The notes beneath the pieces were generated by a model. It saw only the letters and a list, made by a program, of their open reading frames with translations. It was not told where the DNA came from and made no database searches. 64,000 bases of DNA, taken from IMG/VR virus record IMGVR_UViG_3300025030_001282, positions 1-64,000 of that record. One strand, written 5' to 3'. This DNA comes from a virus. Of this stretch, positions 1-64,000 are shown piece by piece; the stretch's first letter is position 1, and each line of letters starts with the position of its first letter. Made by a program: the position numbers and the translations under genes.

Positions 1-484
1 CGGGAAGCACGAGCCGATGCAGTACGGCTGGAAGGAAGGCGCGGCGCACTACTTCAACGGGGACTTTTCCCAGACCACCGTGATCGACGACGACTTAGAC
101 CTCACCAAGCTATCCAAGCCGGACCTCCTGAAGATGGTTAAGGAACTGCGCCAGAAGGAACCCACCACCGTTATCAGAGTGGACAAGCCCCAGAAGTCGG
201 ACCTGCACCCCACCCAGAAGCCGGTCAGATTGGCAGAGCGCTGCATTATCGCCAGCAGCCGCCCAGGTGAGATAGTGCTGGACCTCTTCAACGGAGGGGG
301 GACCACCCTGATCGCCTGCAGGAAGACCGGCAGAAAGTACCGGGGCAACGAGCTGACGCCGGGCTACACCCAGACTACGCTCAAGCGCTACCAGGAATAT
401 TGCGGGGAAGAGCCCCTGCTACTCCTCCCGGACGGCAAGACCATCCCCTACAGCGAAGTCGAAAGGCAGAGGAGCAAGCAATGA
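1..484 (+). CDS. DNA N4/N6 methyltransferase, C-terminal part (5' end outside the window)
   Basis: HPTQKP and VLDLFNGGGTT (SAM-binding) motifs; sits upstream of terS, as is common in phages. Confidence 0.85.
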   Translation, partial: GKHEPMQYGWKEGAAHYFNGDFSQTTVIDDDLDLTKLSKPDLLKMVKELRQKEPTTVIRVDKPQKSDLHPTQKPVRLAERCIIASSRPGEIVLDLFNGGGTTLIACRKTGRKYRGNELTPGYTQTTLKRYQEYCGEEPLLLLPDGKTIPYSEVERQRSKQ

Positions 485-930
485 ACAGCTGGCAAGAAAA
501 ACGAGAGCGCGAGAGACAGGCCCAGGCGGGCACCCTCCTGAAGGCCTACAACGAATCGATCGAGGTAATGCGGCAGGAGGTGATCGCCAAGAAGGAAAGC
601 GTCATGGAGGCCTTCATCACCAAGGAGCTGAACACGATGATCCTCCCCACCCCGGAGGAGATCGGGCGGCGCGGCAGCATGCGGACCTTCACAGACGGCT
701 ACGAGGAGTTCATTTGGGACGGGGTACCGCGCATCGTGTTCCACCCGGTCGACCTGAAGGTGGTAGACGGCAAGCAGCGCATCGTCCAGGACTACCACAT
801 GGTGCGCCTTGACGAGGACGGGAAGGAGATCGTAGACGAGTTCCGGGCCGCGCACCCGGTCATGTCTCAGGAGGAGCAGGAAGCACAGTGCGTCAGGGAA
901 GACGAGGAGCCCGGCAATGGGAACTGCTAG
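481..930 (+). CDS. Hypothetical protein
   Basis: GAGGAG RBS, ATGA overlap with the upstream gene. Confidence 0.7.
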   Translation: MNSWQEKRERERQAQAGTLLKAYNESIEVMRQEVIAKKESVMEAFITKELNTMILPTPEEIGRRGSMRTFTDGYEEFIWDGVPRIVFHPVDLKVVDGKQRIVQDYHMVRLDEDGKEIVDEFRAAHPVMSQEEQEAQCVREDEEPGNGNC

Positions 931-1747
931 GACCACGCTGGCAGAGCTGCAGGCGGACCCCCATAACGCCGCCCTCCTGGCCGCAGGCTGGCTTATCGTC
1001 CCGTGCTCCTGCATGTGTGGCGGGGAGTGGGCATGGATTAACCCGGACAGCAGGATGCACGGCTGCGTTTGCCACAACACCCCGAACAAGAGCAACGACG
1101 CCATCGACGCGCTCCGGGAGGCTTTATCCAAGCCCACCGGGGAGATAGACGGCAACCTGCGGCTCGAAAACCTGGACCCGGCCCTCACCGAGGTGACGGT
1201 CACCCACAAGACCATCCACGCCATGAGAAAGCTCACCCGGAAGCGCAACGCCAAGGGCAGGCGTGTGATGAAGATCAGGTACATGAAGAGCCAGCCGAGA
1301 ACCCGCAAGGACTGGAGCAAGACGGAGTTCCGCGAGGTAGACTGCACGCACCTTGTCCCTCCCCTCCCGGCGATCGATTGCCTGACCGAGTGCGAGCACA
1401 TCGGGGCCTGCTGCAAATCGTTCGTCCTTTGGGTAAGCGGGATGCCCTGGCCGGAAACGCAGGACGCGATCGAGGCGCAGGCAGGGATAGACAAGAGGGG
1501 CCTCCCCTTCCAGGTCCAGGCGCACGGCAGCACGGTCTACACCGACACCAACGAGCTGACCGGGAAGCACGTCTGGTACCTGACCTGCAAGGCCCTGATG
1601 GACGACGGGCTCTGCGGCATTTACGACAACCGCCCGGACCTATGCAAAACCTTCCGCCCCGGCGCGGATCCGCTTTGCATCAAGCACCCGGACAACGAGG
1701 CAGCTAGAGCACGATTCGCGCTAGGCATGGGTGAGCCCATAGTGTAG
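917..1747 (+). CDS. YkgJ-like cysteine-cluster (Zn/Fe-chelating) protein
   Basis: C-terminal GACCK...CGIYDNRPDLCKTF motif. Confidence 0.65.
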   Translation: MGTARTTLAELQADPHNAALLAAGWLIVPCSCMCGGEWAWINPDSRMHGCVCHNTPNKSNDAIDALREALSKPTGEIDGNLRLENLDPALTEVTVTHKTIHAMRKLTRKRNAKGRRVMKIRYMKSQPRTRKDWSKTEFREVDCTHLVPPLPAIDCLTECEHIGACCKSFVLWVSGMPWPETQDAIEAQAGIDKRGLPFQVQAHGSTVYTDTNELTGKHVWYLTCKALMDDGLCGIYDNRPDLCKTFRPGADPLCIKHPDNEAARARFALGMGEPIV

Positions 1748-1777
1748 CGTATGCCAACACCAACAAGGGGACCGCCG

Positions 1778-2008
1778 ATGAAGAAGCAGACCGACATTGC
1801 AGTGAAGCTCAGAGAGATAGCCACCAGGGCGCAGGCAGACACCACCGACACCACGGCCCTGATAGAAGCAGCCGAAACCCTCGAGGAGAACGCCCGCATC
1901 GTTGAGCTGGCCGCACACCCGGAGTGCCCGGCAGGCCTTGGCTTCGGCGGAACCCTAGCATGGCACCGCGACAAGATCAATAAGCTCCGGCAGAGGCCCC
2001 AGGCATGA
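1778..2008 (+). CDS. Hypothetical protein
   Basis: AAGGGG RBS; translationally coupled to the next gene. Confidence 0.6.
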   Translation: MKKQTDIAVKLREIATRAQADTTDTTALIEAAETLEENARIVELAAHPECPAGLGFGGTLAWHRDKINKLRQRPQA

Positions 2009-2277
2009 CCAAGGAGCCAGCAGAACATGCGTACTCCGTCGAGGCGGAATACACAGAACCTGCTAATTCTGACCCGCGAAAGGCGCAGACCCTTGACGAG
2101 GCAGCGCAAAACCCGAACGGGACATGGGACGTGGCAAAGGCGCTCTCCTGGCTGACAGAAGTGCTGAGCCCCGGCAACGGCATCCCGGTAGAAGAGGTAA
2201 GGCAGCAGTTCGCAGCAGCAATCGAGAAGAAGCGGCAGCAGACCACACCAGGAGACGGCAATGACCCAGCAACCTGA
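2005..2277 (+). CDS. Hypothetical protein
   Basis: ATGA overlap, operon context. Confidence 0.55.
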   Translation: MTKEPAEHAYSVEAEYTEPANSDPRKAQTLDEAAQNPNGTWDVAKALSWLTEVLSPGNGIPVEEVRQQFAAAIEKKRQQTTPGDGNDPAT

Positions 2278-2836
2278 AAAGCCTGGAAGCAAGGCCAAGG
2301 GGCAAGCAGCTAAACCCTCGAAAAACAAGAAGAAACCGGAACCGAAGGCCCAGGCCCCGAGGAAGACGCCAAAGAAGCCCGACATCAAGGGACCGCGCAC
2401 CCGAGAGAAGAAGATCCTGAAGGAAACGAACCCGAAAGGCCGCCCGACGAAGTTCGTCCCGGAGACAATAGACAGGATTTTGCTGGCCCTGAAGGGCGGG
2501 AACTACATCGAAACGGCAGCCGCATTCGCAGGCGTGAACAAGACGACGCTGTACGAATGGCTGAAGCTTGGAGCAGCCGAAGAGGAGGGTCCGTACCGCG
2601 ATTTTTCCAACGCAGTAGAGGAATCGATAGCGATCGGAGAAGCCACAGACGTGCAACGTGTTGGAAATGCAGGGAAAGACGACTGGCGAGCGGCTGCATG
2701 GAGACTGGAGCGTAGACACTCGAAAAGATGGGGCCGCAAGGAGCACATCGAGGTCACGAAACCGAAACTGGAAGAAATGAGCGACGAGGAAATCATTGCA
2801 ATACTCGCGAGCGGAGCTGCAGAGGGAACTGAATAA
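2261..2836 (+). CDS. terS: Terminase small subunit (HTH)
   Basis: GRPTKF...AAAFAGVNKTTLYEW HTH and DWRAAAWRLERR motif; directly upstream of TerL. Confidence 0.75.
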   Translation: MTQQPEKPGSKAKGQAAKPSKNKKKPEPKAQAPRKTPKKPDIKGPRTREKKILKETNPKGRPTKFVPETIDRILLALKGGNYIETAAAFAGVNKTTLYEWLKLGAAEEEGPYRDFSNAVEESIAIGEATDVQRVGNAGKDDWRAAAWRLERRHSKRWGRKEHIEVTKPKLEEMSDEEIIAILASGAAEGTE

Positions 2837-4853
2837 GCGGGAAGAAGCGAAGAGGCTCGCCATCGCCAAGGAAGCAAGACGGCGCGGCCTGATCACGCTG
2901 GACACTTTCCTGGGCTCCATCAAGCCGGAGATCGTGCGCAATTGCCCGGACAACATGTTCGATTTTGTGGAGGGGCTCCGCAAGAAGGGCCTGCGCGTCG
3001 ACAACTTCCCCTTCCGCTGGGAGGGCTTCGAGTACCTGGAGGAGATATATCGCAACATCCGGTTCACCGGGCAGAGCAACGAGGAGGGCCTGAGCCTCAC
3101 GCTTATGTGTGGTGCCCAGGTGGCCAAGTCGGTGACCGCCTTCCTTTCCTGCACGCACATGCCCCTTTTCTTCTGGGGCCGGTACTTTGGCTACTACCTG
3201 CCGAACGAGAAGATGGCCAATGACTTTTCCGCCGAGCGTTACAAGCCGATGGTGCGAGGGATTGCCGAGATCAAGCCGCTATGGGGTAACGACCCGACCA
3301 GCGACGACAACGAGAAGCAGACCGACAAGAAGGGCGTTCGAACCATAGGCCCCTCGAAGATCATCTTCAGCTACATGGGCGGCTCGACCTCCACCGAAGG
3401 CTGGCCGCTGCTCGGCGTTTGCTTTGACGAGGTGCGCCGGATGCTGGACAAGGACATCGAACTCGTGCGCGAGCGTATGTCCCACTCGGCCTACCCGATT
3501 GAGATGCTGTTTTCCACGGCGGGGTTCCCGGACATCAACATCGACCTAGCGTTCAAGCAGAGCAACCAGAACAAGTTCCACACCCGCTGCGGCTGCAAAG
3601 ACGGCGTGATCCTGTCCGAGGTTTTCCCGCAATGCATCGCGGAGAACACCGGCATTGGCCCGGCCATGAAGAAGCTGCCGAAGTACTTCTACTGCTGCCC
3701 GATTTGCAAGACGATCATCCTGAATCCCAGGGACGGCCACTGGAGGATGCACAACCCCGCCAGCAAAAAGATGGGCTACCACATACCGCAGACCCTCTCC
3801 TGCGCCCAAACCGCAGGCAAGATTATCGAGGCCTTCCGCAACGCCAAGAACGTCCAGGAATTCTACAACTCGAAACTCGGCGTCAGCTACCTGCCGAAGG
3901 ACGCCATGATCGTGACCGAGGCGATACTGCGGGCCACGGTGAACAAAGACCTGAAGTGGCTGAAGACCGGGCGCAACTTTGCGATGGGCATCGATCAGAT
4001 GGGCAACTTTAACGTGGTGACCATCCGGTGCTGGGGCGAGAAAAGTGACTTAGGCGCGTACAAGTCCAGGCTGGTCCACCTGGAGATGATCTACTCGGAA
4101 GACCCGTGGGAGCGCTGCACCGAGCTGATGCAGCAGTATGACATAGCCGTCTGTGTCGCCGACGCGGCCCCGAACTTCAACGAGGCCCGGCGCTTCGCCA
4201 AAAAGCGGGAGCACGTTGGGCGCGTCTTCCTCTGCGAGTACAACTACACCCCAGAGAAGGGCGACGATGATATCTGCGAGTGGGGGGACCGACCGAAGAA
4301 GACCGTCAGTCAGCGGAAATCGAGCGAAGAGACGATCAACAAGTACCGCGTCCGCGCTAACCGCTACCTTGCCATCGAATGGAACCTGAAGAAGTTCGTC
4401 GAGCGCCTGAAGGAGCAGCCGGACGAGCGCACCCTTGACGCCACGTGGCAGAACGACCTGGGCAAGCCGGTGAACGGTCCGATCTGCCAGGACGTCTATT
4501 GGGTCCACCTGCAGAAGATCGCCAGGGTGATGGAGACGGACGAGGAGACAGGCGAGATCAAGATGAACTTCGTGAACCTCGGCCTGGATCCGCACTTCCT
4601 GCACGCTGACCTTTACTGCGAGCTGGCGCTGTCCAGGATCAATCCGGACCAGAAGGGGAAAGCGTTCGGGGACTACGGCGAGCGCGTGCGCAGTAAGGTC
4701 AAGAAGGGCGAACACGACTGGCAGCAGCAGGGAGCCACCCCCATCTACACCTGCAGCGAGTGCGGGCTGGCCGTGCGGATCAAGGGCGACCAGACCCCGC
4801 AGCAGGCAGCCGAGAAGGCGGGCTTCAAGAAGTGCGAGCCGAAGCAAGCATAA
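2796..4853 (+). CDS. terL: Terminase large subunit, GpA/SPO1-like
   Basis: Degenerate Walker A CGAQVAKS, Walker B CFDEV, MGID nuclease motif, Zn ribbons. Confidence 0.85.
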   Translation: MQYSRAELQRELNKREEAKRLAIAKEARRRGLITLDTFLGSIKPEIVRNCPDNMFDFVEGLRKKGLRVDNFPFRWEGFEYLEEIYRNIRFTGQSNEEGLSLTLMCGAQVAKSVTAFLSCTHMPLFFWGRYFGYYLPNEKMANDFSAERYKPMVRGIAEIKPLWGNDPTSDDNEKQTDKKGVRTIGPSKIIFSYMGGSTSTEGWPLLGVCFDEVRRMLDKDIELVRERMSHSAYPIEMLFSTAGFPDINIDLAFKQSNQNKFHTRCGCKDGVILSEVFPQCIAENTGIGPAMKKLPKYFYCCPICKTIILNPRDGHWRMHNPASKKMGYHIPQTLSCAQTAGKIIEAFRNAKNVQEFYNSKLGVSYLPKDAMIVTEAILRATVNKDLKWLKTGRNFAMGIDQMGNFNVVTIRCWGEKSDLGAYKSRLVHLEMIYSEDPWERCTELMQQYDIAVCVADAAPNFNEARRFAKKREHVGRVFLCEYNYTPEKGDDDICEWGDRPKKTVSQRKSSEETINKYRVRANRYLAIEWNLKKFVERLKEQPDERTLDATWQNDLGKPVNGPICQDVYWVHLQKIARVMETDEETGEIKMNFVNLGLDPHFLHADLYCELALSRINPDQKGKAFGDYGERVRSKVKKGEHDWQQQGATPIYTCSECGLAVRIKGDQTPQQAAEKAGFKKCEPKQA

Positions 4854-4916
4854 GCAGGGAAACCAATCGTAAAAGCACCGGGTTACAAATAGGCCGGGCC
4901 CTTAAAGGAGAGCACC

Positions 4917-5246
4917 ATGAAAGCGAAACCCGTCAAGCTAGTCCACGGAGAAGGATACATCGAGTGCCCCATATCGGAGGCCACCCACGTCACGCTGAAC
5001 ATACCCGGCCCGAGCGGCATCCTGACCTTGCCGGTGATCCTGAGCGGCACCAGGGAGGGGACCGGCTGCTGGTCCTGGAACGGGAGCACCGAGGCCCCGA
5101 CGCTTCGCCCGAGCGTGCTCACCAACGGGCACGACTTCCGCTGCCATTCGTGGATCAACGACGGGCAGGCGCAGTTCCTTACCGACAGCTCCCACGAGCA
5201 TGCGGGCAAGACCCTGGACCTCCTGGACGTGGACGCATCAGAGTAG
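4917..5246 (+). CDS. DUF6527-like protein
   Basis: WSWNGSTEAPTLRPSVL...CHSWINDG motif. Confidence 0.65.
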   Translation: MKAKPVKLVHGEGYIECPISEATHVTLNIPGPSGILTLPVILSGTREGTGCWSWNGSTEAPTLRPSVLTNGHDFRCHSWINDGQAQFLTDSSHEHAGKTLDLLDVDASE

Positions 5247-5278
5247 GCGGTAGCCTTTCCGATACCAGGGGGAATACC

Positions 5279-5479
5279 ATGACGCTTTCAACGCACCGGA
5301 CAATCCAACTCCACAACCTTGAGGATACCTGCTCGGCAAGAGCCCGTGTTTTGCGCCGTGGTGCCGACAACCTTGCTCGCATCGGGAATGACAAGGGCGC
5401 AGGCTATCAGCTGCGCCGCGCCCTGAAGGCTGAGCGGGTAGCGGCGAAGTGCCGCGCCCGCCTGGAAGCAACCGCGTGA
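5279..5479 (+). CDS. Hypothetical protein
   Basis: GGGGA RBS; start chosen inside ORF 4760..5479. Confidence 0.55.
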   Translation: MTLSTHRTIQLHNLEDTCSARARVLRRGADNLARIGNDKGAGYQLRRALKAERVAAKCRARLEATA

Positions 5480-5736
5480 CTACCAAGATTAAAAGGCCGC
5501 GAGCGAGCGACCCTCAAAACGATGGGCCTGCTCCTGCGTGCGCTGAAGAGTGCCTGTATAGGCAAAAGTTCACCGGCTTTGCTTTACAACGCAACGCGCT
5601 GCGCTCGGAGCTGGCCTCCATGATCGAGCCCTATCGTTGCGGCTGGAACATCAAACCGGGCGCTCTAGGCGGAGAACCGCTGGACTATGAGCCGTGCATA
5701 CACGTTCCATCGCCATTAAAAGCCGCGACCCGATAA
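5476..5736 (+). CDS. Hypothetical protein
   Basis: GTGA overlap. Confidence 0.45.
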   Translation: MTTKIKRPRASDPQNDGPAPACAEECLYRQKFTGFALQRNALRSELASMIEPYRCGWNIKPGALGGEPLDYEPCIHVPSPLKAATR

Positions 5737-5746
5737 AGGAGACAGC

Positions 5747-6439
5747 ATGAAGACTACCACCGACGAAATAGCGCTGGGCATCGTCAAGGCATGGCGAACC
5801 GGGGCGTACTATGACCAGTGCCAAGCCGACGCTGCGCTGCAGTCAGCCATCAACGACCAGCTGAAGCTGATCTACCGCCGCACCCGGCAGATGGAGGAGA
5901 TCGGCAAACTGATCCGGGAGCAGGACAACCGCATTACCGACGCCCCCATTTTTATCGTGCAGCAAAAGAACCGCATCTACGGCATGGACGACGGGTACAC
6001 CGACGCCTACGACTGGTGCCACACCGACGGCGAAGGGACCGCCGACGAGGTGCTGGCTAAGCGCCTGGACGCCAAGGACCGCCAAGGCAAGAGCACCGGC
6101 AAATGGGAGAAGATCGGGTACCAGGATACCTGGGAGTTCGTGACGGCCTGTTTTACCGAGCAGGCGTGCCTCGACTACCTGAAGCGGAACGGCCACAACC
6201 TGAAGGAGACGCGCATCTACGCCGACGGCAGCTACCGCAACGAGGAGTACCGGGCGGTCCGGGAGTTCCTGATGGGGATGCCCGAGCCGGAGATATGCGA
6301 GTGGACCGAGTGCCCCGAGGAGAACCCCAAGGCGACAAGGACCATGTGGAAGGGCGCATGCGGCTCAGCCGATCTTTTTCCCAGGACCGGACCCACGGGC
6401 ACCTGCCGCTGCGGCAAGCCGGTTAAGGTGACCGCATGA
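5747..6439 (+). CDS. Ead/Ea22-like phage protein
   Basis: QDNRITDAPIF...YLKRNGHNL motifs; AAGGAG RBS. Confidence 0.65.
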   Translation: MKTTTDEIALGIVKAWRTGAYYDQCQADAALQSAINDQLKLIYRRTRQMEEIGKLIREQDNRITDAPIFIVQQKNRIYGMDDGYTDAYDWCHTDGEGTADEVLAKRLDAKDRQGKSTGKWEKIGYQDTWEFVTACFTEQACLDYLKRNGHNLKETRIYADGSYRNEEYRAVREFLMGMPEPEICEWTECPEENPKATRTMWKGACGSADLFPRTGPTGTCRCGKPVKVTA

Positions 6440-6654
6440 ACCGCCTGGACGACGGCCCACCCATGAAGCGGCAGCACACCAGGAAGCAGAGCCGACTCGA
6501 AGACACCACCGGGCATAACGGACACTGTAAGCACGCGGACAGCGGGTACTGCAAGCACCCCGAAACCCAGCGCAATATCAGAAGGTGCAAGTACGCCATC
6601 CGCACCAACAAGCCAGGCGAAGACCCCTGCGTCGCATGCGAAAGGGAGCTGTAA
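6436..6654 (+). CDS. Cys/His-rich hypothetical protein
   Basis: ATGA overlap. Confidence 0.5.
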   Translation: MNRLDDGPPMKRQHTRKQSRLEDTTGHNGHCKHADSGYCKHPETQRNIRRCKYAIRTNKPGEDPCVACEREL

Positions 6655-6739
6655 TGGCACACCTCAGAACAGATTAAAGGGCGGCCTTTCTCATTGTGAG
6701 CAAGCTGTAGCGCATATCAACCACCAAAAGGAGACACAG

Positions 6740-7690
6740 ATGCAGACCGAGATCATCATGAAGGACGAACTTCGAGCGGAAGTAGAGGCGGCATCGGGCG
6801 GCAAGCAGACCATCATCCGCACTGCCAAAGGCCAGCCGAGCTATTTCAACATCATTCCCCGCGCCGACCTGCCGGGGCACCCGGCGTTCCTCGTGGGCGG
6901 CGTGGAGAAATCCGATCTGTTCCTTGGCACTTATCAGGCCACCGTCCGCGACGGCGAAGCGCTTTCCCTGCCCGGCGAGGATCCCACCACCAACATCAAT
7001 TACGACAGCGCCCGCGCCGTCTGCCTCGCCTGCGGTCCGGGCTTCCACATGCTCACGAACTGGGAATGGGCGCTGATCGCTCATTTGGTCGCCGCTGCCG
7101 GTAACGACGTGCGCGGTAACACCAACTGGGGCAAATCCCATTCGCACCCCGAGGAGCGCGGCACCTCGGCCAGGGGTACCAACAGGACGCTCACCGGCTC
7201 CGGTCCCGATGCGTGGCGGCACGACGGTACGCCGTATGGCATCGCCGATCTCGTGGGCAACGTCTGGGAATGGGTCGATGGCTTGAAGCTGGTATCCGGC
7301 CAGATCATCATGCCGCCCGACAACAATTTCAGCCTCGCTGAAGCGGAGTGGCCGACAACCGGGGTCTGCATCGACCTCGTGAACGGCGAGCCCGTCATCT
7401 CCAGCGAAGTCACCAAAAGGGGCTGGAATGGGAGGTACTTTAACGACGTCGTCTCTGCCAAGGGTTTCGAGGCCCCGGCCAGCATCAAGCAGGCGTTGCT
7501 TTGCCCCAGCGAGGCATCCCAGCTTCCAGGCTACTACTGGGCAGATAACACTGAGGGGTTCGAGGCTCTGCCGCTCCGTGGGGGCAGTTGGAGCTACACC
7601 TCCCATGCTGGCCTGGCTGCGTTGAGCTTGAACATCCAGCGCTCCATCGTGTACACGGGCCTCGGGTTCCGCCCCGCTTTTATCGGATAA
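6740..7690 (+). CDS. Mtd-like C-type-lectin/FGE-fold protein, probable DGR target
   Basis: VEAASGGKQT N-terminus, DLVGNVWEW, C-terminal RGGSW...GFRPA. Confidence 0.85.
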   Translation: MQTEIIMKDELRAEVEAASGGKQTIIRTAKGQPSYFNIIPRADLPGHPAFLVGGVEKSDLFLGTYQATVRDGEALSLPGEDPTTNINYDSARAVCLACGPGFHMLTNWEWALIAHLVAAAGNDVRGNTNWGKSHSHPEERGTSARGTNRTLTGSGPDAWRHDGTPYGIADLVGNVWEWVDGLKLVSGQIIMPPDNNFSLAEAEWPTTGVCIDLVNGEPVISSEVTKRGWNGRYFNDVVSAKGFEAPASIKQALLCPSEASQLPGYYWADNTEGFEALPLRGGSWSYTSHAGLAALSLNIQRSIVYTGLGFRPAFIG

Positions 7691-7759
7691 TCTGGTATCT
7701 GAGATCCTGATTATCTGAATGGGTTAGCAGGGGCGAAGAGCCCCTGCTGCCCGAAGGGC
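7571..7759 (+). other. Putative DGR variable repeat plus downstream homing hairpins
   Basis: NNC/NNT codons at the canonical variable positions; perfect stem AGCAGGGGC-GAAGA-GCCCCTGCT (7726-7748) with no T tract; GCCC-GAA-GGGC (7749-7759). Confidence 0.65.
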
Positions 7760-7806
7760 GATACGCCGGTACAACTGACGATGTTTTAAGCGAACCAGGA
7801 GGACGG

Positions 7807-8157
7807 ATGCTGTGCATTTTAATAACGGCGCTGGCCCTGACTATCCCTCTGCAGCGTCCGCACCTGACGCTCGCGCAAGGTATCGTCGAGAGCCACTGCA
7901 ACCCGTATGCAATAGGCAAGGCCAAAGAGAAGGGCGCGTACCAAGTGACTGAAAAGTATTGGGGTAAGGTGCCGCAGGGGCACACGGCCCAGGCTCAGCA
8001 GGCAGAGCAAATCATGAACGAGCTACTGCTGGCATCCGGCAACGACGTGAGCCACGCGCTGGAGCTTTACAACGGCGGCGAGTCCAACAAGGCGACCAGG
8101 AAGTACCGGCAACGGGTTATAAGCAAGGCGCTGGAACTCGCAATGCTCGGAGAGTAG
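7807..8157 (+). CDS. Small SLT/lysozyme-fold protein with hydrophobic N-terminus
   Basis: VES...GAYQV...YNGG lytic transglycosylase motifs. Confidence 0.7.
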   Translation: MLCILITALALTIPLQRPHLTLAQGIVESHCNPYAIGKAKEKGAYQVTEKYWGKVPQGHTAQAQQAEQIMNELLLASGNDVSHALELYNGGESNKATRKYRQRVISKALELAMLGE

Positions 8158-8188
8158 GAAGCAGCACACCACCAACCAAGGAGGCAAC

Positions 8189-10369
8189 ATGCCGCACAGG
8201 AAGAGAAGATTGCTTAGTTTGATGGACGTAGCGATGGGCCGGGTCTGGGTACGCCTACCCCGCTGCAGCAGCAAGCCGCTCCAAGCCGCGCTCCGGGCAG
8301 GAAATCCGATTGACCGCACCAGGACGTTCATCGGCACGCTCCTGGATCCGGGCTACCGCGACGAGTCCGCCGCGATCTTCAAGAAGGAGGAGCTGGCGCG
8401 GTTCATGGACGGTAACCTCGGTGTAGCGTATATCATGTCCGGCACCCAGGCGGGCAAGACCGCAGGCGAAGACGTCGCCAGGGCCTTTTCCCTGAAGCAC
8501 CTGCAGCCCCGCACGCTCGCGCCGGGCGAGATGCTGCAGGAAGGCCAGTGCGTAGGCTGCCACGTGCCGCCCGAGAAGCACGAGCCCGGTTGCTCCTTGG
8601 ATTGCCTGGGACCGGAGACGCACGGCCCGCATATCGAGACGATGGCAGCGCCGCCACCCGACACCCCCTACCCTGGCCCCAGCGCACCAACCGGGGAACC
8701 GATCAACACCTGTAGCGCTGCACCGGTACCGGACAAGGCAAAGGAGCAGACCATCGAAGAAATGTGCATGACCTGGAAGAACGCGATGCCCCTGCACAAC
8801 GCCAGCAACGCGGTCAACGACCATATCAGGAGCCTTATGGCCCAGGTTTACGACCACAGCGTCGCGCCCAGGGTGAAGCTCATCAACTTCCTGAAGCAGG
8901 AGAGCGCCACCCGCCTAGATGACATCACCAAGATAGCGCTCAGCCAGATGCAAGAGCGGAAGGACGCCACCGAGCAGATCAAGGGCCTACAGGAGCGCTT
9001 CGGCGACCTCCAGGCTAAATACCGCGAGCTGTTCGCGGCCCCCAGGAGAGCGCTCAGGAAAATCGGGGTAGCCGAGGAGGGCCTGCCGAAGACCCACGAA
9101 ATGGTTATCGGCATGGTCGACTGGATGGCCTCAGAAATAGAAGCGGACCACCTCTCCATCGACGGGCTCAACGCACAGATCAATGAACTGCGGCTGCACC
9201 CACCCCTGAGCGCCAACGCAGAGTTGCTGTTAGAGCTGGGCAGGGTGAGGATGGAGCTGGAGAGGCTGAAAGCCGACGCTCCCTCCCCCGGCGACCGCAT
9301 CATCACTGCAAAGGAGCACGACAAGCTGCTGGCGATCGAGCGCGGACACCAGCAGGACAAGACGACCGCCCGGCTTGCCACCCAGGAGAACTACAGCCTC
9401 CACGAGCAAATGAAGCTCATTACCGCCGCGCTGAAGCGGGCAGGCGTCGAGCACCCCCAGGGAGTCCAGCACATCGGCGTGACCGACCTCGCCACCAGAT
9501 ACATCGAGACGGCGGAGAGCGAGAACGCCTGCGAAATACTGCGCCAATCGATCGACAGCATCAGGCAAGCCGTGGGCCTCGACAAGGACGCCTGGGTGAC
9601 CGACATTCTGGAGATGATCAAGCAACGGGCTGAACACTTCAGGAACATGAAGGATAGGACGGACAGCGTCGCTCGGATCCTGCTGCCGCACAAAGGGGAG
9701 GCGGCCACCACTGCCGACGTCGTCGTAGAGATCGAGCGCCTGCAGGAAGCCGCGAAGCCGATCTACGGAGAGAGCCCGCTGGGCAAGCTCCTCCCGATAT
9801 ACCAAGCGCTGACCAGGATCACCGACCAGCTTGAACTCCAGGTGATGAACACCCACGCCAACGCCCCCGAGCTGTTGGTCCAGGTGATCTGCGAAGAGAT
9901 TCAGAAGCTGCAAAAGGGACAGATGCAGAGAGCCTACATGGAACTGGCCGAGGAAATCGACATGATCGCGGCAGCCCTGGACAAGACATGCTTGGCGAGC
10001 AACTTCACAACCACCGAAATCTGCCGCCACATCCACCAGGGCATACGAAGCCTGAAGAAAGCCGCCGCGCACCGCAGCCTCACCCTGAAGATCGCGGCGC
10101 TCCGCAACATCGTCCTGCGGAAGGCCCCGCACGCCAGCAACTGCCACCCCGCCAACGTCTTCAAGCGGCCCTGCACCTGCTGGAAGGACGAGTTCATGGC
10201 CGAGGCCGACCGAATCCCGGAAGACAAGACGGGAGCAGCTAAGGCCTGCCCGCACACGCACGAAGCGCCCACTATGGTGGACTGCATGCGCTGCGGTACG
10301 GAGGGATGCCCCCTGCGGTTCGGCGAGCCCAACGGGCAACCGTACACCGCCAAGGGAACCATCGAATGA
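8189..10369 (+). CDS. Large coiled-coil hypothetical protein
   Basis: 726-aa ORF, AAGGAGG RBS, coiled-coil and Cys clusters. Confidence 0.75.
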   Translation: MPHRKRRLLSLMDVAMGRVWVRLPRCSSKPLQAALRAGNPIDRTRTFIGTLLDPGYRDESAAIFKKEELARFMDGNLGVAYIMSGTQAGKTAGEDVARAFSLKHLQPRTLAPGEMLQEGQCVGCHVPPEKHEPGCSLDCLGPETHGPHIETMAAPPPDTPYPGPSAPTGEPINTCSAAPVPDKAKEQTIEEMCMTWKNAMPLHNASNAVNDHIRSLMAQVYDHSVAPRVKLINFLKQESATRLDDITKIALSQMQERKDATEQIKGLQERFGDLQAKYRELFAAPRRALRKIGVAEEGLPKTHEMVIGMVDWMASEIEADHLSIDGLNAQINELRLHPPLSANAELLLELGRVRMELERLKADAPSPGDRIITAKEHDKLLAIERGHQQDKTTARLATQENYSLHEQMKLITAALKRAGVEHPQGVQHIGVTDLATRYIETAESENACEILRQSIDSIRQAVGLDKDAWVTDILEMIKQRAEHFRNMKDRTDSVARILLPHKGEAATTADVVVEIERLQEAAKPIYGESPLGKLLPIYQALTRITDQLELQVMNTHANAPELLVQVICEEIQKLQKGQMQRAYMELAEEIDMIAAALDKTCLASNFTTTEICRHIHQGIRSLKKAAAHRSLTLKIAALRNIVLRKAPHASNCHPANVFKRPCTCWKDEFMAEADRIPEDKTGAAKACPHTHEAPTMVDCMRCGTEGCPLRFGEPNGQPYTAKGTIE

Positions 10370-10629
10370 GCAGCAGGAAGGCAGCATCGGAAATGTGGTG
10401 GGCAGGCTACTGCGCCTGCATGGCAACCATCATCCTGGCAGGAGAGGCAAAAGCGATCCTGACCGGGAACCCGGCCTGCGGAGACGCATCGTGCCACCAC
10501 CAATGGTACACGATCCCGGCAGCACTGCTGCTCCTCTGCTACGCAGCAGGCAAGAGCAAGCGAGCAGAGAAGCAGATCGAAGCGACCACCTTTGAGATGG
10601 TCGAGCCGGAAGGAAGGAGGAAGGCATGA
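10366..10629 (+). CDS. Small membrane protein
   Basis: Two hydrophobic segments; ATGA overlaps. Confidence 0.6.
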   Translation: MSSRKAASEMWWAGYCACMATIILAGEAKAILTGNPACGDASCHHQWYTIPAALLLLCYAAGKSKRAEKQIEATTFEMVEPEGRRKA

Positions 10630-11066
10630 CCCCGCTACCCCAGATAAGGCTCCGGGCCTGGGACAAAGCCGCCAGCCACATGGTCTACGATTTCTCCGAG
10701 GGGATCCAGGGGACAACGCTGGAATACGTGCTGATCCAGCGGGAAGACCTGAGCATCGCCATCATGCGGGAGGGAGACGGTACGATCCTCCCCACCATGC
10801 TGGCCACCGGGCGCACCGGACGCCACAAGAAGGACATCTGGCAAGGGGATATCGTGAAGATACCCCTGGGCGACAGCAGCCACGTCACCCGGCAGATCGT
10901 CTGGGACCGCGACGGCTGGAAAACGCACCTCCTGCCAAAGAAGGGAGACTGCGAGCACTGCAAAGGGAAGCCCACCAGGGAGAACCTTGGCACCTGGGCG
11001 AAGATGGAGGTGATCGGGAACATCTATCAGAACCCGGAGTACCAGGATCCAGGAGTGCCTGGGTAA
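10626..11066 (+). CDS. YopX family protein
   Basis: RAWDK...IWQGDIV...EVIGNIYQNPE. Confidence 0.85.
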   Translation: MTPLPQIRLRAWDKAASHMVYDFSEGIQGTTLEYVLIQREDLSIAIMREGDGTILPTMLATGRTGRHKKDIWQGDIVKIPLGDSSHVTRQIVWDRDGWKTHLLPKKGDCEHCKGKPTRENLGTWAKMEVIGNIYQNPEYQDPGVPG

Positions 11067-11171
11067 CGGAGCACTGTAGCGCATAGCAAATAATGTGTAG
11101 CGTATAACAACAAAAGGTGCTATTTTCTCGCCGAGAGAATACGCACCTTTTGTATTTCAAGGGGACCACTG

Positions 11172-11345
11172 ATGGCACAGAAACCAAAGAGATACGGCCA
11201 GGGCCTGGAGACGATAACCGACCCGGAGCAGATGTACACGATCATCATCCGGCTGCCGCGCAGCAAGACCAGCACCAGGGGAAGCGCGGAGTACCGGCGC
11301 ACCCTGCGCGGGATCATTGCCCGGTGCGAGGACCAACTGAAATGA
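11172..11345 (+). CDS. 57-aa basic protein (not in the ORF track)
   Basis: AAGGGG RBS, MAQKPKRY...EDQLK, ATGA overlap with lar. Confidence 0.6.
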   Translation: MAQKPKRYGQGLETITDPEQMYTIIIRLPRSKTSTRGSAEYRRTLRGIIARCEDQLK

Positions 11346-11590
11346 CCGATACCAAAACCATCGAGGTGGATGAGCTGATGCCTTGCCCCTTCTGCGGCGG
11401 AAAGGCTGAGATCGCAGAGTCTTTCGAGGGCGACGATGGGCTCTACGATATCTGGAAGATTTCATGCAACGAGTGCCCTGCTGAAATGCGAGGCGAGCGA
11501 GCACGGGTCATAGGCGACGGACGCACAGTAGGAAGCGACGAGCGGGAGGCTATTGTTGACTCGTGGAACTCAAGGAGGTGCGGCGAATGA
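11342..11590 (+). CDS. Lar-family restriction alleviation protein
   Basis: LMPCPFCGG...CNEC...AIVDSWNSR. Confidence 0.8.
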   Translation: MTDTKTIEVDELMPCPFCGGKAEIAESFEGDDGLYDIWKISCNECPAEMRGERARVIGDGRTVGSDEREAIVDSWNSRRCGE

Positions 11591-11922
11591 GGAAGCGCTG
11601 GCGGTTCCTGACGGCGAAGCCGGGCGAGCTCAGGGCGGGATGGGGGGCAGTACAGTTCGACAAGCCGGACCTTTGCACGGCATGGGGAGGCGAAGGGGCC
11701 GACCGGGCAGACAGCAGCCTGCTGATGCACTTCCTATCCACAAAGTTCCACCAGCTCGACATAACCGATTGCCAGTACAGACCAGCACCATCCCTCCTCC
11801 AGGAACTGGAAAAGAGAGGCTACGACATCACCACCCTGAAGTTCAGCATCCAGCAAAAGAGACAGGTTGTCCCGGAGCCTTCCACCAGTGAAGGAAACGA
11901 CGAGCGCAAGGAGACACCGTGA
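11587..11922 (+). CDS. Hypothetical protein
   Basis: AGGAGG RBS; ELEKRGYDITTLKFSI. Confidence 0.65.
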   Translation: MRKRWRFLTAKPGELRAGWGAVQFDKPDLCTAWGGEGADRADSSLLMHFLSTKFHQLDITDCQYRPAPSLLQELEKRGYDITTLKFSIQQKRQVVPEPSTSEGNDERKETP

Positions 11923-12902
11923 GAGTAGGCCTCATAGATTTTGATGGAAGAATACCGAACGTCGCACTGATGAAGCTGGCCACCTACCACAAGGAGCGCG
12001 GGGACACCGTGGTCCTAAACGACTTCCGACCGAGTGACGTCGACGCGGTGTTTTGCAGCGTCATTTTCTCGAAGAACAAGGCGAAGGCCTCCGCGCTGGC
12101 CGGGCTGTTCCCCCAGATCGAGTTCGGCGGCACCGGCTGGGATATCACGAAGACCCTACCCGCCGAGGTAGAGGCCTGCCGCCCTGACTATGACCTGTAC
12201 CAGACAAAGGACATTCTCCCGCGCCTGAAGGGGATCATGAAGGCAGCGACGAAGCAGGCGAAGGTGCAGACCCTCCTGGACGCCGGTATCGGCTTCACCA
12301 CCCGTGGCTGCGTGCGCACCTGCGAATTCTGCGCGGTGCCCAAGAAGGAGGGAGCCCTGCATTCGGTCGGCTCGATCGGCGAGTTGCTGAACCCCAGGTC
12401 AAACGTCCTGATCCTCTTGGACAACAATCTGACCGCTGATCCGGATTGCCTGGAGAAGCTGCGCGAGTGCAAAGAGCGGAACCTGACCCTGGACATTACC
12501 CAGGGGATAGACGTGCGCTTTGTGACGCCCGAGATCGCCCAGGCGCTTGCCGAGGTGAAGCACCTGCGCTCGGTGCATTACGCCTGGGACTTGATGCCGT
12601 TCGAGCACAAGGTGATGGAGGGCATTGAAGCCCTGCTGCAGCACGTGAGCGCCTGGAGGCACCTCTGCTTTACCCTGGTCGGATTCAATACCACCTTTGA
12701 GGAGGACATGTACCGGGTCCGGCGTCTGGTAGAGATGAAAATCACCCCCTACGTGATGGTCTACAACCAGAACAGCGACCTGCGGCTCTTCCACTTCAAG
12801 CGCTGGGTCAATGGCCGATTCCACAAGGCCTGCTCCTTCGAGGAGTACACGCCCTGGGTCAGGGACCGCGCCAGCTATGCCCCGCTCCTGCTGAATGCCT
12901 GA
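11919..12902 (+). CDS. Radical SAM protein
   Basis: RGCVRTCEFC (CxxxCxxC), PNVALMKL, LLDNN. Confidence 0.85.
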   Translation: MRVGLIDFDGRIPNVALMKLATYHKERGDTVVLNDFRPSDVDAVFCSVIFSKNKAKASALAGLFPQIEFGGTGWDITKTLPAEVEACRPDYDLYQTKDILPRLKGIMKAATKQAKVQTLLDAGIGFTTRGCVRTCEFCAVPKKEGALHSVGSIGELLNPRSNVLILLDNNLTADPDCLEKLRECKERNLTLDITQGIDVRFVTPEIAQALAEVKHLRSVHYAWDLMPFEHKVMEGIEALLQHVSAWRHLCFTLVGFNTTFEEDMYRVRRLVEMKITPYVMVYNQNSDLRLFHFKRWVNGRFHKACSFEEYTPWVRDRASYAPLLLNA

Positions 12903-12971
12903 CAAGTATCATCTTGCGGCGGTGCCTTACTGATTGGGAAGGCACTGACCACAGCACCCAGGGGGGACACC

Positions 12972-13187
12972 ATGAGAACAGATTGCGCGGGACACAACTG
13001 GTTCGAGACTGTTGAAGATGCGCTTATTTCCGAACACCCCGGCCTGCTTGTTTTGGCCCCCAGCTTCGCAGAACTAGAGCCCGGCAAAAGGCTTGAGATG
13101 TTCTGGCTTGAGCAGGACAGGGTAGTAGCGGTTTCCCGTGACATCACGGGACGCTGGGAGCGCCCGGTTCACTACTCGATTCACTAA
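12972..13187 (+). CDS. Hypothetical protein
   Basis: GGGGGA RBS. Confidence 0.5.
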   Translation: MRTDCAGHNWFETVEDALISEHPGLLVLAPSFAELEPGKRLEMFWLEQDRVVAVSRDITGRWERPVHYSIH

Positions 13188-13233
13188 CCAACCCCGCGCA
13201 GCCGGTCGCCAATAACCGGCTAAGGAGATTGAG

Positions 13234-13566
13234 ATGGCACAGCACACCCACGGCCCCTGGCGGCGTGAGATGCACGACAACGGAGCCTTTGATATCAAGG
13301 CAGACGACATCGTCGACGGCAAAGTGCTGCGCACCTACACCATCGCGAGCCGCAACCCCTGGACGGCAAACGCAGAGGAGAGCGAAGCGAACGCACGGCT
13401 CCTCGCGTCAGCACCCAACCTGCTCGCGGCAGCGCAGATGGCCTACGACGCATGGATGATGCCCGCAGGGGAGTTTGAGAAGAAGTACCCCGCCAACTCC
13501 AGCCACGAAGCCGTCGAGATGGCTCTTTATATGGCGTTACAGGAAGCGAAAGGAGAACCAGCATGA
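13234..13566 (+). CDS. HTPGPW-type conserved phage protein
   Basis: HTHGPW...ANARLLASAPNLL. Confidence 0.7.
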   Translation: MAQHTHGPWRREMHDNGAFDIKADDIVDGKVLRTYTIASRNPWTANAEESEANARLLASAPNLLAAAQMAYDAWMMPAGEFEKKYPANSSHEAVEMALYMALQEAKGEPA

Positions 13567-14000
13567 GCACGCACGCCCCAGGCCCTCTGCACATAGGCAA
13601 GTATCCGACATCCGTCATAGCCGCCGATGGATTCCCGCTCGCGGACGTCGAAGAGTTCCCGGTCCTTGAGAATTTGGAAGAACTTGGCATCCGCCACTGG
13701 AGTGAGGCACCCGGCAAGGCCTCCATCGAGAGGCCGGAAGGAGAGTCAGCGGCTAGCGCACGGCGTATCGTGGCAACCTGGAACGCCTGCGACGGGATCC
13801 CGACCGAGGCGCTGGAGTGCCAGACCAAAAAGGGCCTCACCAAGCAGTTGATCGAGAACAACTGCGAACTGCTGACGACGCTGGAGGGGTGTATGAAAGC
13901 GCTGGCTCGGATGATCGACAAGCACGACCCCGATAGCATAGAGGCCGAGTGGATCGGCCACGCCAACGAGGCGATCCTCAACGCGAAGAGGGAGAAGTAG
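13563..14000 (+). CDS. HTPGPW-type conserved phage protein (paralogue of the upstream gene)
   Basis: HAPGPL...SARRIVATWNACDGIPTEAL. Confidence 0.7.
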   Translation: MSTHAPGPLHIGKYPTSVIAADGFPLADVEEFPVLENLEELGIRHWSEAPGKASIERPEGESAASARRIVATWNACDGIPTEALECQTKKGLTKQLIENNCELLTTLEGCMKALARMIDKHDPDSIEAEWIGHANEAILNAKREK

Positions 14001-14207
14001 ATGGCACCCACCAAGAAGAACTACGCGAAGGTGAAGGTCTGGGGCGAGCGGATAACCTGGACCGGCGAAGGCCCCCTGATGGCCGTAATCCAGCAGATGT
14101 TCACGAGCGTCCCGCACGACAACCACGAGTACCTGCTCAAGAAGCTGCAGGAAACCAGCGACGACATCAAGGCCGCTGCTGCCGAGACGAAGGGGGAAGG
14201 GGCATGA
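14001..14207 (+). CDS. Hypothetical protein
   Basis: Abuts upstream stop codon, RBS. Confidence 0.6.
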   Translation: MAPTKKNYAKVKVWGERITWTGEGPLMAVIQQMFTSVPHDNHEYLLKKLQETSDDIKAAAAETKGEGA

Positions 14208-14989
14208 GCGCCAACAAGAAGCCGGACACGATGAACCCCACCACATTCAGGAAAGAACTCGTCAAGATCATGCCCGGCTTCGACTGGACGGTCCACAAGA
14301 CGAGCAAGGGCTTCACCTACATATCCGCGACGGGGATCCAGACGGGCGGGTTCAACAGGCTCGCCACGCTGCAAGTAGTCTGGAGGGAGCGGAACGGAGT
14401 ACCGGAGTACGAGGTCAAAAGCTCCGGCTACGGTAAGAAAACGCCCTGGTTGAGCGAGGCAACACGCGGGACTCTCGCCCAGGCGCTCCGAGCACTGCAA
14501 GACCATTACCAGGACAAGGCATCAACATACGGATGCCAGGCGAGAACCCTGCAAAGCGCTCGCATGAGCAAGGTCAAGAGCGCAAAGCAGGGATCGGTGC
14601 TCGTGGAGATCATGACCGAGCGGCACCGCCAAGACGAGAAGTGGGGAGGCCCCGAACACGACGATGGCCACGCCACCACCCACTTCCTCAACTTCATCCA
14701 GGACCGCGTCAAGGAAGCGCACACCCAGGGGACTACCCCCGCCGCCAGAAAGAACCTCATCGAGATTGCCGCGCTGGCGGTCGCCGCAGCCGAATCCATG
14801 GACCGGAAGGCACTGCGTGCCCCGCAGGAAGCCACCGTGGAACCTGCAATGGACCCGGCCTGCTACTACGCGAAGGTCTGCGGATTCGACCCGGCAGATT
14901 GCCCGGTATGCGGGGACCGCAAGTCGCTGCCCGCCGACGGCATCTACTACAGCGACGAGATCGGCAAGCCCCAGGAGGACGAGGCATGA
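14204..14989 (+). CDS. Hypothetical protein (C-terminal [10 protein letters not shown]...[11 protein letters not shown] helical domain)
   Basis: ATGA overlap; start chosen inside ORF 13949..14989. Confidence 0.65.
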
Positions 14990-15312
14990 TCCACATCAGC
15001 AGCCGCAGCGGCCACGAGATGCTGACCGAGGAAGAATTCAAGGAGCGCCACCCGGCCCTTGCTGCCGCCCTGAGCGCCCCGGCCCCCTACAAGAAGCACG
15101 GAGAGCAGATGAAGCGGCTCCGCAAGGCCGCCGACATGACCATCATGGATCTGGCGAAGGCCTGCGGCTGGAAACTGGAGTTCACCTCCGGGCTCGAAAC
15201 GGGCAGGTACGAGCCGACCCAGGACCAGATCGACCTGTACCAATCCAAGATCGCGGAGCGCCGGGCACAGATGGACAGCCAGAGAGGAGCATGCACATGC
15301 CGAAAGCCGTGA
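14986..15312 (+). CDS. XRE-family HTH protein
   Basis: [23 protein letters not shown]...LETGRYEP. Confidence 0.75.
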
Positions 15313-15878
15313 ATGAGCAGTGGATCAAGGGAATCCCCGCAGTGGTCGAGCCCGACCGCCTCTATGCGGTCATGGGCAAGCCCAACTCGGGATACTCCGT
15401 CGGCGTCGTGATCCGGGGAGAGGATTGCAACTGGAGAGCCCAGGACATCATCGGGCACTACCCCCTCCCCCTGACCATGAACAGCGCTGAGGCCAGCCGG
15501 ATCCAGCGCACAGGGCAGTACAGCTGGCCAGCCCCCGCTACCTTTGTGCAGCAGTACCAGCAGGAGCCCTACAACGAGTCCCAGTCGGAACGCAGCCACG
15601 CCGAGCGGGTGATGGAGATGATCGAGCAGACGCCCGACGGCGTAGCGGTGCCTGAGCTGGAAGACGAGCTCTACCAGGAGGCGGTCAGGACCGTCCGCGA
15701 GGTGGCCCCGACCAACGGCGGCAGGGCCAGCATCAGCGCCCTACAGCGTCGTCTCCGGATTGGCTACAACCGGGCATACCGGCTGATGGACGCTATGGAG
15801 AAAGCGGGCGTCGTCAGAACAACCGACAGCGTCATGGGGCACCGTGGGGTGCTCCCCGCCCAGGAACTGCAGGCTTGA
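15297..15878 (+). CDS. Protein with FtsK gamma (winged-helix) domain
   Basis: DELYQEAV...[30 protein letters not shown]. Confidence 0.85.
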
Positions 15879-16102
15879 GCCAGAGGCCAGCACAGAGAGA
15901 CGAAACGCTCAACGAGTACCGCTGCACCTTCCCGGAGCTGTACCCGAAGCCTGCAGCCGGTTACAAAGACCCGAAGCACCGCCAGGGGCACTACGTGGAC
16001 GCCAGAAGCGAGGATGAGGCCCAGGAGATCATGCGGAAGCGGTATCCGCACGGGACGCAGGTGATCGAGGCGGAGCTGGTCAAGAAAGGGAGGAAGGCAT
16101 AA
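15875..16102 (+). CDS. Hypothetical protein
   Basis: TTGA overlap, codon bias. Confidence 0.55.
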
Positions 16103-16449
16103 TGCGAGGACACGCATTCGAATCATCCTGCGACACGTTGCGCGACATGGGGTATTTCGGCGACCCGGAGCCGGACGACGAGGATCGGGACTTCAAGGTG
16201 CTCCAGGACACCACGCACGTGGCGAAGAAACCGCACCGCTGCGACGCCGGTCTCACGATCGAGCCGGGCACCACGTACCACAAGCTGGTGGTGATCGAGG
16301 AAGGGCACTTCACCATCCACAAGAGCTGCATGGGCAACGTCTGCGGCCCCTGCATGGATAAGGAGTTCCAGGACCGCACCAAGGCGATGGGAGAGAGCTG
16401 CGTCGAGGCCGATCAGCAGGCCCGCCAGGAGGACGCATGGGATTTCTAG
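16102..16449 (+). CDS. Hypothetical Cys/His protein
   Basis: GGAGG RBS; AKKPHRCD...IEPG motif. Confidence 0.6.
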   Translation: MRGHAFESSCDTLRDMGYFGDPEPDDEDRDFKVLQDTTHVAKKPHRCDAGLTIEPGTTYHKLVVIEEGHFTIHKSCMGNVCGPCMDKEFQDRTKAMGESCVEADQQARQEDAWDF

Positions 16450-16781
16450 CGTGCCCCAACACCGTCACAGAGATAGCCAGGGAAGCAGGCCGAGACTATA
16501 TCACCCCCGAGGACGTCCAGGCGGCCATGGACCTCTACGGCAGGGACGACCCGCACCGGATCAGGATCGACGTGCTGGAGGTTCTGGGCAAGGCATCGCC
16601 GTATCGAGCCGAGGACGCGACAGCCTGCGCCCGTGTCGCCTATGACGGTCCGGAGCCCTTTGTCGGCCCGCTGCAGGTGATCTGCCGGAATGGTGGCACC
16701 AAGTACGGGACACCGTGCCAGGGGCACAGCCCTCGAGGCTGTAAGAGCTCCAGGGACTGCACACACAACTACTTTTTCTGA
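16437..16781 (+). CDS. Hypothetical protein
   Basis: Operon context; start uncertain. Confidence 0.5.
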   Translation: MGFLACPNTVTEIAREAGRDYITPEDVQAAMDLYGRDDPHRIRIDVLEVLGKASPYRAEDATACARVAYDGPEPFVGPLQVICRNGGTKYGTPCQGHSPRGCKSSRDCTHNYFF

Positions 16782-16791
16782 GGAGACGACG

Positions 16792-17274
16792 ATGGCCACA
16801 CAAGCAAAGGGGGAACTGCGGCCCTACCGGGTTAAGCAGCTCGGCGATTCAGAAGACTACTGCGTGATCTACAACGCACGGTCCAGGTCGCAGGCGAAGT
16901 ACTTCTACTGGCTCTACACGCTGGAGTCGAACGACCCGTACAAGGAGTACCTGCCCTACCTGCACGCCCGCGTTGCAGGCGGGGACTGCTACCCGACCAG
17001 CGAGGGCTTCAAGCGCAACGCGAAGTACCGCAATATCGAGTTCGCCTACTGCGGCATGCGCGTGCTCCAGGGCGGCAGGATGGGGACCATCGTCGGCCAC
17101 AATGACAGCGCCAACCTGGACGTGCTGTTCGACGAGTGGAACACCCCGAGCAACTGCCACCCCTGGTGGGACATTACCTACTTCAACAAGAACGGCGGCA
17201 TCATCCGCAGGTATATCCAGGGAGACCGGGACCGCAGCGTCGAGCCCCAGGCCCAGCAGGCGGCCACGGCATGA
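16792..17274 (+). CDS. Hypothetical protein with SH3-like C-terminal part
   Basis: GAGGAG RBS; GMRV...GTIVG...ANLDVLFD...CHPWW. Confidence 0.65.
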   Translation: MATQAKGELRPYRVKQLGDSEDYCVIYNARSRSQAKYFYWLYTLESNDPYKEYLPYLHARVAGGDCYPTSEGFKRNAKYRNIEFAYCGMRVLQGGRMGTIVGHNDSANLDVLFDEWNTPSNCHPWWDITYFNKNGGIIRRYIQGDRDRSVEPQAQQAATA

Positions 17275-18029
17275 AGGAGTGGATATACCAGATCAAGGGC
17301 AAGGAAACCGGCAGCGGCTTCGGCAACTGGTCCTGGCCACCGCTCGCCTCGAACATGGTGGTAGCGCCCGACCGGAAAACCGCCAAGGCCATGATCGAGG
17401 AGGAGTACGGTCGCACCTTCCCCACCAGGGTGCTGCAGGCTGACCTGGACAGCAACGAGTTCCTGCTGAGCCTGAAGGAGATCAAGGCCGACGACCATTT
17501 CACCCGGAGGCTGTTCGAGGTCACGCTTTGCAAGCACTGCGACAAGCCGTTCAAGATTATCGAGAAGTACCGCTTCGGCAACCCAGGGGGAGGCTCGGAC
17601 TACTGCAGCACCGAGTGCTCGAAGGCCCACGCGGTCGAGAACGGGGACTACTTCAGCGAGGTATGGCGCAGCACGCCCCCCGTGATCTACCGGATCACCA
17701 ATAAGGCCACCGGCCAGTGCTACATCGGGAAGACCCGGCAGGTTTTCACTTTGCGCTGGTACCAGCATTTCTTCCAGGGATGCGACACGAAGTTCCACCG
17801 GGCGATCAAGGACACGTCGATCACCGATTGGACCTTCGAGGTGATCGAGATAGTGAACGTGCCCAGCCAACTGAGCCTTGCTGAGAGCGACGCCTTTATA
17901 TCCGAGCGCGAGAAGCACCACATCGCCGCCCACAGCAGCGTCGTGAACGGCTACAACACCCAGGGACCGACCGAGATAAACGGCGAATTGTTCAGCGAGC
18001 CATCAGCCTGCTGCGCCGCCTTACAGTAG
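17271..18029 (+). CDS. GIY-YIG nuclease domain protein
   Basis: VIYRITNKATGQCYIGKT...R...E...GYN. Confidence 0.8.
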   Translation: MKEWIYQIKGKETGSGFGNWSWPPLASNMVVAPDRKTAKAMIEEEYGRTFPTRVLQADLDSNEFLLSLKEIKADDHFTRRLFEVTLCKHCDKPFKIIEKYRFGNPGGGSDYCSTECSKAHAVENGDYFSEVWRSTPPVIYRITNKATGQCYIGKTRQVFTLRWYQHFFQGCDTKFHRAIKDTSITDWTFEVIEIVNVPSQLSLAESDAFISEREKHHIAAHSSVVNGYNTQGPTEINGELFSEPSACCAALQ

Positions 18030-18053
18030 GAAAGAAACGAGGAGGCACACGCG

Positions 18054-18293
18054 ATGGCACACCAGGGAGATTTGTTTTTTGACGCGGAAGCATACTGGCG
18101 CGACAAGCCGTTCAAGAAGTGGGTGGTTTACCTCTCGAAAGGCAGCGGCAAGAAGCCGGACACCAGGATCATGTACATAGGAGCGGCCACCGAGGAGAAG
18201 GCTATCGCCTGCGCCAAAAGGCACTGCGTGCTCACTGGCAGGATCCAGGGCCGGGCACGGCTCGCAACCCCCACCGACCTCGGCTGTAAATAG
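18054..18293 (+). CDS. Hypothetical protein
   Basis: GGAGG RBS. Confidence 0.6.
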   Translation: MAHQGDLFFDAEAYWRDKPFKKWVVYLSKGSGKKPDTRIMYIGAATEEKAIACAKRHCVLTGRIQGRARLATPTDLGCK

Positions 18294-18311
18294 ACAACAG
18301 GAGAAGACAAG

Positions 18312-18743
18312 ATGCCCAAGAAGCCCCTCCATATCGGAACCTCGCCGCTCACCAACCGCATTTACGCCGGGCACGTCCTGAAAGACGGCCAGACCTGGGC
18401 AGCGGACAAGGAAGACGTAACCGGAGCCGCCTGCGCCGCCGTAGCCCAGCACGTGCTGAAGAACGACGACCCCGTGGTGGTGACCGCCAATGGCAAGCCC
18501 AAGTACGAGATCACTGCGAAAGACCTCCAGAGCCCCATCCATGCACCGGCACCCAAGGACGCCGTATGGGTGGTCCACTTGATCGGTCCGGACGACGTAA
18601 TCGACCAGCCGGACGAATTGACCGCACTTCGGGAAGCGAACAAACTCAACATCGGCTTGGCTCGGAGGCGTGCAGAGGATCCTTCGGACAATGACCCGCA
18701 TTGCTGGGCGGTCGTAAAGGATGCATCGGTGGAGTCGGTTTGA
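18312..18743 (+). CDS. Hypothetical protein
   Basis: AGGAG RBS; SPLTNRIYAG motif. Confidence 0.65.
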   Translation: MPKKPLHIGTSPLTNRIYAGHVLKDGQTWAADKEDVTGAACAAVAQHVLKNDDPVVVTANGKPKYEITAKDLQSPIHAPAPKDAVWVVHLIGPDDVIDQPDELTALREANKLNIGLARRRAEDPSDNDPHCWAVVKDASVESV

Positions 18744-18800
18744 CGCCAGCTCGCGCAAAACGCACGCTATGCGTGCAAAAACGACGAAAAGGGAGCAGAA

Positions 18801-19187
18801 ATGTTTGACCGCGTAACCATCCAGCAAGGCAAAGAGGCAGCGCCCTACGCGAAAACTGTCACGGTCCACGAGCACCGGGCACCGACGGACGACAGCATCC
18901 GGCTCTACCAGGAGATCGAGGACAAGGCGTACCAGAACCTCCTGCACCGGATCCAGGTGAACGACAACGCCCTCAACTTCGGCGCGATAGTTCATGTGCC
19001 GAGGACGACCACAAACCAGGAGATCGCCTACATATTCACCCTCAACGGCAGGGAGATTACCGGGAAGATCACCATCAAGCACCATGAGGCCTTGACCTTG
19101 GACCGGCAAGGGATTGTCAGGAAGATCGTCGAGGACGCCTCCAGGCATATTGCGGTCGAGATTCTGCAGCACATGACGGGCCTCTAG
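18801..19187 (+). CDS. Hypothetical protein
   Basis: GGGAG RBS. Confidence 0.65.
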   Translation: MFDRVTIQQGKEAAPYAKTVTVHEHRAPTDDSIRLYQEIEDKAYQNLLHRIQVNDNALNFGAIVHVPRTTTNQEIAYIFTLNGREITGKITIKHHEALTLDRQGIVRKIVEDASRHIAVEILQHMTGL

Positions 19188-19189
19188 CC

Positions 19190-19492
19190 ATGGCTGAACC
19201 CAGGCAGAGAGCACAGAAGCCCAGCCCCATGACGCCTGAAGAGCTGGCCCAGGTAATGGACAGGCTCGGGCTCAAGCCTAGGGACATGGTGATCGCGCTG
19301 GACACCAAGCGCCGCACCCTCCAGGACTACCTGAGCGGTAAGCGCCGTATCCCAGGCATCTGCCGGGTAGCATGCGACGGGCTCATCCTGAAGAACGACC
19401 TGTTCATGGCAGGCATCCCCAGGCCCAAGCCGTACATGCCCAGCAGATTAAACGGCAGGCTTTCTATAGAAGAGGAGGGAACGACCACATGA
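19190..19492 (+). CDS. HTH DNA-binding protein
   Basis: MTPEEL...LGL...RTLQDYLSGKRRIP. Confidence 0.7.
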   Translation: MAEPRQRAQKPSPMTPEELAQVMDRLGLKPRDMVIALDTKRRTLQDYLSGKRRIPGICRVACDGLILKNDLFMAGIPRPKPYMPSRLNGRLSIEEEGTTT

Positions 19493-19662
19493 AACGGATC
19501 AGCGTGCAGTTCGAAGCGGACGTCCCCGAGGACGCCACCGAGGCGCAAATAGAGGAGTGGGTCCGGTTCGGGCTCCACGAGAGAGGCGACATGTCGGCCA
19601 GGAACCCGCTGGCTGAGCATGACGTGGACGCTGTATTCGGCAGCGTAGATATCAGGCACTAA
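19489..19662 (+). CDS. Hypothetical protein
   Basis: GAGGAGG RBS, ATGA overlap. Confidence 0.55.
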   Translation: MKRISVQFEADVPEDATEAQIEEWVRFGLHERGDMSARNPLAEHDVDAVFGSVDIRH

Positions 19663-19675
19663 GGCGGAGACAACG

Positions 19676-19969
19676 ATGCCCAAAGAAACGATGAAGATAC
19701 CGATCGATCCCAGGTACCCGGAAGGGTGCGCAGCTTATCCGAGGCCTCAGGTCACCAGCGCCATGAAGATGGACTGCATCGGGGAGTTCACGATCGAGCG
19801 GGAACAGACCTGCCCCTCCTGCTACGCCGAGGAAGAAGGACCGCAGGCAGACTGCACGATCTGCAGCGGCAACCTCACCTACACCGAAAAGATCGATGTT
19901 CCTTGGGACATCATGAAGGACATCTACAAGCGCATGGCGACAGCCGCAGCCAGAGAGGTAGAGCAGTGA
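19676..19969 (+). CDS. Zn-finger hypothetical protein
   Basis: CPSC...CTIC. Confidence 0.6.
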   Translation: MPKETMKIPIDPRYPEGCAAYPRPQVTSAMKMDCIGEFTIEREQTCPSCYAEEEGPQADCTICSGNLTYTEKIDVPWDIMKDIYKRMATAAAREVEQ

Positions 19970-20121
19970 CGCCTGCAGAGAGAGGCATCGCCAGGACCAA
20001 GGCGCGGCTGCTGTTCGGCCAGGGAAAGAAGCGGAGGGAGATCGCCAAGGAGATGGACGTCACATACCAGTTCGTCTGCGACGCAATCCCCCGAGGAGTG
20101 AAGCAAGGAGGCAAAGGCTAG
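19966..20121 (+). CDS. Small HTH-like protein
   Basis: GKKRREIAKEMDVTYQFV. Confidence 0.5.
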   Translation: MTPAERGIARTKARLLFGQGKKRREIAKEMDVTYQFVCDAIPRGVKQGGKG

Positions 20122-20369
20122 CATGGCCAGAAAGGCACCATACGAGATCATCCCGTGCGACTGCGAATACTACGATCCGCCCTGCCACTACTGCTGCACA
20201 GACGCGGTCGTTGCTTTCTATCTGAATGGGAGAACGCAGTACATGAAAAAGAGCGAAGCGATCGAGCAAGAGCAGCAACGCAACGCCGGTCGGCAGAGTT
20301 AAGGGCTCCGGCCCTGCTCCCGGCTTCACATAGAGAGCCTGTACCACCCACCACAGTGGCAAGGAGACG

Positions 20370-20732
20370 ATGATGAAGGCAGGCGACAAGTTCCACATTA
20401 AAGCGGGAAAATTCCCCCACGAGGCAATTGAGGACGAGCACGAGGTGATCGAGGACACCGGCAAGAGTCTCCTTGTCCGCAACTGTGTCACCGGAGAGGA
20501 GACCACCGTCCTCTACTACCAGATCACCGACTGGCCCAGGTGCGCTCAGTGTGGCAGGCCCCGCCTGCAGGGCGAGCTGAAAAACAGCCAGATCAGCTTC
20601 CGAAACAGCAGGCAGGAGTACAGCAGCTGGAAAAAACGGATGGTCAATAAGCAGTTCATTGACCACAAGACGCTCCCCTTCTGCGCCGATGGCCCCTGCG
20701 CCGGACACTACCAGATGGGATGCGAGGGGTAG
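20370..20732 (+). CDS. Hypothetical protein
   Basis: AAGGAG RBS. Confidence 0.6.
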   Translation: MMKAGDKFHIKAGKFPHEAIEDEHEVIEDTGKSLLVRNCVTGEETTVLYYQITDWPRCAQCGRPRLQGELKNSQISFRNSRQEYSSWKKRMVNKQFIDHKTLPFCADGPCAGHYQMGCEG

Positions 20733-21117
20733 CAGTGAACGCAGCAAAGTTGAGATCCTGCCCATGTGGCAACGAACTGAAAAAGTACCAGAAAAAATAC
20801 TGTTGCCGGGCATACAAAAGCGATTTTCACAGGGAACCGCCAAAGCTTACCCGATTCGGCAACCCAGTACCAAAAGACAAGACGGTCGTCAGGATCGGCC
20901 CAGGCATTCAGGCTTATCTCGACTTGTATCCAAGCTGTAGCGCATATCAACAAAGGGAGGGCAACAAAAAATGACCACGGAGTTTTGCAAAATACTTGGA
21001 GCCGCAGCACTCGCAGCGGGAATCGTGGTGCTCACAGCCGCATACGACGCCTGGAGCAACCGCAGGAAGTACAAAGCCAGGGAAGACCAGCGCAGAGCCA
21101 AAGGAGGGCTGCACTAG

Positions 21118-21453
21118 ATGCTGATGAAATACATCAACGCCATCACTGGGCACCGGTACTGGTACAGCTTGAGGTTGGCCTATTACGACGGGGAGCACGA
21201 GCGGTTCCACTGGCACGCCGAGATTGGTTGCGTACAGCAGGGGGACATACTGCACCACCGGCAGATCAAGAAGCTTGTCGCTCCTACCCTGCTCAAGACG
21301 CCAAGGGCCAAGCGCTACCTCTGCAACGGTAGGCTGAAAATTGAAATCATCGGCTGCCTCGGAAAATTCAGGAAGCCGGAGAAATGCGCCACCGCCATCA
21401 CCGTTTCCAGGCTCGACATCTTCGGTGCCTTCCTGCTGGAATGGCTAAGATGA
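21118..21453 (+). CDS. Hypothetical protein
   Basis: GGAGG RBS. Confidence 0.55.
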   Translation: MLMKYINAITGHRYWYSLRLAYYDGEHERFHWHAEIGCVQQGDILHHRQIKKLVAPTLLKTPRAKRYLCNGRLKIEIIGCLGKFRKPEKCATAITVSRLDIFGAFLLEWLR

Positions 21454-21989
21454 CGCACTCGGAACTCGTAGAGATAGCTTACCGTTGGCTGATCGGCACG
21501 CGCAAATGCGGCTTCGCCTTCACCGAGCTGGCCTGCATTGCCACCAGTGAGATACCGGACGCCATCGGCTTCCGAGGCGACGGCTCGATCCTGGTCGAAT
21601 GCAAGGTGAGCCGGGCGGACTTCCTGAGCGACAAGAAGAAGTACTTCCGCCAGCGCCCGGAGATGGGAGTGGGCACCTACCGCTTTTTCATGGCACCCGA
21701 GGGGATCATAACACCCAGCGACCTTCCTAAAGGCTGGGGACTCGTGGCGGTAAACGAGAAGGGGAAGCCACGGCAGATCGTCGGGGCGAAGTGGAACTGC
21801 TGGAACACGGACGCACAATTCCGCAACGAGCGCAACCTACAGGCCGAGCACGGCATGATGTCGAGTGCTCTGCGCCGCCTCCACCTCCACAACGTCCTGC
21901 ACCTGATCAAGGCCGAGAATAACCCCTACATCACAAAGGAGGAGCCATGCAGCTCTACACCAACTGCCCAGGATGCGGAAAGCCCCTGA
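21450..21989 (+). CDS. PD-(D/E)xK (MmcB-like) nuclease
   Basis: EIPDAIGF...LVECKVSRADF. Confidence 0.7.
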   Translation: MTHSELVEIAYRWLIGTRKCGFAFTELACIATSEIPDAIGFRGDGSILVECKVSRADFLSDKKKYFRQRPEMGVGTYRFFMAPEGIITPSDLPKGWGLVAVNEKGKPRQIVGAKWNCWNTDAQFRNERNLQAEHGMMSSALRRLHLHNVLHLIKAENNPYITKEEPCSSTPTAQDAESP

Positions 21990-22119
21990 CCCTTGACCTC
22001 CGGCATAAGGAGCCCTACGCGCCCATGACGGAGCCCACGGTCGTGGCCCAGGAGCGCTGCGACGAGTGCCGCCAGCAGCTCACGATCAGCGTCACCATCA
22101 CCCCGGAGGAGATAACCGC

Positions 22120-22464
22120 ATGAGCCAACAGCAGTACGACGATACCGCAAAGAACCTGGAGATCATGGCCGAGGAACTGGCCGAGGTAGGCGAGGTGCTG
22201 GCGGATATCGCAGCCACCTGCGCCAGGGCCGCCATCATCAAGTCGAAGATTATCCGCTTCGGCATTGAGGATTGCCACCCGGAGAGGCCCGGCGTTACCA
22301 ACCGCCAAAGGCTGGAGCTGGAGATAGGACACCTCAACGCGATGGTGCGGATCCTGGTGCAGAACGGGACGATCACCCAGGTAGGCATAGATGCAGGGGA
22401 AGCCAACAAGATGGCGAAGCTGCAGCACTGGTATGACGGCAACCCGGAGAGGGCCAAGGCATGA
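22120..22464 (+). CDS. MazG-like all-alpha NTP pyrophosphatase fold (degenerate)
   Basis: EELAEV...KIIRFG...LELEIGHL. Confidence 0.5.
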   Translation: MSQQQYDDTAKNLEIMAEELAEVGEVLADIAATCARAAIIKSKIIRFGIEDCHPERPGVTNRQRLELEIGHLNAMVRILVQNGTITQVGIDAGEANKMAKLQHWYDGNPERAKA

Positions 22465-22760
22465 AGGTGACGCTGCCAGGGAACGTGATCAATATCGAGG
22501 TGGCTAGAGCCAGCCGCAAGGTGCGCCAGCTCGAAGGCAAGTGCGCCCACACGAACCTGATTATCCACGCGGTCGACGGGCTCGTCTGCGGAGATTGTAA
22601 CCGCCAGCTGGATCCCATTGGCTGGATTATCGAGCGCATGGAGGAGCTGAACGCAATCGGGTACCGGGAAAAGGAACTGAACGCGGCAGCAAAGAAGCTC
22701 GACGAGAGGACCAGGACGAAGTGCGTCCACTGCGAGAAGATGACACCGGTCAGGATATAG
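22461..22760 (+). CDS. Zn-finger hypothetical protein
   Basis: CAH...CGDC...CVHC. Confidence 0.6.
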   Translation: MKVTLPGNVINIEVARASRKVRQLEGKCAHTNLIIHAVDGLVCGDCNRQLDPIGWIIERMEELNAIGYREKELNAAAKKLDERTRTKCVHCEKMTPVRI

Positions 22761-22809
22761 CAAATTACGGCGGAGCCTTCCAGTAGGGGACGCCACAGAA
22801 GGAGACACC

Positions 22810-23340
22810 ATGCACGCGAAAGAGATACTGCCGCAGATCGCGCCGACCAGCACCAGCCAAGCCGACCGGTTCAGCCTGAACCTCTGGCGTTGGGTACGAA
22901 AGGCCTGCAGGGGCAACAGCAAGGGGCAGCTGCACCTGTTCGTGGCCATCGCCACCAAAGACGCGGGCAGCTTCGACCCGACCAGGACGCAGGCCAGCAG
23001 CCTGTATATCGGATTGGGCAACTTGGATGAAGGATGGCTCCACGGCTCGCGCCTGAGCGAAATCCTCTGCACCGGGGTCAAGGCCTCCGGCTACGCCTAC
23101 CCGCCCAGGATGAAGTTCGAGATCATTGCGGACTGGTGGGAGCGGTACATCGTAGGCGGGAAATGCTTTATCGACCCGGCCCACACCCTTTACTTCGACC
23201 GTGAGCGCTGGCAGGAAAGCGCCGATGGCAAGGAGCGCACCTGCCTCTGGTGCGGCAAGCACAAGCAGCACCTGCACGCCGAGATGGTGGAGAAGACGGA
23301 CTGGAGAAACCCGACAACGGAGGAAGTAAGCAATGTGTGA
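22810..23340 (+). CDS. Hypothetical protein
   Basis: AAGGAG RBS; CFIDPAH...CLWCG. Confidence 0.65.
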   Translation: MHAKEILPQIAPTSTSQADRFSLNLWRWVRKACRGNSKGQLHLFVAIATKDAGSFDPTRTQASSLYIGLGNLDEGWLHGSRLSEILCTGVKASGYAYPPRMKFEIIADWWERYIVGGKCFIDPAHTLYFDRERWQESADGKERTCLWCGKHKQHLHAEMVEKTDWRNPTTEEVSNV

Positions 23341-23641
23341 TTGCAGAGAGAAGATCGAGGCGAGGCTGCTGCAGGCCTTCAAGGAAGAGCACCCGGAGGC
23401 GACCGATCACAAGGTGAAGCTGGAGGGCTACGCCTTCATTTTCGGAGCCCAGGTGACCGTGAAGGCCTGCATGCCGATCAAGCGCACCGCGACCTTCCCG
23501 GTGAAGAAAGGCGGCGGTACCAGGGAGAAGGCCGAGAAGGTCAGCCTCATGTTCAACTGCTGCCCCTTCTGCGGTGAGAAGTACGAGAGGGAGGAGCCCG
23601 CCCCGGAAGCCCCGAAGGAGGAAACGCCGTGCGCCTTGTAA
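23333..23641 (+). CDS. Hypothetical protein
   Basis: MCDC...CPFCG. Confidence 0.65.
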   Translation: MCDCREKIEARLLQAFKEEHPEATDHKVKLEGYAFIFGAQVTVKACMPIKRTATFPVKKGGGTREKAEKVSLMFNCCPFCGEKYEREEPAPEAPKEETPCAL

Positions 23642-24216
23642 TCCTGGAAAGCCCCTACGCGGGCAAAACGCCGGAGGAGATCGCCCGCAACGTCGAGTAC
23701 GCCAGGAGAGCCCTGCGCGATTCGCTGATGCGCGGGGAGAGTCCGGCAGCCAGCCACCTGCTGTTCACGCAACCCGGAGTACTCCGCGACAACGTGCCAG
23801 AGGAGCGCCGCCAGGGCATCATGGCTGGCCTCGCATGGGGCACCGTGGCGCACGCTGCGGTCGTCTACACCGACCTCGGGATCAGCGATGGCATGAAGAT
23901 GGGAATCGGCCTGCACGTGGCCCAGGGCCTCCCGGTCGAGTACCGGCAGATCGGCCTTCCCGGAAGCTGGCTCCTCCACGTCTGGGCATACGATGCCTAC
24001 GCCGGATCATACGACCACTGCACCGAGGCCGAGGCAATCGCCGACATGGAAGAGCGGAAGGCAAGCGGGCTTGTCAACATCGGGTACAGGTACCAGATCA
24101 GCAACTCGCCAGACGAACCGAGAAAGACAGACTGCAGCACCTGCAGTAAGGCGAACAAGACCTGCCCGGTCTATCCCCAGGACTGGCTGAACTGCGGTCA
24201 GCACCAGGGAGCCTGA
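23629..24216 (+). CDS. Conserved phage protein, possible nucleoside-deoxyribosyltransferase-like fold
   Basis: LVILESPYAG...RGESPAASHLLFTQ...DLGISDGM. Confidence 0.55.
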   Translation: MRLVILESPYAGKTPEEIARNVEYARRALRDSLMRGESPAASHLLFTQPGVLRDNVPEERRQGIMAGLAWGTVAHAAVVYTDLGISDGMKMGIGLHVAQGLPVEYRQIGLPGSWLLHVWAYDAYAGSYDHCTEAEAIADMEERKASGLVNIGYRYQISNSPDEPRKTDCSTCSKANKTCPVYPQDWLNCGQHQGA

Positions 24217-24217
24217 C

Positions 24218-24415
24218 GTGAAGCCGCTGCGGGTCAAATGCAACCGGGCAGGAGCCACGGCAGGCTGCAAGACCTGCCCGCACGGTCAGGAGCACGACGA
24301 GATAATCTACACCCTGCCACCCGGAATGAAGATCAGCCACAAGCCGCCCCACACCTGCTCCGAAGGGGGAAAGGTCCGCTGCCTCCCGGTGAAGGATGGG
24401 GCTGCTGCAGACTAA
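24218..24415 (+). CDS. Cys-rich hypothetical protein
   Basis: GGGAG RBS. Confidence 0.5.
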   Translation: MKPLRVKCNRAGATAGCKTCPHGQEHDEIIYTLPPGMKISHKPPHTCSEGGKVRCLPVKDGAAAD

Positions 24416-24463
24416 AGCGCCGCCTTACGAAGAAGAGAGCAACCCAGACAAAGGAGAACGCAG

Positions 24464-25063
24464 ATGAAATTGCAGCCGGTCGAATCGACCAATGTTTTTG
24501 CAACCGCGCACGACGGCGACACCATGCACGTCATGTACCTGAACGGAGGCCTCTACGCCTACGCACCGACCACGGCGGCGGACCACCAGAAGCTTAGGGA
24601 GGCCCATAGCATCGGTGCCGCCATCAACCGGCTTCAGAAGACCGTCACGGGGATCAAGGTGGAACTTCCCAAGCTGGACTGGACCGGCGAGAACGACGAC
24701 ATGGGTAACACCACCTGGGAGGCCGCGAGCCCCTACCACGAGGACGGTCACCCCTTCATGTGGCGGATCAAGCCGCGCCTGGGGGACAACAAGGTGGAGT
24801 TCTACGAGTGCCACGACCTGGAGCTGATGGACGAGGAGAGCCCCCAGGGCTGGCCCACGATCGAGGTGGCAAAAGCAATGATCGAGCAGAAGCACGCGGA
24901 GATCATGGAAGCGGAAGGCATCCAGGAATCCCCGAAGCCGACCAAGGATAAATCCCTTTGCGAAAGCTGCGCACCGGACGATGGTCCCTGCGAACTGCAG
25001 CACCACGGCATCGTCGCCATAGGCGGCTCCTGCAACCGCTACAAGGAGGTCACCCCGCTGTGA
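24464..25063 (+). CDS. KTSC-domain protein
   Basis: PVESTNV...MHVMYLNGGLYAY...SIG. Confidence 0.65.
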   Translation: MKLQPVESTNVFATAHDGDTMHVMYLNGGLYAYAPTTAADHQKLREAHSIGAAINRLQKTVTGIKVELPKLDWTGENDDMGNTTWEAASPYHEDGHPFMWRIKPRLGDNKVEFYECHDLELMDEESPQGWPTIEVAKAMIEQKHAEIMEAEGIQESPKPTKDKSLCESCAPDDGPCELQHHGIVAIGGSCNRYKEVTPL

Positions 25064-25377
25064 AGAAGACGACCACCCTCAAGATACGCAGCTTCGCATG
25101 GCTGCTCCCGTTCGCCATCCCCGCTTTCCTGTTCCTCGCGCTGCCGGTGCTTTTTGAGGCCATCGAGGACTTTTGCTACAAGATGCGCAAGAAGACCGAG
25201 ACGCTCGCCGAGAAGGCAGGAAACTTCTTCCGCCCCCCGGCATGGTGGCCGACGCACAAGCTCCTCGAGGAGCTGAACGCCGAGCGCGAGAGAATCCGCC
25301 AGGAAACCAATCAAAAGCGCCAGGAGAGGATGGTCAGCCGCTGCCAAAGAATCGAGCCGCAGGGAGAGAGCGTATGA
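25060..25377 (+). CDS. Small membrane protein
   Basis: AAGGAGG RBS; hydrophobic segment. Confidence 0.55.
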   Translation: MKKTTTLKIRSFAWLLPFAIPAFLFLALPVLFEAIEDFCYKMRKKTETLAEKAGNFFRPPAWWPTHKLLEELNAERERIRQETNQKRQERMVSRCQRIEPQGESV

Positions 25378-25766
25378 AGCTGATCGAGGCCATGAACATC
25401 ACCCGCAACCCGTTCGGGCACCCGGAGCACGTCGTCCGGGAGGCCCGCCTCGCGGTCTGCGATGAACTGGAACTGCTGATGCTGACCGACGAGCAGCGCC
25501 GCCTGCGCCAGGAGCAGACCACCCCGATGAAGACCGCCGAAGGCCGGGTGGTCCTCTACCAGAACAAGACGTTCGGCGTGCAGTTGCTGAACCGGGAAGG
25601 CGAGTGGTCGTTTATCGAGGACAACACGACCGATGGGAAGGCCCGCAAGCTCCTGGTCGATTGGACCGAGAGCACCGGCTGCAGAGGCCGAATGGTAGAG
25701 GTCACCACCATCACCGCCGAGGTTGTAGTCTGGGGCGGAGACAGACAAGAGGACACCGAGGCATGA
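25374..25766 (+). CDS. Hypothetical protein
   Basis: ATGA overlap. Confidence 0.6.
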   Translation: MKLIEAMNITRNPFGHPEHVVREARLAVCDELELLMLTDEQRRLRQEQTTPMKTAEGRVVLYQNKTFGVQLLNREGEWSFIEDNTTDGKARKLLVDWTESTGCRGRMVEVTTITAEVVVWGGDRQEDTEA

Positions 25767-26479
25767 GCGACGAACAACAGGAGCTGAACGAGGCGGAAGA
25801 CATGATCCGGCAACTGCGCGAGAACTGCCGGATTCAGACCGAGCGGGCGGACGCCGCCGAGAAGGAGGTCAAGCGTCTGACAACGGAAATTCCGGTCCAG
25901 GCACTTATCACCCTCCCCTCCGGGCTCCCCGCGCCCGTGGAGAAGTATCGGCCCACCATGACCGAGGAGGTGCTGCACTATTGGGCAAAGGATGCCCAGG
26001 CGGAACTGGAGAAGTCGCGGGAGTTGCTGCGCCAGTTCACGGAAATCTGCCGGGAAGGGAACGCCCTCGGGCACCAGAAAACCGCCAAGATCGAAAGCCT
26101 GACCGAGGAAATCCAGCGGCTGCAGGGCCTCATGAGCGAAGCGCTGCACATTGAGAAACTGCACTTCGAGAATGGCAAGCTTGAACTTTCCGGTACCCAC
26201 CCGCTCGGCGAAGCGGTGATCGCTGCCCTGGTATCGGTTTTCGCCTCCTCCTTTTCGGAAAACTACCTTGAGATGCAGGTATACCACCCGGAAGTCGGCC
26301 CGCTCGCGGTCGTACTGCAGCGGCTCGAAGGCAAAACGCCTGCCCAAGTGGCGCAGGAACTGCGAGCGGTTGTCCGAGAGGCCGACGAGTACCTGGATAC
26401 CAACAGCCTGACCAATATCGGCCACGGCAGCATCCTGCACCAGAAGTTCAAGGCAGTCCTGCCGAAGAAGGCCGCGTAG
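25763..26479 (+). CDS. Coiled-coil hypothetical protein
   Basis: ATGA overlap. Confidence 0.65.
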   Translation: MSDEQQELNEAEDMIRQLRENCRIQTERADAAEKEVKRLTTEIPVQALITLPSGLPAPVEKYRPTMTEEVLHYWAKDAQAELEKSRELLRQFTEICREGNALGHQKTAKIESLTEEIQRLQGLMSEALHIEKLHFENGKLELSGTHPLGEAVIAALVSVFASSFSENYLEMQVYHPEVGPLAVVLQRLEGKTPAQVAQELRAVVREADEYLDTNSLTNIGHGSILHQKFKAVLPKKAA

Positions 26480-27042
26480 TGGCGGAACCGAACTGGAAGG
26501 AGAAGCCCTGGCGTTCCCAGGAATACACCGATTTTATATCAGCCAAGCCGTGCTGCATCAAGAAGACGCCCGGCCCGAACGACCCCCATCACGAGCAGCT
26601 GCCCGGCCACGGCACGATGGGAGGGAAATGCGGGGACGACCGGCAGATACCGCTCCGGCATGACCTACACGTAGAGCTGGAAGCACCAGGGAACAGCCGC
26701 CCGGCCTTTTGGGCAAAGTACGGCGTCGACCCGGAACAGGTGGTCGCCAAGTACAACGCCGAGTGGATCGCCCTGGGGAACAACTTCGACGAGAGCAGCT
26801 CCAAACCAAAACCGAAACGACGGGCGCGACCCGTCAGAGGACGACCGATGGCCAAGAAGAAACCGGAGCCGGAAATAGAGGTGCGGTGTGCGATCTGCGA
26901 CCACCTCCACGGCACCTTCACCAAGAAGACCATACCCAAGGGATTCATCTGCACCAGTTGCAGTACCGGGCAGAAAGTAGAGAAGCCGGATTGGGTGAGC
27001 CACACCAAGAAGCGCAACTACCCCGAGGGAGCGCTGCAGTAG
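26479..27042 (+). CDS. DUF968-like (HNH-related) protein
   Basis: RSQEY...PCC...DPHH...MGGK...IPL...H. Confidence 0.65.
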   Translation: MAEPNWKEKPWRSQEYTDFISAKPCCIKKTPGPNDPHHEQLPGHGTMGGKCGDDRQIPLRHDLHVELEAPGNSRPAFWAKYGVDPEQVVAKYNAEWIALGNNFDESSSKPKPKRRARPVRGRPMAKKKPEPEIEVRCAICDHLHGTFTKKTIPKGFICTSCSTGQKVEKPDWVSHTKKRNYPEGALQ

Positions 27043-27051
27043 GCAAAAACA

Positions 27052-27080
27052 TTGATATACGCTACAGCAACAGGTACTCT
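27052..27080 (+). promoter_or_regulatory. Sigma70-like promoter of the portal operon, overlapping a copy of the 15-bp motif
   Basis: TTGATA-N17-TACTCT. Confidence 0.6.
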
Positions 27081-27121
27081 TTGCGGTATTGGCTGGCAAA
27101 GCCTTACCGCAAGGAGCATTC

Positions 27122-28849
27122 ATGTTGAAACATAGCCTTTCCCTCCAGGGATTGTTTGAAGAATCGATGCAGATGCCGTCGGGGCTGATCGTCCCCAAGC
27201 ACTCGGCCACCGACTTCATCAAGTCACAAGCCAAGGAATTGCGCAAAGAGGAGAACAAGGCCCAATTTTTCTCCAAGTTCGCCCTCGCCCAAAACATGGT
27301 GTCTTACGGAGCCCGCGAAAAGCCCGCAGGCACCCCCATGATGCCCCTCCTCTACGAAGCCGCTGAAAAATCGTTTATCGACGCCATCCTGATCCGCGCC
27401 CGCGTTGACCAGATGAAACGCATCTGGCAGAAGGCCAATAGCGGCAAGGCCAAAGAGGTCGGATTCCGCGTAGTCCACGACCGCCACGACGATCCGGACT
27501 ACAAGGGGAGCAAGAACGACGACGAGCGCTGCAGGGAGATGGAGAAGCTGATCGCCAACCCCACGCCCGCCGAGTACAGCGAGCTGTACCCCCACCAGAT
27601 CAGGCCCCACACCGGCATCAAAGACTTTGTATCCGTCTGCACCAAAGCCGAACTGATCATAGACCGGAAGGTTATGCTGCGCTACAAGCGCCGCGACGGC
27701 CAGGGCTATGCCGCCTACCACTGGCTCCCCGGCGAGACGATCAAGCCCGTGGACGAGAGCCTGAGAGCCTGGGCGAAGAAGAACGAAAAGGACGGGAAGG
27801 TCACCGCCGCCAGCATCGAGAAAATGAGCTACGCGACCGGCTTCGACCTCGCCCGCTCGGCATACGTGCAGCTCGTGGACGGTATGATCGTGGGAGCCTA
27901 CACCGACGAGGAGATCAGCGTCCACATATCGAACCCCTCCGACCGGCTCAACCGGTTCGGCTACGGCACCAGCAAACTGGAGCTCTCCCTGGACGTGACC
28001 ACCACGCTGCTGATGGCCTGGACTTATAACAAGGAGATGTTCAAAACCAACTACCCTGAAGCGATCATGACCATCGCGGGGGACTTTGACGCCGAGGGGC
28101 TCCAGGCATTCAAGCAGCAGATGATGAGCGAGGCGGGCGGAGTCGGGAACAACTGGCGGCTGCCGATCATCCCGGCAGGCGAGATGGACAGCTTCAAGCT
28201 GGAAACCCACAAGCTGCGCGACACACCGAAGGACATGCTGTTCGATACCCTTTTCCGCATGCTGGTCATGTTCAAGGCAGCGGCATACGGAGCCCACCCG
28301 AGCACGCTGAACCTGGAGATGGACTCCGGCCAGGGCGGCGGCTCGCTGAATTCCCCGGACCCGGCAAGCGAGATAGAATTCAGCAAGGAACAGGGACTCA
28401 TGCCCGCCCTGGGCGACCTCTGCGATTGGCAGACCGACGCGATCGTGAAGCCGAGGTACGACGACCTGAAGATTGTTATCGTCGGCCTGAATCCCGAGGA
28501 CGAGAAGCAAGCGACGGAAATCCGAGTACAGAAGGTCGGCAAGTGGAAGACGAAGAACGAGGCCAGGATGGAGGAAGGGGACCAACCGCTGGGTTTCTAT
28601 CTCCCCCCCGAGCAGTACAACAAGCTGCAGGAAGGCGACCCGAAGAAGGAGCAGTACGACGCCAACCCGTGGAACTACCCGGCAGACGTCCCTATCCCCA
28701 ACTACCTCAACACCTTCCAGATGCTGGCACAGCCGCAGGATGATGGAGAGGAGGACGACCAGGGCCAGCCAGTCCAGAAGGCGCTGCGCAAGGCCAAGCG
28801 GCCCGCCCCCGTCAAGTTCCTCCACATCGACCTGGAGGACCAGCTGTGA
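27122..28849 (+). CDS. Portal protein (SPO1/A511-like)
   Basis: GYGTSKLE, GVGNNWRLPI, DMLF, SKEQGLMP, NEAR motifs; first gene of the head module. Confidence 0.85.
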   Translation: MLKHSLSLQGLFEESMQMPSGLIVPKHSATDFIKSQAKELRKEENKAQFFSKFALAQNMVSYGAREKPAGTPMMPLLYEAAEKSFIDAILIRARVDQMKRIWQKANSGKAKEVGFRVVHDRHDDPDYKGSKNDDERCREMEKLIANPTPAEYSELYPHQIRPHTGIKDFVSVCTKAELIIDRKVMLRYKRRDGQGYAAYHWLPGETIKPVDESLRAWAKKNEKDGKVTAASIEKMSYATGFDLARSAYVQLVDGMIVGAYTDEEISVHISNPSDRLNRFGYGTSKLELSLDVTTTLLMAWTYNKEMFKTNYPEAIMTIAGDFDAEGLQAFKQQMMSEAGGVGNNWRLPIIPAGEMDSFKLETHKLRDTPKDMLFDTLFRMLVMFKAAAYGAHPSTLNLEMDSGQGGGSLNSPDPASEIEFSKEQGLMPALGDLCDWQTDAIVKPRYDDLKIVIVGLNPEDEKQATEIRVQKVGKWKTKNEARMEEGDQPLGFYLPPEQYNKLQEGDPKKEQYDANPWNYPADVPIPNYLNTFQMLAQPQDDGEEDDQGQPVQKALRKAKRPAPVKFLHIDLEDQL

Positions 28850-28971
28850 GAACCACACTTTTACAAAGGAGATATCGTGTCAACTGGGAATCCAAATGGC
28901 ATAAACACATATATAACAGAGAAGTAAACAGTTCGGCGCAGGTAGTTACTGCATAAGAGGATGAAAGCAAT

Positions 28972-30501
28972 ATGGCAACCGAATACTCACTCCTAACCTG
29001 CCTTGGCCTCTCCACTGCCGTGACGCTTTCCACCTCTACGGACGCGGTGACACTGGCTAATCACGGGATGCCGGTCGGTCATGCGTTTCGGTTTCTTGCC
29101 ACGTCCACCACTCTCCCTTCTATAGGCGGGGTACAGGTCAGCCCGGACACCACCTATTACGTCTCCGCGAGCTCCCTTGCCGCCGGCACGTTTCTCATCT
29201 CCTCGATGGCAGACGGTTCCGACGCGCTCGACATTACGGCGGCGGGATCTGCTGTCAAGATCGTGGGTGAGTATTGGGCATCGAGGACGGTCGACCAAAA
29301 GGCACGATACGGCACGGCGGGAAGTGAGCGGGTTTATGCGGGGATGAACGCCGCCGATACCGCCATTGACGCCATGACCACCGATTACTCCAAAGACATC
29401 GTGATAGAAGTTTATGACGCTTGGACGGACTACCAGGGCGGTGGTGTCGGTGCCGACTTCGCCTTCAAGTGGCGATCCATGACCGTCCATTCCAAAGTGG
29501 GGACGACGCGAACGCCTGCATATCATGTCGGGGTGTTTGGTGCAGGCTACGTGCTGCAGACTCCGTCCCAGGTGACGCAGCTGCTTTACCGTGGCATGAC
29601 TTTCACCGTTGACGGCTTAGAGTTTTTGGGCACTGCAGCATCACCTACGACCGGAGCGGCAGTCAGAGCATTCGCACTGAATTGTACAGTTCGGAATTGC
29701 CTTGCCTATGGCGGGTACTACGGAATATGGGCTACCGCTGTAGGCGCTGTCGCGCATCACAATGTGGTGATTTCTGCCGTAAAGGGGATACAGCATAATT
29801 CCTCGAATGCTGCGGATACGGCGCAATGCTACAACAACATCGTCGCTAAATGTACCGATGGATTCGTAAATACTGGGGGATCATACACGCCATCCTGGAA
29901 TAACATAGCCATAGGCTGCACAAATCCTTGGTCTGCTGCACCCACAAACTGCTTTCTTGGCAACAATGCTTCTGACAATGGCACACCGTGGGGGACAAGT
30001 CCAGTCACTCTGGCGGCGGACTTTTCAGATTTTATGGACTATGCGAATAACGATTTCCGCCCCGCAACTGCTTCAAAATTGCAGGTCAACTCGGGCATCA
30101 CGTTGGAGGGAGTTGCAACAACAGACATTGCCGATCATACGGTGCCGAACTACCAAGCATCAACTTATCCCAACAACGTTATCGACATCGGTGCCTTTGA
30201 GTTCGACCACGGGGAGGGGCTTGCACCTCAGCAAGTCACCATCTCCCTGACCGGCATGGTCCAGGGCTCCGTTCTCGGCATCTACAAAGACAGCGACGGC
30301 AGCGAGATTGTAGCGCCAACAACCATAGGCGCGTCCGGTTCCCACTCCCTTACCTACAGCTACACCGGAGACACAGCGATCACCGTCAAGGTCCGCAAGG
30401 GCTCCGCTGCGCCGAAATACCTGCCCTATCAATACAGCGGCACCATTACCACTACAGGATTCAGCCTCAACGTCTCGCAGATTCCAGACACGATAGCATA
30501 G
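28972..30501 (+). CDS. Putative virion protein with beta-helix (pectin-lyase-like) region
   Basis: Asn/Gly/Thr-rich NN repeats, NDFRP...DIGAFEF ending. Confidence 0.6.
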   Translation: MATEYSLLTCLGLSTAVTLSTSTDAVTLANHGMPVGHAFRFLATSTTLPSIGGVQVSPDTTYYVSASSLAAGTFLISSMADGSDALDITAAGSAVKIVGEYWASRTVDQKARYGTAGSERVYAGMNAADTAIDAMTTDYSKDIVIEVYDAWTDYQGGGVGADFAFKWRSMTVHSKVGTTRTPAYHVGVFGAGYVLQTPSQVTQLLYRGMTFTVDGLEFLGTAASPTTGAAVRAFALNCTVRNCLAYGGYYGIWATAVGAVAHHNVVISAVKGIQHNSSNAADTAQCYNNIVAKCTDGFVNTGGSYTPSWNNIAIGCTNPWSAAPTNCFLGNNASDNGTPWGTSPVTLAADFSDFMDYANNDFRPATASKLQVNSGITLEGVATTDIADHTVPNYQASTYPNNVIDIGAFEFDHGEGLAPQQVTISLTGMVQGSVLGIYKDSDGSEIVAPTTIGASGSHSLTYSYTGDTAITVKVRKGSAAPKYLPYQYSGTITTTGFSLNVSQIPDTIA

Positions 30502-30510
30502 GAGAGCATC

Positions 30511-31881
30511 ATGGCTATTCAAGACGATTTCAGCCTCAACTACACCACCAAGAAGATCAGCCACGCCAGCGGATCAACCCGCTACACGGTCAACGCCTTT
30601 TACTCCTGGCTCATGGATCTGTTTGACGATGCGGGTCAGATTGACGATTCCGTGCCGGTGAAAGCGAACACCCCGACCGAGTACGAGCTTATCAACGGGT
30701 GGGAGTTCAACGCCGATTCAGATCTGGAGTACCTGTATGGCGGCTCCATCATCGTCAACAAGGGCGGCGGGAATGACATCTGGGCGAACTTCTACACGCT
30801 CGGCTCCATCAATGCAGGGTCCGTGGTCTACTGGCAGCAGGGTGCGGCCCTCGTTGCTTCTCATGCCGGATACAGCACCGGCCATATTGACCAGCTTATC
30901 AAGGTCGCGGCAGCAGGGGTGGACAATGACAGCAAAAAAGTCACCGCCTACATCCGCAACCTGGGCGACAGCTACGACCATTTCCAAGTCACGGCAACGG
31001 CGACCGGTGGACGAAACCCCGTCCCGCTGGCGACCTCCACCGACCTCAACGACGATGCAGCAACGGCGTCCATCGGCACCATGACCGTCGCTTTCGGTAC
31101 GGTCAGCCGGGACATTGGCGACGGCAACGGGGCGCAGAACTACGATGTGGAGGTTGACGCCACCGGCTATACCTGTGCTCAGGCGTACAAACTGCTCAAG
31201 TACCACACGCGCAGGCAAGCAACTGGTGCAGTCGGCACCGGCAACACGACTGCCGGGAGGTTCTACCAGGCTGCAAACGGGGCTTACTCGGCAGTCAAGG
31301 CCGCGCCCTTTGGCACTTTCGCGGGCGGGAAATTCTTTGGTGCTAGAGGCGTCTGGTTGAAAGGGGTTGCCGACCCTATGCAGATGCAGTTGATCGACGC
31401 TGGAGGGACCGTCAGGACGCCGCCCGTATCGATCTCTGTTGCTGTCTCCGGCGTCGTTGCTGGTGACAGGGTGCTGGTTGCCAGATCCTCGGCAGGGACG
31501 GTCAACAAGAGCCAGTTTACCATTGCCAGCGTCACGGCCAATACCATCGTGGCAACGGTGCCGATTCCTACTGACGTACCGGCAACCGGAGTCATCCGCG
31601 TGGGAGACACCCGCTACACCTACAGCGGCAAATCTGGCTCCACGTTCACAGGGGTGGCACCGAATCCGACTGGCAGCACAGGCGACTTCTACGTGCCGTT
31701 GATCGACACCGATGCAGCAGGAACGACTGTGACAGCACCGGCCATAACCTATCTGGCCGATTTCGATGTCATAGCGAGGGTGCGCAAAAAGGGCATCCTG
31801 CCGTTTGAAAACACCGGCTCCGTCACCAACGCCGGATTGACCATCAGCGCAATCAGGACCGCCGACACCATAGCGGTCTAA
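30511..31881 (+). CDS. Putative virion structural (fibre/decoration) protein
   Basis: Thr/Gly/Ala-rich beta-type sequence; AGGAG RBS. Confidence 0.6.
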   Translation: MAIQDDFSLNYTTKKISHASGSTRYTVNAFYSWLMDLFDDAGQIDDSVPVKANTPTEYELINGWEFNADSDLEYLYGGSIIVNKGGGNDIWANFYTLGSINAGSVVYWQQGAALVASHAGYSTGHIDQLIKVAAAGVDNDSKKVTAYIRNLGDSYDHFQVTATATGGRNPVPLATSTDLNDDAATASIGTMTVAFGTVSRDIGDGNGAQNYDVEVDATGYTCAQAYKLLKYHTRRQATGAVGTGNTTAGRFYQAANGAYSAVKAAPFGTFAGGKFFGARGVWLKGVADPMQMQLIDAGGTVRTPPVSISVAVSGVVAGDRVLVARSSAGTVNKSQFTIASVTANTIVATVPIPTDVPATGVIRVGDTRYTYSGKSGSTFTGVAPNPTGSTGDFYVPLIDTDAAGTTVTAPAITYLADFDVIARVRKKGILPFENTGSVTNAGLTISAIRTADTIAV

Positions 31882-31893
31882 TCGGAGGCTCCA

Positions 31894-32472
31894 TTGATTT
31901 ACGCCTACGATTTCAGCCAGAAGATAATCACCATCGCAGAGAGTCAATCGCCGCTGCTGGTGATTGACCTGCTCTCAGACATCAGGGAAGCGGAAGCATC
32001 CGCCCAAGGGATTACCTATGGAAGCATCGCCAGCGCCAGCGGAAAAGAAAGCCTCGGAAGTGGTGTCAGTGTCGGTGTCACCGTCAACCTACTGGACGAT
32101 TGGCAGATTCGATTCGAGGCGGGAAATTACATCGCCAAAATCTCCGGCGGCAACCTCGTCGGAGGATTCGGTGGAGACCCTGTAGCATACTCAGCGGGGG
32201 TCCAGGTGCTCCTGATTCAGAGTACAGCGTCCACCGTGGTCACGCAGTCAACCGGCAGCGGGTTATCTGCCGAACAGGACGCTACTTTGACGGCGGCACT
32301 CCAGGCGGCGCAAGGGGCGAACACTCAGGCTACCAAGGGCCGCAAGATGCAAACGAACAAGGCCATTGTCTCAGGTGACGGGTTGTTTGTCAGCATCTAT
32401 GACGACGATGGGTTGACGCTGCTCCAGTCGTTCACGATCAGCTCGGACAAGAACACGAGGACACCCGCATGA
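31894..32472 (+). CDS. Putative virion structural protein
   Basis: GGAGG RBS, TTG start. Confidence 0.55.
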   Translation: MIYAYDFSQKIITIAESQSPLLVIDLLSDIREAEASAQGITYGSIASASGKESLGSGVSVGVTVNLLDDWQIRFEAGNYIAKISGGNLVGGFGGDPVAYSAGVQVLLIQSTASTVVTQSTGSGLSAEQDATLTAALQAAQGANTQATKGRKMQTNKAIVSGDGLFVSIYDDDGLTLLQSFTISSDKNTRTPA

Positions 32473-32756
32473 TCTATCCTGACTGGCTAGGGACAGATGA
32501 TGTCTACGATAAGCGTAAACCGGCAGCAGCAGTTGTTGCCCAAATAGCATCCCACGGCAGCAAGATAATTATTAAGGCATACAAAAGCCACCAGATGCCA
32601 GCCGTGGTCACTGCTCAATATCCACGGACAAAGACCACAGCAAAACTGCTAATCGTCGCAGCAATAGCAGTCAGAACAACCGTACTTCAGGGTATCCAAA
32701 TGGCAGGAGGCAGCAGACAGCCCTCACGACTGAAAAGCGTGAAGCAAATACTTTGA
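32469..32756 (+). CDS. Hypothetical protein
   Basis: ATGA overlap. Confidence 0.45.
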   Translation: MIYPDWLGTDDVYDKRKPAAAVVAQIASHGSKIIIKAYKSHQMPAVVTAQYPRTKTTAKLLIVAAIAVRTTVLQGIQMAGGSRQPSRLKSVKQIL

Positions 32757-32771
32757 TCAACAGGAGCGCCA

Positions 32772-33311
32772 ATGCTTACAATAACATTCGAAAACCCTGT
32801 CCCCAGCGCCAATGAGGATGCTGCCATTGGAGTGATTTGGTATGCCTCCATAGACGGTGGTTCATTCGCCGAACTTGGAAGGAGCCTATTAAGCGAAATC
32901 CAAATGGACACTGTGACTGGACAATATATCTGGCAAATGGTTAACGCAGACCCAGCACAGTATCAGTTAATAAAGACCTACAGCGCAGCCGGAGTCCAAA
33001 GTTTTGTAGGGTCGCTCCTGCCCCCCTTGCCGCCAAACCCAAGCCTGCAAAATCTGTTTGGCTACGTGAAAGAGTTGGGCACCGCCTGGGCAAATGGAGA
33101 TGAGGTGGCTGTAAGACCTATGGTCGACCAAACGGCAAACGGCGCACTTCTGACGGCATCCTGCAGGAAAACTGTCGTTTCATCTAATGGTATATTCACA
33201 CTACTTGTCGACAAGGGTGCAAGGGTGATGATTACGATAGGCACCTACTTTAGTAAAGAAATTACGATTACTGAGCATGACACGAGAGATATTACAGAGT
33301 ATTTGAGATAG
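32772..33311 (+). CDS. Hypothetical (beta-rich) protein
   Basis: AGGAG RBS. Confidence 0.6.
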   Translation: MLTITFENPVPSANEDAAIGVIWYASIDGGSFAELGRSLLSEIQMDTVTGQYIWQMVNADPAQYQLIKTYSAAGVQSFVGSLLPPLPPNPSLQNLFGYVKELGTAWANGDEVAVRPMVDQTANGALLTASCRKTVVSSNGIFTLLVDKGARVMITIGTYFSKEITITEHDTRDITEYLR

Positions 33312-33324
33312 AGGTGCCCAGATC

Positions 33325-33570
33325 ATGAGTGCTACCATCAGCCATAACCTGGACGACGAGGAGCTGATCAAGGCCCTCGCCGCCCTGGCCGACGACTCCG
33401 GAATAAGCGAGGAGCTGCAGAAGGCCATCAGACGGAAGGCCTGCGACGACGAGCCGAAGGAGCCCAGGCACCCGGCTATGCGGCACCTGTACCGCCTGTT
33501 CCTGCGACAGCACCAGGAGGCCCTGCGGGATATCGAGCGCTACGCGCAGCAGATCATGGAGGAACAGTGA
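33325..33570 (+). CDS. Small head-associated protein with LIKA/LQKA motifs
   Basis: GAGGT RBS; two K-A motifs. Confidence 0.6.
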   Translation: MSATISHNLDDEELIKALAALADDSGISEELQKAIRRKACDDEPKEPRHPAMRHLYRLFLRQHQEALRDIERYAQQIMEEQ

Positions 33571-34061
33571 GTATGACAGGCAACCCCGAGCAAAAGACAA
33601 TTGCACACGGATATTGCCATTGTGGGTGCGGCCAAAAAACAGAAATCGCAAAGAGCGGGCGGCATGAGTGCGGCTGGATCAAGGGCGAGCCCAAGGCTTA
33701 CACCAGGACCAACACCAGGGGTACGGTGAGCCACATCGAGCAGAAAGGGGCACCGGAGCAGCCGGTAACGATTCAAGCAGCAAATCCTGGCAAACGCTAC
33801 GCCATACCCCCGCCCCCCGCTGCAGACCAGCAGAGAACGGCGGCAGCAGCGATGGTCAAGCCCGAAATGACGCTTGCCCAGATCAGGGCGGCCATTGAGA
33901 CACAGCACGTCTCAACTGAAGACTTTATCGGCGACCTTGAACCGGGTCAGACCACCATCCTGCGCACGACCACGGGGGACACACAGCGGGTGAAGATTGT
34001 CCCGGAAGGAAGAGTACCGAACCCGGCACTGGCCAAACCGATTAGAAGGACCAAGGCATGA
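33567..34061 (+). CDS. Hypothetical protein with CHCGCG motif
   Basis: GTGA overlap. Confidence 0.5.
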   Translation: MSMTGNPEQKTIAHGYCHCGCGQKTEIAKSGRHECGWIKGEPKAYTRTNTRGTVSHIEQKGAPEQPVTIQAANPGKRYAIPPPPAADQQRTAAAAMVKPEMTLAQIRAAIETQHVSTEDFIGDLEPGQTTILRTTTGDTQRVKIVPEGRVPNPALAKPIRRTKA

Positions 34062-35065
34062 CCCCAGAACAGCTCCGCAGGCTACAGCAGGCGATCACCG
34101 ACCGCTACGAGTTCATAGCAGCCCAGATGGATGAAGGATACCAGCCGGACTCGGCGCAGCTCATGCGCTGGCAACGGCTGGGCCTCGTCCCGGAGGATAT
34201 CACGCCGGAGACGTTCGCCCTGTCGGTCCCCCCCGAGATGCACATGCTGCGCAACGCCTTTGTCCTGGGGCGCATGGCGGAAGCCGTGGAGCAGGGGGAG
34301 AGCTTCGACCAGGTGATGCACCTCGCCGTCCAGATGCCCCTGAAGAAGCCGGACCTTGCCGCCATCGCAATGGCAGAGCAGCACGCCGGGATCTACATCA
34401 GGAACTTCGCGGGCGACGTGGCCACCGAGGCAGGAAAGCTTTGGGCTAAGGAGCAAGGCGAGCGCGTGCGGCAGATGGCCATCGACTTCCACAGCCAAAC
34501 GCTGCAAGCCAAGGTGCTAGACGTGGAGAGGAAGCTGGACGCGGGAATCCCCATCCCGCAGAAGCAGGTCACGACGTGGCAGCAGTTCGGTAGCGAGCTG
34601 CACCACACGATGGAAGACAAGGCCAGGGACTGGCAGCGAGTGGCATACACCGAGCTGACCGACACGGGGAAGAAGGGAGAGGCGCTCAGGATCCTGGAGC
34701 TGCACGGCCCGGACGTCCTGGTCTACAAGAAGCCCATGCCGACCGCCTGCGCCCAATGCAAGCACGCCTATCTACTGGCCGACAGCAAGACGCCCAGGCT
34801 GTTCCGCCTGCGCGATCTGCTGGAGAACGCGAGCAACGTCGGCAGGAAGGCGCACCCGACTAGGAAAGGAAAAGTTGTAGCAGGGGGGAGAGAGGACGGG
34901 CAGGAAGCAGTAAAGGCCGTGGCGGGGGTCATGCACCCCTGGTGCCAGTGCGGAGGCCCCTACGTGGCTACAGGATACGAACCTTGGTTGACAGAGAAGC
35001 AGAAGGAGTTGGTGAAGCAGAGCCGAGCACAGAGAATTCCGCCTCGACCACCACAGGAGGCGTGA
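34058..35065 (+). CDS. MuF-like head morphogenesis (minor capsid) protein
   Basis: WQRVAYTE, ACAQC, HPWCQC motifs. Confidence 0.75.
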   Translation: MTPEQLRRLQQAITDRYEFIAAQMDEGYQPDSAQLMRWQRLGLVPEDITPETFALSVPPEMHMLRNAFVLGRMAEAVEQGESFDQVMHLAVQMPLKKPDLAAIAMAEQHAGIYIRNFAGDVATEAGKLWAKEQGERVRQMAIDFHSQTLQAKVLDVERKLDAGIPIPQKQVTTWQQFGSELHHTMEDKARDWQRVAYTELTDTGKKGEALRILELHGPDVLVYKKPMPTACAQCKHAYLLADSKTPRLFRLRDLLENASNVGRKAHPTRKGKVVAGGREDGQEAVKAVAGVMHPWCQCGGPYVATGYEPWLTEKQKELVKQSRAQRIPPRPPQEA

Positions 35066-35187
35066 AGCGGACGCAAATAGAGATCGCAAGCGGCCCGGAT
35101 TGAGAAACCCCCATGCGCACCAACGGCACATCGGGCAACCCACCGGGCCGAAGTACTTCCCCCTCCAGCACACGGACAGCCGGAACG

Positions 35188-35370
35188 CTACTCCGGTTCA
35201 TGGCCGCACACCGAGCAACGAGCATCACTCTCCAACTCAGCTAGACACCCTGGGCAGCGCCCGGCAATATGATGCCTTCCGCCACCGCACGCCGGACAAA
35301 AGCCAGCCTCGGTTGGATAATCGTACTCGTGCCCGCAGTCTTCACATTTAAAAACGCCCACACACGACAT
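35188..35370 (-). CDS. Small multi-Zn-ribbon protein
   Basis: Four CxxC pairs. Confidence 0.45.
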   Translation of the reverse strand: MSCVGVFKCEDCGHEYDYPTEAGFCPACGGGRHHIAGRCPGCLAELESDARCSVCGHEPE

Positions 35371-35421
35371 GCGGGCGACTATATCAGAGGAATGAGGACA
35401 CGTCTAGAAAGGATGCAAAGT

Positions 35422-35838
35422 TTACTTTACGGGGACGGGAGCAACGGCTTTAGGGTTTGGGGGGATGGAGCTAAACGAGAACACTATTTTTTGGCCGCCC
35501 AGGGCTGTTTCGTAGGAATAGGCACCCTTCCCTATGACCACCCCAGAATAGAAATTCATGGGCGCACTGGCTTTACCGAAATCGACCATAGCAAATGGGG
35601 CAGAGTCAGACATTGCCGAATAAATACCCTGGCTTTTGTTCAACAGATACACCAAGCGTCCCATATATCTGAAACATTTTCCGGTGCTGTCATATGGGTT
35701 TACCGAGACGAGCTTGATCATGGGCTCTATGCCACCAGGACACATCTTGTCCGCTTCACTTGCGGTAGATTGCCCAGCGTCCTGCGCCCACGCAGGCAAA
35801 GCAACGAGTAACAGCAGACTGGCGACGAACCACTTCAT
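35422..35838 (-). CDS. Secreted/periplasmic protein (moron-like)
   Basis: Signal peptide MKWFVASLLLLVALPAWA; GGGAGG RBS. Confidence 0.7.
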   Translation of the reverse strand: MKWFVASLLLLVALPAWAQDAGQSTASEADKMCPGGIEPMIKLVSVNPYDSTGKCFRYMGRLVYLLNKSQGIYSAMSDSAPFAMVDFGKASAPMNFYSGVVIGKGAYSYETALGGQKIVFSFSSIPPNPKAVAPVPVK

Positions 35839-35905
35839 GATATCCCTCCCTGGTACGTAATTAAATCATAACGCGGGGGACTATAGCAGAGGAGAAGGCC
35901 CACGT

Positions 35906-36418
35906 CTAGCCTTGAGGCAGAGGCTTGCCCAGGAGCGCCACCTGCCGTGCCACCCGGACCGGAGGCCACTCCAGGGCAATGCCGATCTGTGCCAAGGTTG
36001 CCGTCACATCGACGCCCATCCCCTCCGGGCACCACGTCGCCTCGTACCCAGGGAGCCCGGCCAGTGCCGCCGCGCTCTTCGCCCGGAGCTGCTTCCTGGC
36101 AGTACCCTGCCAATAGAGCACGCAACGCAGTTGAGCATCGCTCCAGTTTGGATGTTTCATGGCCATGCGCGACACATACCCGCCCAGATCGAAATCGTTG
36201 ACGACGACGTAGACCGGCGCAGAGATATCGAAGGCATGGGCGAAGCCCGGAGCCGCAGGCGGGCAGCGTTCGCTCTTCCCGACGTTGGGGCACCCACGAG
36301 GATGCAGCGGGTACGGCTTCACGCACAGGGCGCGGACGCTGAAGTCGAGGACCGGCTGAACCTGCCTCACCAACGGCGAAAGGACGCCACCCGAAAAGAG
36401 CCCCAGCTGCTCGTTCAC
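35906..36418 (-). CDS. DUF2284-like predicted metal-binding protein
   Basis: CPNVGKSERCPP...PEGMGVDVTAT. Confidence 0.55.
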   Translation of the reverse strand: MNEQLGLFSGGVLSPLVRQVQPVLDFSVRALCVKPYPLHPRGCPNVGKSERCPPAAPGFAHAFDISAPVYVVVNDFDLGGYVSRMAMKHPNWSDAQLRCVLYWQGTARKQLRAKSAAALAGLPGYEATWCPEGMGVDVTATLAQIGIALEWPPVRVARQVALLGKPLPQG

Positions 36419-36588
36419 AGCACTTCACCCTGGCGCTCCACGATTACCATCAGCGAATTGTAGGCCGACATGAACTCCGAGCGGTCCGGGGTGGAAATAA
36501 CCCCGGAGGCGCTTTCCAGCTCAGTGGCGGCGCGGCGCACCGATGTAAGAACCGACACGGTGGTGACAGGACCACAAACTAATCTCAT
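36415..36588 (-). CDS. 57-aa hypothetical protein (not in the ORF track)
   Basis: GGGAGGT RBS; GTGA overlap with the downstream gene. Confidence 0.5.
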   Translation of the reverse strand: MRLVCGPVTTVSVLTSVRRAATELESASGVISTPDRSEFMSAYNSLMVIVERQGEVL

Positions 36589-36611
36589 AACTACCTCCCT
36601 TGATAAAGGCC

Positions 36612-38207
36612 CTATGCGGCCAGCCCAATTTTGATCTGTGATCCGCCGTTCAAAACAGCAAATAGCGGTTTCTTAGCTTCCTTGTCGTAAGAGACGGCAC
36701 CCTCGAAGGCCTGAGCGACAGACTGCGCCTCGCAGGTGAGTTCGCGGAAAGGCTTCGTGCCATAGTCTTGCGGCAACCAACCCTTGCCCCGGCAAGCCAC
36801 GACGTTGAAGCGGCGCAGAATATCTTCATTCCTGAAGGTCAGGTGGATGGTGCCCTTTTTGTGCGCTGTGGCCTTGAAGTAGGTACTTTCCACGCCGGAG
36901 CTAACGCCAACGGCAAAGGATTTGCGGAGCGCATCAGAGATAGAAACGTATCCGGCCATGCCATCGAAGTAGTTCATAACCTTGTCGATATCGTCGAGAA
37001 CCTCGGCAGCCTTGTAATCCAGTTGCAAGCCGCTGTAGCCATAGAACGGATTGCCGTAACTGGCCCGGATCGGCACAATGACGCGGCGACCGACCTTGAA
37101 AGCCTTGTTGGTTTTCCAGCCATTGAAGTAGTGGATGTTCTTCTGCCACAGGCCATCATCCCAGCAGTGCCGCACTGTGAACATGTCGAAGACATCAAGC
37201 ACCGCTTCAGTCAGCGTTTGCTCATAGCCACCGATCAGGTTCATGACGAATTGCCGGATATTGCTTTCGGTGAAGTCCATGAAGCAGCGATCCGTCAGGG
37301 CGTGTTCGAACTCCGCCTGCTTCTTTGCGGTCAACCGGCTTTTCACATCTTTAAGGTCAAGCGTGCGACGCCAGAAGTCGACACGCACCGATCGCAGCAG
37401 CAGGTTCACTGCGTGCTGCAATTTCCCCGTGAGGTCTTCCGCAGAGCGCCCACCTTGTTGCCGCCCCCCCACGTCGTTCAACGTGAGGTATTTTCCGATG
37501 TGCCGATAGTTGCGGTAAAAGCCGGTAATCGTTTCCATCCCCACTTGCACAGCGCGGTTATATTCCAGGACCAGTTCCGAAATCGTGCGGCCATTGGACA
37601 CTTCATGCTTTTCAGTGAAGGCAGCCTTCGACTCCTGAGCGATATCTTCAGCGCCAGCAAAAAGGTCATCTTCCACACGGCGGTCGATCACGATGCTGAC
37701 CAGGGCCACCTCAACGTCCGTGCGACGCTCTGCCAGTGAAAACCCGTTAGCAATGTATTCGATGCTGGCTCCGCATTCGTCCAGACGCCGGACTAAGAGC
37801 TTTCGGCTGCTGGTATGCGGATTCCGAAGGGTCTCCGCGTTGAGGAGGAAAATAATCTGCCCCCGATACATAATGTCGAGAGCCTTGAGCAGATGCTGTT
37901 CCCCGTTTTCGAAGGGAGGATTGGCAATGATCAGGTCGAATTTATCCGGGCCGGAGTAGGCCAGGAAATCGGAATCGATCAGCTTGAAGGACTTGCCACG
38001 GAGGGTGGCTTGTAGTTCGGGGTCGCTTTCGATGGCGAAAATGTCGTCAGCAGAAAAACGCCGAGTGTGCGATGAAAGAAGCGCTTCAATGAGGTCACCC
38101 TTGCCAGCGGACGGCTCTAGAACCTTGACAGGGTGACCTTTGATTTTGCAGATCATGCGGGAGGCCAGGGAAACCGGAGTAGGGAAAAATGATTTGTTGC
38201 TTAACAC
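36612..38207 (-). CDS. N6-adenine DNA methyltransferase with DUF4942-like C-terminal domain
   Basis: FFPTP, VLEPSAGKG, IIANPPF; C-terminal KKGTIHLTF. Confidence 0.85.
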   Translation of the reverse strand: MLSNKSFFPTPVSLASRMICKIKGHPVKVLEPSAGKGDLIEALLSSHTRRFSADDIFAIESDPELQATLRGKSFKLIDSDFLAYSGPDKFDLIIANPPFENGEQHLLKALDIMYRGQIIFLLNAETLRNPHTSSRKLLVRRLDECGASIEYIANGFSLAERRTDVEVALVSIVIDRRVEDDLFAGAEDIAQESKAAFTEKHEVSNGRTISELVLEYNRAVQVGMETITGFYRNYRHIGKYLTLNDVGGRQQGGRSAEDLTGKLQHAVNLLLRSVRVDFWRRTLDLKDVKSRLTAKKQAEFEHALTDRCFMDFTESNIRQFVMNLIGGYEQTLTEAVLDVFDMFTVRHCWDDGLWQKNIHYFNGWKTNKAFKVGRRVIVPIRASYGNPFYGYSGLQLDYKAAEVLDDIDKVMNYFDGMAGYVSISDALRKSFAVGVSSGVESTYFKATAHKKGTIHLTFRNEDILRRFNVVACRGKGWLPQDYGTKPFRELTCEAQSVAQAFEGAVSYDKEAKKPLFAVLNGGSQIKIGLAA

Positions 38208-38273
38208 AAAGAGACTCCTGATGCTGAAAACGATATCTGCAAAGGGGTAAAGCCCCCAGCCTAAACTGATACA

Positions 38274-38684
38274 TCAACCGCCAGAAGCAAGGTGCAGCAG
38301 CAGCGCCTTTTTATAGTCGTCGCAGGTGTTCAGGTACTTGTGGCCGCGAGTGGTGCGGATTGCTTCGACCGCCTGGACCGGGTCGGCTCCCTGGGCCGCC
38401 TCGTAGAGCTTGACCAGCTTCCGCTGGGCGCAGATCAGGGCAGTGTTCTCCGGATTGCCACCCGTGAGAGCCGGAGGAACCGGGACCGCCTTTGCAGCCG
38501 CTGCAGGTGCCATTGCCGCAGCGAAGCGCTTACCTTCCGGGCTGTCCGGGTTGTCTTCGCAGAAGCGGCGGGCTCTTTGTACCTTGGTGAAGATGACATC
38601 GACCACCGCGCCCGTATCGTCGTATATGGTGAGACGACCATTCATGCCATTGCCAAAGTCCCTATGGGTTTCCGCGATTTTCAT
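38274..38684 (-). CDS. Hypothetical protein
   Basis: GGGAGG RBS before ATG at 38684. Confidence 0.6.
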   Translation of the reverse strand: MKIAETHRDFGNGMNGRLTIYDDTGAVVDVIFTKVQRARRFCEDNPDSPEGKRFAAAMAPAAAAKAVPVPPALTGGNPENTALICAQRKLVKLYEAAQGADPVQAVEAIRTTRGHKYLNTCDDYKKALLLHLASGG

Positions 38685-38765
38685 GGTGTTCCTCCCCCAG
38701 ACGCAAAATATGCTGCATGGATATCCAAAGGCCCCGCCACAAAGTGATCCCACCCGGCAAAAAGT

Positions 38766-38794
38766 TTGATATGCGCTACGAAAGGCCGTAGAAT
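38766..38794 (+). promoter_or_regulatory. Sigma70-like promoter of the polyprotein gene, overlapping a copy of the 15-bp motif
   Basis: TTGATA-N17-TAGAAT. Confidence 0.7.
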
Positions 38795-38821
38795 CACCCC
38801 CAGGAACAAAAAGGGGGAATC

Positions 38822-41800
38822 ATGCTGTACCTGCTGCTGCGCAAGAGCCAAATGGCCTTCGATTGGAACAAACCTGCCGAGAAGTCGGAACATACCGCCG
38901 AGCCCCACCACAAGGCATACGACCGAGTGACGGCCAGCGGCAAGCTGGTCCACGTCGAAGCCAAAGGCCCGCAGACCGAGGCACGCGAGAAGCTGGACCA
39001 CGGCATGAAGATCATGTACCGGACGCCGGAGATGCCTCGCCGCCGCAAGGGAACCATCACCGGCAGCGACGAATCCGGCTGGCATGTGACCGGGCAGCGT
39101 CAGGGCAACGTACTGAAGCCCTCCCAGCACGTCCTCCCCCGCGAGCAGATATGGACCATCCCGGAGCACGAGGCGGACCGGGCACCGAAGGGCACCCACG
39201 TAGCCGTCAGCGGGCACGGGCGCGTGCTGAAGCCAGAGATTGTCCGGGAACGGGCAGAGAAGGGATACGCCCGCCTGGGAATCACCGAAGACAAAGTGCT
39301 GACCCACCCCGAAGTGCTGCGCGTCATGAAAAACTCGCTGAACAAGCTCGCCAGGACCAATTCGATGATTATCGAGCCAGGGTTTAACGTGCAGAACGGC
39401 ATGATCGTGAACGATTCGCCGGAGTCGATGGACGCCTACGAAGCCTTCATGGACAGCCTGTTCAACAGCTTCCGCAGGCAGACCGCCCAGGCCCCCGACG
39501 AGATGGTGGACGAATTCCGCGACCACCTGATGGGGAAACGCGACAACAGCCGCATATTCTGGACCGGGATCCAGGACGGCGAGACGGCGGCGCTGCGCTA
39601 CGTGAAGAAGCGGAAACTGGAGCACCATACCCACGAGGAATTCAACACCTCTGCCGAAGGAGACTTCGAAGCCGGTATGCGGGAGATATCGAGCGAGACG
39701 GCGACCGCCCACCACGAGGATTCCGACCTGAAGCGCCGCATCGACCGTGACAACGCGATCGAGGGAGCCCTGGCCGAGATGCACCCGAAGGCTGCCGAGC
39801 TGCTGCGCCGCCATTTCGGCCTGGGCGATTACCAAGAGCCTCAGTCCACCGCAGCCATCGCCCGCGAGATGGGGACCACGAAGGAGAAGGTAGAAAAGGC
39901 GCTCACCCTGTCGCTGCAGGCCTTCGCCGCCACCAAGGGAAGCTCCGCCCTGCGGGAGTTTCTTAAATCGTTGCGGGAGGAACTGGATTTCAGAAAGGCC
40001 ATTGTCTACGAGGAGGAGCTGCAGAAGAGCCACATCAAGCAGTACGCCCGCATGGACGGCATCGTGGTGCAAGAGCACCAGGACAAGCGCATCGCCAAGC
40101 ACCCCGACCTGATCGCCCACGAGAACGCCCACGGCGACAAGGTACACACCGGAGCCGACCTGAAGCACGGCGCGGACCTCCAGGAGCACCTGAAGAGCCG
40201 AGGCTGGAAGCAGAAGGAAGTTTCCGCCGTGCGCAAGAAGGACGGAGCGAAGGTCGGCAAGAAGGAGGACATGCCGGAGCCGTCCGCGATCAAGGGGAAG
40301 AACCAGGAGAACTCCGCGCTGCAATCCGCACAGCGGACCATCCAGAAGATGCACGAAGCCGTGAAGAACGGCAGCGACCCGGTGGCCAGCCTGCAGGCGA
40401 TCAACACCAGCCGTGGCAACCCGTACCTCGCCGCCGTGGACGACGAGAAAAAGAAGCTCTTCGAGCACTTCGGCCATGAAACCGACGACAGCGAGAAGCA
40501 GCAGAAGTTCGACAAGGACGGGCACACGGTGATTTTGGCCGACGACGGCAAGAAGGTGGCCTTCGCCGGAGGCGATATCGAGGCGAAGGGGAATAAACCG
40601 GTGGGCTCCCTCACCGGCAAGAAGGAGGTCGAGAGCACCGATACCGGGAAGAAGCAGCCGAAGTTCATCACCGGGCGGCCCAACACGGCCTACACCGCGA
40701 AGATGAACGAGGTGAAGAGCAACTACGCCCTGGTCGAGGCGCACGACCTGACCGCCAGCCACACCATCCAGGGGCACGTGAACAAGGCATACCCCCAGGA
40801 GATCCAGCCCAGGGAGCGCGAGCGCGTTTCCAGCCAAATGCAGATGGCAAACATCATGAACGACCTGAAGCCCGAGCTGTTCGGCCACAGCGCCACCGCC
40901 TCCGATGGTGCGCCGATCGTGGGCAAGGACGGAGCGGTCGAATCCGGCAACGGGCGCACCATCGCACTTTCCGAGGCCTACAACAGGGGCCTCGCCGACA
41001 AATACAAGGAATGGCTCAAGGGGGAAGCCGAGCATTTCGGCCTGAAGCCCGAGGACGTGGAAGGGATGAAAAGCCCCATGCTGGTCCGGGTCCGGGACGA
41101 GGCGGACGGTAACAAGGACCGCGCCGAGTTCGCCCGCGAGGCAAACCAGAGCTCAAACCTGGGCAGCTCCCCCGCAGAGCAGGCCTGGACGGACGCCGAC
41201 CGCATCGACGACAGCCTGCTGAAGAAGTTCACCGCCGACGAGGACGGCGAAATCTACAACGACGACAACATGCCCTTCATCACCGCGTTCCTGGGGAAGC
41301 TGGGCAAGAACGAAGCGGCGAGCTTGCAGGACGCCGACGGCGAGCCGAACAAGAAATGCATCGAGCGGATACAGAACGCAGTGTTCGCCAAGGTGTACGG
41401 CAGCTCGGTCCTTACCGAGTTCCAGGCCGAGAGCGCCAAGCCGCGCATCAGGAACGTGCTGAAGGCGCTGAACGCCTGCGTCGGAGACTTCGCCCAGGTG
41501 AAAGGGCACGACGACCTGGACGTGATACCGGACATGATGGAGGCGATCGAGTACACCCTTTCCCACCAGAGCGTGAGCCGAGCGGAGATGGAGCACACGC
41601 TAAAGAACGCCGGAGCCCTAAACTTCACCGGGGACACGCCGACGTTCAAGACGGACTTTGCGGTCAACATGATCCTCGCCATCACCGACCGCACCGGATC
41701 CAGGAACCGGCTGCAGAACGTGTTCAAGGCCATCAGCAACGAGATAAAGACCGAGGTGGCCAGCAGGGAGAACCCGGAGGTGGACATGTTTTCTGGACCG

Positions 41801-44800
41801 GCGCAGCCGAAGACTAAAGAACAGGTGGTCAAGACCGCCCTGGAGAAGCAGGAGCGCCAGGAGATGCAGAAATCAGTAACGAGCGGGGCCTTTTTATTTA
41901 GAAAGGCACACGGAGGAGCACATGGCCGAGTTATCGGAAGAAGAAAAGTACAAGCGCAAGCAGGCGCTGCTGACGCGGGCGCTCGGGACGGCGGACAAAC
42001 TGGACGCGGAGGACGCGAAGAAGGAAGCCTCCGAAAAGGACAAAGCGAAGAAGCAGCGGGCAGAAAAGACGCAGGCCCGGCAGGAGGAGAAGGAGCAGGA
42101 AAAGGAGAAGGCCAAGAAGGACGCCGAGCCGGTTCTTGGCTGATCAAGGCCCACGTCGTAGCCTACAACCGCACCACCCACTCCGGGGCACTGGCCCAGG
42201 TACTGTCGCACGAAGACAGCCGGGTGAGCGGATACGGCGCAAAGCTGGCCAAGGTGAAGAACCCGAGCGACCTGCACAAGCTGCGCACGGAGCGCTTCGG
42301 ACACCTCCCCCATTGGGGCAGGCTCGACGACCAGACGCGCCAGCACGTGCTGAACGCCGAGGACCACATCCATGACAGGCTCAAGGCCGAGGACTTCCAC
42401 AAGAAGCTGAAGACCGCCATCTCCGAGCACCCTGCGATGGATACCATCGACCGGAGCGGCTGGGGCCAGACCCGGCTCTTCAAGGCGCTGCTGCAGAAGT
42501 CGATGGGGAAGACCATCTGCTTTGACTTTGACGGCGTGATCGCCGATTACAGCGACGGCTTTCAAGGCGTCGACGTTTTCGGCCAGCCGATCGAGGGAGC
42601 CTCCAAAACCCTGCACGAGCTGCACGACGCCGGAGTGAAGATCATCATATTCACCACCCGCCAGGACACCCCCGCGCTCCGGGCCTACCTTGAGCAGAAC
42701 AGCATCCCATTCGACGAGATCAACAGGAACAGCGACCAGCCGGACCACACCAACGAGGGCAAGCCCATCGCCGACGCCTATGTGGACGACCGAGCCGTCA
42801 GGTTCGTGAACTGGCCCCTGGCAGCCGCTATGCTGGACCACACGCTGCGCAAGAGCGTGATGCACCCGGCAATGATCCTGCGGAAAAGCCAGATGTCGCT
42901 CTTCGATTGGGTACCGCCCAAGCACGAGGAGGAGCGGACGGTACACGCGACCACCCGGCATCTTGCATCCGGCGCGGCGGTCGCAGTGAAGCAGCACGAG
43001 CGTAAGGTCCAGGTGGCGGAGAAGCCGAAGCCCGGAGGCACCAGCCTGAAGCACACGGACGAGAATTACCGCTACAAGGACGTGGGCCACGTCCCAGGGA
43101 GCCGGAAGGAGCTGGCAGCCGAGCAGGCCACCATGATCAAGCAGCGGGCAAAGACCGGCGCAGGCGTAGATTACCGGGAAGTGAATTGGGACGCCCTCGA
43201 GGAGAACCCGCGTGAGGCCTACGACCTGATCACGAAGGACTCGATCGCCAAGGAGGTGGATTGGGAGGCCATCAAAGCCAGCGGAGTGGAGCCCGGCGCA
43301 GGCTTCCTGATGTACAAGCTCTACGCTGCCGTGGCACCCAAGCCGGAAGACAGCCCCCAGGCGAGGAAGGACTTTGTGTTCGGCATCAACGCCCTGCAGG
43401 AGCGTTTCACCGATTGCAGGACCACCCCGGAGGTGATCGCCAAGATTCGGGAAATATCGGAGGAAATGACCGGCTTCACCATGAACCCGGAGCAGCAGAA
43501 GGAGTGGGAGCGCCTGGAGGCAGCATACCGCGAACCGGCGCAGACCGCCCGGAGGTTAAGCAAGGAGCACGACGCGGTATGGAACGCCTACTACAAGCCG
43601 AGCCAGCGGCTGCAGAACCTTAAATGGGACCAGGAGAAGCGGGTCCGGCGCGGCTGGAAAAAGGATCCCGAACTGGAAGCACAGATCGAGGCCCTGCAGA
43701 AAGACGTCGACGCACTGTATCAGGTGGATCAGGCGTGGAGAGCCGCCAACCAAGCGGCTACGGAGCAGGCCGACAAGGCATCCACTGCCGCCTGGAAGGA
43801 ACAGAGGGCCTTCAAGGAAAACGTGATCAACATCAACATCCTGACCCACCCGCTTACCAGAGGCTGGAACAGCTTCGGCAAGAAGTTCTTCAACGCCATC
43901 AACTACAGCAGCTACAAAGGCTCCGATGCCTTCGGCACGCACGTGGCCACCGCCAGGAGCGGCAAGGTTCAGAATTGGGACTGGCTGGAGAAAGACACCA
44001 AGCCCAGGGCGGCCAGCAAGACCTCTGTGCAGTTCCAGTTGAAGGTAGCGGAGAACGTGGAGCGCATCGGCGGTGCTCCCTTGCCCAAAGCCGACTACGG
44101 CACCGACGACATCAAGAGGGAATTTAACCTCGCCAACGTGCAAAGCGGCAACTGGGTACTGAAAGACCTGAACGCAGCGAAACACCACACTGAGCAGTGC
44201 GCTATGGCCTTCCAGGACATGGCGGATATCCTGGGCATCCCCAGCAGCGAGATCAGCATGAACGGACGCCTCTCGGTCGCCTTCGGTGCCAGGGGGAGCG
44301 GCGGAGTGTTCGGGCCGGGAGCTGCCGCCCACTACGAGAACAAGTACCGGGTGATCAACCTGACCAAGATGAAGGGCGGCGGAAGCCTCGCCCACGAGTG
44401 GCTGCACTTCCTGGACGACGTGGCAGGAGAGATCGAAACCGGAGAACGAAAAGGGCGCGAAACCTATGCAACCGATTCCGCGCCGACCACCCCGGTCCTG
44501 CAGGCGTTCAAGGATCTGGCCTTCGAGATGGAGAACGGCGGCCACAACGAGTCGATCAAAATCAAGGTCACCATCACCGAGGCGGAGAAGGAGCACTGGC
44601 TGCAAAGAGTGGAACGGGCACGTAAGAGCAACTTCTACGGGGCACCGACCATCCACATGATCGCCACAGCCAAAGACCTATCCGAGGCAGTGCAGGGCGC
44701 ATTCGACGCCATGACCGCAGGCAAGTTCGGAGCCGTGGGCGGCCACAAGGCCAAGAAGCAGTACGAGCTTTACCGGGAAATGGCCGTGGCAGTCCATGCG

Positions 44801-45217
44801 GGCACCGAGGGCACCTACGATGCTATCGGATTTAAGACCGGCAGCAAGTACTACGTCGAGTCCCAGAAGATCGACGCGGGCACGAAGGGAAGTGGCTACT
44901 GGCAGAGCCGAAAGGAAATGGCGGCCCGAGCCTTCGCCGCCTACGTCAGCGACAAGCTGCACGAGCGCAAGCGGGAGAACACCTACCTGACCAGCTACGC
45001 CGACAACAAGTACTATGTGCTGGAGGGGATCAAGCCCTACCCCGAAGGAGAAGAGCGGACCCGCATCAACGCCGCCTTTGACAAGCTGTTCGCCACGATC
45101 AAGACGAGCGGCACCCTGCAGAAGGCCATGCAGAATTATGGCCGCGACCAGGGACGGCAGGAAACCGCCCGCCGCGTAGCGTACCTCATCCGCAAAAGAG
45201 GAGCGCAGGCATGCTGA
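38822..45217 (+). CDS. 2131-aa polyvalent protein / putative virion polyprotein: sigma70-like, DdrB-like ParB, HAD phosphatase, zincin peptidase and LPD1 domains
   Basis: LLRRHFGL..EPQSTAAIAREMG (sigma region 4); QPRER, GAPIV, VESGNGRT (ParB); FDFDGVI, KP, YVDD (HAD); AHEWLH (zincin); EMAARAF, YPEGEER (LPD1). Confidence 0.85.
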   Translation: MLYLLLRKSQMAFDWNKPAEKSEHTAEPHHKAYDRVTASGKLVHVEAKGPQTEAREKLDHGMKIMYRTPEMPRRRKGTITGSDESGWHVTGQRQGNVLKPSQHVLPREQIWTIPEHEADRAPKGTHVAVSGHGRVLKPEIVRERAEKGYARLGITEDKVLTHPEVLRVMKNSLNKLARTNSMIIEPGFNVQNGMIVNDSPESMDAYEAFMDSLFNSFRRQTAQAPDEMVDEFRDHLMGKRDNSRIFWTGIQDGETAALRYVKKRKLEHHTHEEFNTSAEGDFEAGMREISSETATAHHEDSDLKRRIDRDNAIEGALAEMHPKAAELLRRHFGLGDYQEPQSTAAIAREMGTTKEKVEKALTLSLQAFAATKGSSALREFLKSLREELDFRKAIVYEEELQKSHIKQYARMDGIVVQEHQDKRIAKHPDLIAHENAHGDKVHTGADLKHGADLQEHLKSRGWKQKEVSAVRKKDGAKVGKKEDMPEPSAIKGKNQENSALQSAQRTIQKMHEAVKNGSDPVASLQAINTSRGNPYLAAVDDEKKKLFEHFGHETDDSEKQQKFDKDGHTVILADDGKKVAFAGGDIEAKGNKPVGSLTGKKEVESTDTGKKQPKFITGRPNTAYTAKMNEVKSNYALVEAHDLTASHTIQGHVNKAYPQEIQPRERERVSSQMQMANIMNDLKPELFGHSATASDGAPIVGKDGAVESGNGRTIALSEAYNRGLADKYKEWLKGEAEHFGLKPEDVEGMKSPMLVRVRDEADGNKDRAEFAREANQSSNLGSSPAEQAWTDADRIDDSLLKKFTADEDGEIYNDDNMPFITAFLGKLGKNEAASLQDADGEPNKKCIERIQNAVFAKVYGSSVLTEFQAESAKPRIRNVLKALNACVGDFAQVKGHDDLDVIPDMMEAIEYTLSHQSVSRAEMEHTLKNAGALNFTGDTPTFKTDFAVNMILAITDRTGSRNRLQNVFKAISNEIKTEVASRENPEVDMFSGPAQPKTKEQVVKTALEKQERQEMQKSVTSGAFLFRKAHGGAHGRVIGRRKVQAQAGAADAGARDGGQTGRGGREEGSLRKGQSEEAAGRKDAGPAGGEGAGKGEGQEGRRAGSWLIKAHVVAYNRTTHSGALAQVLSHEDSRVSGYGAKLAKVKNPSDLHKLRTERFGHLPHWGRLDDQTRQHVLNAEDHIHDRLKAEDFHKKLKTAISEHPAMDTIDRSGWGQTRLFKALLQKSMGKTICFDFDGVIADYSDGFQGVDVFGQPIEGASKTLHELHDAGVKIIIFTTRQDTPALRAYLEQNSIPFDEINRNSDQPDHTNEGKPIADAYVDDRAVRFVNWPLAAAMLDHTLRKSVMHPAMILRKSQMSLFDWVPPKHEEERTVHATTRHLASGAAVAVKQHERKVQVAEKPKPGGTSLKHTDENYRYKDVGHVPGSRKELAAEQATMIKQRAKTGAGVDYREVNWDALEENPREAYDLITKDSIAKEVDWEAIKASGVEPGAGFLMYKLYAAVAPKPEDSPQARKDFVFGINALQERFTDCRTTPEVIAKIREISEEMTGFTMNPEQQKEWERLEAAYREPAQTARRLSKEHDAVWNAYYKPSQRLQNLKWDQEKRVRRGWKKDPELEAQIEALQKDVDALYQVDQAWRAANQAATEQADKASTAAWKEQRAFKENVININILTHPLTRGWNSFGKKFFNAINYSSYKGSDAFGTHVATARSGKVQNWDWLEKDTKPRAASKTSVQFQLKVAENVERIGGAPLPKADYGTDDIKREFNLANVQSGNWVLKDLNAAKHHTEQCAMAFQDMADILGIPSSEISMNGRLSVAFGARGSGGVFGPGAAAHYENKYRVINLTKMKGGGSLAHEWLHFLDDVAGEIETGERKGRETYATDSAPTTPVLQAFKDLAFEMENGGHNESIKIKVTITEAEKEHWLQRVERARKSNFYGAPTIHMIATAKDLSEAVQGAFDAMTAGKFGAVGGHKAKKQYELYREMAVAVHAGTEGTYDAIGFKTGSKYYVESQKIDAGTKGSGYWQSRKEMAARAFAAYVSDKLHERKRENTYLTSYADNKYYVLEGIKPYPEGEERTRINAAFDKLFATIKTSGTLQKAMQNYGRDQGRQETARRVAYLIRKRGAQAC
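41922..42143 (+). CDS. Overprinted 73-aa Lys/Glu-rich helical protein nested in the +1 frame of the polyprotein
   Basis: GGAGGAG RBS just upstream of the ATG; G/C-ending codons in this frame. Confidence 0.6.
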   Translation: MAELSEEEKYKRKQALLTRALGTADKLDAEDAKKEASEKDKAKKQRAEKTQARQEEKEQEKEKAKKDAEPVLG

Positions 45218-46167
45218 TACTTTTAAAGAAAAAGCACGCATTGCGTGCAGAAACGATGCAAAAGGCGCGAAAGCTTGACGGACGCATAAACTTCAACGGC
45301 CTGGAGGTGTCGATCGAGACAGGGCGCTCCCGTTGCCGGGTCTGGTACGACCCGCACAACAAGAGCGAGGGCATGTCCCGGATGGCGCTCCCCTACGGTT
45401 ACATCAAGGGGACGCTGGGCACCGACGGGGACCACGTGGACGTGTTCGTCGGCCCGGACCACAGCGCCCCCGAGGTCTACGTGATCCACACCACGAAGGC
45501 CCCCGACTTCACTGAGTACGACGAGGACAAATGCGTCCTGGGAGTAGGAAGCCCCGAGGCGGCCCAGCGGGCATTCTCCGCGAGCTACAGCGACCCGCAG
45601 TTTTACGGCGGCATGAGCATCTGGCCTTTCGAGGAATTCAAGGCGCACGTGCTATCGAGCGAGGCCAAGGGGCAGCCCCTGCGGAAGTCCGGAGAGGAGT
45701 ACTGCAAGAAGCTCGGGGACCAGCTGGGCATCGATTGGAAGCAGGTAGACCTGGATGCATTCTGCGACGGCATGTTCGAGGAGGACGGCAAGCACGGAAG
45801 CATCGCGGGAGCCGCTAGGGTAGTGATCGCCAACCTGAAGAAAGACCCGCACTGCTACTCCGGGGAGAGCAAGAGCGGCAGGCTGCAGAAGGCGCTCTTC
45901 ACCGTCGCGGAAATCCGGGAACGTGCCCAGAAGGCATATCGGGAGGCCTGCACCGCTGCAGGCGGCAACTGGAACGATCTGAACCCGGAGGAGTTCTACC
46001 AGGGGATGAAGGAGGAGATGGAGCACCGGGACGTGACAGGAGGTGATCTGGTCCTGACCGCCAAGATCGTCCTCGCCCACCTGCGGGAAGACGCGAGCTA
46101 TTACAGCAAGCTTGAAAGACTGCAGAAGGCTAGGAAGACCCGACTTCTTGCCGGTGCCTACTGGTAA
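45211..46167 (+). CDS. Phage inorganic-pyrophosphatase-like (InPase) domain plus two DUF5661-like repeats
   Basis: PYGYIKGT.GTDGDHVDVFVGP, YDEDK; GMKEEMEH...KIVLAHLRED..YY. Confidence 0.8.
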   Translation: MLILLKKKHALRAETMQKARKLDGRINFNGLEVSIETGRSRCRVWYDPHNKSEGMSRMALPYGYIKGTLGTDGDHVDVFVGPDHSAPEVYVIHTTKAPDFTEYDEDKCVLGVGSPEAAQRAFSASYSDPQFYGGMSIWPFEEFKAHVLSSEAKGQPLRKSGEEYCKKLGDQLGIDWKQVDLDAFCDGMFEEDGKHGSIAGAARVVIANLKKDPHCYSGESKSGRLQKALFTVAEIRERAQKAYREACTAAGGNWNDLNPEEFYQGMKEEMEHRDVTGGDLVLTAKIVLAHLREDASYYSKLERLQKARKTRLLAGAYW

Positions 46168-46170
46168 CGG

Positions 46171-46485
46171 GTGGGCCACGACAGGGATAGCATAACCCAG
46201 CACGCCTGGGACCGTTTTCTGGAAAGGTGGGAAGGCAGACGCCCAGCCTGCTGGCGCAAAGAACTGTACCGCCTGATCGAGACATCGGTTTTCGAAGACC
46301 TGGGGCATGGGCAAGTTGTCCGGCTGATTAACCACGGATATCAGCCAGCGGTTTACCTCACCACAGAAGGCTGGCGCTTTGTGGTGGACAAGACCTCCGG
46401 GATACTGCTGACATGCGAACGAGCGTATAAAAGGGCGAAGGCCCGAGCGCCCAAGGGGATCAGCCGGAAGAGGTGCGGGCGATAA
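46171..46485 (+). CDS. Hypothetical protein (ITQHAWDRFLER, toxin/RNase-like start)
   Basis: Follows InPase and precedes a terminator. Confidence 0.5.
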   Translation: MGHDRDSITQHAWDRFLERWEGRRPACWRKELYRLIETSVFEDLGHGQVVRLINHGYQPAVYLTTEGWRFVVDKTSGILLTCERAYKRAKARAPKGISRKRCGR

Positions 46486-46525
46486 AGGGAAGGGGGGAGG
46501 CGCTGTCTCCTCTCCCCTTCCCTTT
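46484..46525. terminator. Bidirectional intrinsic terminator
   Basis: AAAGGGAAGGGGGGAGG...CCTCTCCCCTTCCCTTT inverted repeat between convergent genes. Confidence 0.75.
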
Positions 46526-46977
46526 CAGATCCTGAAGAACCCCAACTGCCCCTTTAAGGGATAGAAGGGCAGCGGCTTGATATCGCGCAGCACAAAGCCA
46601 TACGGCCCCATGAACCAGGGTGAATCCGACCTGTTGACGCAATCCACGATCTCCGCCTCGCCGATGATACCGCCGCGCTCAATAGTGCCCGCCATGATCT
46701 CCCTGCACCCCTTTTCCCAAGCCTCCGGGCACCGCTGCCGCACCCAATCCCAGGAACCGCGCCACTCGTCCTTCGTCACGCCTTTAGCCGCATGGATCAG
46801 GACGCGGCCCCGCACCTTTGTCCGCCAGGAGCGGTTTTCAATATCTTTGCCAGCATTGACGATAAGCCACGCCCACGGCTGCCGGATGGAAAGGACCAGC
46901 CCGGTCGGAGCGGGACCAGAAGTGATAAGCCCAGCAGCCGACGGCGCGGCTGGGGGGAAGAGACAAAGATCACCCAC
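46525..46977 (-). CDS. ASCH-domain protein
   Basis: LSIRQPWAWLIV.GKDIENRSW...LIHAAK...KGQLGFF; GGAGGT RBS before GTG at 46977. Confidence 0.85.
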   Translation of the reverse strand: MGDLCLFPPAAPSAAGLITSGPAPTGLVLSIRQPWAWLIVNAGKDIENRSWRTKVRGRVLIHAAKGVTKDEWRGSWDWVRQRCPEAWEKGCREIMAGTIERGGIIGEAEIVDCVNRSDSPWFMGPYGFVLRDIKPLPFYPLKGQLGFFRI

Positions 46978-47093
46978 GAGACACCTCCTACACACCAAGA
47001 TACCTACGCGCAAAGAAAGGCCGCCACGGAAAATGATATCGGAAAAGACAAAAAGTTTGACCGAGTGAAATTATTGACATACGCTACAGCGAA

Positions 47094-47285
47094 ATGGCCA
47101 AGCCGCGCACAATATACCTGCTTCGCAAAAGCAGCCAGGGCGCAGAAGAGGCGATCCCGGTACTGACCCGAACGGACCTGCCGCTCAGGTTCCACTACAA
47201 GGGCCGGGAAATAAACATAGAGGCAACCCCCAAGGGAAACCTCGTAATCAAAGAGACACGCTTGACAGGGAACAACGGGGAGTAG
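47094..47285 (+). CDS. 63-aa protein with YLLRKS leader; weak HemP-like C-terminus
   Basis: HYKGREINIEATPKGNLVIK; follows a copy of the 15-bp motif. Confidence 0.5.
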   Translation: MAKPRTIYLLRKSSQGAEEAIPVLTRTDLPLRFHYKGREINIEATPKGNLVIKETRLTGNNGE

Positions 47286-47313
47286 CCGAAAGGCAAATGA
47301 CCCGTCCAGTTAT

Positions 47314-47347
47314 AGGCGACTACCGGTACTACCGGAGTCGCCTTTTT
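47314..47347 (+). terminator. Intrinsic terminator/attenuator upstream of the protease gene
   Basis: AGGCGACT-A-CCGG-TACTA-CCGG-AGTCGCCT-TTTT. Confidence 0.65.
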
Positions 47348-47363
47348 GCGTTTGGAGCCCGGA

Positions 47364-48305
47364 ATGGAAGCAGAAGACCAAGTCCTATTTGAATTGCCGG
47401 TGGAACTGGAACTCAGAAAGAGCCAGGGCAGCAGCACGCCGCGCCGCATTCTCCGGGGCTACGCATCCACCGCGAGCAAGGACCAGGACGGCGAAACTGT
47501 TTTGCAGCACGGGATGGACTTTTCCCCGCTCCTGAAATCCGGCTTCATGAACTACGACCACCAGGGCAAGTGCCTGCAATGCCAAGTGGTGTCTGATCGC
47601 CCGGTCTGCCCCAGCTGCGGATCCAGAGCAAAGATGCCGATTATCATCGGCTACCCGCTCAGCGCCGAGATCCGGGACAAGGGATGGTGGCTGGAAAGCG
47701 AAATTTTCAACGGTGCCGCCGCCGTCGACGTCAACAGCGACCAGCTGCGGCTCGCAGACGAAATGTGGGCGCTCGGTATGGCCATGCAGAAATCTGGCGG
47801 TAACAGGAGCCTTGCCTATTCGGTCGAGGGAGGCGTCCTGCAGCGGCACGGCAAGAAGGTGGTTAAGTCCGTGGTCCGGCACTGCGCCGTTACCCACAAG
47901 CCGGTGAACGAGGACGCAAGCGTCGAGCTGTTCATGAAATCCATGTGCTGCGGGCGCTGCAACCCGGATCACATGCTCTACGTGCCCGGCCACAGCTGCG
48001 GAAGCCATGCGGAAGACGAAGTGCAGAAAGCCATGTCCACCGAATCCGCCGCGCCGCTCATGCTGCAGAACCTGGACCGGGGCACCTCGGGGCTCCTGTA
48101 CGGGATGAACCCGACCGCCTGCGGCTGCTGCGATGAAAACTGGAAGTTCAAGAACGGAGTGGTGGGAGCAGCCAACCACCTTCAGAAATGCCAGGGGCTA
48201 TCCAAGGACCAAAGCATATCGTTCCTGCGCAAAGTGATCCATAACGCGCCGCACCGTCCCGACCTTGCGGCGCTCGTCAAACAAGCCGGTCTCATAGGCA
48301 ATTAA
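47364..48305 (+). CDS. Prohead maturation protease
   Basis: GYAST..DQDGE, NYDH, YSVEG, PVN motifs; upstream of scaffold and capsid. Confidence 0.85.
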   Translation: MEAEDQVLFELPVELELRKSQGSSTPRRILRGYASTASKDQDGETVLQHGMDFSPLLKSGFMNYDHQGKCLQCQVVSDRPVCPSCGSRAKMPIIIGYPLSAEIRDKGWWLESEIFNGAAAVDVNSDQLRLADEMWALGMAMQKSGGNRSLAYSVEGGVLQRHGKKVVKSVVRHCAVTHKPVNEDASVELFMKSMCCGRCNPDHMLYVPGHSCGSHAEDEVQKAMSTESAAPLMLQNLDRGTSGLLYGMNPTACGCCDENWKFKNGVVGAANHLQKCQGLSKDQSISFLRKVIHNAPHRPDLAALVKQAGLIGN

Positions 48306-48324
48306 AGAGGGGAGGAATATACGC

Positions 48325-49065
48325 ATGGACGCAAGGGCTAAAGCCAAAAAACAGTACGACGACACGATGGCCGAGCTGGACCTGCTCGAAAAATCGCAGA
48401 AAACCGGCGATGAAGCTACCGACGATCTGGAGGCGCTTACCAAGTCGCTGGAAGCGGAACTTGCAGGGGACGACCCCCTGAAGAAATCCGGGGACAACGA
48501 CGCGGACGACAAGGGCGGCAAAACCGAGGGCGACGAGGAAACCGAGATGGAGAAATCCCTCCGCCTCGCCGCCGAGGAAGAACTCCGCAAAGCCCAGGAA
48601 GCCGAGCAGGAGGAGTACGACGAACTGGTGAAGGCCAGCGAGGCGTATGCAGCTCTCGAGGAGACGATCCAGAAGTCCCACGGCGGGATTCAGGAGCAAC
48701 TTTCGACGCTGTGCAAGAGCATGGCAGCCCTGACCAACCTCAACCTCAAGATGGCCGGTGTGATTACCGCGCAGTCCGGAGAGATCGCCACCCTGAAGAA
48801 GTCCCGCGAAGAGGATCTGGAAACCATCCAGAAATCCGTGGCCACCCTGGGCGGCAGGCCGGTCATGCCGAACACTGCGGTCCTCGGCGTGAAGCTGGTC
48901 GACGGCAAGGAAGAGACGCTGACCAAATCCCTTTCCGAAATCGGCGACGACCTGACCAAGGCAGTCCAGGAAGGCAAGATCGATTCCCGCCACCTCTCGG
49001 TGTGGGGCACCTACAAGGACGTCAACCGGCTGCCCGACGAAGTAAAGACGCTCATCGGCATTTAA
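48325..49065 (+). CDS. Head scaffolding protein
   Basis: Acidic coiled coil between protease and capsid with 12 hydrophobic-x-K-[SA] sites. Confidence 0.8.
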   Translation: MDARAKAKKQYDDTMAELDLLEKSQKTGDEATDDLEALTKSLEAELAGDDPLKKSGDNDADDKGGKTEGDEETEMEKSLRLAAEEELRKAQEAEQEEYDELVKASEAYAALEETIQKSHGGIQEQLSTLCKSMAALTNLNLKMAGVITAQSGEIATLKKSREEDLETIQKSVATLGGRPVMPNTAVLGVKLVDGKEETLTKSLSEIGDDLTKAVQEGKIDSRHLSVWGTYKDVNRLPDEVKTLIGI

Positions 49066-49107
49066 CGGTCTTACAACAGGCCTGCACTCAAAAAGGGAGG
49101 AATTAGC

Positions 49108-50547
49108 GTGGATATCCAGAGTTTTGACATGATGCTGAAAGCAGGCGGATATAGCCTGACCGGGGACCAGATCGTCGACGATCTCCGCAAAGCACTTACC
49201 ACCACCAACAGCGGCCCCGGCGGCATCCAGTCCGGCCCGCTGATGCTGGAGAACCTGGACTCGGTCATGACCGAAGTCCTGATCACTGAGCAGCATTTCA
49301 AGCTGTTCAACAAACTGCCCAAGGTGCCGAGCGCCCAGCCGTACTACGAGTACAACGTCCACAAGGGCTTCGGCTCGAACCGTTCCGGTGGTGCAGGCTT
49401 CCGCCAGGGCGGAGCGCCGAAGGGCGGCACCAGCTCCTTCGAGAGAAAGGGCATCTACAACAAGTTCCTGGGCGTAAAAGGCGGAGTGACCCACCAGATG
49501 CTCATCACCGGGCAGAACGGCGGGAGCTTCGAAGACCCCACGGTCCGCGAAAACCGCGACCGCACCCTGGAGCTGCTGGAGAAGGTCGAGCGTGAACTGA
49601 TGTTCGGCCAGAAAGCCATCCTCGACGAGAACGGCGAGGAAGTAAACTTCGACGGACTGCTGACCCAGCTGCTCGCCGACAACGGCGCGAACGTGATCGA
49701 CATGAAGGGTGCGCCCCTGACCTTCGACGAGCTGGACGACGCCGCCCAGGATCTGATCACGACCGGCAAGCAGCCTTCGGTGAACGGTTACCAGATTCTG
49801 CAGAGCCCGCACGTTTCCAGCGGCCTCAACAAGCAGTTCGGCACCAGGAACCAGGTCCGCTTCAACAAGGACAGCGCCGTGAACGCGAACTACGTCCCCG
49901 GCCAGAGCATCAACAAGTACGATTCGGAGTTCGGCACCTTCGAGTTCGACCACTCCATCCTCCTGCAGGAAGTGGAAGCCGCCGCTCCGGTCGCTGCCGC
50001 GCCCGCCAACGTTCCCGCCACCCCGGCGATCACCACCCAGCCCGCAGCAGCCGACGACGCCGTAGGCAACCACATTGCCGGGACGGTCTACTACTCCATC
50101 GCGGCCTTTAACGATACCGGCGAGAGCCTGCCGGTGATCACCGACGCCGTCGCCATCCCGGACGCTACCAGCAAGGTGACCACCGTCATCACCCGGCTGG
50201 CAGGGGCCACCGGCTACCGCATTTATCGCGGCAAGCTGGCCGACGGCTCCGACCACAAGTGGATTGCCAAGGTGGCACAGAGCACCTCCGGCAACATCAC
50301 CTTCGTGGACAAGAACGGCTGGTTCACCACCGACGCCAACGGCAAGCAGTCCGACGGCCTCGCCCTGATGATCAAGCCCGAGGCCCGCGACATCGCCATC
50401 GCACAGATGACGCCGATGATCAAGATGCCGCTGCCGCAGGAGGGGACCACCTTCCCCTTCCTGCTGCTGCTCTACATCGTCAGCGTGATCAAGGCCCCGG
50501 AAAGGGTCAAGATTTACAAGAACTGCGGCACCTTTACCCCGGCCTAG
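49108..50547 (+). CDS. Major capsid protein (SPO1/A511-like, with inserted Ig-like domain)
   Basis: DLRKAL, PLMLENLD, NFDGL, GES, GYRIYRG; followed by a terminator. Confidence 0.9.
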   Translation: MDIQSFDMMLKAGGYSLTGDQIVDDLRKALTTTNSGPGGIQSGPLMLENLDSVMTEVLITEQHFKLFNKLPKVPSAQPYYEYNVHKGFGSNRSGGAGFRQGGAPKGGTSSFERKGIYNKFLGVKGGVTHQMLITGQNGGSFEDPTVRENRDRTLELLEKVERELMFGQKAILDENGEEVNFDGLLTQLLADNGANVIDMKGAPLTFDELDDAAQDLITTGKQPSVNGYQILQSPHVSSGLNKQFGTRNQVRFNKDSAVNANYVPGQSINKYDSEFGTFEFDHSILLQEVEAAAPVAAAPANVPATPAITTQPAAADDAVGNHIAGTVYYSIAAFNDTGESLPVITDAVAIPDATSKVTTVITRLAGATGYRIYRGKLADGSDHKWIAKVAQSTSGNITFVDKNGWFTTDANGKQSDGLALMIKPEARDIAIAQMTPMIKMPLPQEGTTFPFLLLLYIVSVIKAPERVKIYKNCGTFTPA

Positions 50548-50572
50548 TCTGTAGCGTATAGCAATGCACCAC

Positions 50573-50604
50573 AAAAGGGAGGCGGCAAGCCCGCCTCCCT
50601 TTTT
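50573..50604 (+). terminator. Intrinsic terminator after the capsid gene
   Basis: AAAAGGGAGGCGG-CAAGC-CCGCCTCCCTTTT. Confidence 0.85.
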
Positions 50605-50629
50605 CTAACTACCACTTAAAGGAGTTTAT

Positions 50630-51235
50630 ATGTCGAGCGTTCAGATTTGCTCCGTGTTCACAGGCCGGGTCGGCGTCACCACCAAACAGGGCAAGAGTTC
50701 CACCGTTACCTTCTACGAAAAGCACGACGAAACCGGCCCCATCGGTTTCGCCGAAGTTACCCACGAGCAGGCCGAGCAGTTCCTGAAGATTCCCTCCGAA
50801 TACTGGAAGCCCGGTACCAGGGGAGCCCAGCCCGTGAATACCCAGGCCGTCATCGAGGCAGCCCTGGCCGCCGATCCCCTGGCGCAGAAAGCTGCCGACG
50901 ACCTCATGAGCGGGAATAGTCCCGAGCAGAACCGCGAGGAGTTGAAGGAGGAGCTTAGAAAGGAACTCCTGGCAGAGATGGAGAGCGAGAAGAAGGACAC
51001 TCGCACCCCTGCACAGAAAGCTAAGGACACCAAGGAAGCCAAGAAGGGTAATCTGGCACCCCCCTTCGAGAAGAAGGAAGAAGGCAAAACGGTGGACCCG
51101 GCCATCGCGCCGCTCCTCGACGCCATCAAGCTGGCCGAGACGGACGAAGAGGTTGACGCAGTTGTCGGCACCAACGACAGCCCGGAAGTAACCGCAGCAG
51201 CCACCGAGCGCAAAGCCGAGATCAAGGCCGCGTAG
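50630..51235 (+). CDS. Hypothetical head-associated protein
   Basis: AAGGAG RBS. Confidence 0.7.
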   Translation: MSSVQICSVFTGRVGVTTKQGKSSTVTFYEKHDETGPIGFAEVTHEQAEQFLKIPSEYWKPGTRGAQPVNTQAVIEAALAADPLAQKAADDLMSGNSPEQNREELKEELRKELLAEMESEKKDTRTPAQKAKDTKEAKKGNLAPPFEKKEEGKTVDPAIAPLLDAIKLAETDEEVDAVVGTNDSPEVTAAATERKAEIKAA

Positions 51236-51259
51236 TCACCATAGCAGCACCAACCAAAA

Positions 51260-51287
51260 GGGAGGCGGACAACCGCCTCCCCGCTTT
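51260..51287 (+). terminator. Hairpin related in sequence to the capsid terminator
   Basis: GGGAGGCGG-ACAA-CCGCCTCCC. Confidence 0.6.
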
Positions 51288-51310
51288 CAAGCCTGGGGAG
51301 GGGAAACACG

Positions 51311-51598
51311 ATGGCGCGTAAAAAACGTAAATTCGGAAGCAACATGGTCGCAAACTTCGGCGAAGTGAAGGCCATGCGCGAGGAGATGAACAAGCTGGTC
51401 GGCGAAGTGGACGAGCTGAAAACCAAGCTGGCCGCAGCCGTGACGCTGCTCCTTGAGGTGAAGACCAAGCAGGGCTCCCATACGCACACGGGCGTCACTG
51501 TGGGTGCCGGTGTTTCCGGTGCCGCATCCACCCTCACCTACACCGCCACCGACCCGAGCACGACCTTTACCAGCGTCGAAGCAGCAGAGGTCCAGTAG
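51311..51598 (+). CDS. Small virion protein
   Basis: GGAGG RBS; HTHTGV motif. Confidence 0.6.
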   Translation: MARKKRKFGSNMVANFGEVKAMREEMNKLVGEVDELKTKLAAAVTLLLEVKTKQGSHTHTGVTVGAGVSGAASTLTYTATDPSTTFTSVEAAEVQ

Positions 51599-52951
51599 AT
51601 GCTGACCTCCTTAAAGATAGACACGGACAAGGCGGAGTACAGCCGCCTCGAATCCCTGCGATCGGTGGTCAGGGTGCGGGTACTCCCCACCCCGGCCACC
51701 GGGCTCGTTGGGGAAGCGGCAGTGGTGTCTCTCGTGAAGAAGGGGGTCACCATCTGGAGCACGCCGGTCGTATTCAGCGGCGACGCCAGCAAAGGCGTCG
51801 TCGTGCCGATCGACCTGACCAACATCAAGGACGACAACGGCGACACGCACATCAGCCGTGGCGTTTACACGGTGGAAGCCACCCAAGGGGACGTCAGCGC
51901 CACCAAGGACTTTTCGGTGGCGCTGATCACCGCCGCAGAGATGCGGAAATCCTACTGCCAGGGGCTCCATCTGGTTGCGGGCTACAAGCTGGCCGCCAAG
52001 CGCCAGCCCTCACTCGTGACCGGCGTCACCATCACCGACGTTTCCAAGGGGACCAGGGCAGGCGTGAAGGCGCTGAGCTACGACGCAAGCGCCCACACGC
52101 TGACCTGGGACAACGGCCCAGCCATCACCATTGAGGACGCCGAGAACGCCATCCTAATCGACTCCAAGGGGAGCAACTGGATTGAGGTGGACATTGACCC
52201 GTTCGGGCTCCCGGACGCCGACGCCGCCGAGGGGATCCTGCTCGCGGATGAAAGTTTAGACGACGAGTTTATCCGGCGCGAGATCGAGAAGGCCACCCAG
52301 GAAGCAGAGGTGCGGCTCAAGGTGAACCTGGAGCCCGCCCGCATAGCAACCGAGCCCTACTTTTCCAACCCGGCCCAGGGCGAGTATTTCGACTACAAGG
52401 CGGCACCGATCATGTATCAGGCACGGGATTTTAACACCCGTGGCGTGGCGTGGCAGATGCAGATCCCGTACCACCAAATTTCAAAGATCGGCAAGGTCGA
52501 GGGCTTCATGGGGAACACACTGGCGCTTACCATCACCGCAGGCGCAATCACCGTAAACCGGAAGTCCGGAATGCTGAACATCCTGCCGTACAACAGCCAG
52601 TACAGCTATCTATACACCTTTTTCTCCCAGCTCAATTTCTGGGGATCCCGCGAGTTTATTCCGGACTTCTGGCGCTACAAGGGGACCATCGGAGTCGAGG
52701 AGAACACGCCGGGCGACATTCTGAAGCTCGTAGGCCTGCTGGCCGCCGTGTCGATCCTGACCACCGCCGAGCAGGCGTACCGAGCAGGCACCACATCCGA
52801 GAGCACCAGCAAGGACGGAGTGAGCCACAGCCGTAGCTACAACGCCAAGGGCATCTATGACACCACCATCCAAGAATACAAGGAGTGGGCCGATAAGAAC
52901 GCGCCCAAGCTGCGGAACCAGTATCGCGGCATTCCTTGCGTGGTGATGTAA
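51599..52951 (+). CDS. Head-tail adaptor (neck) protein
   Basis: Position; C-terminal SESTSKDGVSHS, LRNQYRG. Confidence 0.65.
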   Translation: MLTSLKIDTDKAEYSRLESLRSVVRVRVLPTPATGLVGEAAVVSLVKKGVTIWSTPVVFSGDASKGVVVPIDLTNIKDDNGDTHISRGVYTVEATQGDVSATKDFSVALITAAEMRKSYCQGLHLVAGYKLAAKRQPSLVTGVTITDVSKGTRAGVKALSYDASAHTLTWDNGPAITIEDAENAILIDSKGSNWIEVDIDPFGLPDADAAEGILLADESLDDEFIRREIEKATQEAEVRLKVNLEPARIATEPYFSNPAQGEYFDYKAAPIMYQARDFNTRGVAWQMQIPYHQISKIGKVEGFMGNTLALTITAGAITVNRKSGMLNILPYNSQYSYLYTFFSQLNFWGSREFIPDFWRYKGTIGVEENTPGDILKLVGLLAAVSILTTAEQAYRAGTTSESTSKDGVSHSRSYNAKGIYDTTIQEYKEWADKNAPKLRNQYRGIPCVVM

Positions 52952-53589
52952 TGGCGATTCCCGTCCCGACCATAGACCAGTTCACCGAGGAGGAAGGCGA
53001 GGAAGTCCTCCACTCGATCGGCATGCGCTGCTTCTGCCACGGAGCCGACGGACAGCCGGACCCCAACTGCATGGAGCATGAAAATGGCGGCTGGCTCTAC
53101 CTGAATGAGCAGAGGATCGTCGGCCTCGTGACGGACATATCGCAGCGCCGCGAACTGATGGAAACCGGAGTGTTCAACCCTGGAGACTGCGTATTTTCCC
53201 CGACGTCCGAGAACACCATATCTGAAGGAGACAAGATCACCTTCACATGGCCACTGCCATTCGGCCAGGGCGACGTCCTGATACGAGGCACCGGCCCGAG
53301 CGAAACGCTCTATTACGCTGGCGTGAAGGGTATGGTCTGCATCGATCAGAACAAGGTGTTTTACAAGCAGGACCGCGACTACCGGCTACAGGGAAAGGAG
53401 ATCGTCTGGACCTGGACCGGGAAGGCGACCGACGGCAAGCAGCCTGCAGCAGGGCTCCGGTACTCCTTCAAATACACCGCCTACATCGAGTGGCTGGCCT
53501 TCGTGCCCCCCATCACCCGGATCAGCGCCGGAGTTGACATGGGGAACAAGGTCATGCTGCGCAAGAAGCACCTCGTGGAGAACCGCTAA
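52951..53589 (+). CDS. Head closure/neck protein
   Basis: CFC...PNC...GWLY N-terminus; position. Confidence 0.6.
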   Translation: MAIPVPTIDQFTEEEGEEVLHSIGMRCFCHGADGQPDPNCMEHENGGWLYLNEQRIVGLVTDISQRRELMETGVFNPGDCVFSPTSENTISEGDKITFTWPLPFGQGDVLIRGTGPSETLYYAGVKGMVCIDQNKVFYKQDRDYRLQGKEIVWTWTGKATDGKQPAAGLRYSFKYTAYIEWLAFVPPITRISAGVDMGNKVMLRKKHLVENR

Positions 53590-54350
53590 TGGCCGACACG
53601 CCGAACCTGAAAATGGCCATAACGCTAGCTGCGAATTATGTGGCAGCAACGTGGCAGCAGGTCGTGATGGGGACGCTGCAGGTGCCAGGAGCCCGCACAC
53701 CAACGGCGAACATCGGGCTCCGAGACATCTACGCCAAAAGCATTATTCGCAGCAGCCGTTTAGTTGGGCAGGGCGGGTTAGAGCAGTCGGTCATTTCGGA
53801 TAAGCAGATCGCCAGGGACTTGGAGAACGGCAAAGGCCCCTGGGACATGAAGCCCATGCTGCTGAACGGCCCCAAGGCCCGCGTGAGCAAGAAGGGGGTC
53901 AAGTATAACATTATCCCCTTTCGCCACGGCACAAGCGCGAGCAACACACCGAACAGCAACTTCCGGCCTATGCCGAAGGACATCTACCAGCAGGCGCGGG
54001 AACTGAAGGCCAGCGTAAAAAGCGGCAAGGGCATGAAGTGGGGCGGGAGGCTCCCCGCCACCAGCACGCCGGGCAAGAACGCCACCACCGGATACCAGCA
54101 CAAGCACGACATTCACGAGGGGATGGTCCGCATTGAGAAGAAGTATGCAGGCAGCACCTCGAACAAGCACATGACCTTCCGCATCGTCAGCGCCAACTCG
54201 GACCCGCTGAGCTGGTGGCACCCCGGATACCCGGCGCACCACATAGCAGAAGGGGTAACCAATTACTGCCGACCGGCAGTAGAAGAGATGATCCGCGACG
54301 CGGCCAAGGCCGACCTCATCACCGCTATTGGCACCATAGGAGTGGAGTAA
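53589..54350 (+). CDS. Neck/tail completion protein
   Basis: WDMKP, IPFRH, TFRIVS.NS.P.SW.HPG. Confidence 0.6.
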   Translation: MADTPNLKMAITLAANYVAATWQQVVMGTLQVPGARTPTANIGLRDIYAKSIIRSSRLVGQGGLEQSVISDKQIARDLENGKGPWDMKPMLLNGPKARVSKKGVKYNIIPFRHGTSASNTPNSNFRPMPKDIYQQARELKASVKSGKGMKWGGRLPATSTPGKNATTGYQHKHDIHEGMVRIEKKYAGSTSNKHMTFRIVSANSDPLSWWHPGYPAHHIAEGVTNYCRPAVEEMIRDAAKADLITAIGTIGVE

Positions 54351-55000
54351 TGGGATTTCCCAACGTAGACAAGCAGCTGGTCCGCATCCTGACCGCAGAG
54401 TTTAACGCGGCCAAGGCCGACCCGACGTTCCTCATAGAAGACCTCTTTGAAGACCTGGACGTGGCAGAGCAGGCGCAGATCACCGCCTACCTCACCAGGA
54501 AGACCTTTGTCAACGACGTGCGCGAGCACAAGGGGAGCAACGTCTATGTGATCGCCAGCTTTCCCCTACTGGAAGTGCCGTTCCCCCAGATAGCCATCAG
54601 CCTGGGCGCGGGCGACAGCGACAGGTTCATGAACGACCTCACCGGGCAGAGCAAGCCGATCACCGACGGGACGGGAGCGGTCGTAGCATATGCCATCGAG
54701 AAGGGCTACTACGAGAAGAGCAATTGGGATATTCACACGGTCTGCGCCACCAAGGACGAGGCTATCTGGCTTTCCAGGCTCGTGCAGCGCTTTATCTGCG
54801 AAGCCTTCGACGATCTGGCCAGAGCGGGCATTTCTGAGGTGAACATCTTCATCCAGGACTTGAGGGCGGACGAAAACACCCTGCAGCCGAACACGGTGTT
54901 CAACCGGGCTATCCGGTTGTCGGCCACCGTGGCGAACACCTGGAACGAGAGGATACCAAACGGGACCTATGCAGAAGGGACGAACATTTCGGCAGGATAA
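54350..55000 (+). CDS. Tail terminator-like protein
   Basis: Position upstream of the sheath; FPQIAI. Confidence 0.55.
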   Translation: MGFPNVDKQLVRILTAEFNAAKADPTFLIEDLFEDLDVAEQAQITAYLTRKTFVNDVREHKGSNVYVIASFPLLEVPFPQIAISLGAGDSDRFMNDLTGQSKPITDGTGAVVAYAIEKGYYEKSNWDIHTVCATKDEAIWLSRLVQRFICEAFDDLARAGISEVNIFIQDLRADENTLQPNTVFNRAIRLSATVANTWNERIPNGTYAEGTNISAG

Positions 55001-55008
55001 AAAGGAGC

Positions 55009-55281
55009 ATGACCATGGCAAAAACAGATGTAACCGAAACAGTAGTAGAGCAAGGGCCGACCGAATTCCCGCTCACACTTGAAGAGTACCTGTCCGAGCA
55101 ACCGGCATCAATGGTTGAAACAAAAGCAGGCTTCCGAAGTGTGGTCGACGCAGCGGGAATTAGCGGTGCTCGACCGCGAGGAGAGTGGGCCAGCCTGCTC
55201 GATCTTTACAACAGGCAGCCTGCTGCAATGCCATGGGCAGAATGGATGAAATCTGAAGCCAACAACAAGGGAGGGAACTGA
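55009..55281 (+). CDS. Hypothetical protein
   Basis: AAGGAG RBS. Confidence 0.6.
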   Translation: MTMAKTDVTETVVEQGPTEFPLTLEEYLSEQPASMVETKAGFRSVVDAAGISGARPRGEWASLLDLYNRQPAAMPWAEWMKSEANNKGGN

Positions 55282-55283
55282 CA

Positions 55284-57023
55284 ATGGGAGTAGGAACAGG
55301 AGTGCTCTGGAAGGGGGCATATTATGTGCGTCCGCAAGCCGGGTCGTTTATTGACTCTTCGGCGCTTAGCGCCGTTCAGCTCGGCAGCGCCAACAAGGTC
55401 TGTATTCTGGGAGAGATGACCGGCCTCCTTGCGCCAAAGACGCTGAAACAGATCGATTCGACGCTGGCAAATGCCCTGCTGGCACCATCCAACGAGGAGG
55501 CGAGACTCGCCGCCCAGCTGGTCTTCAACCCGTCACCGGGGACACCTGGCGCAACAGAGGTTTACCTGCTGCCGGTCAACCCCTCAACCGCTGCCGCACT
55601 GACGCTGGGCACATCGCTGAAGTTCGACAGCTACATCTATGGTTTGATCGCCAATCAGATCAAGATCAAGCTAGAGAACGGTACGACCGTCGGGAAAAAA
55701 GTCACGGTGGCCTTTCTCGACAACACGGAAATTCACGACGATATCACCAAGAGCTCCTTCAGCATCCAATACACCGGCTTGGGTTCTTCCTGCGCGTTGA
55801 CAATCACGCCGACTGCCGCAGGCCATATTCTTTCAACCGCCTGCGCTGGAGCGACCGCCGACAACCTGTCTATCGACCTGAACGTGTACACCAATGTTCA
55901 GGCGATCCTCGACGCCATTGCCGCAACAGGCAAGTACACCGTGACGGCTATCACCAAATCGCCGAAAAACGACTTGGGGATGCAGTTGGACGGCGCAACC
56001 TCGCAGGACATCAAGACGGCTGCCTTCACAGCCAAAGCCGACCTGCAGGCGATTATAGACCGGCTGGGCGAGCGTTCGGCATATGTCAGCCCGAGCCGGG
56101 TGGCGGACGCCATAGCTGCCCCGGCAAACGTGTCCTGGACGTTCCTTGCCGGTGCCGTTGACGGCACGACCACAAACAATGACTGGCAGGCGGCATTTGA
56201 TCTCCTGAAGAGCGTCAACATGGATGTGCTGGTCCCGCTCACAAGCGCCCCGGCGATCCACTCAATGGGAGACGCGCACTGCAACTACATGTCCGGCCCC
56301 ATCGGCAAAAGCGAGCGACGGCAGTTCGTCGGAGGAGCATTGCAGACATGGTCCACTGAAGTTGGTCGAACTGCGGCTGTTGCCGCACTGAAAGCTGCGG
56401 TCACTGCCATAAACAGCGACCGGACAGTGCACGTCGGCCTGGGGTGCAAGCAGTACGACCCGAATGGCAACGTGAAACTCTACCCGGCCTACATTACGGC
56501 CTGCATATATGCGGGGATGGCGGGAGGGGCCTCGCCTGTTACCCCGCTCACGCGGAAATACCTGAGCTGCATCGGCCTCGAGGTGAATCTGCGCAACACC
56601 GAGATAAATGATCTGCTCGAAGGGCATTGCGCCGTTCCGATCCCTGATCTGGTCCAGGAGGCAGGTTATGTGATTTCACGTCAAATCACAACTTGGGCGC
56701 AGGACGCGGACCTTTACCGGGTGGAATTCTCGGTCGGACGCGGTGCTGACTACCTGGCACGCGAAGTCCGCAACCGGCACGAACTGCTTATCGGCAAGCC
56801 GGGAACGCCGGGGATGGACACAACGATCATCAACACCACCAATGCCGTGCTCGAAGCTGCTCTTCGCGACGAGATCATCACCTCGTATAACCCGAAAGCG
56901 ACGACGCTTCGTGCAGACGGGGTCGTTAGGTACATCGACTATTCAGCCAAGCCGGTGCTGCCGATTAACTGGATCTTTTCCACTTACCACCTGCTGCCGA
57001 CAAAGTTCTCGATCGGGCTTTAA
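55284..57023 (+). CDS. Contractile tail sheath protein
   Basis: 579 aa; YVRP, NQIKIK, DW.AAF, PLTRK, PVLPINWI motifs. Confidence 0.88.
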   Translation: MGVGTGVLWKGAYYVRPQAGSFIDSSALSAVQLGSANKVCILGEMTGLLAPKTLKQIDSTLANALLAPSNEEARLAAQLVFNPSPGTPGATEVYLLPVNPSTAAALTLGTSLKFDSYIYGLIANQIKIKLENGTTVGKKVTVAFLDNTEIHDDITKSSFSIQYTGLGSSCALTITPTAAGHILSTACAGATADNLSIDLNVYTNVQAILDAIAATGKYTVTAITKSPKNDLGMQLDGATSQDIKTAAFTAKADLQAIIDRLGERSAYVSPSRVADAIAAPANVSWTFLAGAVDGTTTNNDWQAAFDLLKSVNMDVLVPLTSAPAIHSMGDAHCNYMSGPIGKSERRQFVGGALQTWSTEVGRTAAVAALKAAVTAINSDRTVHVGLGCKQYDPNGNVKLYPAYITACIYAGMAGGASPVTPLTRKYLSCIGLEVNLRNTEINDLLEGHCAVPIPDLVQEAGYVISRQITTWAQDADLYRVEFSVGRGADYLAREVRNRHELLIGKPGTPGMDTTIINTTNAVLEAALRDEIITSYNPKATTLRADGVVRYIDYSAKPVLPINWIFSTYHLLPTKFSIGL

Positions 57024-57074
57024 GCGGCCCCCGGTGTAGCGCATATTAATTTTAAAAAAGGGAGGCAACGCAAC

Positions 57075-57475
57075 ATGAAAGAAACCATGACCGGCAACCG
57101 GGCGATTTTCAAGATCGCCGGGACAGTAATCGGAGTTGCCCAGAACGTCGAAGTGAGCGACGATTTCGGGCTCCAGGAGGTGGACGGGCTCGGCAACCTC
57201 GAGGTGCAGGAGTACGTGCCCGGCAAGCTGACCCACCGCATCAGCGGTTCCTCCTACTTCGTTGTGAACCAGAACCTGCGCCAGTTGAACCTCGTGCCGG
57301 AATCGGGAGACTGGCTGTCGTCCCCAGAATTCGAGGTGGAGATCCAGGACGCGCTCACCTACAGCACCGTGGAGAGCTACGTGGCTGCAAATTCGCCAGC
57401 CACAGCCGCACCTACGCTAAGCACCAGATCACTGGCCAGAGCTTCCAGATTTACGCACGGCACAAAGCAGTCTAA
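57075..57475 (+). pseudogene. Tail tube protein with a 1-nt frameshift near 57381-57384 (mutation or sequencing error)
   Basis: IGVAQ...GLG...EYVP N-terminus; the tube-like C-terminus GCKFASHSRTY...HKAV* continues in the -1 frame and is followed by a terminator. Confidence 0.75.
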
Positions 57476-57503
57476 GCAGCACTCCGCAAGGAATGACACC
57501 AGG

Positions 57504-57535
57504 AAGGGGGACCGGGTCACACCGGCCCCCCTTTT
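57504..57535 (+). terminator. Intrinsic terminator after the tube gene
   Basis: AAGGGGGACCGG-GTCACA-CCGGCCCCCCTTTT. Confidence 0.7.
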
Positions 57536-57618
57536 GCGTAGAGGCAAAATATTTGCCATACGCTACAGGGCGAAGTAATGTACCAGAAAGCACGACCAAC
57601 TATATCGCGGAGGTTTTT

Positions 57619-58041
57619 ATGTTGAAGAACCAGCACTCGTTCAGCATCCAGAACACCCTGGATCCCGAAACCCAAGAGCCGTTCGGCGAAAAATACGCCG
57701 GGCAATTTACCGTGCGGCGGCCCAGCGCTCACGACAAGAAAATGATCGCACTAAAAGATGCCGCGAGCATGGCCGTCTACGGCACGGTCGACCTCCGACT
57801 GATCGGCGAAGGCACTAAGCTTTTGTCCTACATCGACGCATTCGTGAAGCATGTAGCGGTGAGCGATCTTCCGAAATGGTTCGGCATGGACCAGATGTTC
57901 GACGACACGGACGAGAACGCGGCTTTGGCTGTATGGGAGGAGGTGCAGGCCTTTCTGGCCACCTTTCGACCTGCGAAAGGTGGCGGAGCTGGCGGAGGCG
58001 CAAAGGGGGAGTTTGAGCCTTTGGTACCGGAGAAAGTATAA
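57619..58041 (+). CDS. Tail assembly chaperone (gpG analogue)
   Basis: Between tube and tape measure; GGAGG RBS; GQFTVRRPS. Confidence 0.7.
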   Translation: MLKNQHSFSIQNTLDPETQEPFGEKYAGQFTVRRPSAHDKKMIALKDAASMAVYGTVDLRLIGEGTKLLSYIDAFVKHVAVSDLPKWFGMDQMFDDTDENAALAVWEEVQAFLATFRPAKGGGAGGGAKGEFEPLVPEKV

Positions 58042-58333
58042 CCTCCCGCCTAACGATCCGCTGTTCCTGGCCATCACCGACGAGGAGATTGCCCTGGAAT
58101 ATGAATATGATCTGATGGCTCAGGGGGAGAAACTGAAAACCTGCCCCAGGTGCGAAGGTAAAACCCACCAGAGGTGGTGCCCGGTCTGCACCATAGACGG
58201 GAAGCCCTTGCTATTGACAGGCGATAGGCTGGCGGACGAGGTGCAGAGCAGGATCGCAGCAGGGGAAGAACTAGACCTGAACGAGATTTTCCGAGTGACA
58301 CCAGGCGGATTTGAACCAGTCCCAAGAGGATAG
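57965..58333 (+). CDS. Chaperone extension (gpT analogue), probably reached by a +1 frameshift
   Basis: Overlapping +1 frame with WYRRKYNLPPNDPLF; ACC TTT CGA at 57961-57969. Confidence 0.65.
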   Translation, partial: FDLRKVAELAEAQRGSLSLWYRRKYNLPPNDPLFLAITDEEIALEYEYDLMAQGEKLKTCPRCEGKTHQRWCPVCTIDGKPLLLTGDRLADEVQSRIAAGEELDLNEIFRVTPGGFEPVPRG

Positions 58334-58336
58334 AGC

Positions 58337-61333
58337 ATGGCGCTTGAAATTGGCATAAAGGTAGATTCACGACAAGTGGCCGAGGCACGTCGAGAAGTCG
58401 AGGCTCTTAATAGATCCTGGACTGGCATGCAGGGACAGGACGACATTGCCATCGGCGTAGGTAGCAGTGATGAGCTGGCGAATACTGCGTCAATGGTGAC
58501 TAAAATCCGCGAGGAAATCGCGCGCATGGGCGAGCTTTCGGGGGCGGGCAGAGGACTGATCCAAAAAGAGCAGTTCGCCGAAGTCGGAGATCTGGCCAAA
58601 CGGGTGAGGGACGACATCCGCACATGGACAACTGAAATAGACAATGCAAAAGATGCCCTCAAAAAGCTAGCCGTTGAAAAGGCCAACCTCCGGCGCGGGG
58701 CAGCGCATAACAAGCGACAACAAGCCACGGACCAGGCTGATCCATCAGCCAGCCGACTGGACGCCATCACGGCGAAAGAGAAAGAGGCCCTTGCACGGAT
58801 AAAGCACTTGCAAGACCAAAAGGCAAAAGTGTTCCCGTTGGAAGACCGCGCCCTGCGCCCCGTCACCACCGTCAAAGAGCGGCAGATGGAGAAGTGGGCG
58901 GAACACCATCCCGCATCAGCCAGCCGACTGGACGCCATCACGGCGAAAGAGAAAGAGGCCCTTGCACGGATAAAGCATCATCAAGGACAGCGGTCGAAAG
59001 GGATGCCGCTGGAGAGGCACACCCGCACCACCCCGACCGCACCCCAAATGGAGCGGCTACCAAGAGAGAGCTCCCAAGTCCTAGAGGCTGCCAAAAAAGA
59101 GCAATTGCAAGGGGGGCATCAACCACTGGCAACGCCCCCTACCCCTCAAATCCATGGGCAGGGCGAGCCATCCTCCAAAGATGAGCTAAACATACCGGAC
59201 TGGATGGCAAAAACCCGCGAAGAAGTGCGACGCATGGGCGAGCTTTCAAGGGCAGCTACCACCAGAGGAGGACTCCTCCCTAAAAAACAATTCGAAGAAG
59301 CAGAGGGGCTTGGCAAGCGCGTACAGGTCAGCTTTTCCAAGTGGACGGACGAGATCGATAAAGCACGTGAGTCTCTGAAGAAACTGGCTGCAGAAAAGGA
59401 AAATATCGGACGCGACTTTATGATGGGCAGAGTCGCGCCCGATCACATGCAGGCCCGCATGGAGCGAGAGGCGGCGATCGAGGGAGAGGAGAAAACCGCA
59501 CGGGAGCGGCTCGCCTACATGGAGAAGCAGCAGGCCAAGCTGCAGCCGCTACAGGACCGAGCCCGGCAGTACTCCGGAGTGCTGGCAAATGCGGGGACCG
59601 ACCCCGAGCAGCAGGGCACCAGCATGAAGAAGGCCCTGGGATGGGCGCTGGCAGCGGCAGGTGGATTCTCCGTCATGAGCTTTCTCAGCCAGTCCCGTGG
59701 AAAGTACCAGGAGTACGTGGGGCACGAGGACCAGCTTTACGCCAGAGGCGTGCGGGATATCAGTGCAGGGGGAGGAGCCGCAGCGGCATACGGCGTCGAT
59801 CCGATGGAGCACTATGCGCTGCAGGAGCAGCTGACCCGCAGCATGGGCCTGAGCGGCAAAAGGCTGGGCCGCATGGGCTACAACACCGAGATGTTCGCCA
59901 AGGCCTACGGCATGAACACCTCCGAGGTCGGAGGCTTCGGCGCTTCGATCTACCAGACCACCGGCAGCCAGAACCTTCCGGCCTCGACCCTGATCGCCAT
60001 GCAGCAGCAGGGCATCGAGAAGACCAGGATGCCCGAGACCATGAAGCTGGTAGAGGGGCACCTCCGGGTAATGGCCGAGGCACGCAAGGGGGCCGGGCTC
60101 ACCGAGGGAAGCGTGGCGACGGCCCTTGCCCTGGCCACGGCAGCTATGCGGGAGAAAAACCCGGAGATGTCCGCCTACCTGAAGAGCGGCAACCTGACCA
60201 ACACGCTGCAGAACGGCCTGCAGGGTGCAGGATCCCCAGCAGGAGAGATAGCCATCGCCAACGCCGTGGGTATGTTCAGCGGCCCCATGACGTACAAGAA
60301 GATCCACGAAATGAACATGCTGCGCCAGGGCGGATTCATGGAGCGGCCCGACCTGATGAAGAAGCTCCTGTCCGACATGCCCCCAGGCCTGGACCGCGCC
60401 GGGAAGGCTGGATGGCTAGAAACAAAGTTCCCCGAATGGGCCAAGGGGAAGACGTCGGAGCAGCTCCTCACCCTGTTTGACCCAGAAACCGGGGCGCTAA
60501 ACGGGATGCACAAGGATAAGCTGGGCGGGAACGAGAGCGGAGCGCTCGCCGCCATGCTAAAGCAGATCAAGGAGAACCCCGCCTACGCCAAGAAGGTGCG
60601 CGAGGCCATGAAGACAGACCTCAAGGCCCGCGCCGGAGAGGGGATCGACGCGATCGTGTCCCCGATTGAAACCACCGCGCTGGAAGGCTCCGAGAGCATC
60701 TTGAACAGCGATTTCGTCAACACGGTTTTCAAGGGCAACGAGAAGAAGATCGTGAAGGAGAAGCTGTCCAGGGAGAGCACCAAGCTCCCCTACTACAAGG
60801 AGATGCTGGCAGCATCCAAAAAACACGGCGTGGCAGTGGAACTGCTGCTCGCCGTGGCGAAGCAGGAAAGTGGATTCAAGTCAGACGCAGTATCCCCGAA
60901 AGGTGCGATGGGGATCATGCAGCTGATGCCAGCAACCGCAAAAGCGCTCGGCGTGAAAAACCCGATGAACGCCGGAGAAAACATTGACGGGGCAGCCCGG
61001 CACCTTGCCTACCTGGGCAAGAAGTACAAATGGAACATGCAGTCAATGCTCGGAGCCTACAACGAGGGCGAAACCAAATACGACAAGTACGGGATCGCAG
61101 GCGGAGGAGAGGAAACGCGGAACTACGTGGCCAATGTGCGCGGCGACTTCCTGAACCGCACCGGTCTGACAAGGCTACCGGAAGACGAAACGGTCGGGCA
61201 ACGAATTTCCAGCGATATGTCCGGCATGGTATCCCTGAGCTTTGAAGCGGTGAAGGGGCTCCTAGAACGAATCGCCAAAGCACTGGAACAGCCAGCAAAC
61301 GGGCAGGCACAGCCGCTGCCGATCAACCATTGA
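58337..61333 (+). CDS. Tape measure protein with C-terminal lytic transglycosylase (SLT) domain
   Basis: Long helical protein; QESGF..AVSPKGAMGIMQLMP...AYNEG. Confidence 0.88.
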   Translation: MALEIGIKVDSRQVAEARREVEALNRSWTGMQGQDDIAIGVGSSDELANTASMVTKIREEIARMGELSGAGRGLIQKEQFAEVGDLAKRVRDDIRTWTTEIDNAKDALKKLAVEKANLRRGAAHNKRQQATDQADPSASRLDAITAKEKEALARIKHLQDQKAKVFPLEDRALRPVTTVKERQMEKWAEHHPASASRLDAITAKEKEALARIKHHQGQRSKGMPLERHTRTTPTAPQMERLPRESSQVLEAAKKEQLQGGHQPLATPPTPQIHGQGEPSSKDELNIPDWMAKTREEVRRMGELSRAATTRGGLLPKKQFEEAEGLGKRVQVSFSKWTDEIDKARESLKKLAAEKENIGRDFMMGRVAPDHMQARMEREAAIEGEEKTARERLAYMEKQQAKLQPLQDRARQYSGVLANAGTDPEQQGTSMKKALGWALAAAGGFSVMSFLSQSRGKYQEYVGHEDQLYARGVRDISAGGGAAAAYGVDPMEHYALQEQLTRSMGLSGKRLGRMGYNTEMFAKAYGMNTSEVGGFGASIYQTTGSQNLPASTLIAMQQQGIEKTRMPETMKLVEGHLRVMAEARKGAGLTEGSVATALALATAAMREKNPEMSAYLKSGNLTNTLQNGLQGAGSPAGEIAIANAVGMFSGPMTYKKIHEMNMLRQGGFMERPDLMKKLLSDMPPGLDRAGKAGWLETKFPEWAKGKTSEQLLTLFDPETGALNGMHKDKLGGNESGALAAMLKQIKENPAYAKKVREAMKTDLKARAGEGIDAIVSPIETTALEGSESILNSDFVNTVFKGNEKKIVKEKLSRESTKLPYYKEMLAASKKHGVAVELLLAVAKQESGFKSDAVSPKGAMGIMQLMPATAKALGVKNPMNAGENIDGAARHLAYLGKKYKWNMQSMLGAYNEGETKYDKYGIAGGGEETRNYVANVRGDFLNRTGLTRLPEDETVGQRISSDMSGMVSLSFEAVKGLLERIAKALEQPANGQAQPLPINH
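58743..58977 (+). repeat. Perfect 64-bp direct repeat (58743-58806 and 58914-58977) in the tape measure gene
   Basis: CATCAGCCAGCCGACTGG...GGATAAAGCA twice, 171 bp apart (in frame). Confidence 0.92.
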
Positions 61334-61340
61334 GGGGACC

Positions 61341-62633
61341 ATGACCACCACCCCCATGACACAATACGTGCCCGGCCACCGGGTAATCATCAGGGACTTG
61401 AAGACCGGCGACGTGAAGTTCGACGTCTCGAACGACCTGATATCCATAGCCACCAACAAGGCCTATGGCCGTTGCGCCGGAATGTGGCAGTTGCTCCTCA
61501 CCTACCGTGAGATCGACGGGCTACGCTACGACCAACTGATCCAGACCAACGACGTGATCACCATAGAGCTGGACGGCGGCAAGGGCAAGGGCCTGCAACC
61601 GGTCATGATCGGCGTGGTCGACCGGCCCTCCCGGACGTTCAACGCTTCGAGCAACATACCTCAGCGCCATGTAAAAGTCTGCGGCCAAGACCTGGGCAAG
61701 TTTCTGACCAAGGATATTGGCTGGGATATCAGCGGAGCCCAGGTGCAGAAGGTCCAGGAGCAAGGCGAGGGAGCCCCGAGCAAGGAACTGGAGGCAAATT
61801 ACCTTGCCAGGGTTACGCTGCAGGCGGGGACCGCTAAGACGCTCATTGAGCAGTTGATGCAGATATTCCTGAAATCACTAAGCTCCAGCGTGGTACCGAA
61901 GTTTCAGTTTAAGCCGACCACCGACGACGACTGGCAAATCTGGGACTCGTCCCTGCAGTATATCAGAAGCACCTCGGCCTGGAGTGCGATGGAGCGCTAC
62001 GCGCACAAGCCGTGGAATATGCTGCACGCCGACACGGTGGACCTGGAAACTTTCCAGGTGATCCTCGAGCGCAACCCCATCAACGATCAGGGGATGCTGG
62101 ACCGCCCGGACGCCGCCACCCACGAGATCGGAGACGAGGACATTACCCAGGAGGACGTTGGGACCAGCGACCATGAACGCATCAACCTGCTGTGCTACTG
62201 GCCCAGCATGTACCGCGTATCCGGGGACAGCACCATTGAGACGGTGATGGCGAACAAAGACCTCACATGGTTCGACGAGGAGGAAATCAAGCTTCACGGC
62301 TACTGCGCGAGGATCATCGAGGACAATTTTAACCCGCCCGACGTGCGGACCCCAAACGACGAAAACGGATACGACAAACTGGTGGGCGGAGCGGTAACCA
62401 GGGCAGAAACATTCTGGAACTGGTACTCCATGAACCACCAGCTGGAATCGGGCACCTTTGCCATCCATAGCAATCCATCGATAAAGGCCGGAGACGTGCT
62501 GCTCGTTCGCCAGGGCACCACCAGCATCAGGACCGAATACCTTATCGAGCAGGTAGGCCACACGCACACAGTCTGGCCCCGCGTGACGGCCATCACCACA
62601 TTGCACGTAACGAGAGGACAAAACCGTGCTTGA
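61341..62633 (+). CDS. Baseplate hub protein
   Basis: Follows tape measure; CGQDLGK, YLIEQVGH, TLHVTRG. Confidence 0.7.
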   Translation: MTTTPMTQYVPGHRVIIRDLKTGDVKFDVSNDLISIATNKAYGRCAGMWQLLLTYREIDGLRYDQLIQTNDVITIELDGGKGKGLQPVMIGVVDRPSRTFNASSNIPQRHVKVCGQDLGKFLTKDIGWDISGAQVQKVQEQGEGAPSKELEANYLARVTLQAGTAKTLIEQLMQIFLKSLSSSVVPKFQFKPTTDDDWQIWDSSLQYIRSTSAWSAMERYAHKPWNMLHADTVDLETFQVILERNPINDQGMLDRPDAATHEIGDEDITQEDVGTSDHERINLLCYWPSMYRVSGDSTIETVMANKDLTWFDEEEIKLHGYCARIIEDNFNPPDVRTPNDENGYDKLVGGAVTRAETFWNWYSMNHQLESGTFAIHSNPSIKAGDVLLVRQGTTSIRTEYLIEQVGHTHTVWPRVTAITTLHVTRGQNRA

Positions 62634-63375
62634 CGCAACCGGTGCACGACACCAGGAAAGCCTTAGAGAACCCCCCGCCATGCGCGAGGTGCGAACCATC
62701 GACCGGATACTAAAGGGAGTGATCCAGCCGGAAGGCGTTTTTTACCGCGACGACCCGCAGAACAAGACCGGACAGACGCTTGTCAACATCACCCTGTTCG
62801 GCGGATACCCCAACATCTCGAACGTCCCGCTCATGACCCAGAAGGTGAACAAAGAGAACGGCGTGGAATGGACGCCCGACCCAGGGGACGTCGTGTTGGT
62901 GCAGTTTATCAACGGGAACTTTTGGGAGCCCGTGGTGGTCGGCTTCCTTTCGCTGCCGGGCAACGAGATCCAGGCGAACAGTGACCAGGCCCCCCCAGGG
63001 AAGCGCCGCTACCATCTGCGCTGCAACAAGACGGACGTGGTCATCGACAAAGACGGCCACCGCACGACCACCGTAACCGGCAACGAGACGAAGCACACCA
63101 CGGTCGACGAGGCGCTGACCGTTGACGGCAAGCGAACCACGATCATCGAGGGGAACGACGAGACGACGATCAATTCAGGCGACCTGACCATCACCGTCTC
63201 GGCGGGCAAATGCACCGTCCACATCGCAGGCAAGACCGCTTGGACCAGCGACGAAACCATAGAACTGGACGGAGGCACTGGGAGCCCAAAAGGCTGCGTA
63301 CAGCTTGATTCCATCTGCCCCCTACTGAAAGCACCACATATCCACGGGTCTGCAACCGTGAAAGCGAGCAAGTAA
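62626..63375 (+). CDS. Baseplate spike (gpV/gp5-like)
   Basis: PDPGDVVLVQFING..PVVVG OB-fold, beta-helix repeats, C-terminal Cys/His tip. Confidence 0.8.
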   Translation: MLDATGARHQESLREPPAMREVRTIDRILKGVIQPEGVFYRDDPQNKTGQTLVNITLFGGYPNISNVPLMTQKVNKENGVEWTPDPGDVVLVQFINGNFWEPVVVGFLSLPGNEIQANSDQAPPGKRRYHLRCNKTDVVIDKDGHRTTTVTGNETKHTTVDEALTVDGKRTTIIEGNDETTINSGDLTITVSAGKCTVHIAGKTAWTSDETIELDGGTGSPKGCVQLDSICPLLKAPHIHGSATVKASK

Positions 63376-63599
63376 TGGCCATTTCTGGAACCGGTATGAA
63401 GAACAGATACTTCACCAAGATCGCGGCGCTAACCAGTCAGGGAAGTGACCCAGCTGCGGCAATTGCTCAATCCGATGCCATCATTCAGGCTCTTTTCGAT
63501 TCAATCTGTGAAGAGATCGTGGCGAACTCGGAGCTGGTCCCGGTAACCAAAGACAGCGGAACTGCAGGGGCAGGCATCATTACAGGAAAAGTGAAGTAG
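63375..63599 (+). CDS. Small baseplate-associated protein
   Basis: TAATG coupling; position. Confidence 0.55.
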   Translation: MAISGTGMKNRYFTKIAALTSQGSDPAAAIAQSDAIIQALFDSICEEIVANSELVPVTKDSGTAGAGIITGKVK

Positions 63600-63609
63600 G
63601 GAGGCCACA

Positions 63610-64000
63610 ATGGATCTAATAGGCGCAGCAAGCGCTATAAACGGCGTATTTGGACCGAAGAAGCAGCCGGCGAATCCAAAGGCCCGCGACCAGTCCTTAC
63701 CGTTCATGTTCGAGGTGTCTGGTGGAGACGTGGCGATCCCGGAACGGTTTATTCTGCCGCTCAATCCCGAATCGCTGCGCGTCTCGTGGCCTACGCGAAC
63801 AAATATAACCCACACCAAGGCCAGCGCATTTCAGGACAACATCGGTCTTGGCCTTCCAAGCTTCTCGCTTCAGGGCACCTTTGGGTACAGGGGAACCCTT
63901 GACAAGGGGAACGCCGCCCGGTCGCTCACAGGCGACAAGAAAAGCGCATGGGACCTGTACCAGGAATTGGAAGGCATGTTCAGGGCCTTTTACCTCCGGT
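63610..64000 (+). CDS. Baseplate/tail-tube-initiator-like protein (3' end outside the window)
   Basis: GGGAGG RBS; FILPLNPESL...DNIGLGLPSFSLQGTFG; frame open to the window end. Confidence 0.6.
   Translation, partial: MDLIGAASAINGVFGPKKQPANPKARDQSLPFMFEVSGGDVAIPERFILPLNPESLRVSWPTRTNITHTKASAFQDNIGLGLPSFSLQGTFGYRGTLDKGNAARSLTGDKKSAWDLYQELEGMFRAFYLR

Follow-up and report, generated by a model that had tools for sequence, protein, structure and literature searches.

How are polyvalent proteins, which are widespread in phages and conjugative elements, processed? To our knowledge, the sole published proposal is self-processing by an embedded metallopeptidase. The locus described here provides a directly testable alternative, in which the head maturation protease would read a short code common to cargo, scaffold and capsid, and evolution would shuffle effector cassettes at those same code words. 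The window, as we call the whole 64,000-nucleotide stretch of viral DNA that was analyzed (positions 1 to 64,000 of IMG/VR record IMGVR_UViG_3300025030_001282), holds, judged from its sequence, the head module of an 80-kb myophage; the genes for its protease, its scaffold and its capsid belong to the SPO1 (Herelleviridae) type. A gene for a 2131-aa giant protein lies directly upstream of genes for an InPase protein, the protease, the scaffold and the capsid, and the same order was found in five related loci (L001, L002, L003, L009 and L017). A preliminary description of this DNA had read the giant and InPase proteins as virus-style polyproteins that are loaded into the prohead, cut by the maturation protease and injected with the DNA. 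Three computational checks came out in favor of this reading. We consider it probable that the giant protein is a capsid-targeted, polyvalent cargo polyprotein and a substrate that the SPO1-type prohead protease cuts, and from the sequences we infer packaging, cleavage and injection of the cargo.

The head genes concerned are listed below; ↓ marks a proposed scissile bond.

47364..48305, + strand: prohead maturation protease (phrog_1028), likely start ATG 47364, with the ORF open from TTG 47346
48325..49065, + strand: scaffolding protein with 12 motif sites (0.94 expected)
49108..50547, + strand: major capsid protein (phrog_752, SU10_MCP), with MLK↓A (K11) and DLRK↓A (K28)

The protease matched phrog_1028 with an E value of 5e-33 and SPO1 gp3.2 at 33% identity (BLASTP, E 2e-33); a comparison with PDB sequences returned no match. 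H72 (in NYDH) and S159 (in YSVEG) are invariant in 8 sequences and by analogy are the putative catalytic residues, and the sites ELRK↓S, FxK↓S and xxK↓[AS] are likewise invariant. The capsid protein shares ~25% identity with SPO1-type capsid proteins. Loessner and Scherer reportedly found in 1995 that the capsid of phage A511 is cleaved between Lys and Ser, and we propose cleavage after Lys, before Ser or Ala, as a candidate reaction for the capsid encoded here. The pattern h-x-K↓A-L at capsid residues 23-30 occurs in SPO1, in two low-GC SPO1-type loci and in most of the related capsid N-termini that were printed. SPO1 itself has 11 sites in its scaffold (1.1 expected), 5 in its protease (1.05 expected) and LNK↓A at capsid residue 23, and no polyvalent cargo-like gene was found among the SPO1 head-module genes examined.

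The motif h-x-K-[S/A], in which h is hydrophobic, was counted as [LIMFV]-x-K-[SA] and compared with 2000 composition-preserving shuffles of each protein. In addition, each protein was compared by a Poisson test with the remaining ORFs of the 80-kb genome; these carry 0.25 motif sites per 100 aa and have an observed/shuffle ratio of 1.26, which we take as background. Every site listed in the preliminary description was recovered where it had been placed. The scaffold carries 12 sites where 0.6-1 are expected (0.94 by shuffles; Poisson p 3e-12), the protease 6 where shuffles predict 0.8 (p 2e-4), the giant protein 17 where 5-6 are expected (6.3 by shuffles; p 4e-5) and the InPase protein 4 against 0.8-0.9 (p 9e-3). 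Gene 33325, with 2 sites against 0.16 by shuffles, was marginal (p 0.018), and neither the capsid (p 0.12) nor the portal (p 0.06) was significant alone. Thus, of the further genes that had been said to carry sites, the protease stands, and the portal and gene 33325 are statistically weak when taken individually. When P1 was scanned across all 20 residues with no preset choice, K was the top enriched residue in the scaffold, the protease, the giant protein and the InPase protein. At P1′, the first two ranks belonged to S and A for the scaffold and for the giant protein; the leading residue was S for the protease and A for the InPase protein. Two observations set the noise level of the bare motif and the generic share of its excess: the tail sheath has 4 matches, attributed to chance, and in distant DdrB-ParB proteins the observed/expected ratio is already 1.5, so that the excess is partly generic.

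The cargo region is organized as follows.

38822..45217, + strand: polyvalent cargo precursor gene (candidate), 2131 aa, 238 kDa, a single open frame
38822..38845, + strand: conserved N-terminal leader MLYLLLRK, ending at site K8↓S9
38846..39967, + strand: N module spanning residues 9-382 (42 kDa), perhaps of HTH or sigma-like type
39959..40030, + strand: junction 1, triple site FLK↓S, FRK↓A, LQK↓S (K382, K392, K402)
40028..41872, + strand: DdrB-ParB module, residues 403-1017, 68 kDa (Pfam PF18763)
41864..41908, + strand: junction 2, MQK↓S and FRK↓A (K1017, K1028)
41906..42148, + strand: low-complexity spacer, 81 aa, residues 1029-1109, with sites at both ends, ending LIK↓A (K1109)
41922..42143, + strand: nested ORF, 73 codons, +1 frame, entirely within the spacer
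42149..42484, + strand: small domain, residues 1110-1221, 13 kDa, with a beta-hairpin tag at its start
42476..42502, + strand: junction 3, LFK↓A and LQK↓S (K1221, K1226)
42500..42853, + strand: HAD-type phosphatase cassette, residues 1227-1344, 13 kDa (phrog_1238)
42845..42889, + strand: junction 4, LRK↓S and ILRK↓S (K1344, K1355)
42887..45124, + strand: C module, residues 1356-2101, 84 kDa, with HEWLH at nt 44393-44407 and LPD1 at nt 44882-45106
45116..45214, + strand: last site LQK↓A (K2101) and a C-terminal tail of 30 aa
45211..46167, + strand: InPase protein, 318 aa, with two DUF5661-like repeats and sites K18, K159, K227 and K306

Pfam searches of the giant protein found ddrB-ParB at residues 629-758 (E 2e-35), LPD1 at 2021-2095 and a weak HAD match at 1232-1278. 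Residues 610-1037 are homologous to P1 DdrB (34% identity, E 1e-61), and phrog_1238 matches residues 1229-1338 of the HAD cassette (E 3e-27). The N module is collinear with the N modules of four relatives (L001, L002, L003 and L009) at 31-34% identity. It had been labeled sigma-like, and here that label is a lead from a protein language model: its protein-atlas neighbors are sigma-70 r2/r4 clusters (0.90-0.91), and it has no Pfam or PHROG match. In the C module, LPD1 was confirmed by Pfam (E 1e-21 to 9e-21) and by atlas neighbors in LPD1 clusters (0.93-0.94), with further matches to PHROGs 29900, 18947 and 616. The peptidase named alongside it is a lead that derives from one HEWLH motif, at residue 1858 next to LPD1, which matches no Pfam model. 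In the InPase protein, Pfam identified InPase at residues 23-146 (E 5e-27) and DUF5661 at 258-304. The giant protein and the adjoining gene thus hold several unrelated effector domains, DdrB-ParB, LPD and InPase among them, the feature by which polyvalent proteins are recognized. Judged from its layout, the giant protein would work like a polyprotein, its cassettes parted by protease-type sites and the protease encoded separately; the term implies no membership in an RNA-virus family.

The sites are concentrated where these modules meet, as had been claimed. Of the 17 sites in the giant protein, 12 fall at six junctions. The remaining five (VEKA 359, VNKA 655, VLKA 881, VFKA 969 and LPKA 1756) are interior, in line with an earlier caveat that a few matches lie inside domains, and ~5 are expected from background, so the whole excess sits at module junctions. 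At the N-terminus, the leader followed by [LRT]K↓SQ[ML]xLFD[WY] was kept in 6/6 aligned N-termini, with K8, S9 and Q10 invariant, and also in P0002-P0008 and P0020. All six aligned N-termini thus have a leader that ends in the capsid and scaffold motif, as expected of capsid-targeted, processed proteins. At junction 1, the first two sites are kept 5/5 where the N module ends and the third 5/5 where the DdrB module starts, and BLAST collinearity breaks at 393/400. Junction 2, where the motif is kept in 4-5/5 relatives, coincides with an AF2 helix that ends at 1020 and is followed by disorder. At junction 3 a BLAST block stops at 1221, the HAD block begins at 1230 and AF2 confidence is low. Both sites of junction 4 are kept 5/5 and are disordered in AF2. 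The second of them repeats the N-terminal leader inside the protein, where ILRKSQMSLFDW can be aligned with N-termini from relatives. The LPD1 match ends 6 residues before the K2101 site. Most sites are followed by a beta-hairpin tag, [Y/T]xRx3SGx4V.

Structure prediction agrees with this placement. In AF2 models, sites 1017, 1028, 1109, 1221, 1226, 1344 and 1355 lie at helix ends or in segments with pLDDT <50, the small domain is modeled at pLDDT 70-95 across 1114-1202, and in the InPase protein a disordered leader (1-23) precedes a folded core (24-148). Both models are low overall (mean pLDDT ~58) because the alignments were shallow; in them, the giant-protein and InPase sites map to linkers or domain ends, as the preliminary description had anticipated. 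The spacer was modeled at pLDDT <50 with no secondary structure. Its sequence is weakly conserved and its flanking sites are retained in relatives. GC3 is high throughout the giant gene except in the spacer, where that of the main frame drops to 0.30-0.55 and the high-GC3 phase shifts to the frame of the nested ORF. The nested ORF has GGAGGAG 6 nt 5′ of its ATG and is kept in L001, L002, L003 and L009 at 47-53% identity.

The same motif pattern was present in every related head module fetched, that of Bacillus phage SPO1 included. Related scaffolds carry 8-13 sites (~1 expected), related proteases 5-9 (~0.8 expected) and related upstream cargo proteins 8-14 (3-4.5 expected), with tail genes near background; one related cargo protein, L008_a (SNF2 + ART), was not enriched (4 sites vs 4.6 expected). 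Enrichment was confined to head and cargo proteins, as had been predicted, in the window and in >15 related loci. In relatives K is invariant at the junction sites and P2 varies freely, although the linkers contain indels, and interior V-x-K-A sites drift between K and R.

Rearrangements follow the same sites. At each of the four junctions, the point where collinearity with relatives is lost lies 0-4 residues away from a site (p ~4e-5). In L001, L002, L003 and L009 the HAD cassette lies between the N and DdrB modules, where it is also flanked by sites. The InPase domain, a separate gene in the window, is fused in L001 to the C-terminal end of the giant protein behind LIK↓A; its preceding site is kept in 6/6 and its following site in 5/6 sequences. 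In both relocations sites stand at the seams, which bears out the suggestion that homologues shuffle domains there. Modules also occur alone, with a short leader that ends in a motif site at the start (P0010, P0011, P0015, L008_b and L008_c). The first three are standalone DdrB-ParB modules with a leader ending L[IT]K↓SH, and L008_b is a 190-aa homologue of the small domain with a leader ending LVK↓A. A motif site was found in the first 35 residues of 14/17 close relatives.

Four other explanations were weighed against processing by the head protease. One is that cleavage takes off the N-terminal leaders and nothing else, in the manner of the T4 capsid-targeting sequence, that the internal sites are fusion fossils of gene starts, and that the giant protein is packaged essentially intact, as are P1 DarB and the N4 virion RNA polymerase. 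Site 1355 is a literal copy of an N-terminus, Met included, modules are separate genes with leaders in relatives, and P1 and N4 package very large proteins without cutting them (PMC9024508, PMC5512222). Yet a junction with 2-3 sites, 5-11 residues apart, has more than a fossil leader needs, these sites keep their K across N modules of 31-34% identity, and sites also flank the junk spacer and the C-terminal tail, which were never gene starts. Exposed, disordered sites amid active prohead protease would, moreover, be cut regardless of origin, and we regard intact packaging as unlikely. Instead of marking a scissile bond, the motif could serve in docking or assembly, for example as a short helix cap through which proteins are recruited by binding to the capsid interior, to the scaffold or to the zymogen protease. 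It is found in all of the proteins that need to co-assemble in the prohead, and the copies MQKS and VVKS, inside the catalytic domain of the protease and kept in SPO1, indicate that not all copies need cutting. However, the 12 evenly spaced copies in a scaffold that must exit the head fit degradation better, the capsid copy lies where a short N-terminal propeptide is expected in the SPO1-type lineage, and a strict K with a small P1′ and a free P2 is the signature of protease subsites. Docking therefore seems to us quite improbable.

A very improbable reading, in our estimate, is that a zincin-like metallopeptidase within the polyvalent protein does the processing and the head protease is uninvolved. 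Processing by MPTase domains was proposed for polyvalent proteins and for P1 DdrB by Iyer et al. 2017 (PMC5512222), and HEWLH does lie beside LPD1 in the C module of the window. But no comparable zincin HExxH was found in the giant proteins of L001, L002, L003 and L009, which retain the same junction sites, and this argues against self-processing. The motif is also common to scaffold, capsid and protease, even in SPO1, where no examined head gene resembles polyvalent cargo, and the C module has no detectable similarity to the P1 DdrB C-terminus. Finally, enrichment might be a by-product of composition or secondary structure, in amphipathic helices and linkers rich in L, K, S and A, with no specific function. 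Natural proteins do exceed their shuffles slightly, by a factor of 1.26 in this genome and of 1.5 among distant DdrB-ParB proteins; the scaffold, however, is enriched 12-fold, with K alone enriched among 20 residues at P1. At junctions K is never replaced by R, a swap that does occur inside domains, and the sites coincide with independent rearrangement breakpoints (p ~4e-5). To this explanation we give almost no weight.

Processing by the head protease could operate as follows. The protease of this lineage would cut after Lys in h-x-K↓[S/A]. The giant and InPase proteins would be made late with the head proteins, a timing suggested by the observed gene order, and would enter the prohead by means of the short hydrophobic/basic N-terminal leader, perhaps aided by the beta-hairpin tag. 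Once activated, the protease would cut itself, the capsid (which would lose 28 residues), the scaffold (whose cleavage at all sites is computed to yield peptides of 11-34 aa) and the cargo, the last at paired or tripled sites within linkers. The predicted products are ~42 kDa (N module), 68 kDa (DdrB-ParB), 13 kDa (small domain), 13 kDa (HAD) and 84 kDa (LPD1/HExxH), together with fragments that carry InPase and DUF5661 and a junk spacer of 8 kDa that would do no more than house the overlapping gene. These products would remain in the filled head, exit with the DNA and act before phage gene expression; the case for their ejection into the host is drawn from P1 Dar and the internal proteins of T4.

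As every cassette brings its own flanking sites, moving it, fusing it or splitting it off into another gene could leave its function intact, and such changes are seen in relatives. A possible extension, which we offer tentatively, is a plug-and-play grammar in which paired head-protease sites flank each cassette, the large retained fragments begin with the beta-hairpin tag, and packaging, release and ejection survive any fusion, split or swap of cassettes between cargo genes. Such a grammar would even tolerate a disposable spacer hosting an overprinted gene. Under this extension the head protease, and not an embedded metallopeptidase, would answer the long-standing question of polyvalent-protein processing. 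If processing by the head protease is correct, the targeting-then-trimming theme of T4 and P1 would extend to polyprotein logic in a DNA phage. The mature injected proteome would become predictable from sequence across the whole lineage, SPO1-type heads included, and a minimal leader-and-site module could load chosen proteins into phage capsids in ordinary laboratory systems; under the plug-and-play reading, leader, site and tag would make up a portable signal by which foreign proteins are brought into capsids.

Among known systems, the SPO1/A511 heads (Herelleviridae) share with the window the kinship of protease (33%) and capsid (~25%), the order protease, scaffold, capsid and, in SPO1, the h-x-K↓[S/A] pattern; they differ in that the SPO1 head module examined lacks polyvalent cargo genes. 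The polyvalent proteins of Iyer, Burroughs, Anand, de Souza and Aravind (2017; PMC5512222) likewise place DdrB-ParB, LPD1 and InPase effectors beside virion genes and are predicted to be packaged and delivered. An embedded MPTase was proposed for them, whereas the sites in the window match the head-protease motif and persist where the MPTase motif is absent. In phiKZ, 201phi2-1 and SPN3US (gp175/gp245, S/A/G-x-E), many internal head and ejection proteins carry the protease motif of the capsid protein, and several cuts fall within long propeptides (PMC10052503, PMC5694885). All cleavages identified in SPN3US, apart from the protease's own, take off N-terminal propeptides and do not separate cassettes (PMC10052503).

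The closest parallels are with P1 and T4. The P1 Dar system (DarA, DdrB, DarB, Hdf, DdrA and Ulx) is related through DdrB, which was found in the P1 head by mass spectrometry (PMC9024508), and through DarA, which is trimmed by the head protease Pro; DarB has an N-terminal capsid-targeting signal. Residues 1-69 of DarA are absent from the structure, which was attributed to Pro cleavage (PMC12810830), and its sequence has LLE↓A at residue 68, a likely Pro site that resembles the MLE↓S at which P1 gp23 is cut (PMC9024508; sequence checked here). This pair is a precedent for cargo that shares the site of the capsid protein. P1 differs in keeping its cargo in separate, scattered genes and in its protease code, h-x-E, for which the Dar proteins showed no enrichment; P1 DdrB joins a ParB part and a putative metallopeptidase in one protein, and in the window these two lie in different cassettes. 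In T4, a short N-terminal peptide that ends in L/I-x-E↓, the motif that gp21 also cuts in scaffold and capsid, loads the non-structural proteins IPI-III and Alt into the prohead, and these are then injected against host defenses (PMC9026906, PMC9024508). The T4 proteins are single, small proteins that lose a propeptide only, with Glu at P1, whereas the window encodes a 238-kDa multi-cassette precursor with 12 junction sites and Lys at P1, in an SPO1-type head module.

The window covers 64 kb of a single 79.9-kb contig (GC about 60%) from a tailed phage with a contractile tail, as its sheath matches phrog_279. The features considered are:

27089-28849, portal
38822-45217, plus strand, 2131-aa ORF encoding the giant protein
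45211-46167, InPase and DUF5661 protein
47364-48305, head maturation protease (phrog_1028, E 5e-33)
48325-49065, scaffold
49108-50547, major capsid protein (phrog_752)
55284-57023, tail sheath (phrog_279)

Over its whole length the capsid protein shares about 25% identity with those of SPO1, CP-51 and other Herelleviridae; between the protease and SPO1 gp3.2 the identity is 33% (E 2e-33). A phmmer search of the protease against PDB sequences returned nothing meaningful, and no close isolate was found by megablast of 38822-50547 against a phage collection. Related head modules for comparison, eight and then some 25 more, were taken from IMG/VR. The protease alignment has invariant residues at H72 (NYDH), S159 (YSVEG), K25/S26, K198/S199 and K228, and the last three, which flank the catalytic domain, are plausible candidates for self-processing sites judging from the alignment. 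The protease has a zinc-ribbon-like CxxC...CPSC insertion (47568-47640, about residues 75-98 with numbering from 47346) that the related loci L002, L005 and L009 share and that L001, L004, L006, L007 and SPO1 lack. The C-termini of the protease (48255-48305, RPDLAALVKQAGLIGN) and scaffold (49015-49065, LPDEVKTLIGI) are alike and, by analogy with other phages in which these two proteins end in the same way, point to a common tail that binds the capsid. Just upstream of the giant-protein gene, on the minus strand, lies a 531-aa DNA methyltransferase-like gene (36612-38207; phrog_32703, phrog_6263).

The preliminary description had named a series of sites of the form h-x-K|[S/A], in which h is a hydrophobic residue and the bar marks a proposed cut by the head maturation protease, and all of them are present. 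Counting the pattern [LIMFV]-x-K-[SA] against 2000 shuffles per protein, we observed 12 sites in the scaffold where 0.94 are expected, 17 in the giant protein (6.3 expected), 6 in the protease (0.8 expected) and 4 in the InPase protein (0.9 expected); beyond these, only gene 33325 stands out in the genome, with 2 against 0.16. As a second null we took the site frequency of all remaining ORFs, which at 0.25 per 100 aa is 1.26 times what shuffling predicts; the Poisson p values are then 3e-12 (scaffold), 2e-4 (protease), 4e-5 (giant protein) and 9e-3 (InPase protein). Sites that had also been claimed for the capsid protein, portal and gene 33325 do exist, but taken singly neither the capsid protein (0.12) nor the portal (0.06) reaches significance, and gene 33325 (0.018) is marginal. 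In an unbiased scan of all 20 possible P1 residues, K ranks first in each of the four enriched proteins, and the top P1′ residues are S and A in the scaffold and giant protein, S in the protease and A in the InPase protein. Little can be read from a bare match, since the tail sheath, a false-positive example outside the head, has four chance matches against 1.3 expected; the signal is carried by the distribution of matches and not by any single one.

The contrast between head and tail genes that had been proposed as a check is found in every related locus. Sites number 8-13 per scaffold (about 1 expected), 5-9 per protease (about 0.8 expected) and 8-14 per large upstream protein (3-4.5 expected); capsid proteins mostly have 3, grouped at the N-terminus, and tail and baseplate genes are near background. 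SPO1 has 11 sites in its scaffold (1.1 expected), 5 in its protease (1.05 expected) and a single one in its capsid protein, LNK|A at residue 23, and none in genes 6.2 to sheath. The form h-x-K|A-L is found at capsid residues 23-30 in SPO1, in two low-GC SPO1-type loci and in most of the related capsid N-termini printed. Recurrence of the pattern in related loci, SPO1 included, suggests that the motif behaves as the recognition code of an SPO1-type prohead protease. A site falls within the first 35 residues in 14 of 17 close relatives and in 22 of 132 distant DdrB-ParB proteins, with overall observed/expected ratios of 2.64 and 1.52, and the motif therefore tracks the phage lineage, not the cargo domain family. 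The small conserved gene at 46171-46485, considered as a further cargo, was rejected, as the N-terminal LRK|A of the L002 version is replaced by LRR in the relatives L005 and L009.

In the giant protein, 12 of the 17 sites fall into six groups (K8; K382, K392 and K402; K1017 and K1028 with K1109; K1221 and K1226; K1344 and K1355; K2101), and the other five (359, 655, 881, 969, 1756) equal the background expectation. By independent domain evidence, the groups fall on module seams. Pfam and PHROG envelopes place ParB at 629-758, HAD at 1229-1338 and LPD1 at 2021-2095, with a DdrB-like block at 597-993, and collinearity with the homologues in L001, L002, L003 and L009 breaks (BLAST) at 393/400, 1221, 1230 and 1346/1353, each time 0-4 residues from a site (p about 4e-5 by simulation). 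In an AlphaFold model of residues 1000-1420, with a low mean pLDDT of 59, a helix ends at 1020 and residues 1021-1110 are disordered; residues 1114-1202 form a confidently predicted domain, 1209-1228 a linker of low confidence that precedes the HAD fold, 1344-1366 are again disordered and 1369-1398 form beta hairpins. The seven sites of this region all map to helix ends or disordered parts, in agreement with the expected linker positions. In the predicted structure of the InPase protein, the leader (1-23) is disordered and none of the other three sites falls within the confidently modelled InPase core (24-148). The effector labels of the preliminary description fared unevenly: profiles support DdrB-ParB, HAD (mainly phrog_1238, its Pfam match being below threshold), LPD1, InPase and DUF5661, but "sigma-like" is a language-model lead only and "peptidase" is one HExxH. 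The N module, the small domain and the nested ORF described below have no Pfam or PHROGs match, and BLAST shows no similarity between the C module and the C-terminus of P1 DdrB.

Between K1028 and K1109 lies a spacer of 81 residues in the main frame, rich in Gly, Ala, Arg and Glu, where main-frame GC3 drops to 0.30-0.55 and the high-GC3 phase shifts to the +1 frame:

41922-42143, +1 frame within the 2131-codon ORF, nested Lys/Glu-rich ORF of 73 codons with a GGAGGAG ribosome-binding site

The nested ORF is 47-53% identical in L001, L002, L003 and L009 and lies wholly within the segment between two conserved sites, as expected if the spacer segment is excised and discarded. A second recurring element, the peptide [Y/T]xRx3SGx4V, appears 5-24 residues after four sites, K8, K1109, K1355 and, as a degenerate version, K402:

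38918-38962, copy of the peptide
40043-40096, degenerate copy, found by eye
42164-42205, copy of the peptide
42950-42991, copy of the peptide

The strict form is observed three times against 0.8 expected, and the genome has no other copy of it. Relatives carry it after sites as well, the AF2 model shows it as a beta hairpin, and it may serve as a sorting, docking or ejection tag.

Despite indels and divergence in the surrounding linkers, the junction sites are kept (5/5) with K invariant and P2 free. The interior matches VNKA, VLKA and VFKA become INRA, VLRA and VFRA in relatives. The HAD cassette, which here follows the DdrB module and the small domain, sits between the N and DdrB modules in L001, L002, L003 and L009, and is bordered by sites in both arrangements. 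The InPase domain has its own gene here; in L001 it is joined, behind LIK|A, to the giant protein's C-end, and in L008, behind LIK|S, to a topoisomerase IB. Homologues do shuffle domains at the sites, as had been anticipated, with the HAD and InPase cassettes relocating with sites at their seams. Modules that are internal here are standalone elsewhere (P0009, the DdrB-ParB-type proteins P0010, P0011 and P0015, and L008_b, a relative of the small domain) and start with a short leader that has the same site at its end, L[IT]K|SHI... in P0010 and P0011 and LVK|AH... in L008_b; a scan of viral contigs with P0010 found nothing. Residues 1348-1420 of the giant protein copy, inside the chain, the sequence with which the relatives' precursors begin (ILRK|SQMSLFDW...). 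L008, from a related phage, carries different cargo in the same position (96-3431, 4461-5813): an SNF2 helicase and ART-PolyVal protein that is not motif-enriched, with sites 646 and 823 flanking the ART domain, and the fusion of InPase with topoisomerase IB, in which sites surround the InPase domain.

Taken together, the motif statistics, conservation, match to module seams, cassette mobility and homology of the head and DdrB modules observed here are consistent with a cargo polyprotein processed by the head protease, which we consider the likely central mechanism, and we infer cleavage, packaging and ejection of the cargo. The cargo leader, perhaps with the tag, would direct loading into the prohead, where an SPO1-type protease would cut at h-x-K|[S/A]. 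The scaffold would be reduced to peptides of 11-34 aa and the cargo to products of about 42, 68, 13, 13 and 84 kDa, plus InPase and DUF5661 pieces. The cargo products would stay in the head and leave with the DNA at ejection.

Could the motif enrichment be an artefact of composition? Chance matches do accumulate in the sheath, and the four enriched proteins stand out against both nulls; we regard this explanation as extremely improbable. It is also quite improbable that the motif is a docking signal and not the scissile bond. A complex prediction with the protease, the scaffold and the 80-residue cargo N-terminus scored 0.00 without controls, and counts neither for nor against binding. Loessner and Scherer reportedly found in 1995 that the A511 capsid protein is cut between Lys and Ser.

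Cleavage restricted to the leaders, with internal sites as fossils, is unlikely. The invariant lysines at internal junctions speak against it. The agent of cleavage might also be different, as Iyer et al. have proposed that an embedded metallopeptidase processes polyvalent proteins (PMC5512222), and a zincin-type HExxH (HEWLH at 1858) does occur in the window's giant protein. The relatives have none, and because they still keep the junction sites, this model is disfavoured for the present lineage, making cutting of the cargo by such an enzyme very improbable.

Processing of cargo by a head protease has a precedent in T4, where a capsid-targeting sequence and gp21 provide for targeted, protease-trimmed cargo. 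Another precedent is offered by phiKZ and SPN3US, in which the protease motif is common to many internal head proteins but propeptides are all that they lose (PMC10052503). In P1, cleavage of the capsid protein occurs at MLE|S (PMC9024508), and the protease Pro removes about residues 1-69 of DarA (PMC12810830); LLE|A at DarA residue 68 lies exactly at the start of the published structure. The P1 features are:

19014-20033, Pro
27904-29823, DarA

Pro has 7 h-x-E-[SA] sites against 1.4 expected, in line with MLE|S of the capsid protein, and DarA has one well-placed site. Pro alone is enriched, and since the Dar proteins are not enriched for h-x-E[SA], the polyprotein logic does not extend to P1. 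Capsid-targeted cargo trimmed by a head protease is already known, as are polyvalent proteins. What is new is their combination in a multi-cassette precursor with the head protease code doubled or tripled at its seams, the shuffling of cassettes at those seams across relatives, an apparently disposable spacer housing an overprinted gene, and a lysine-type code held in common with SPO1-like phages.
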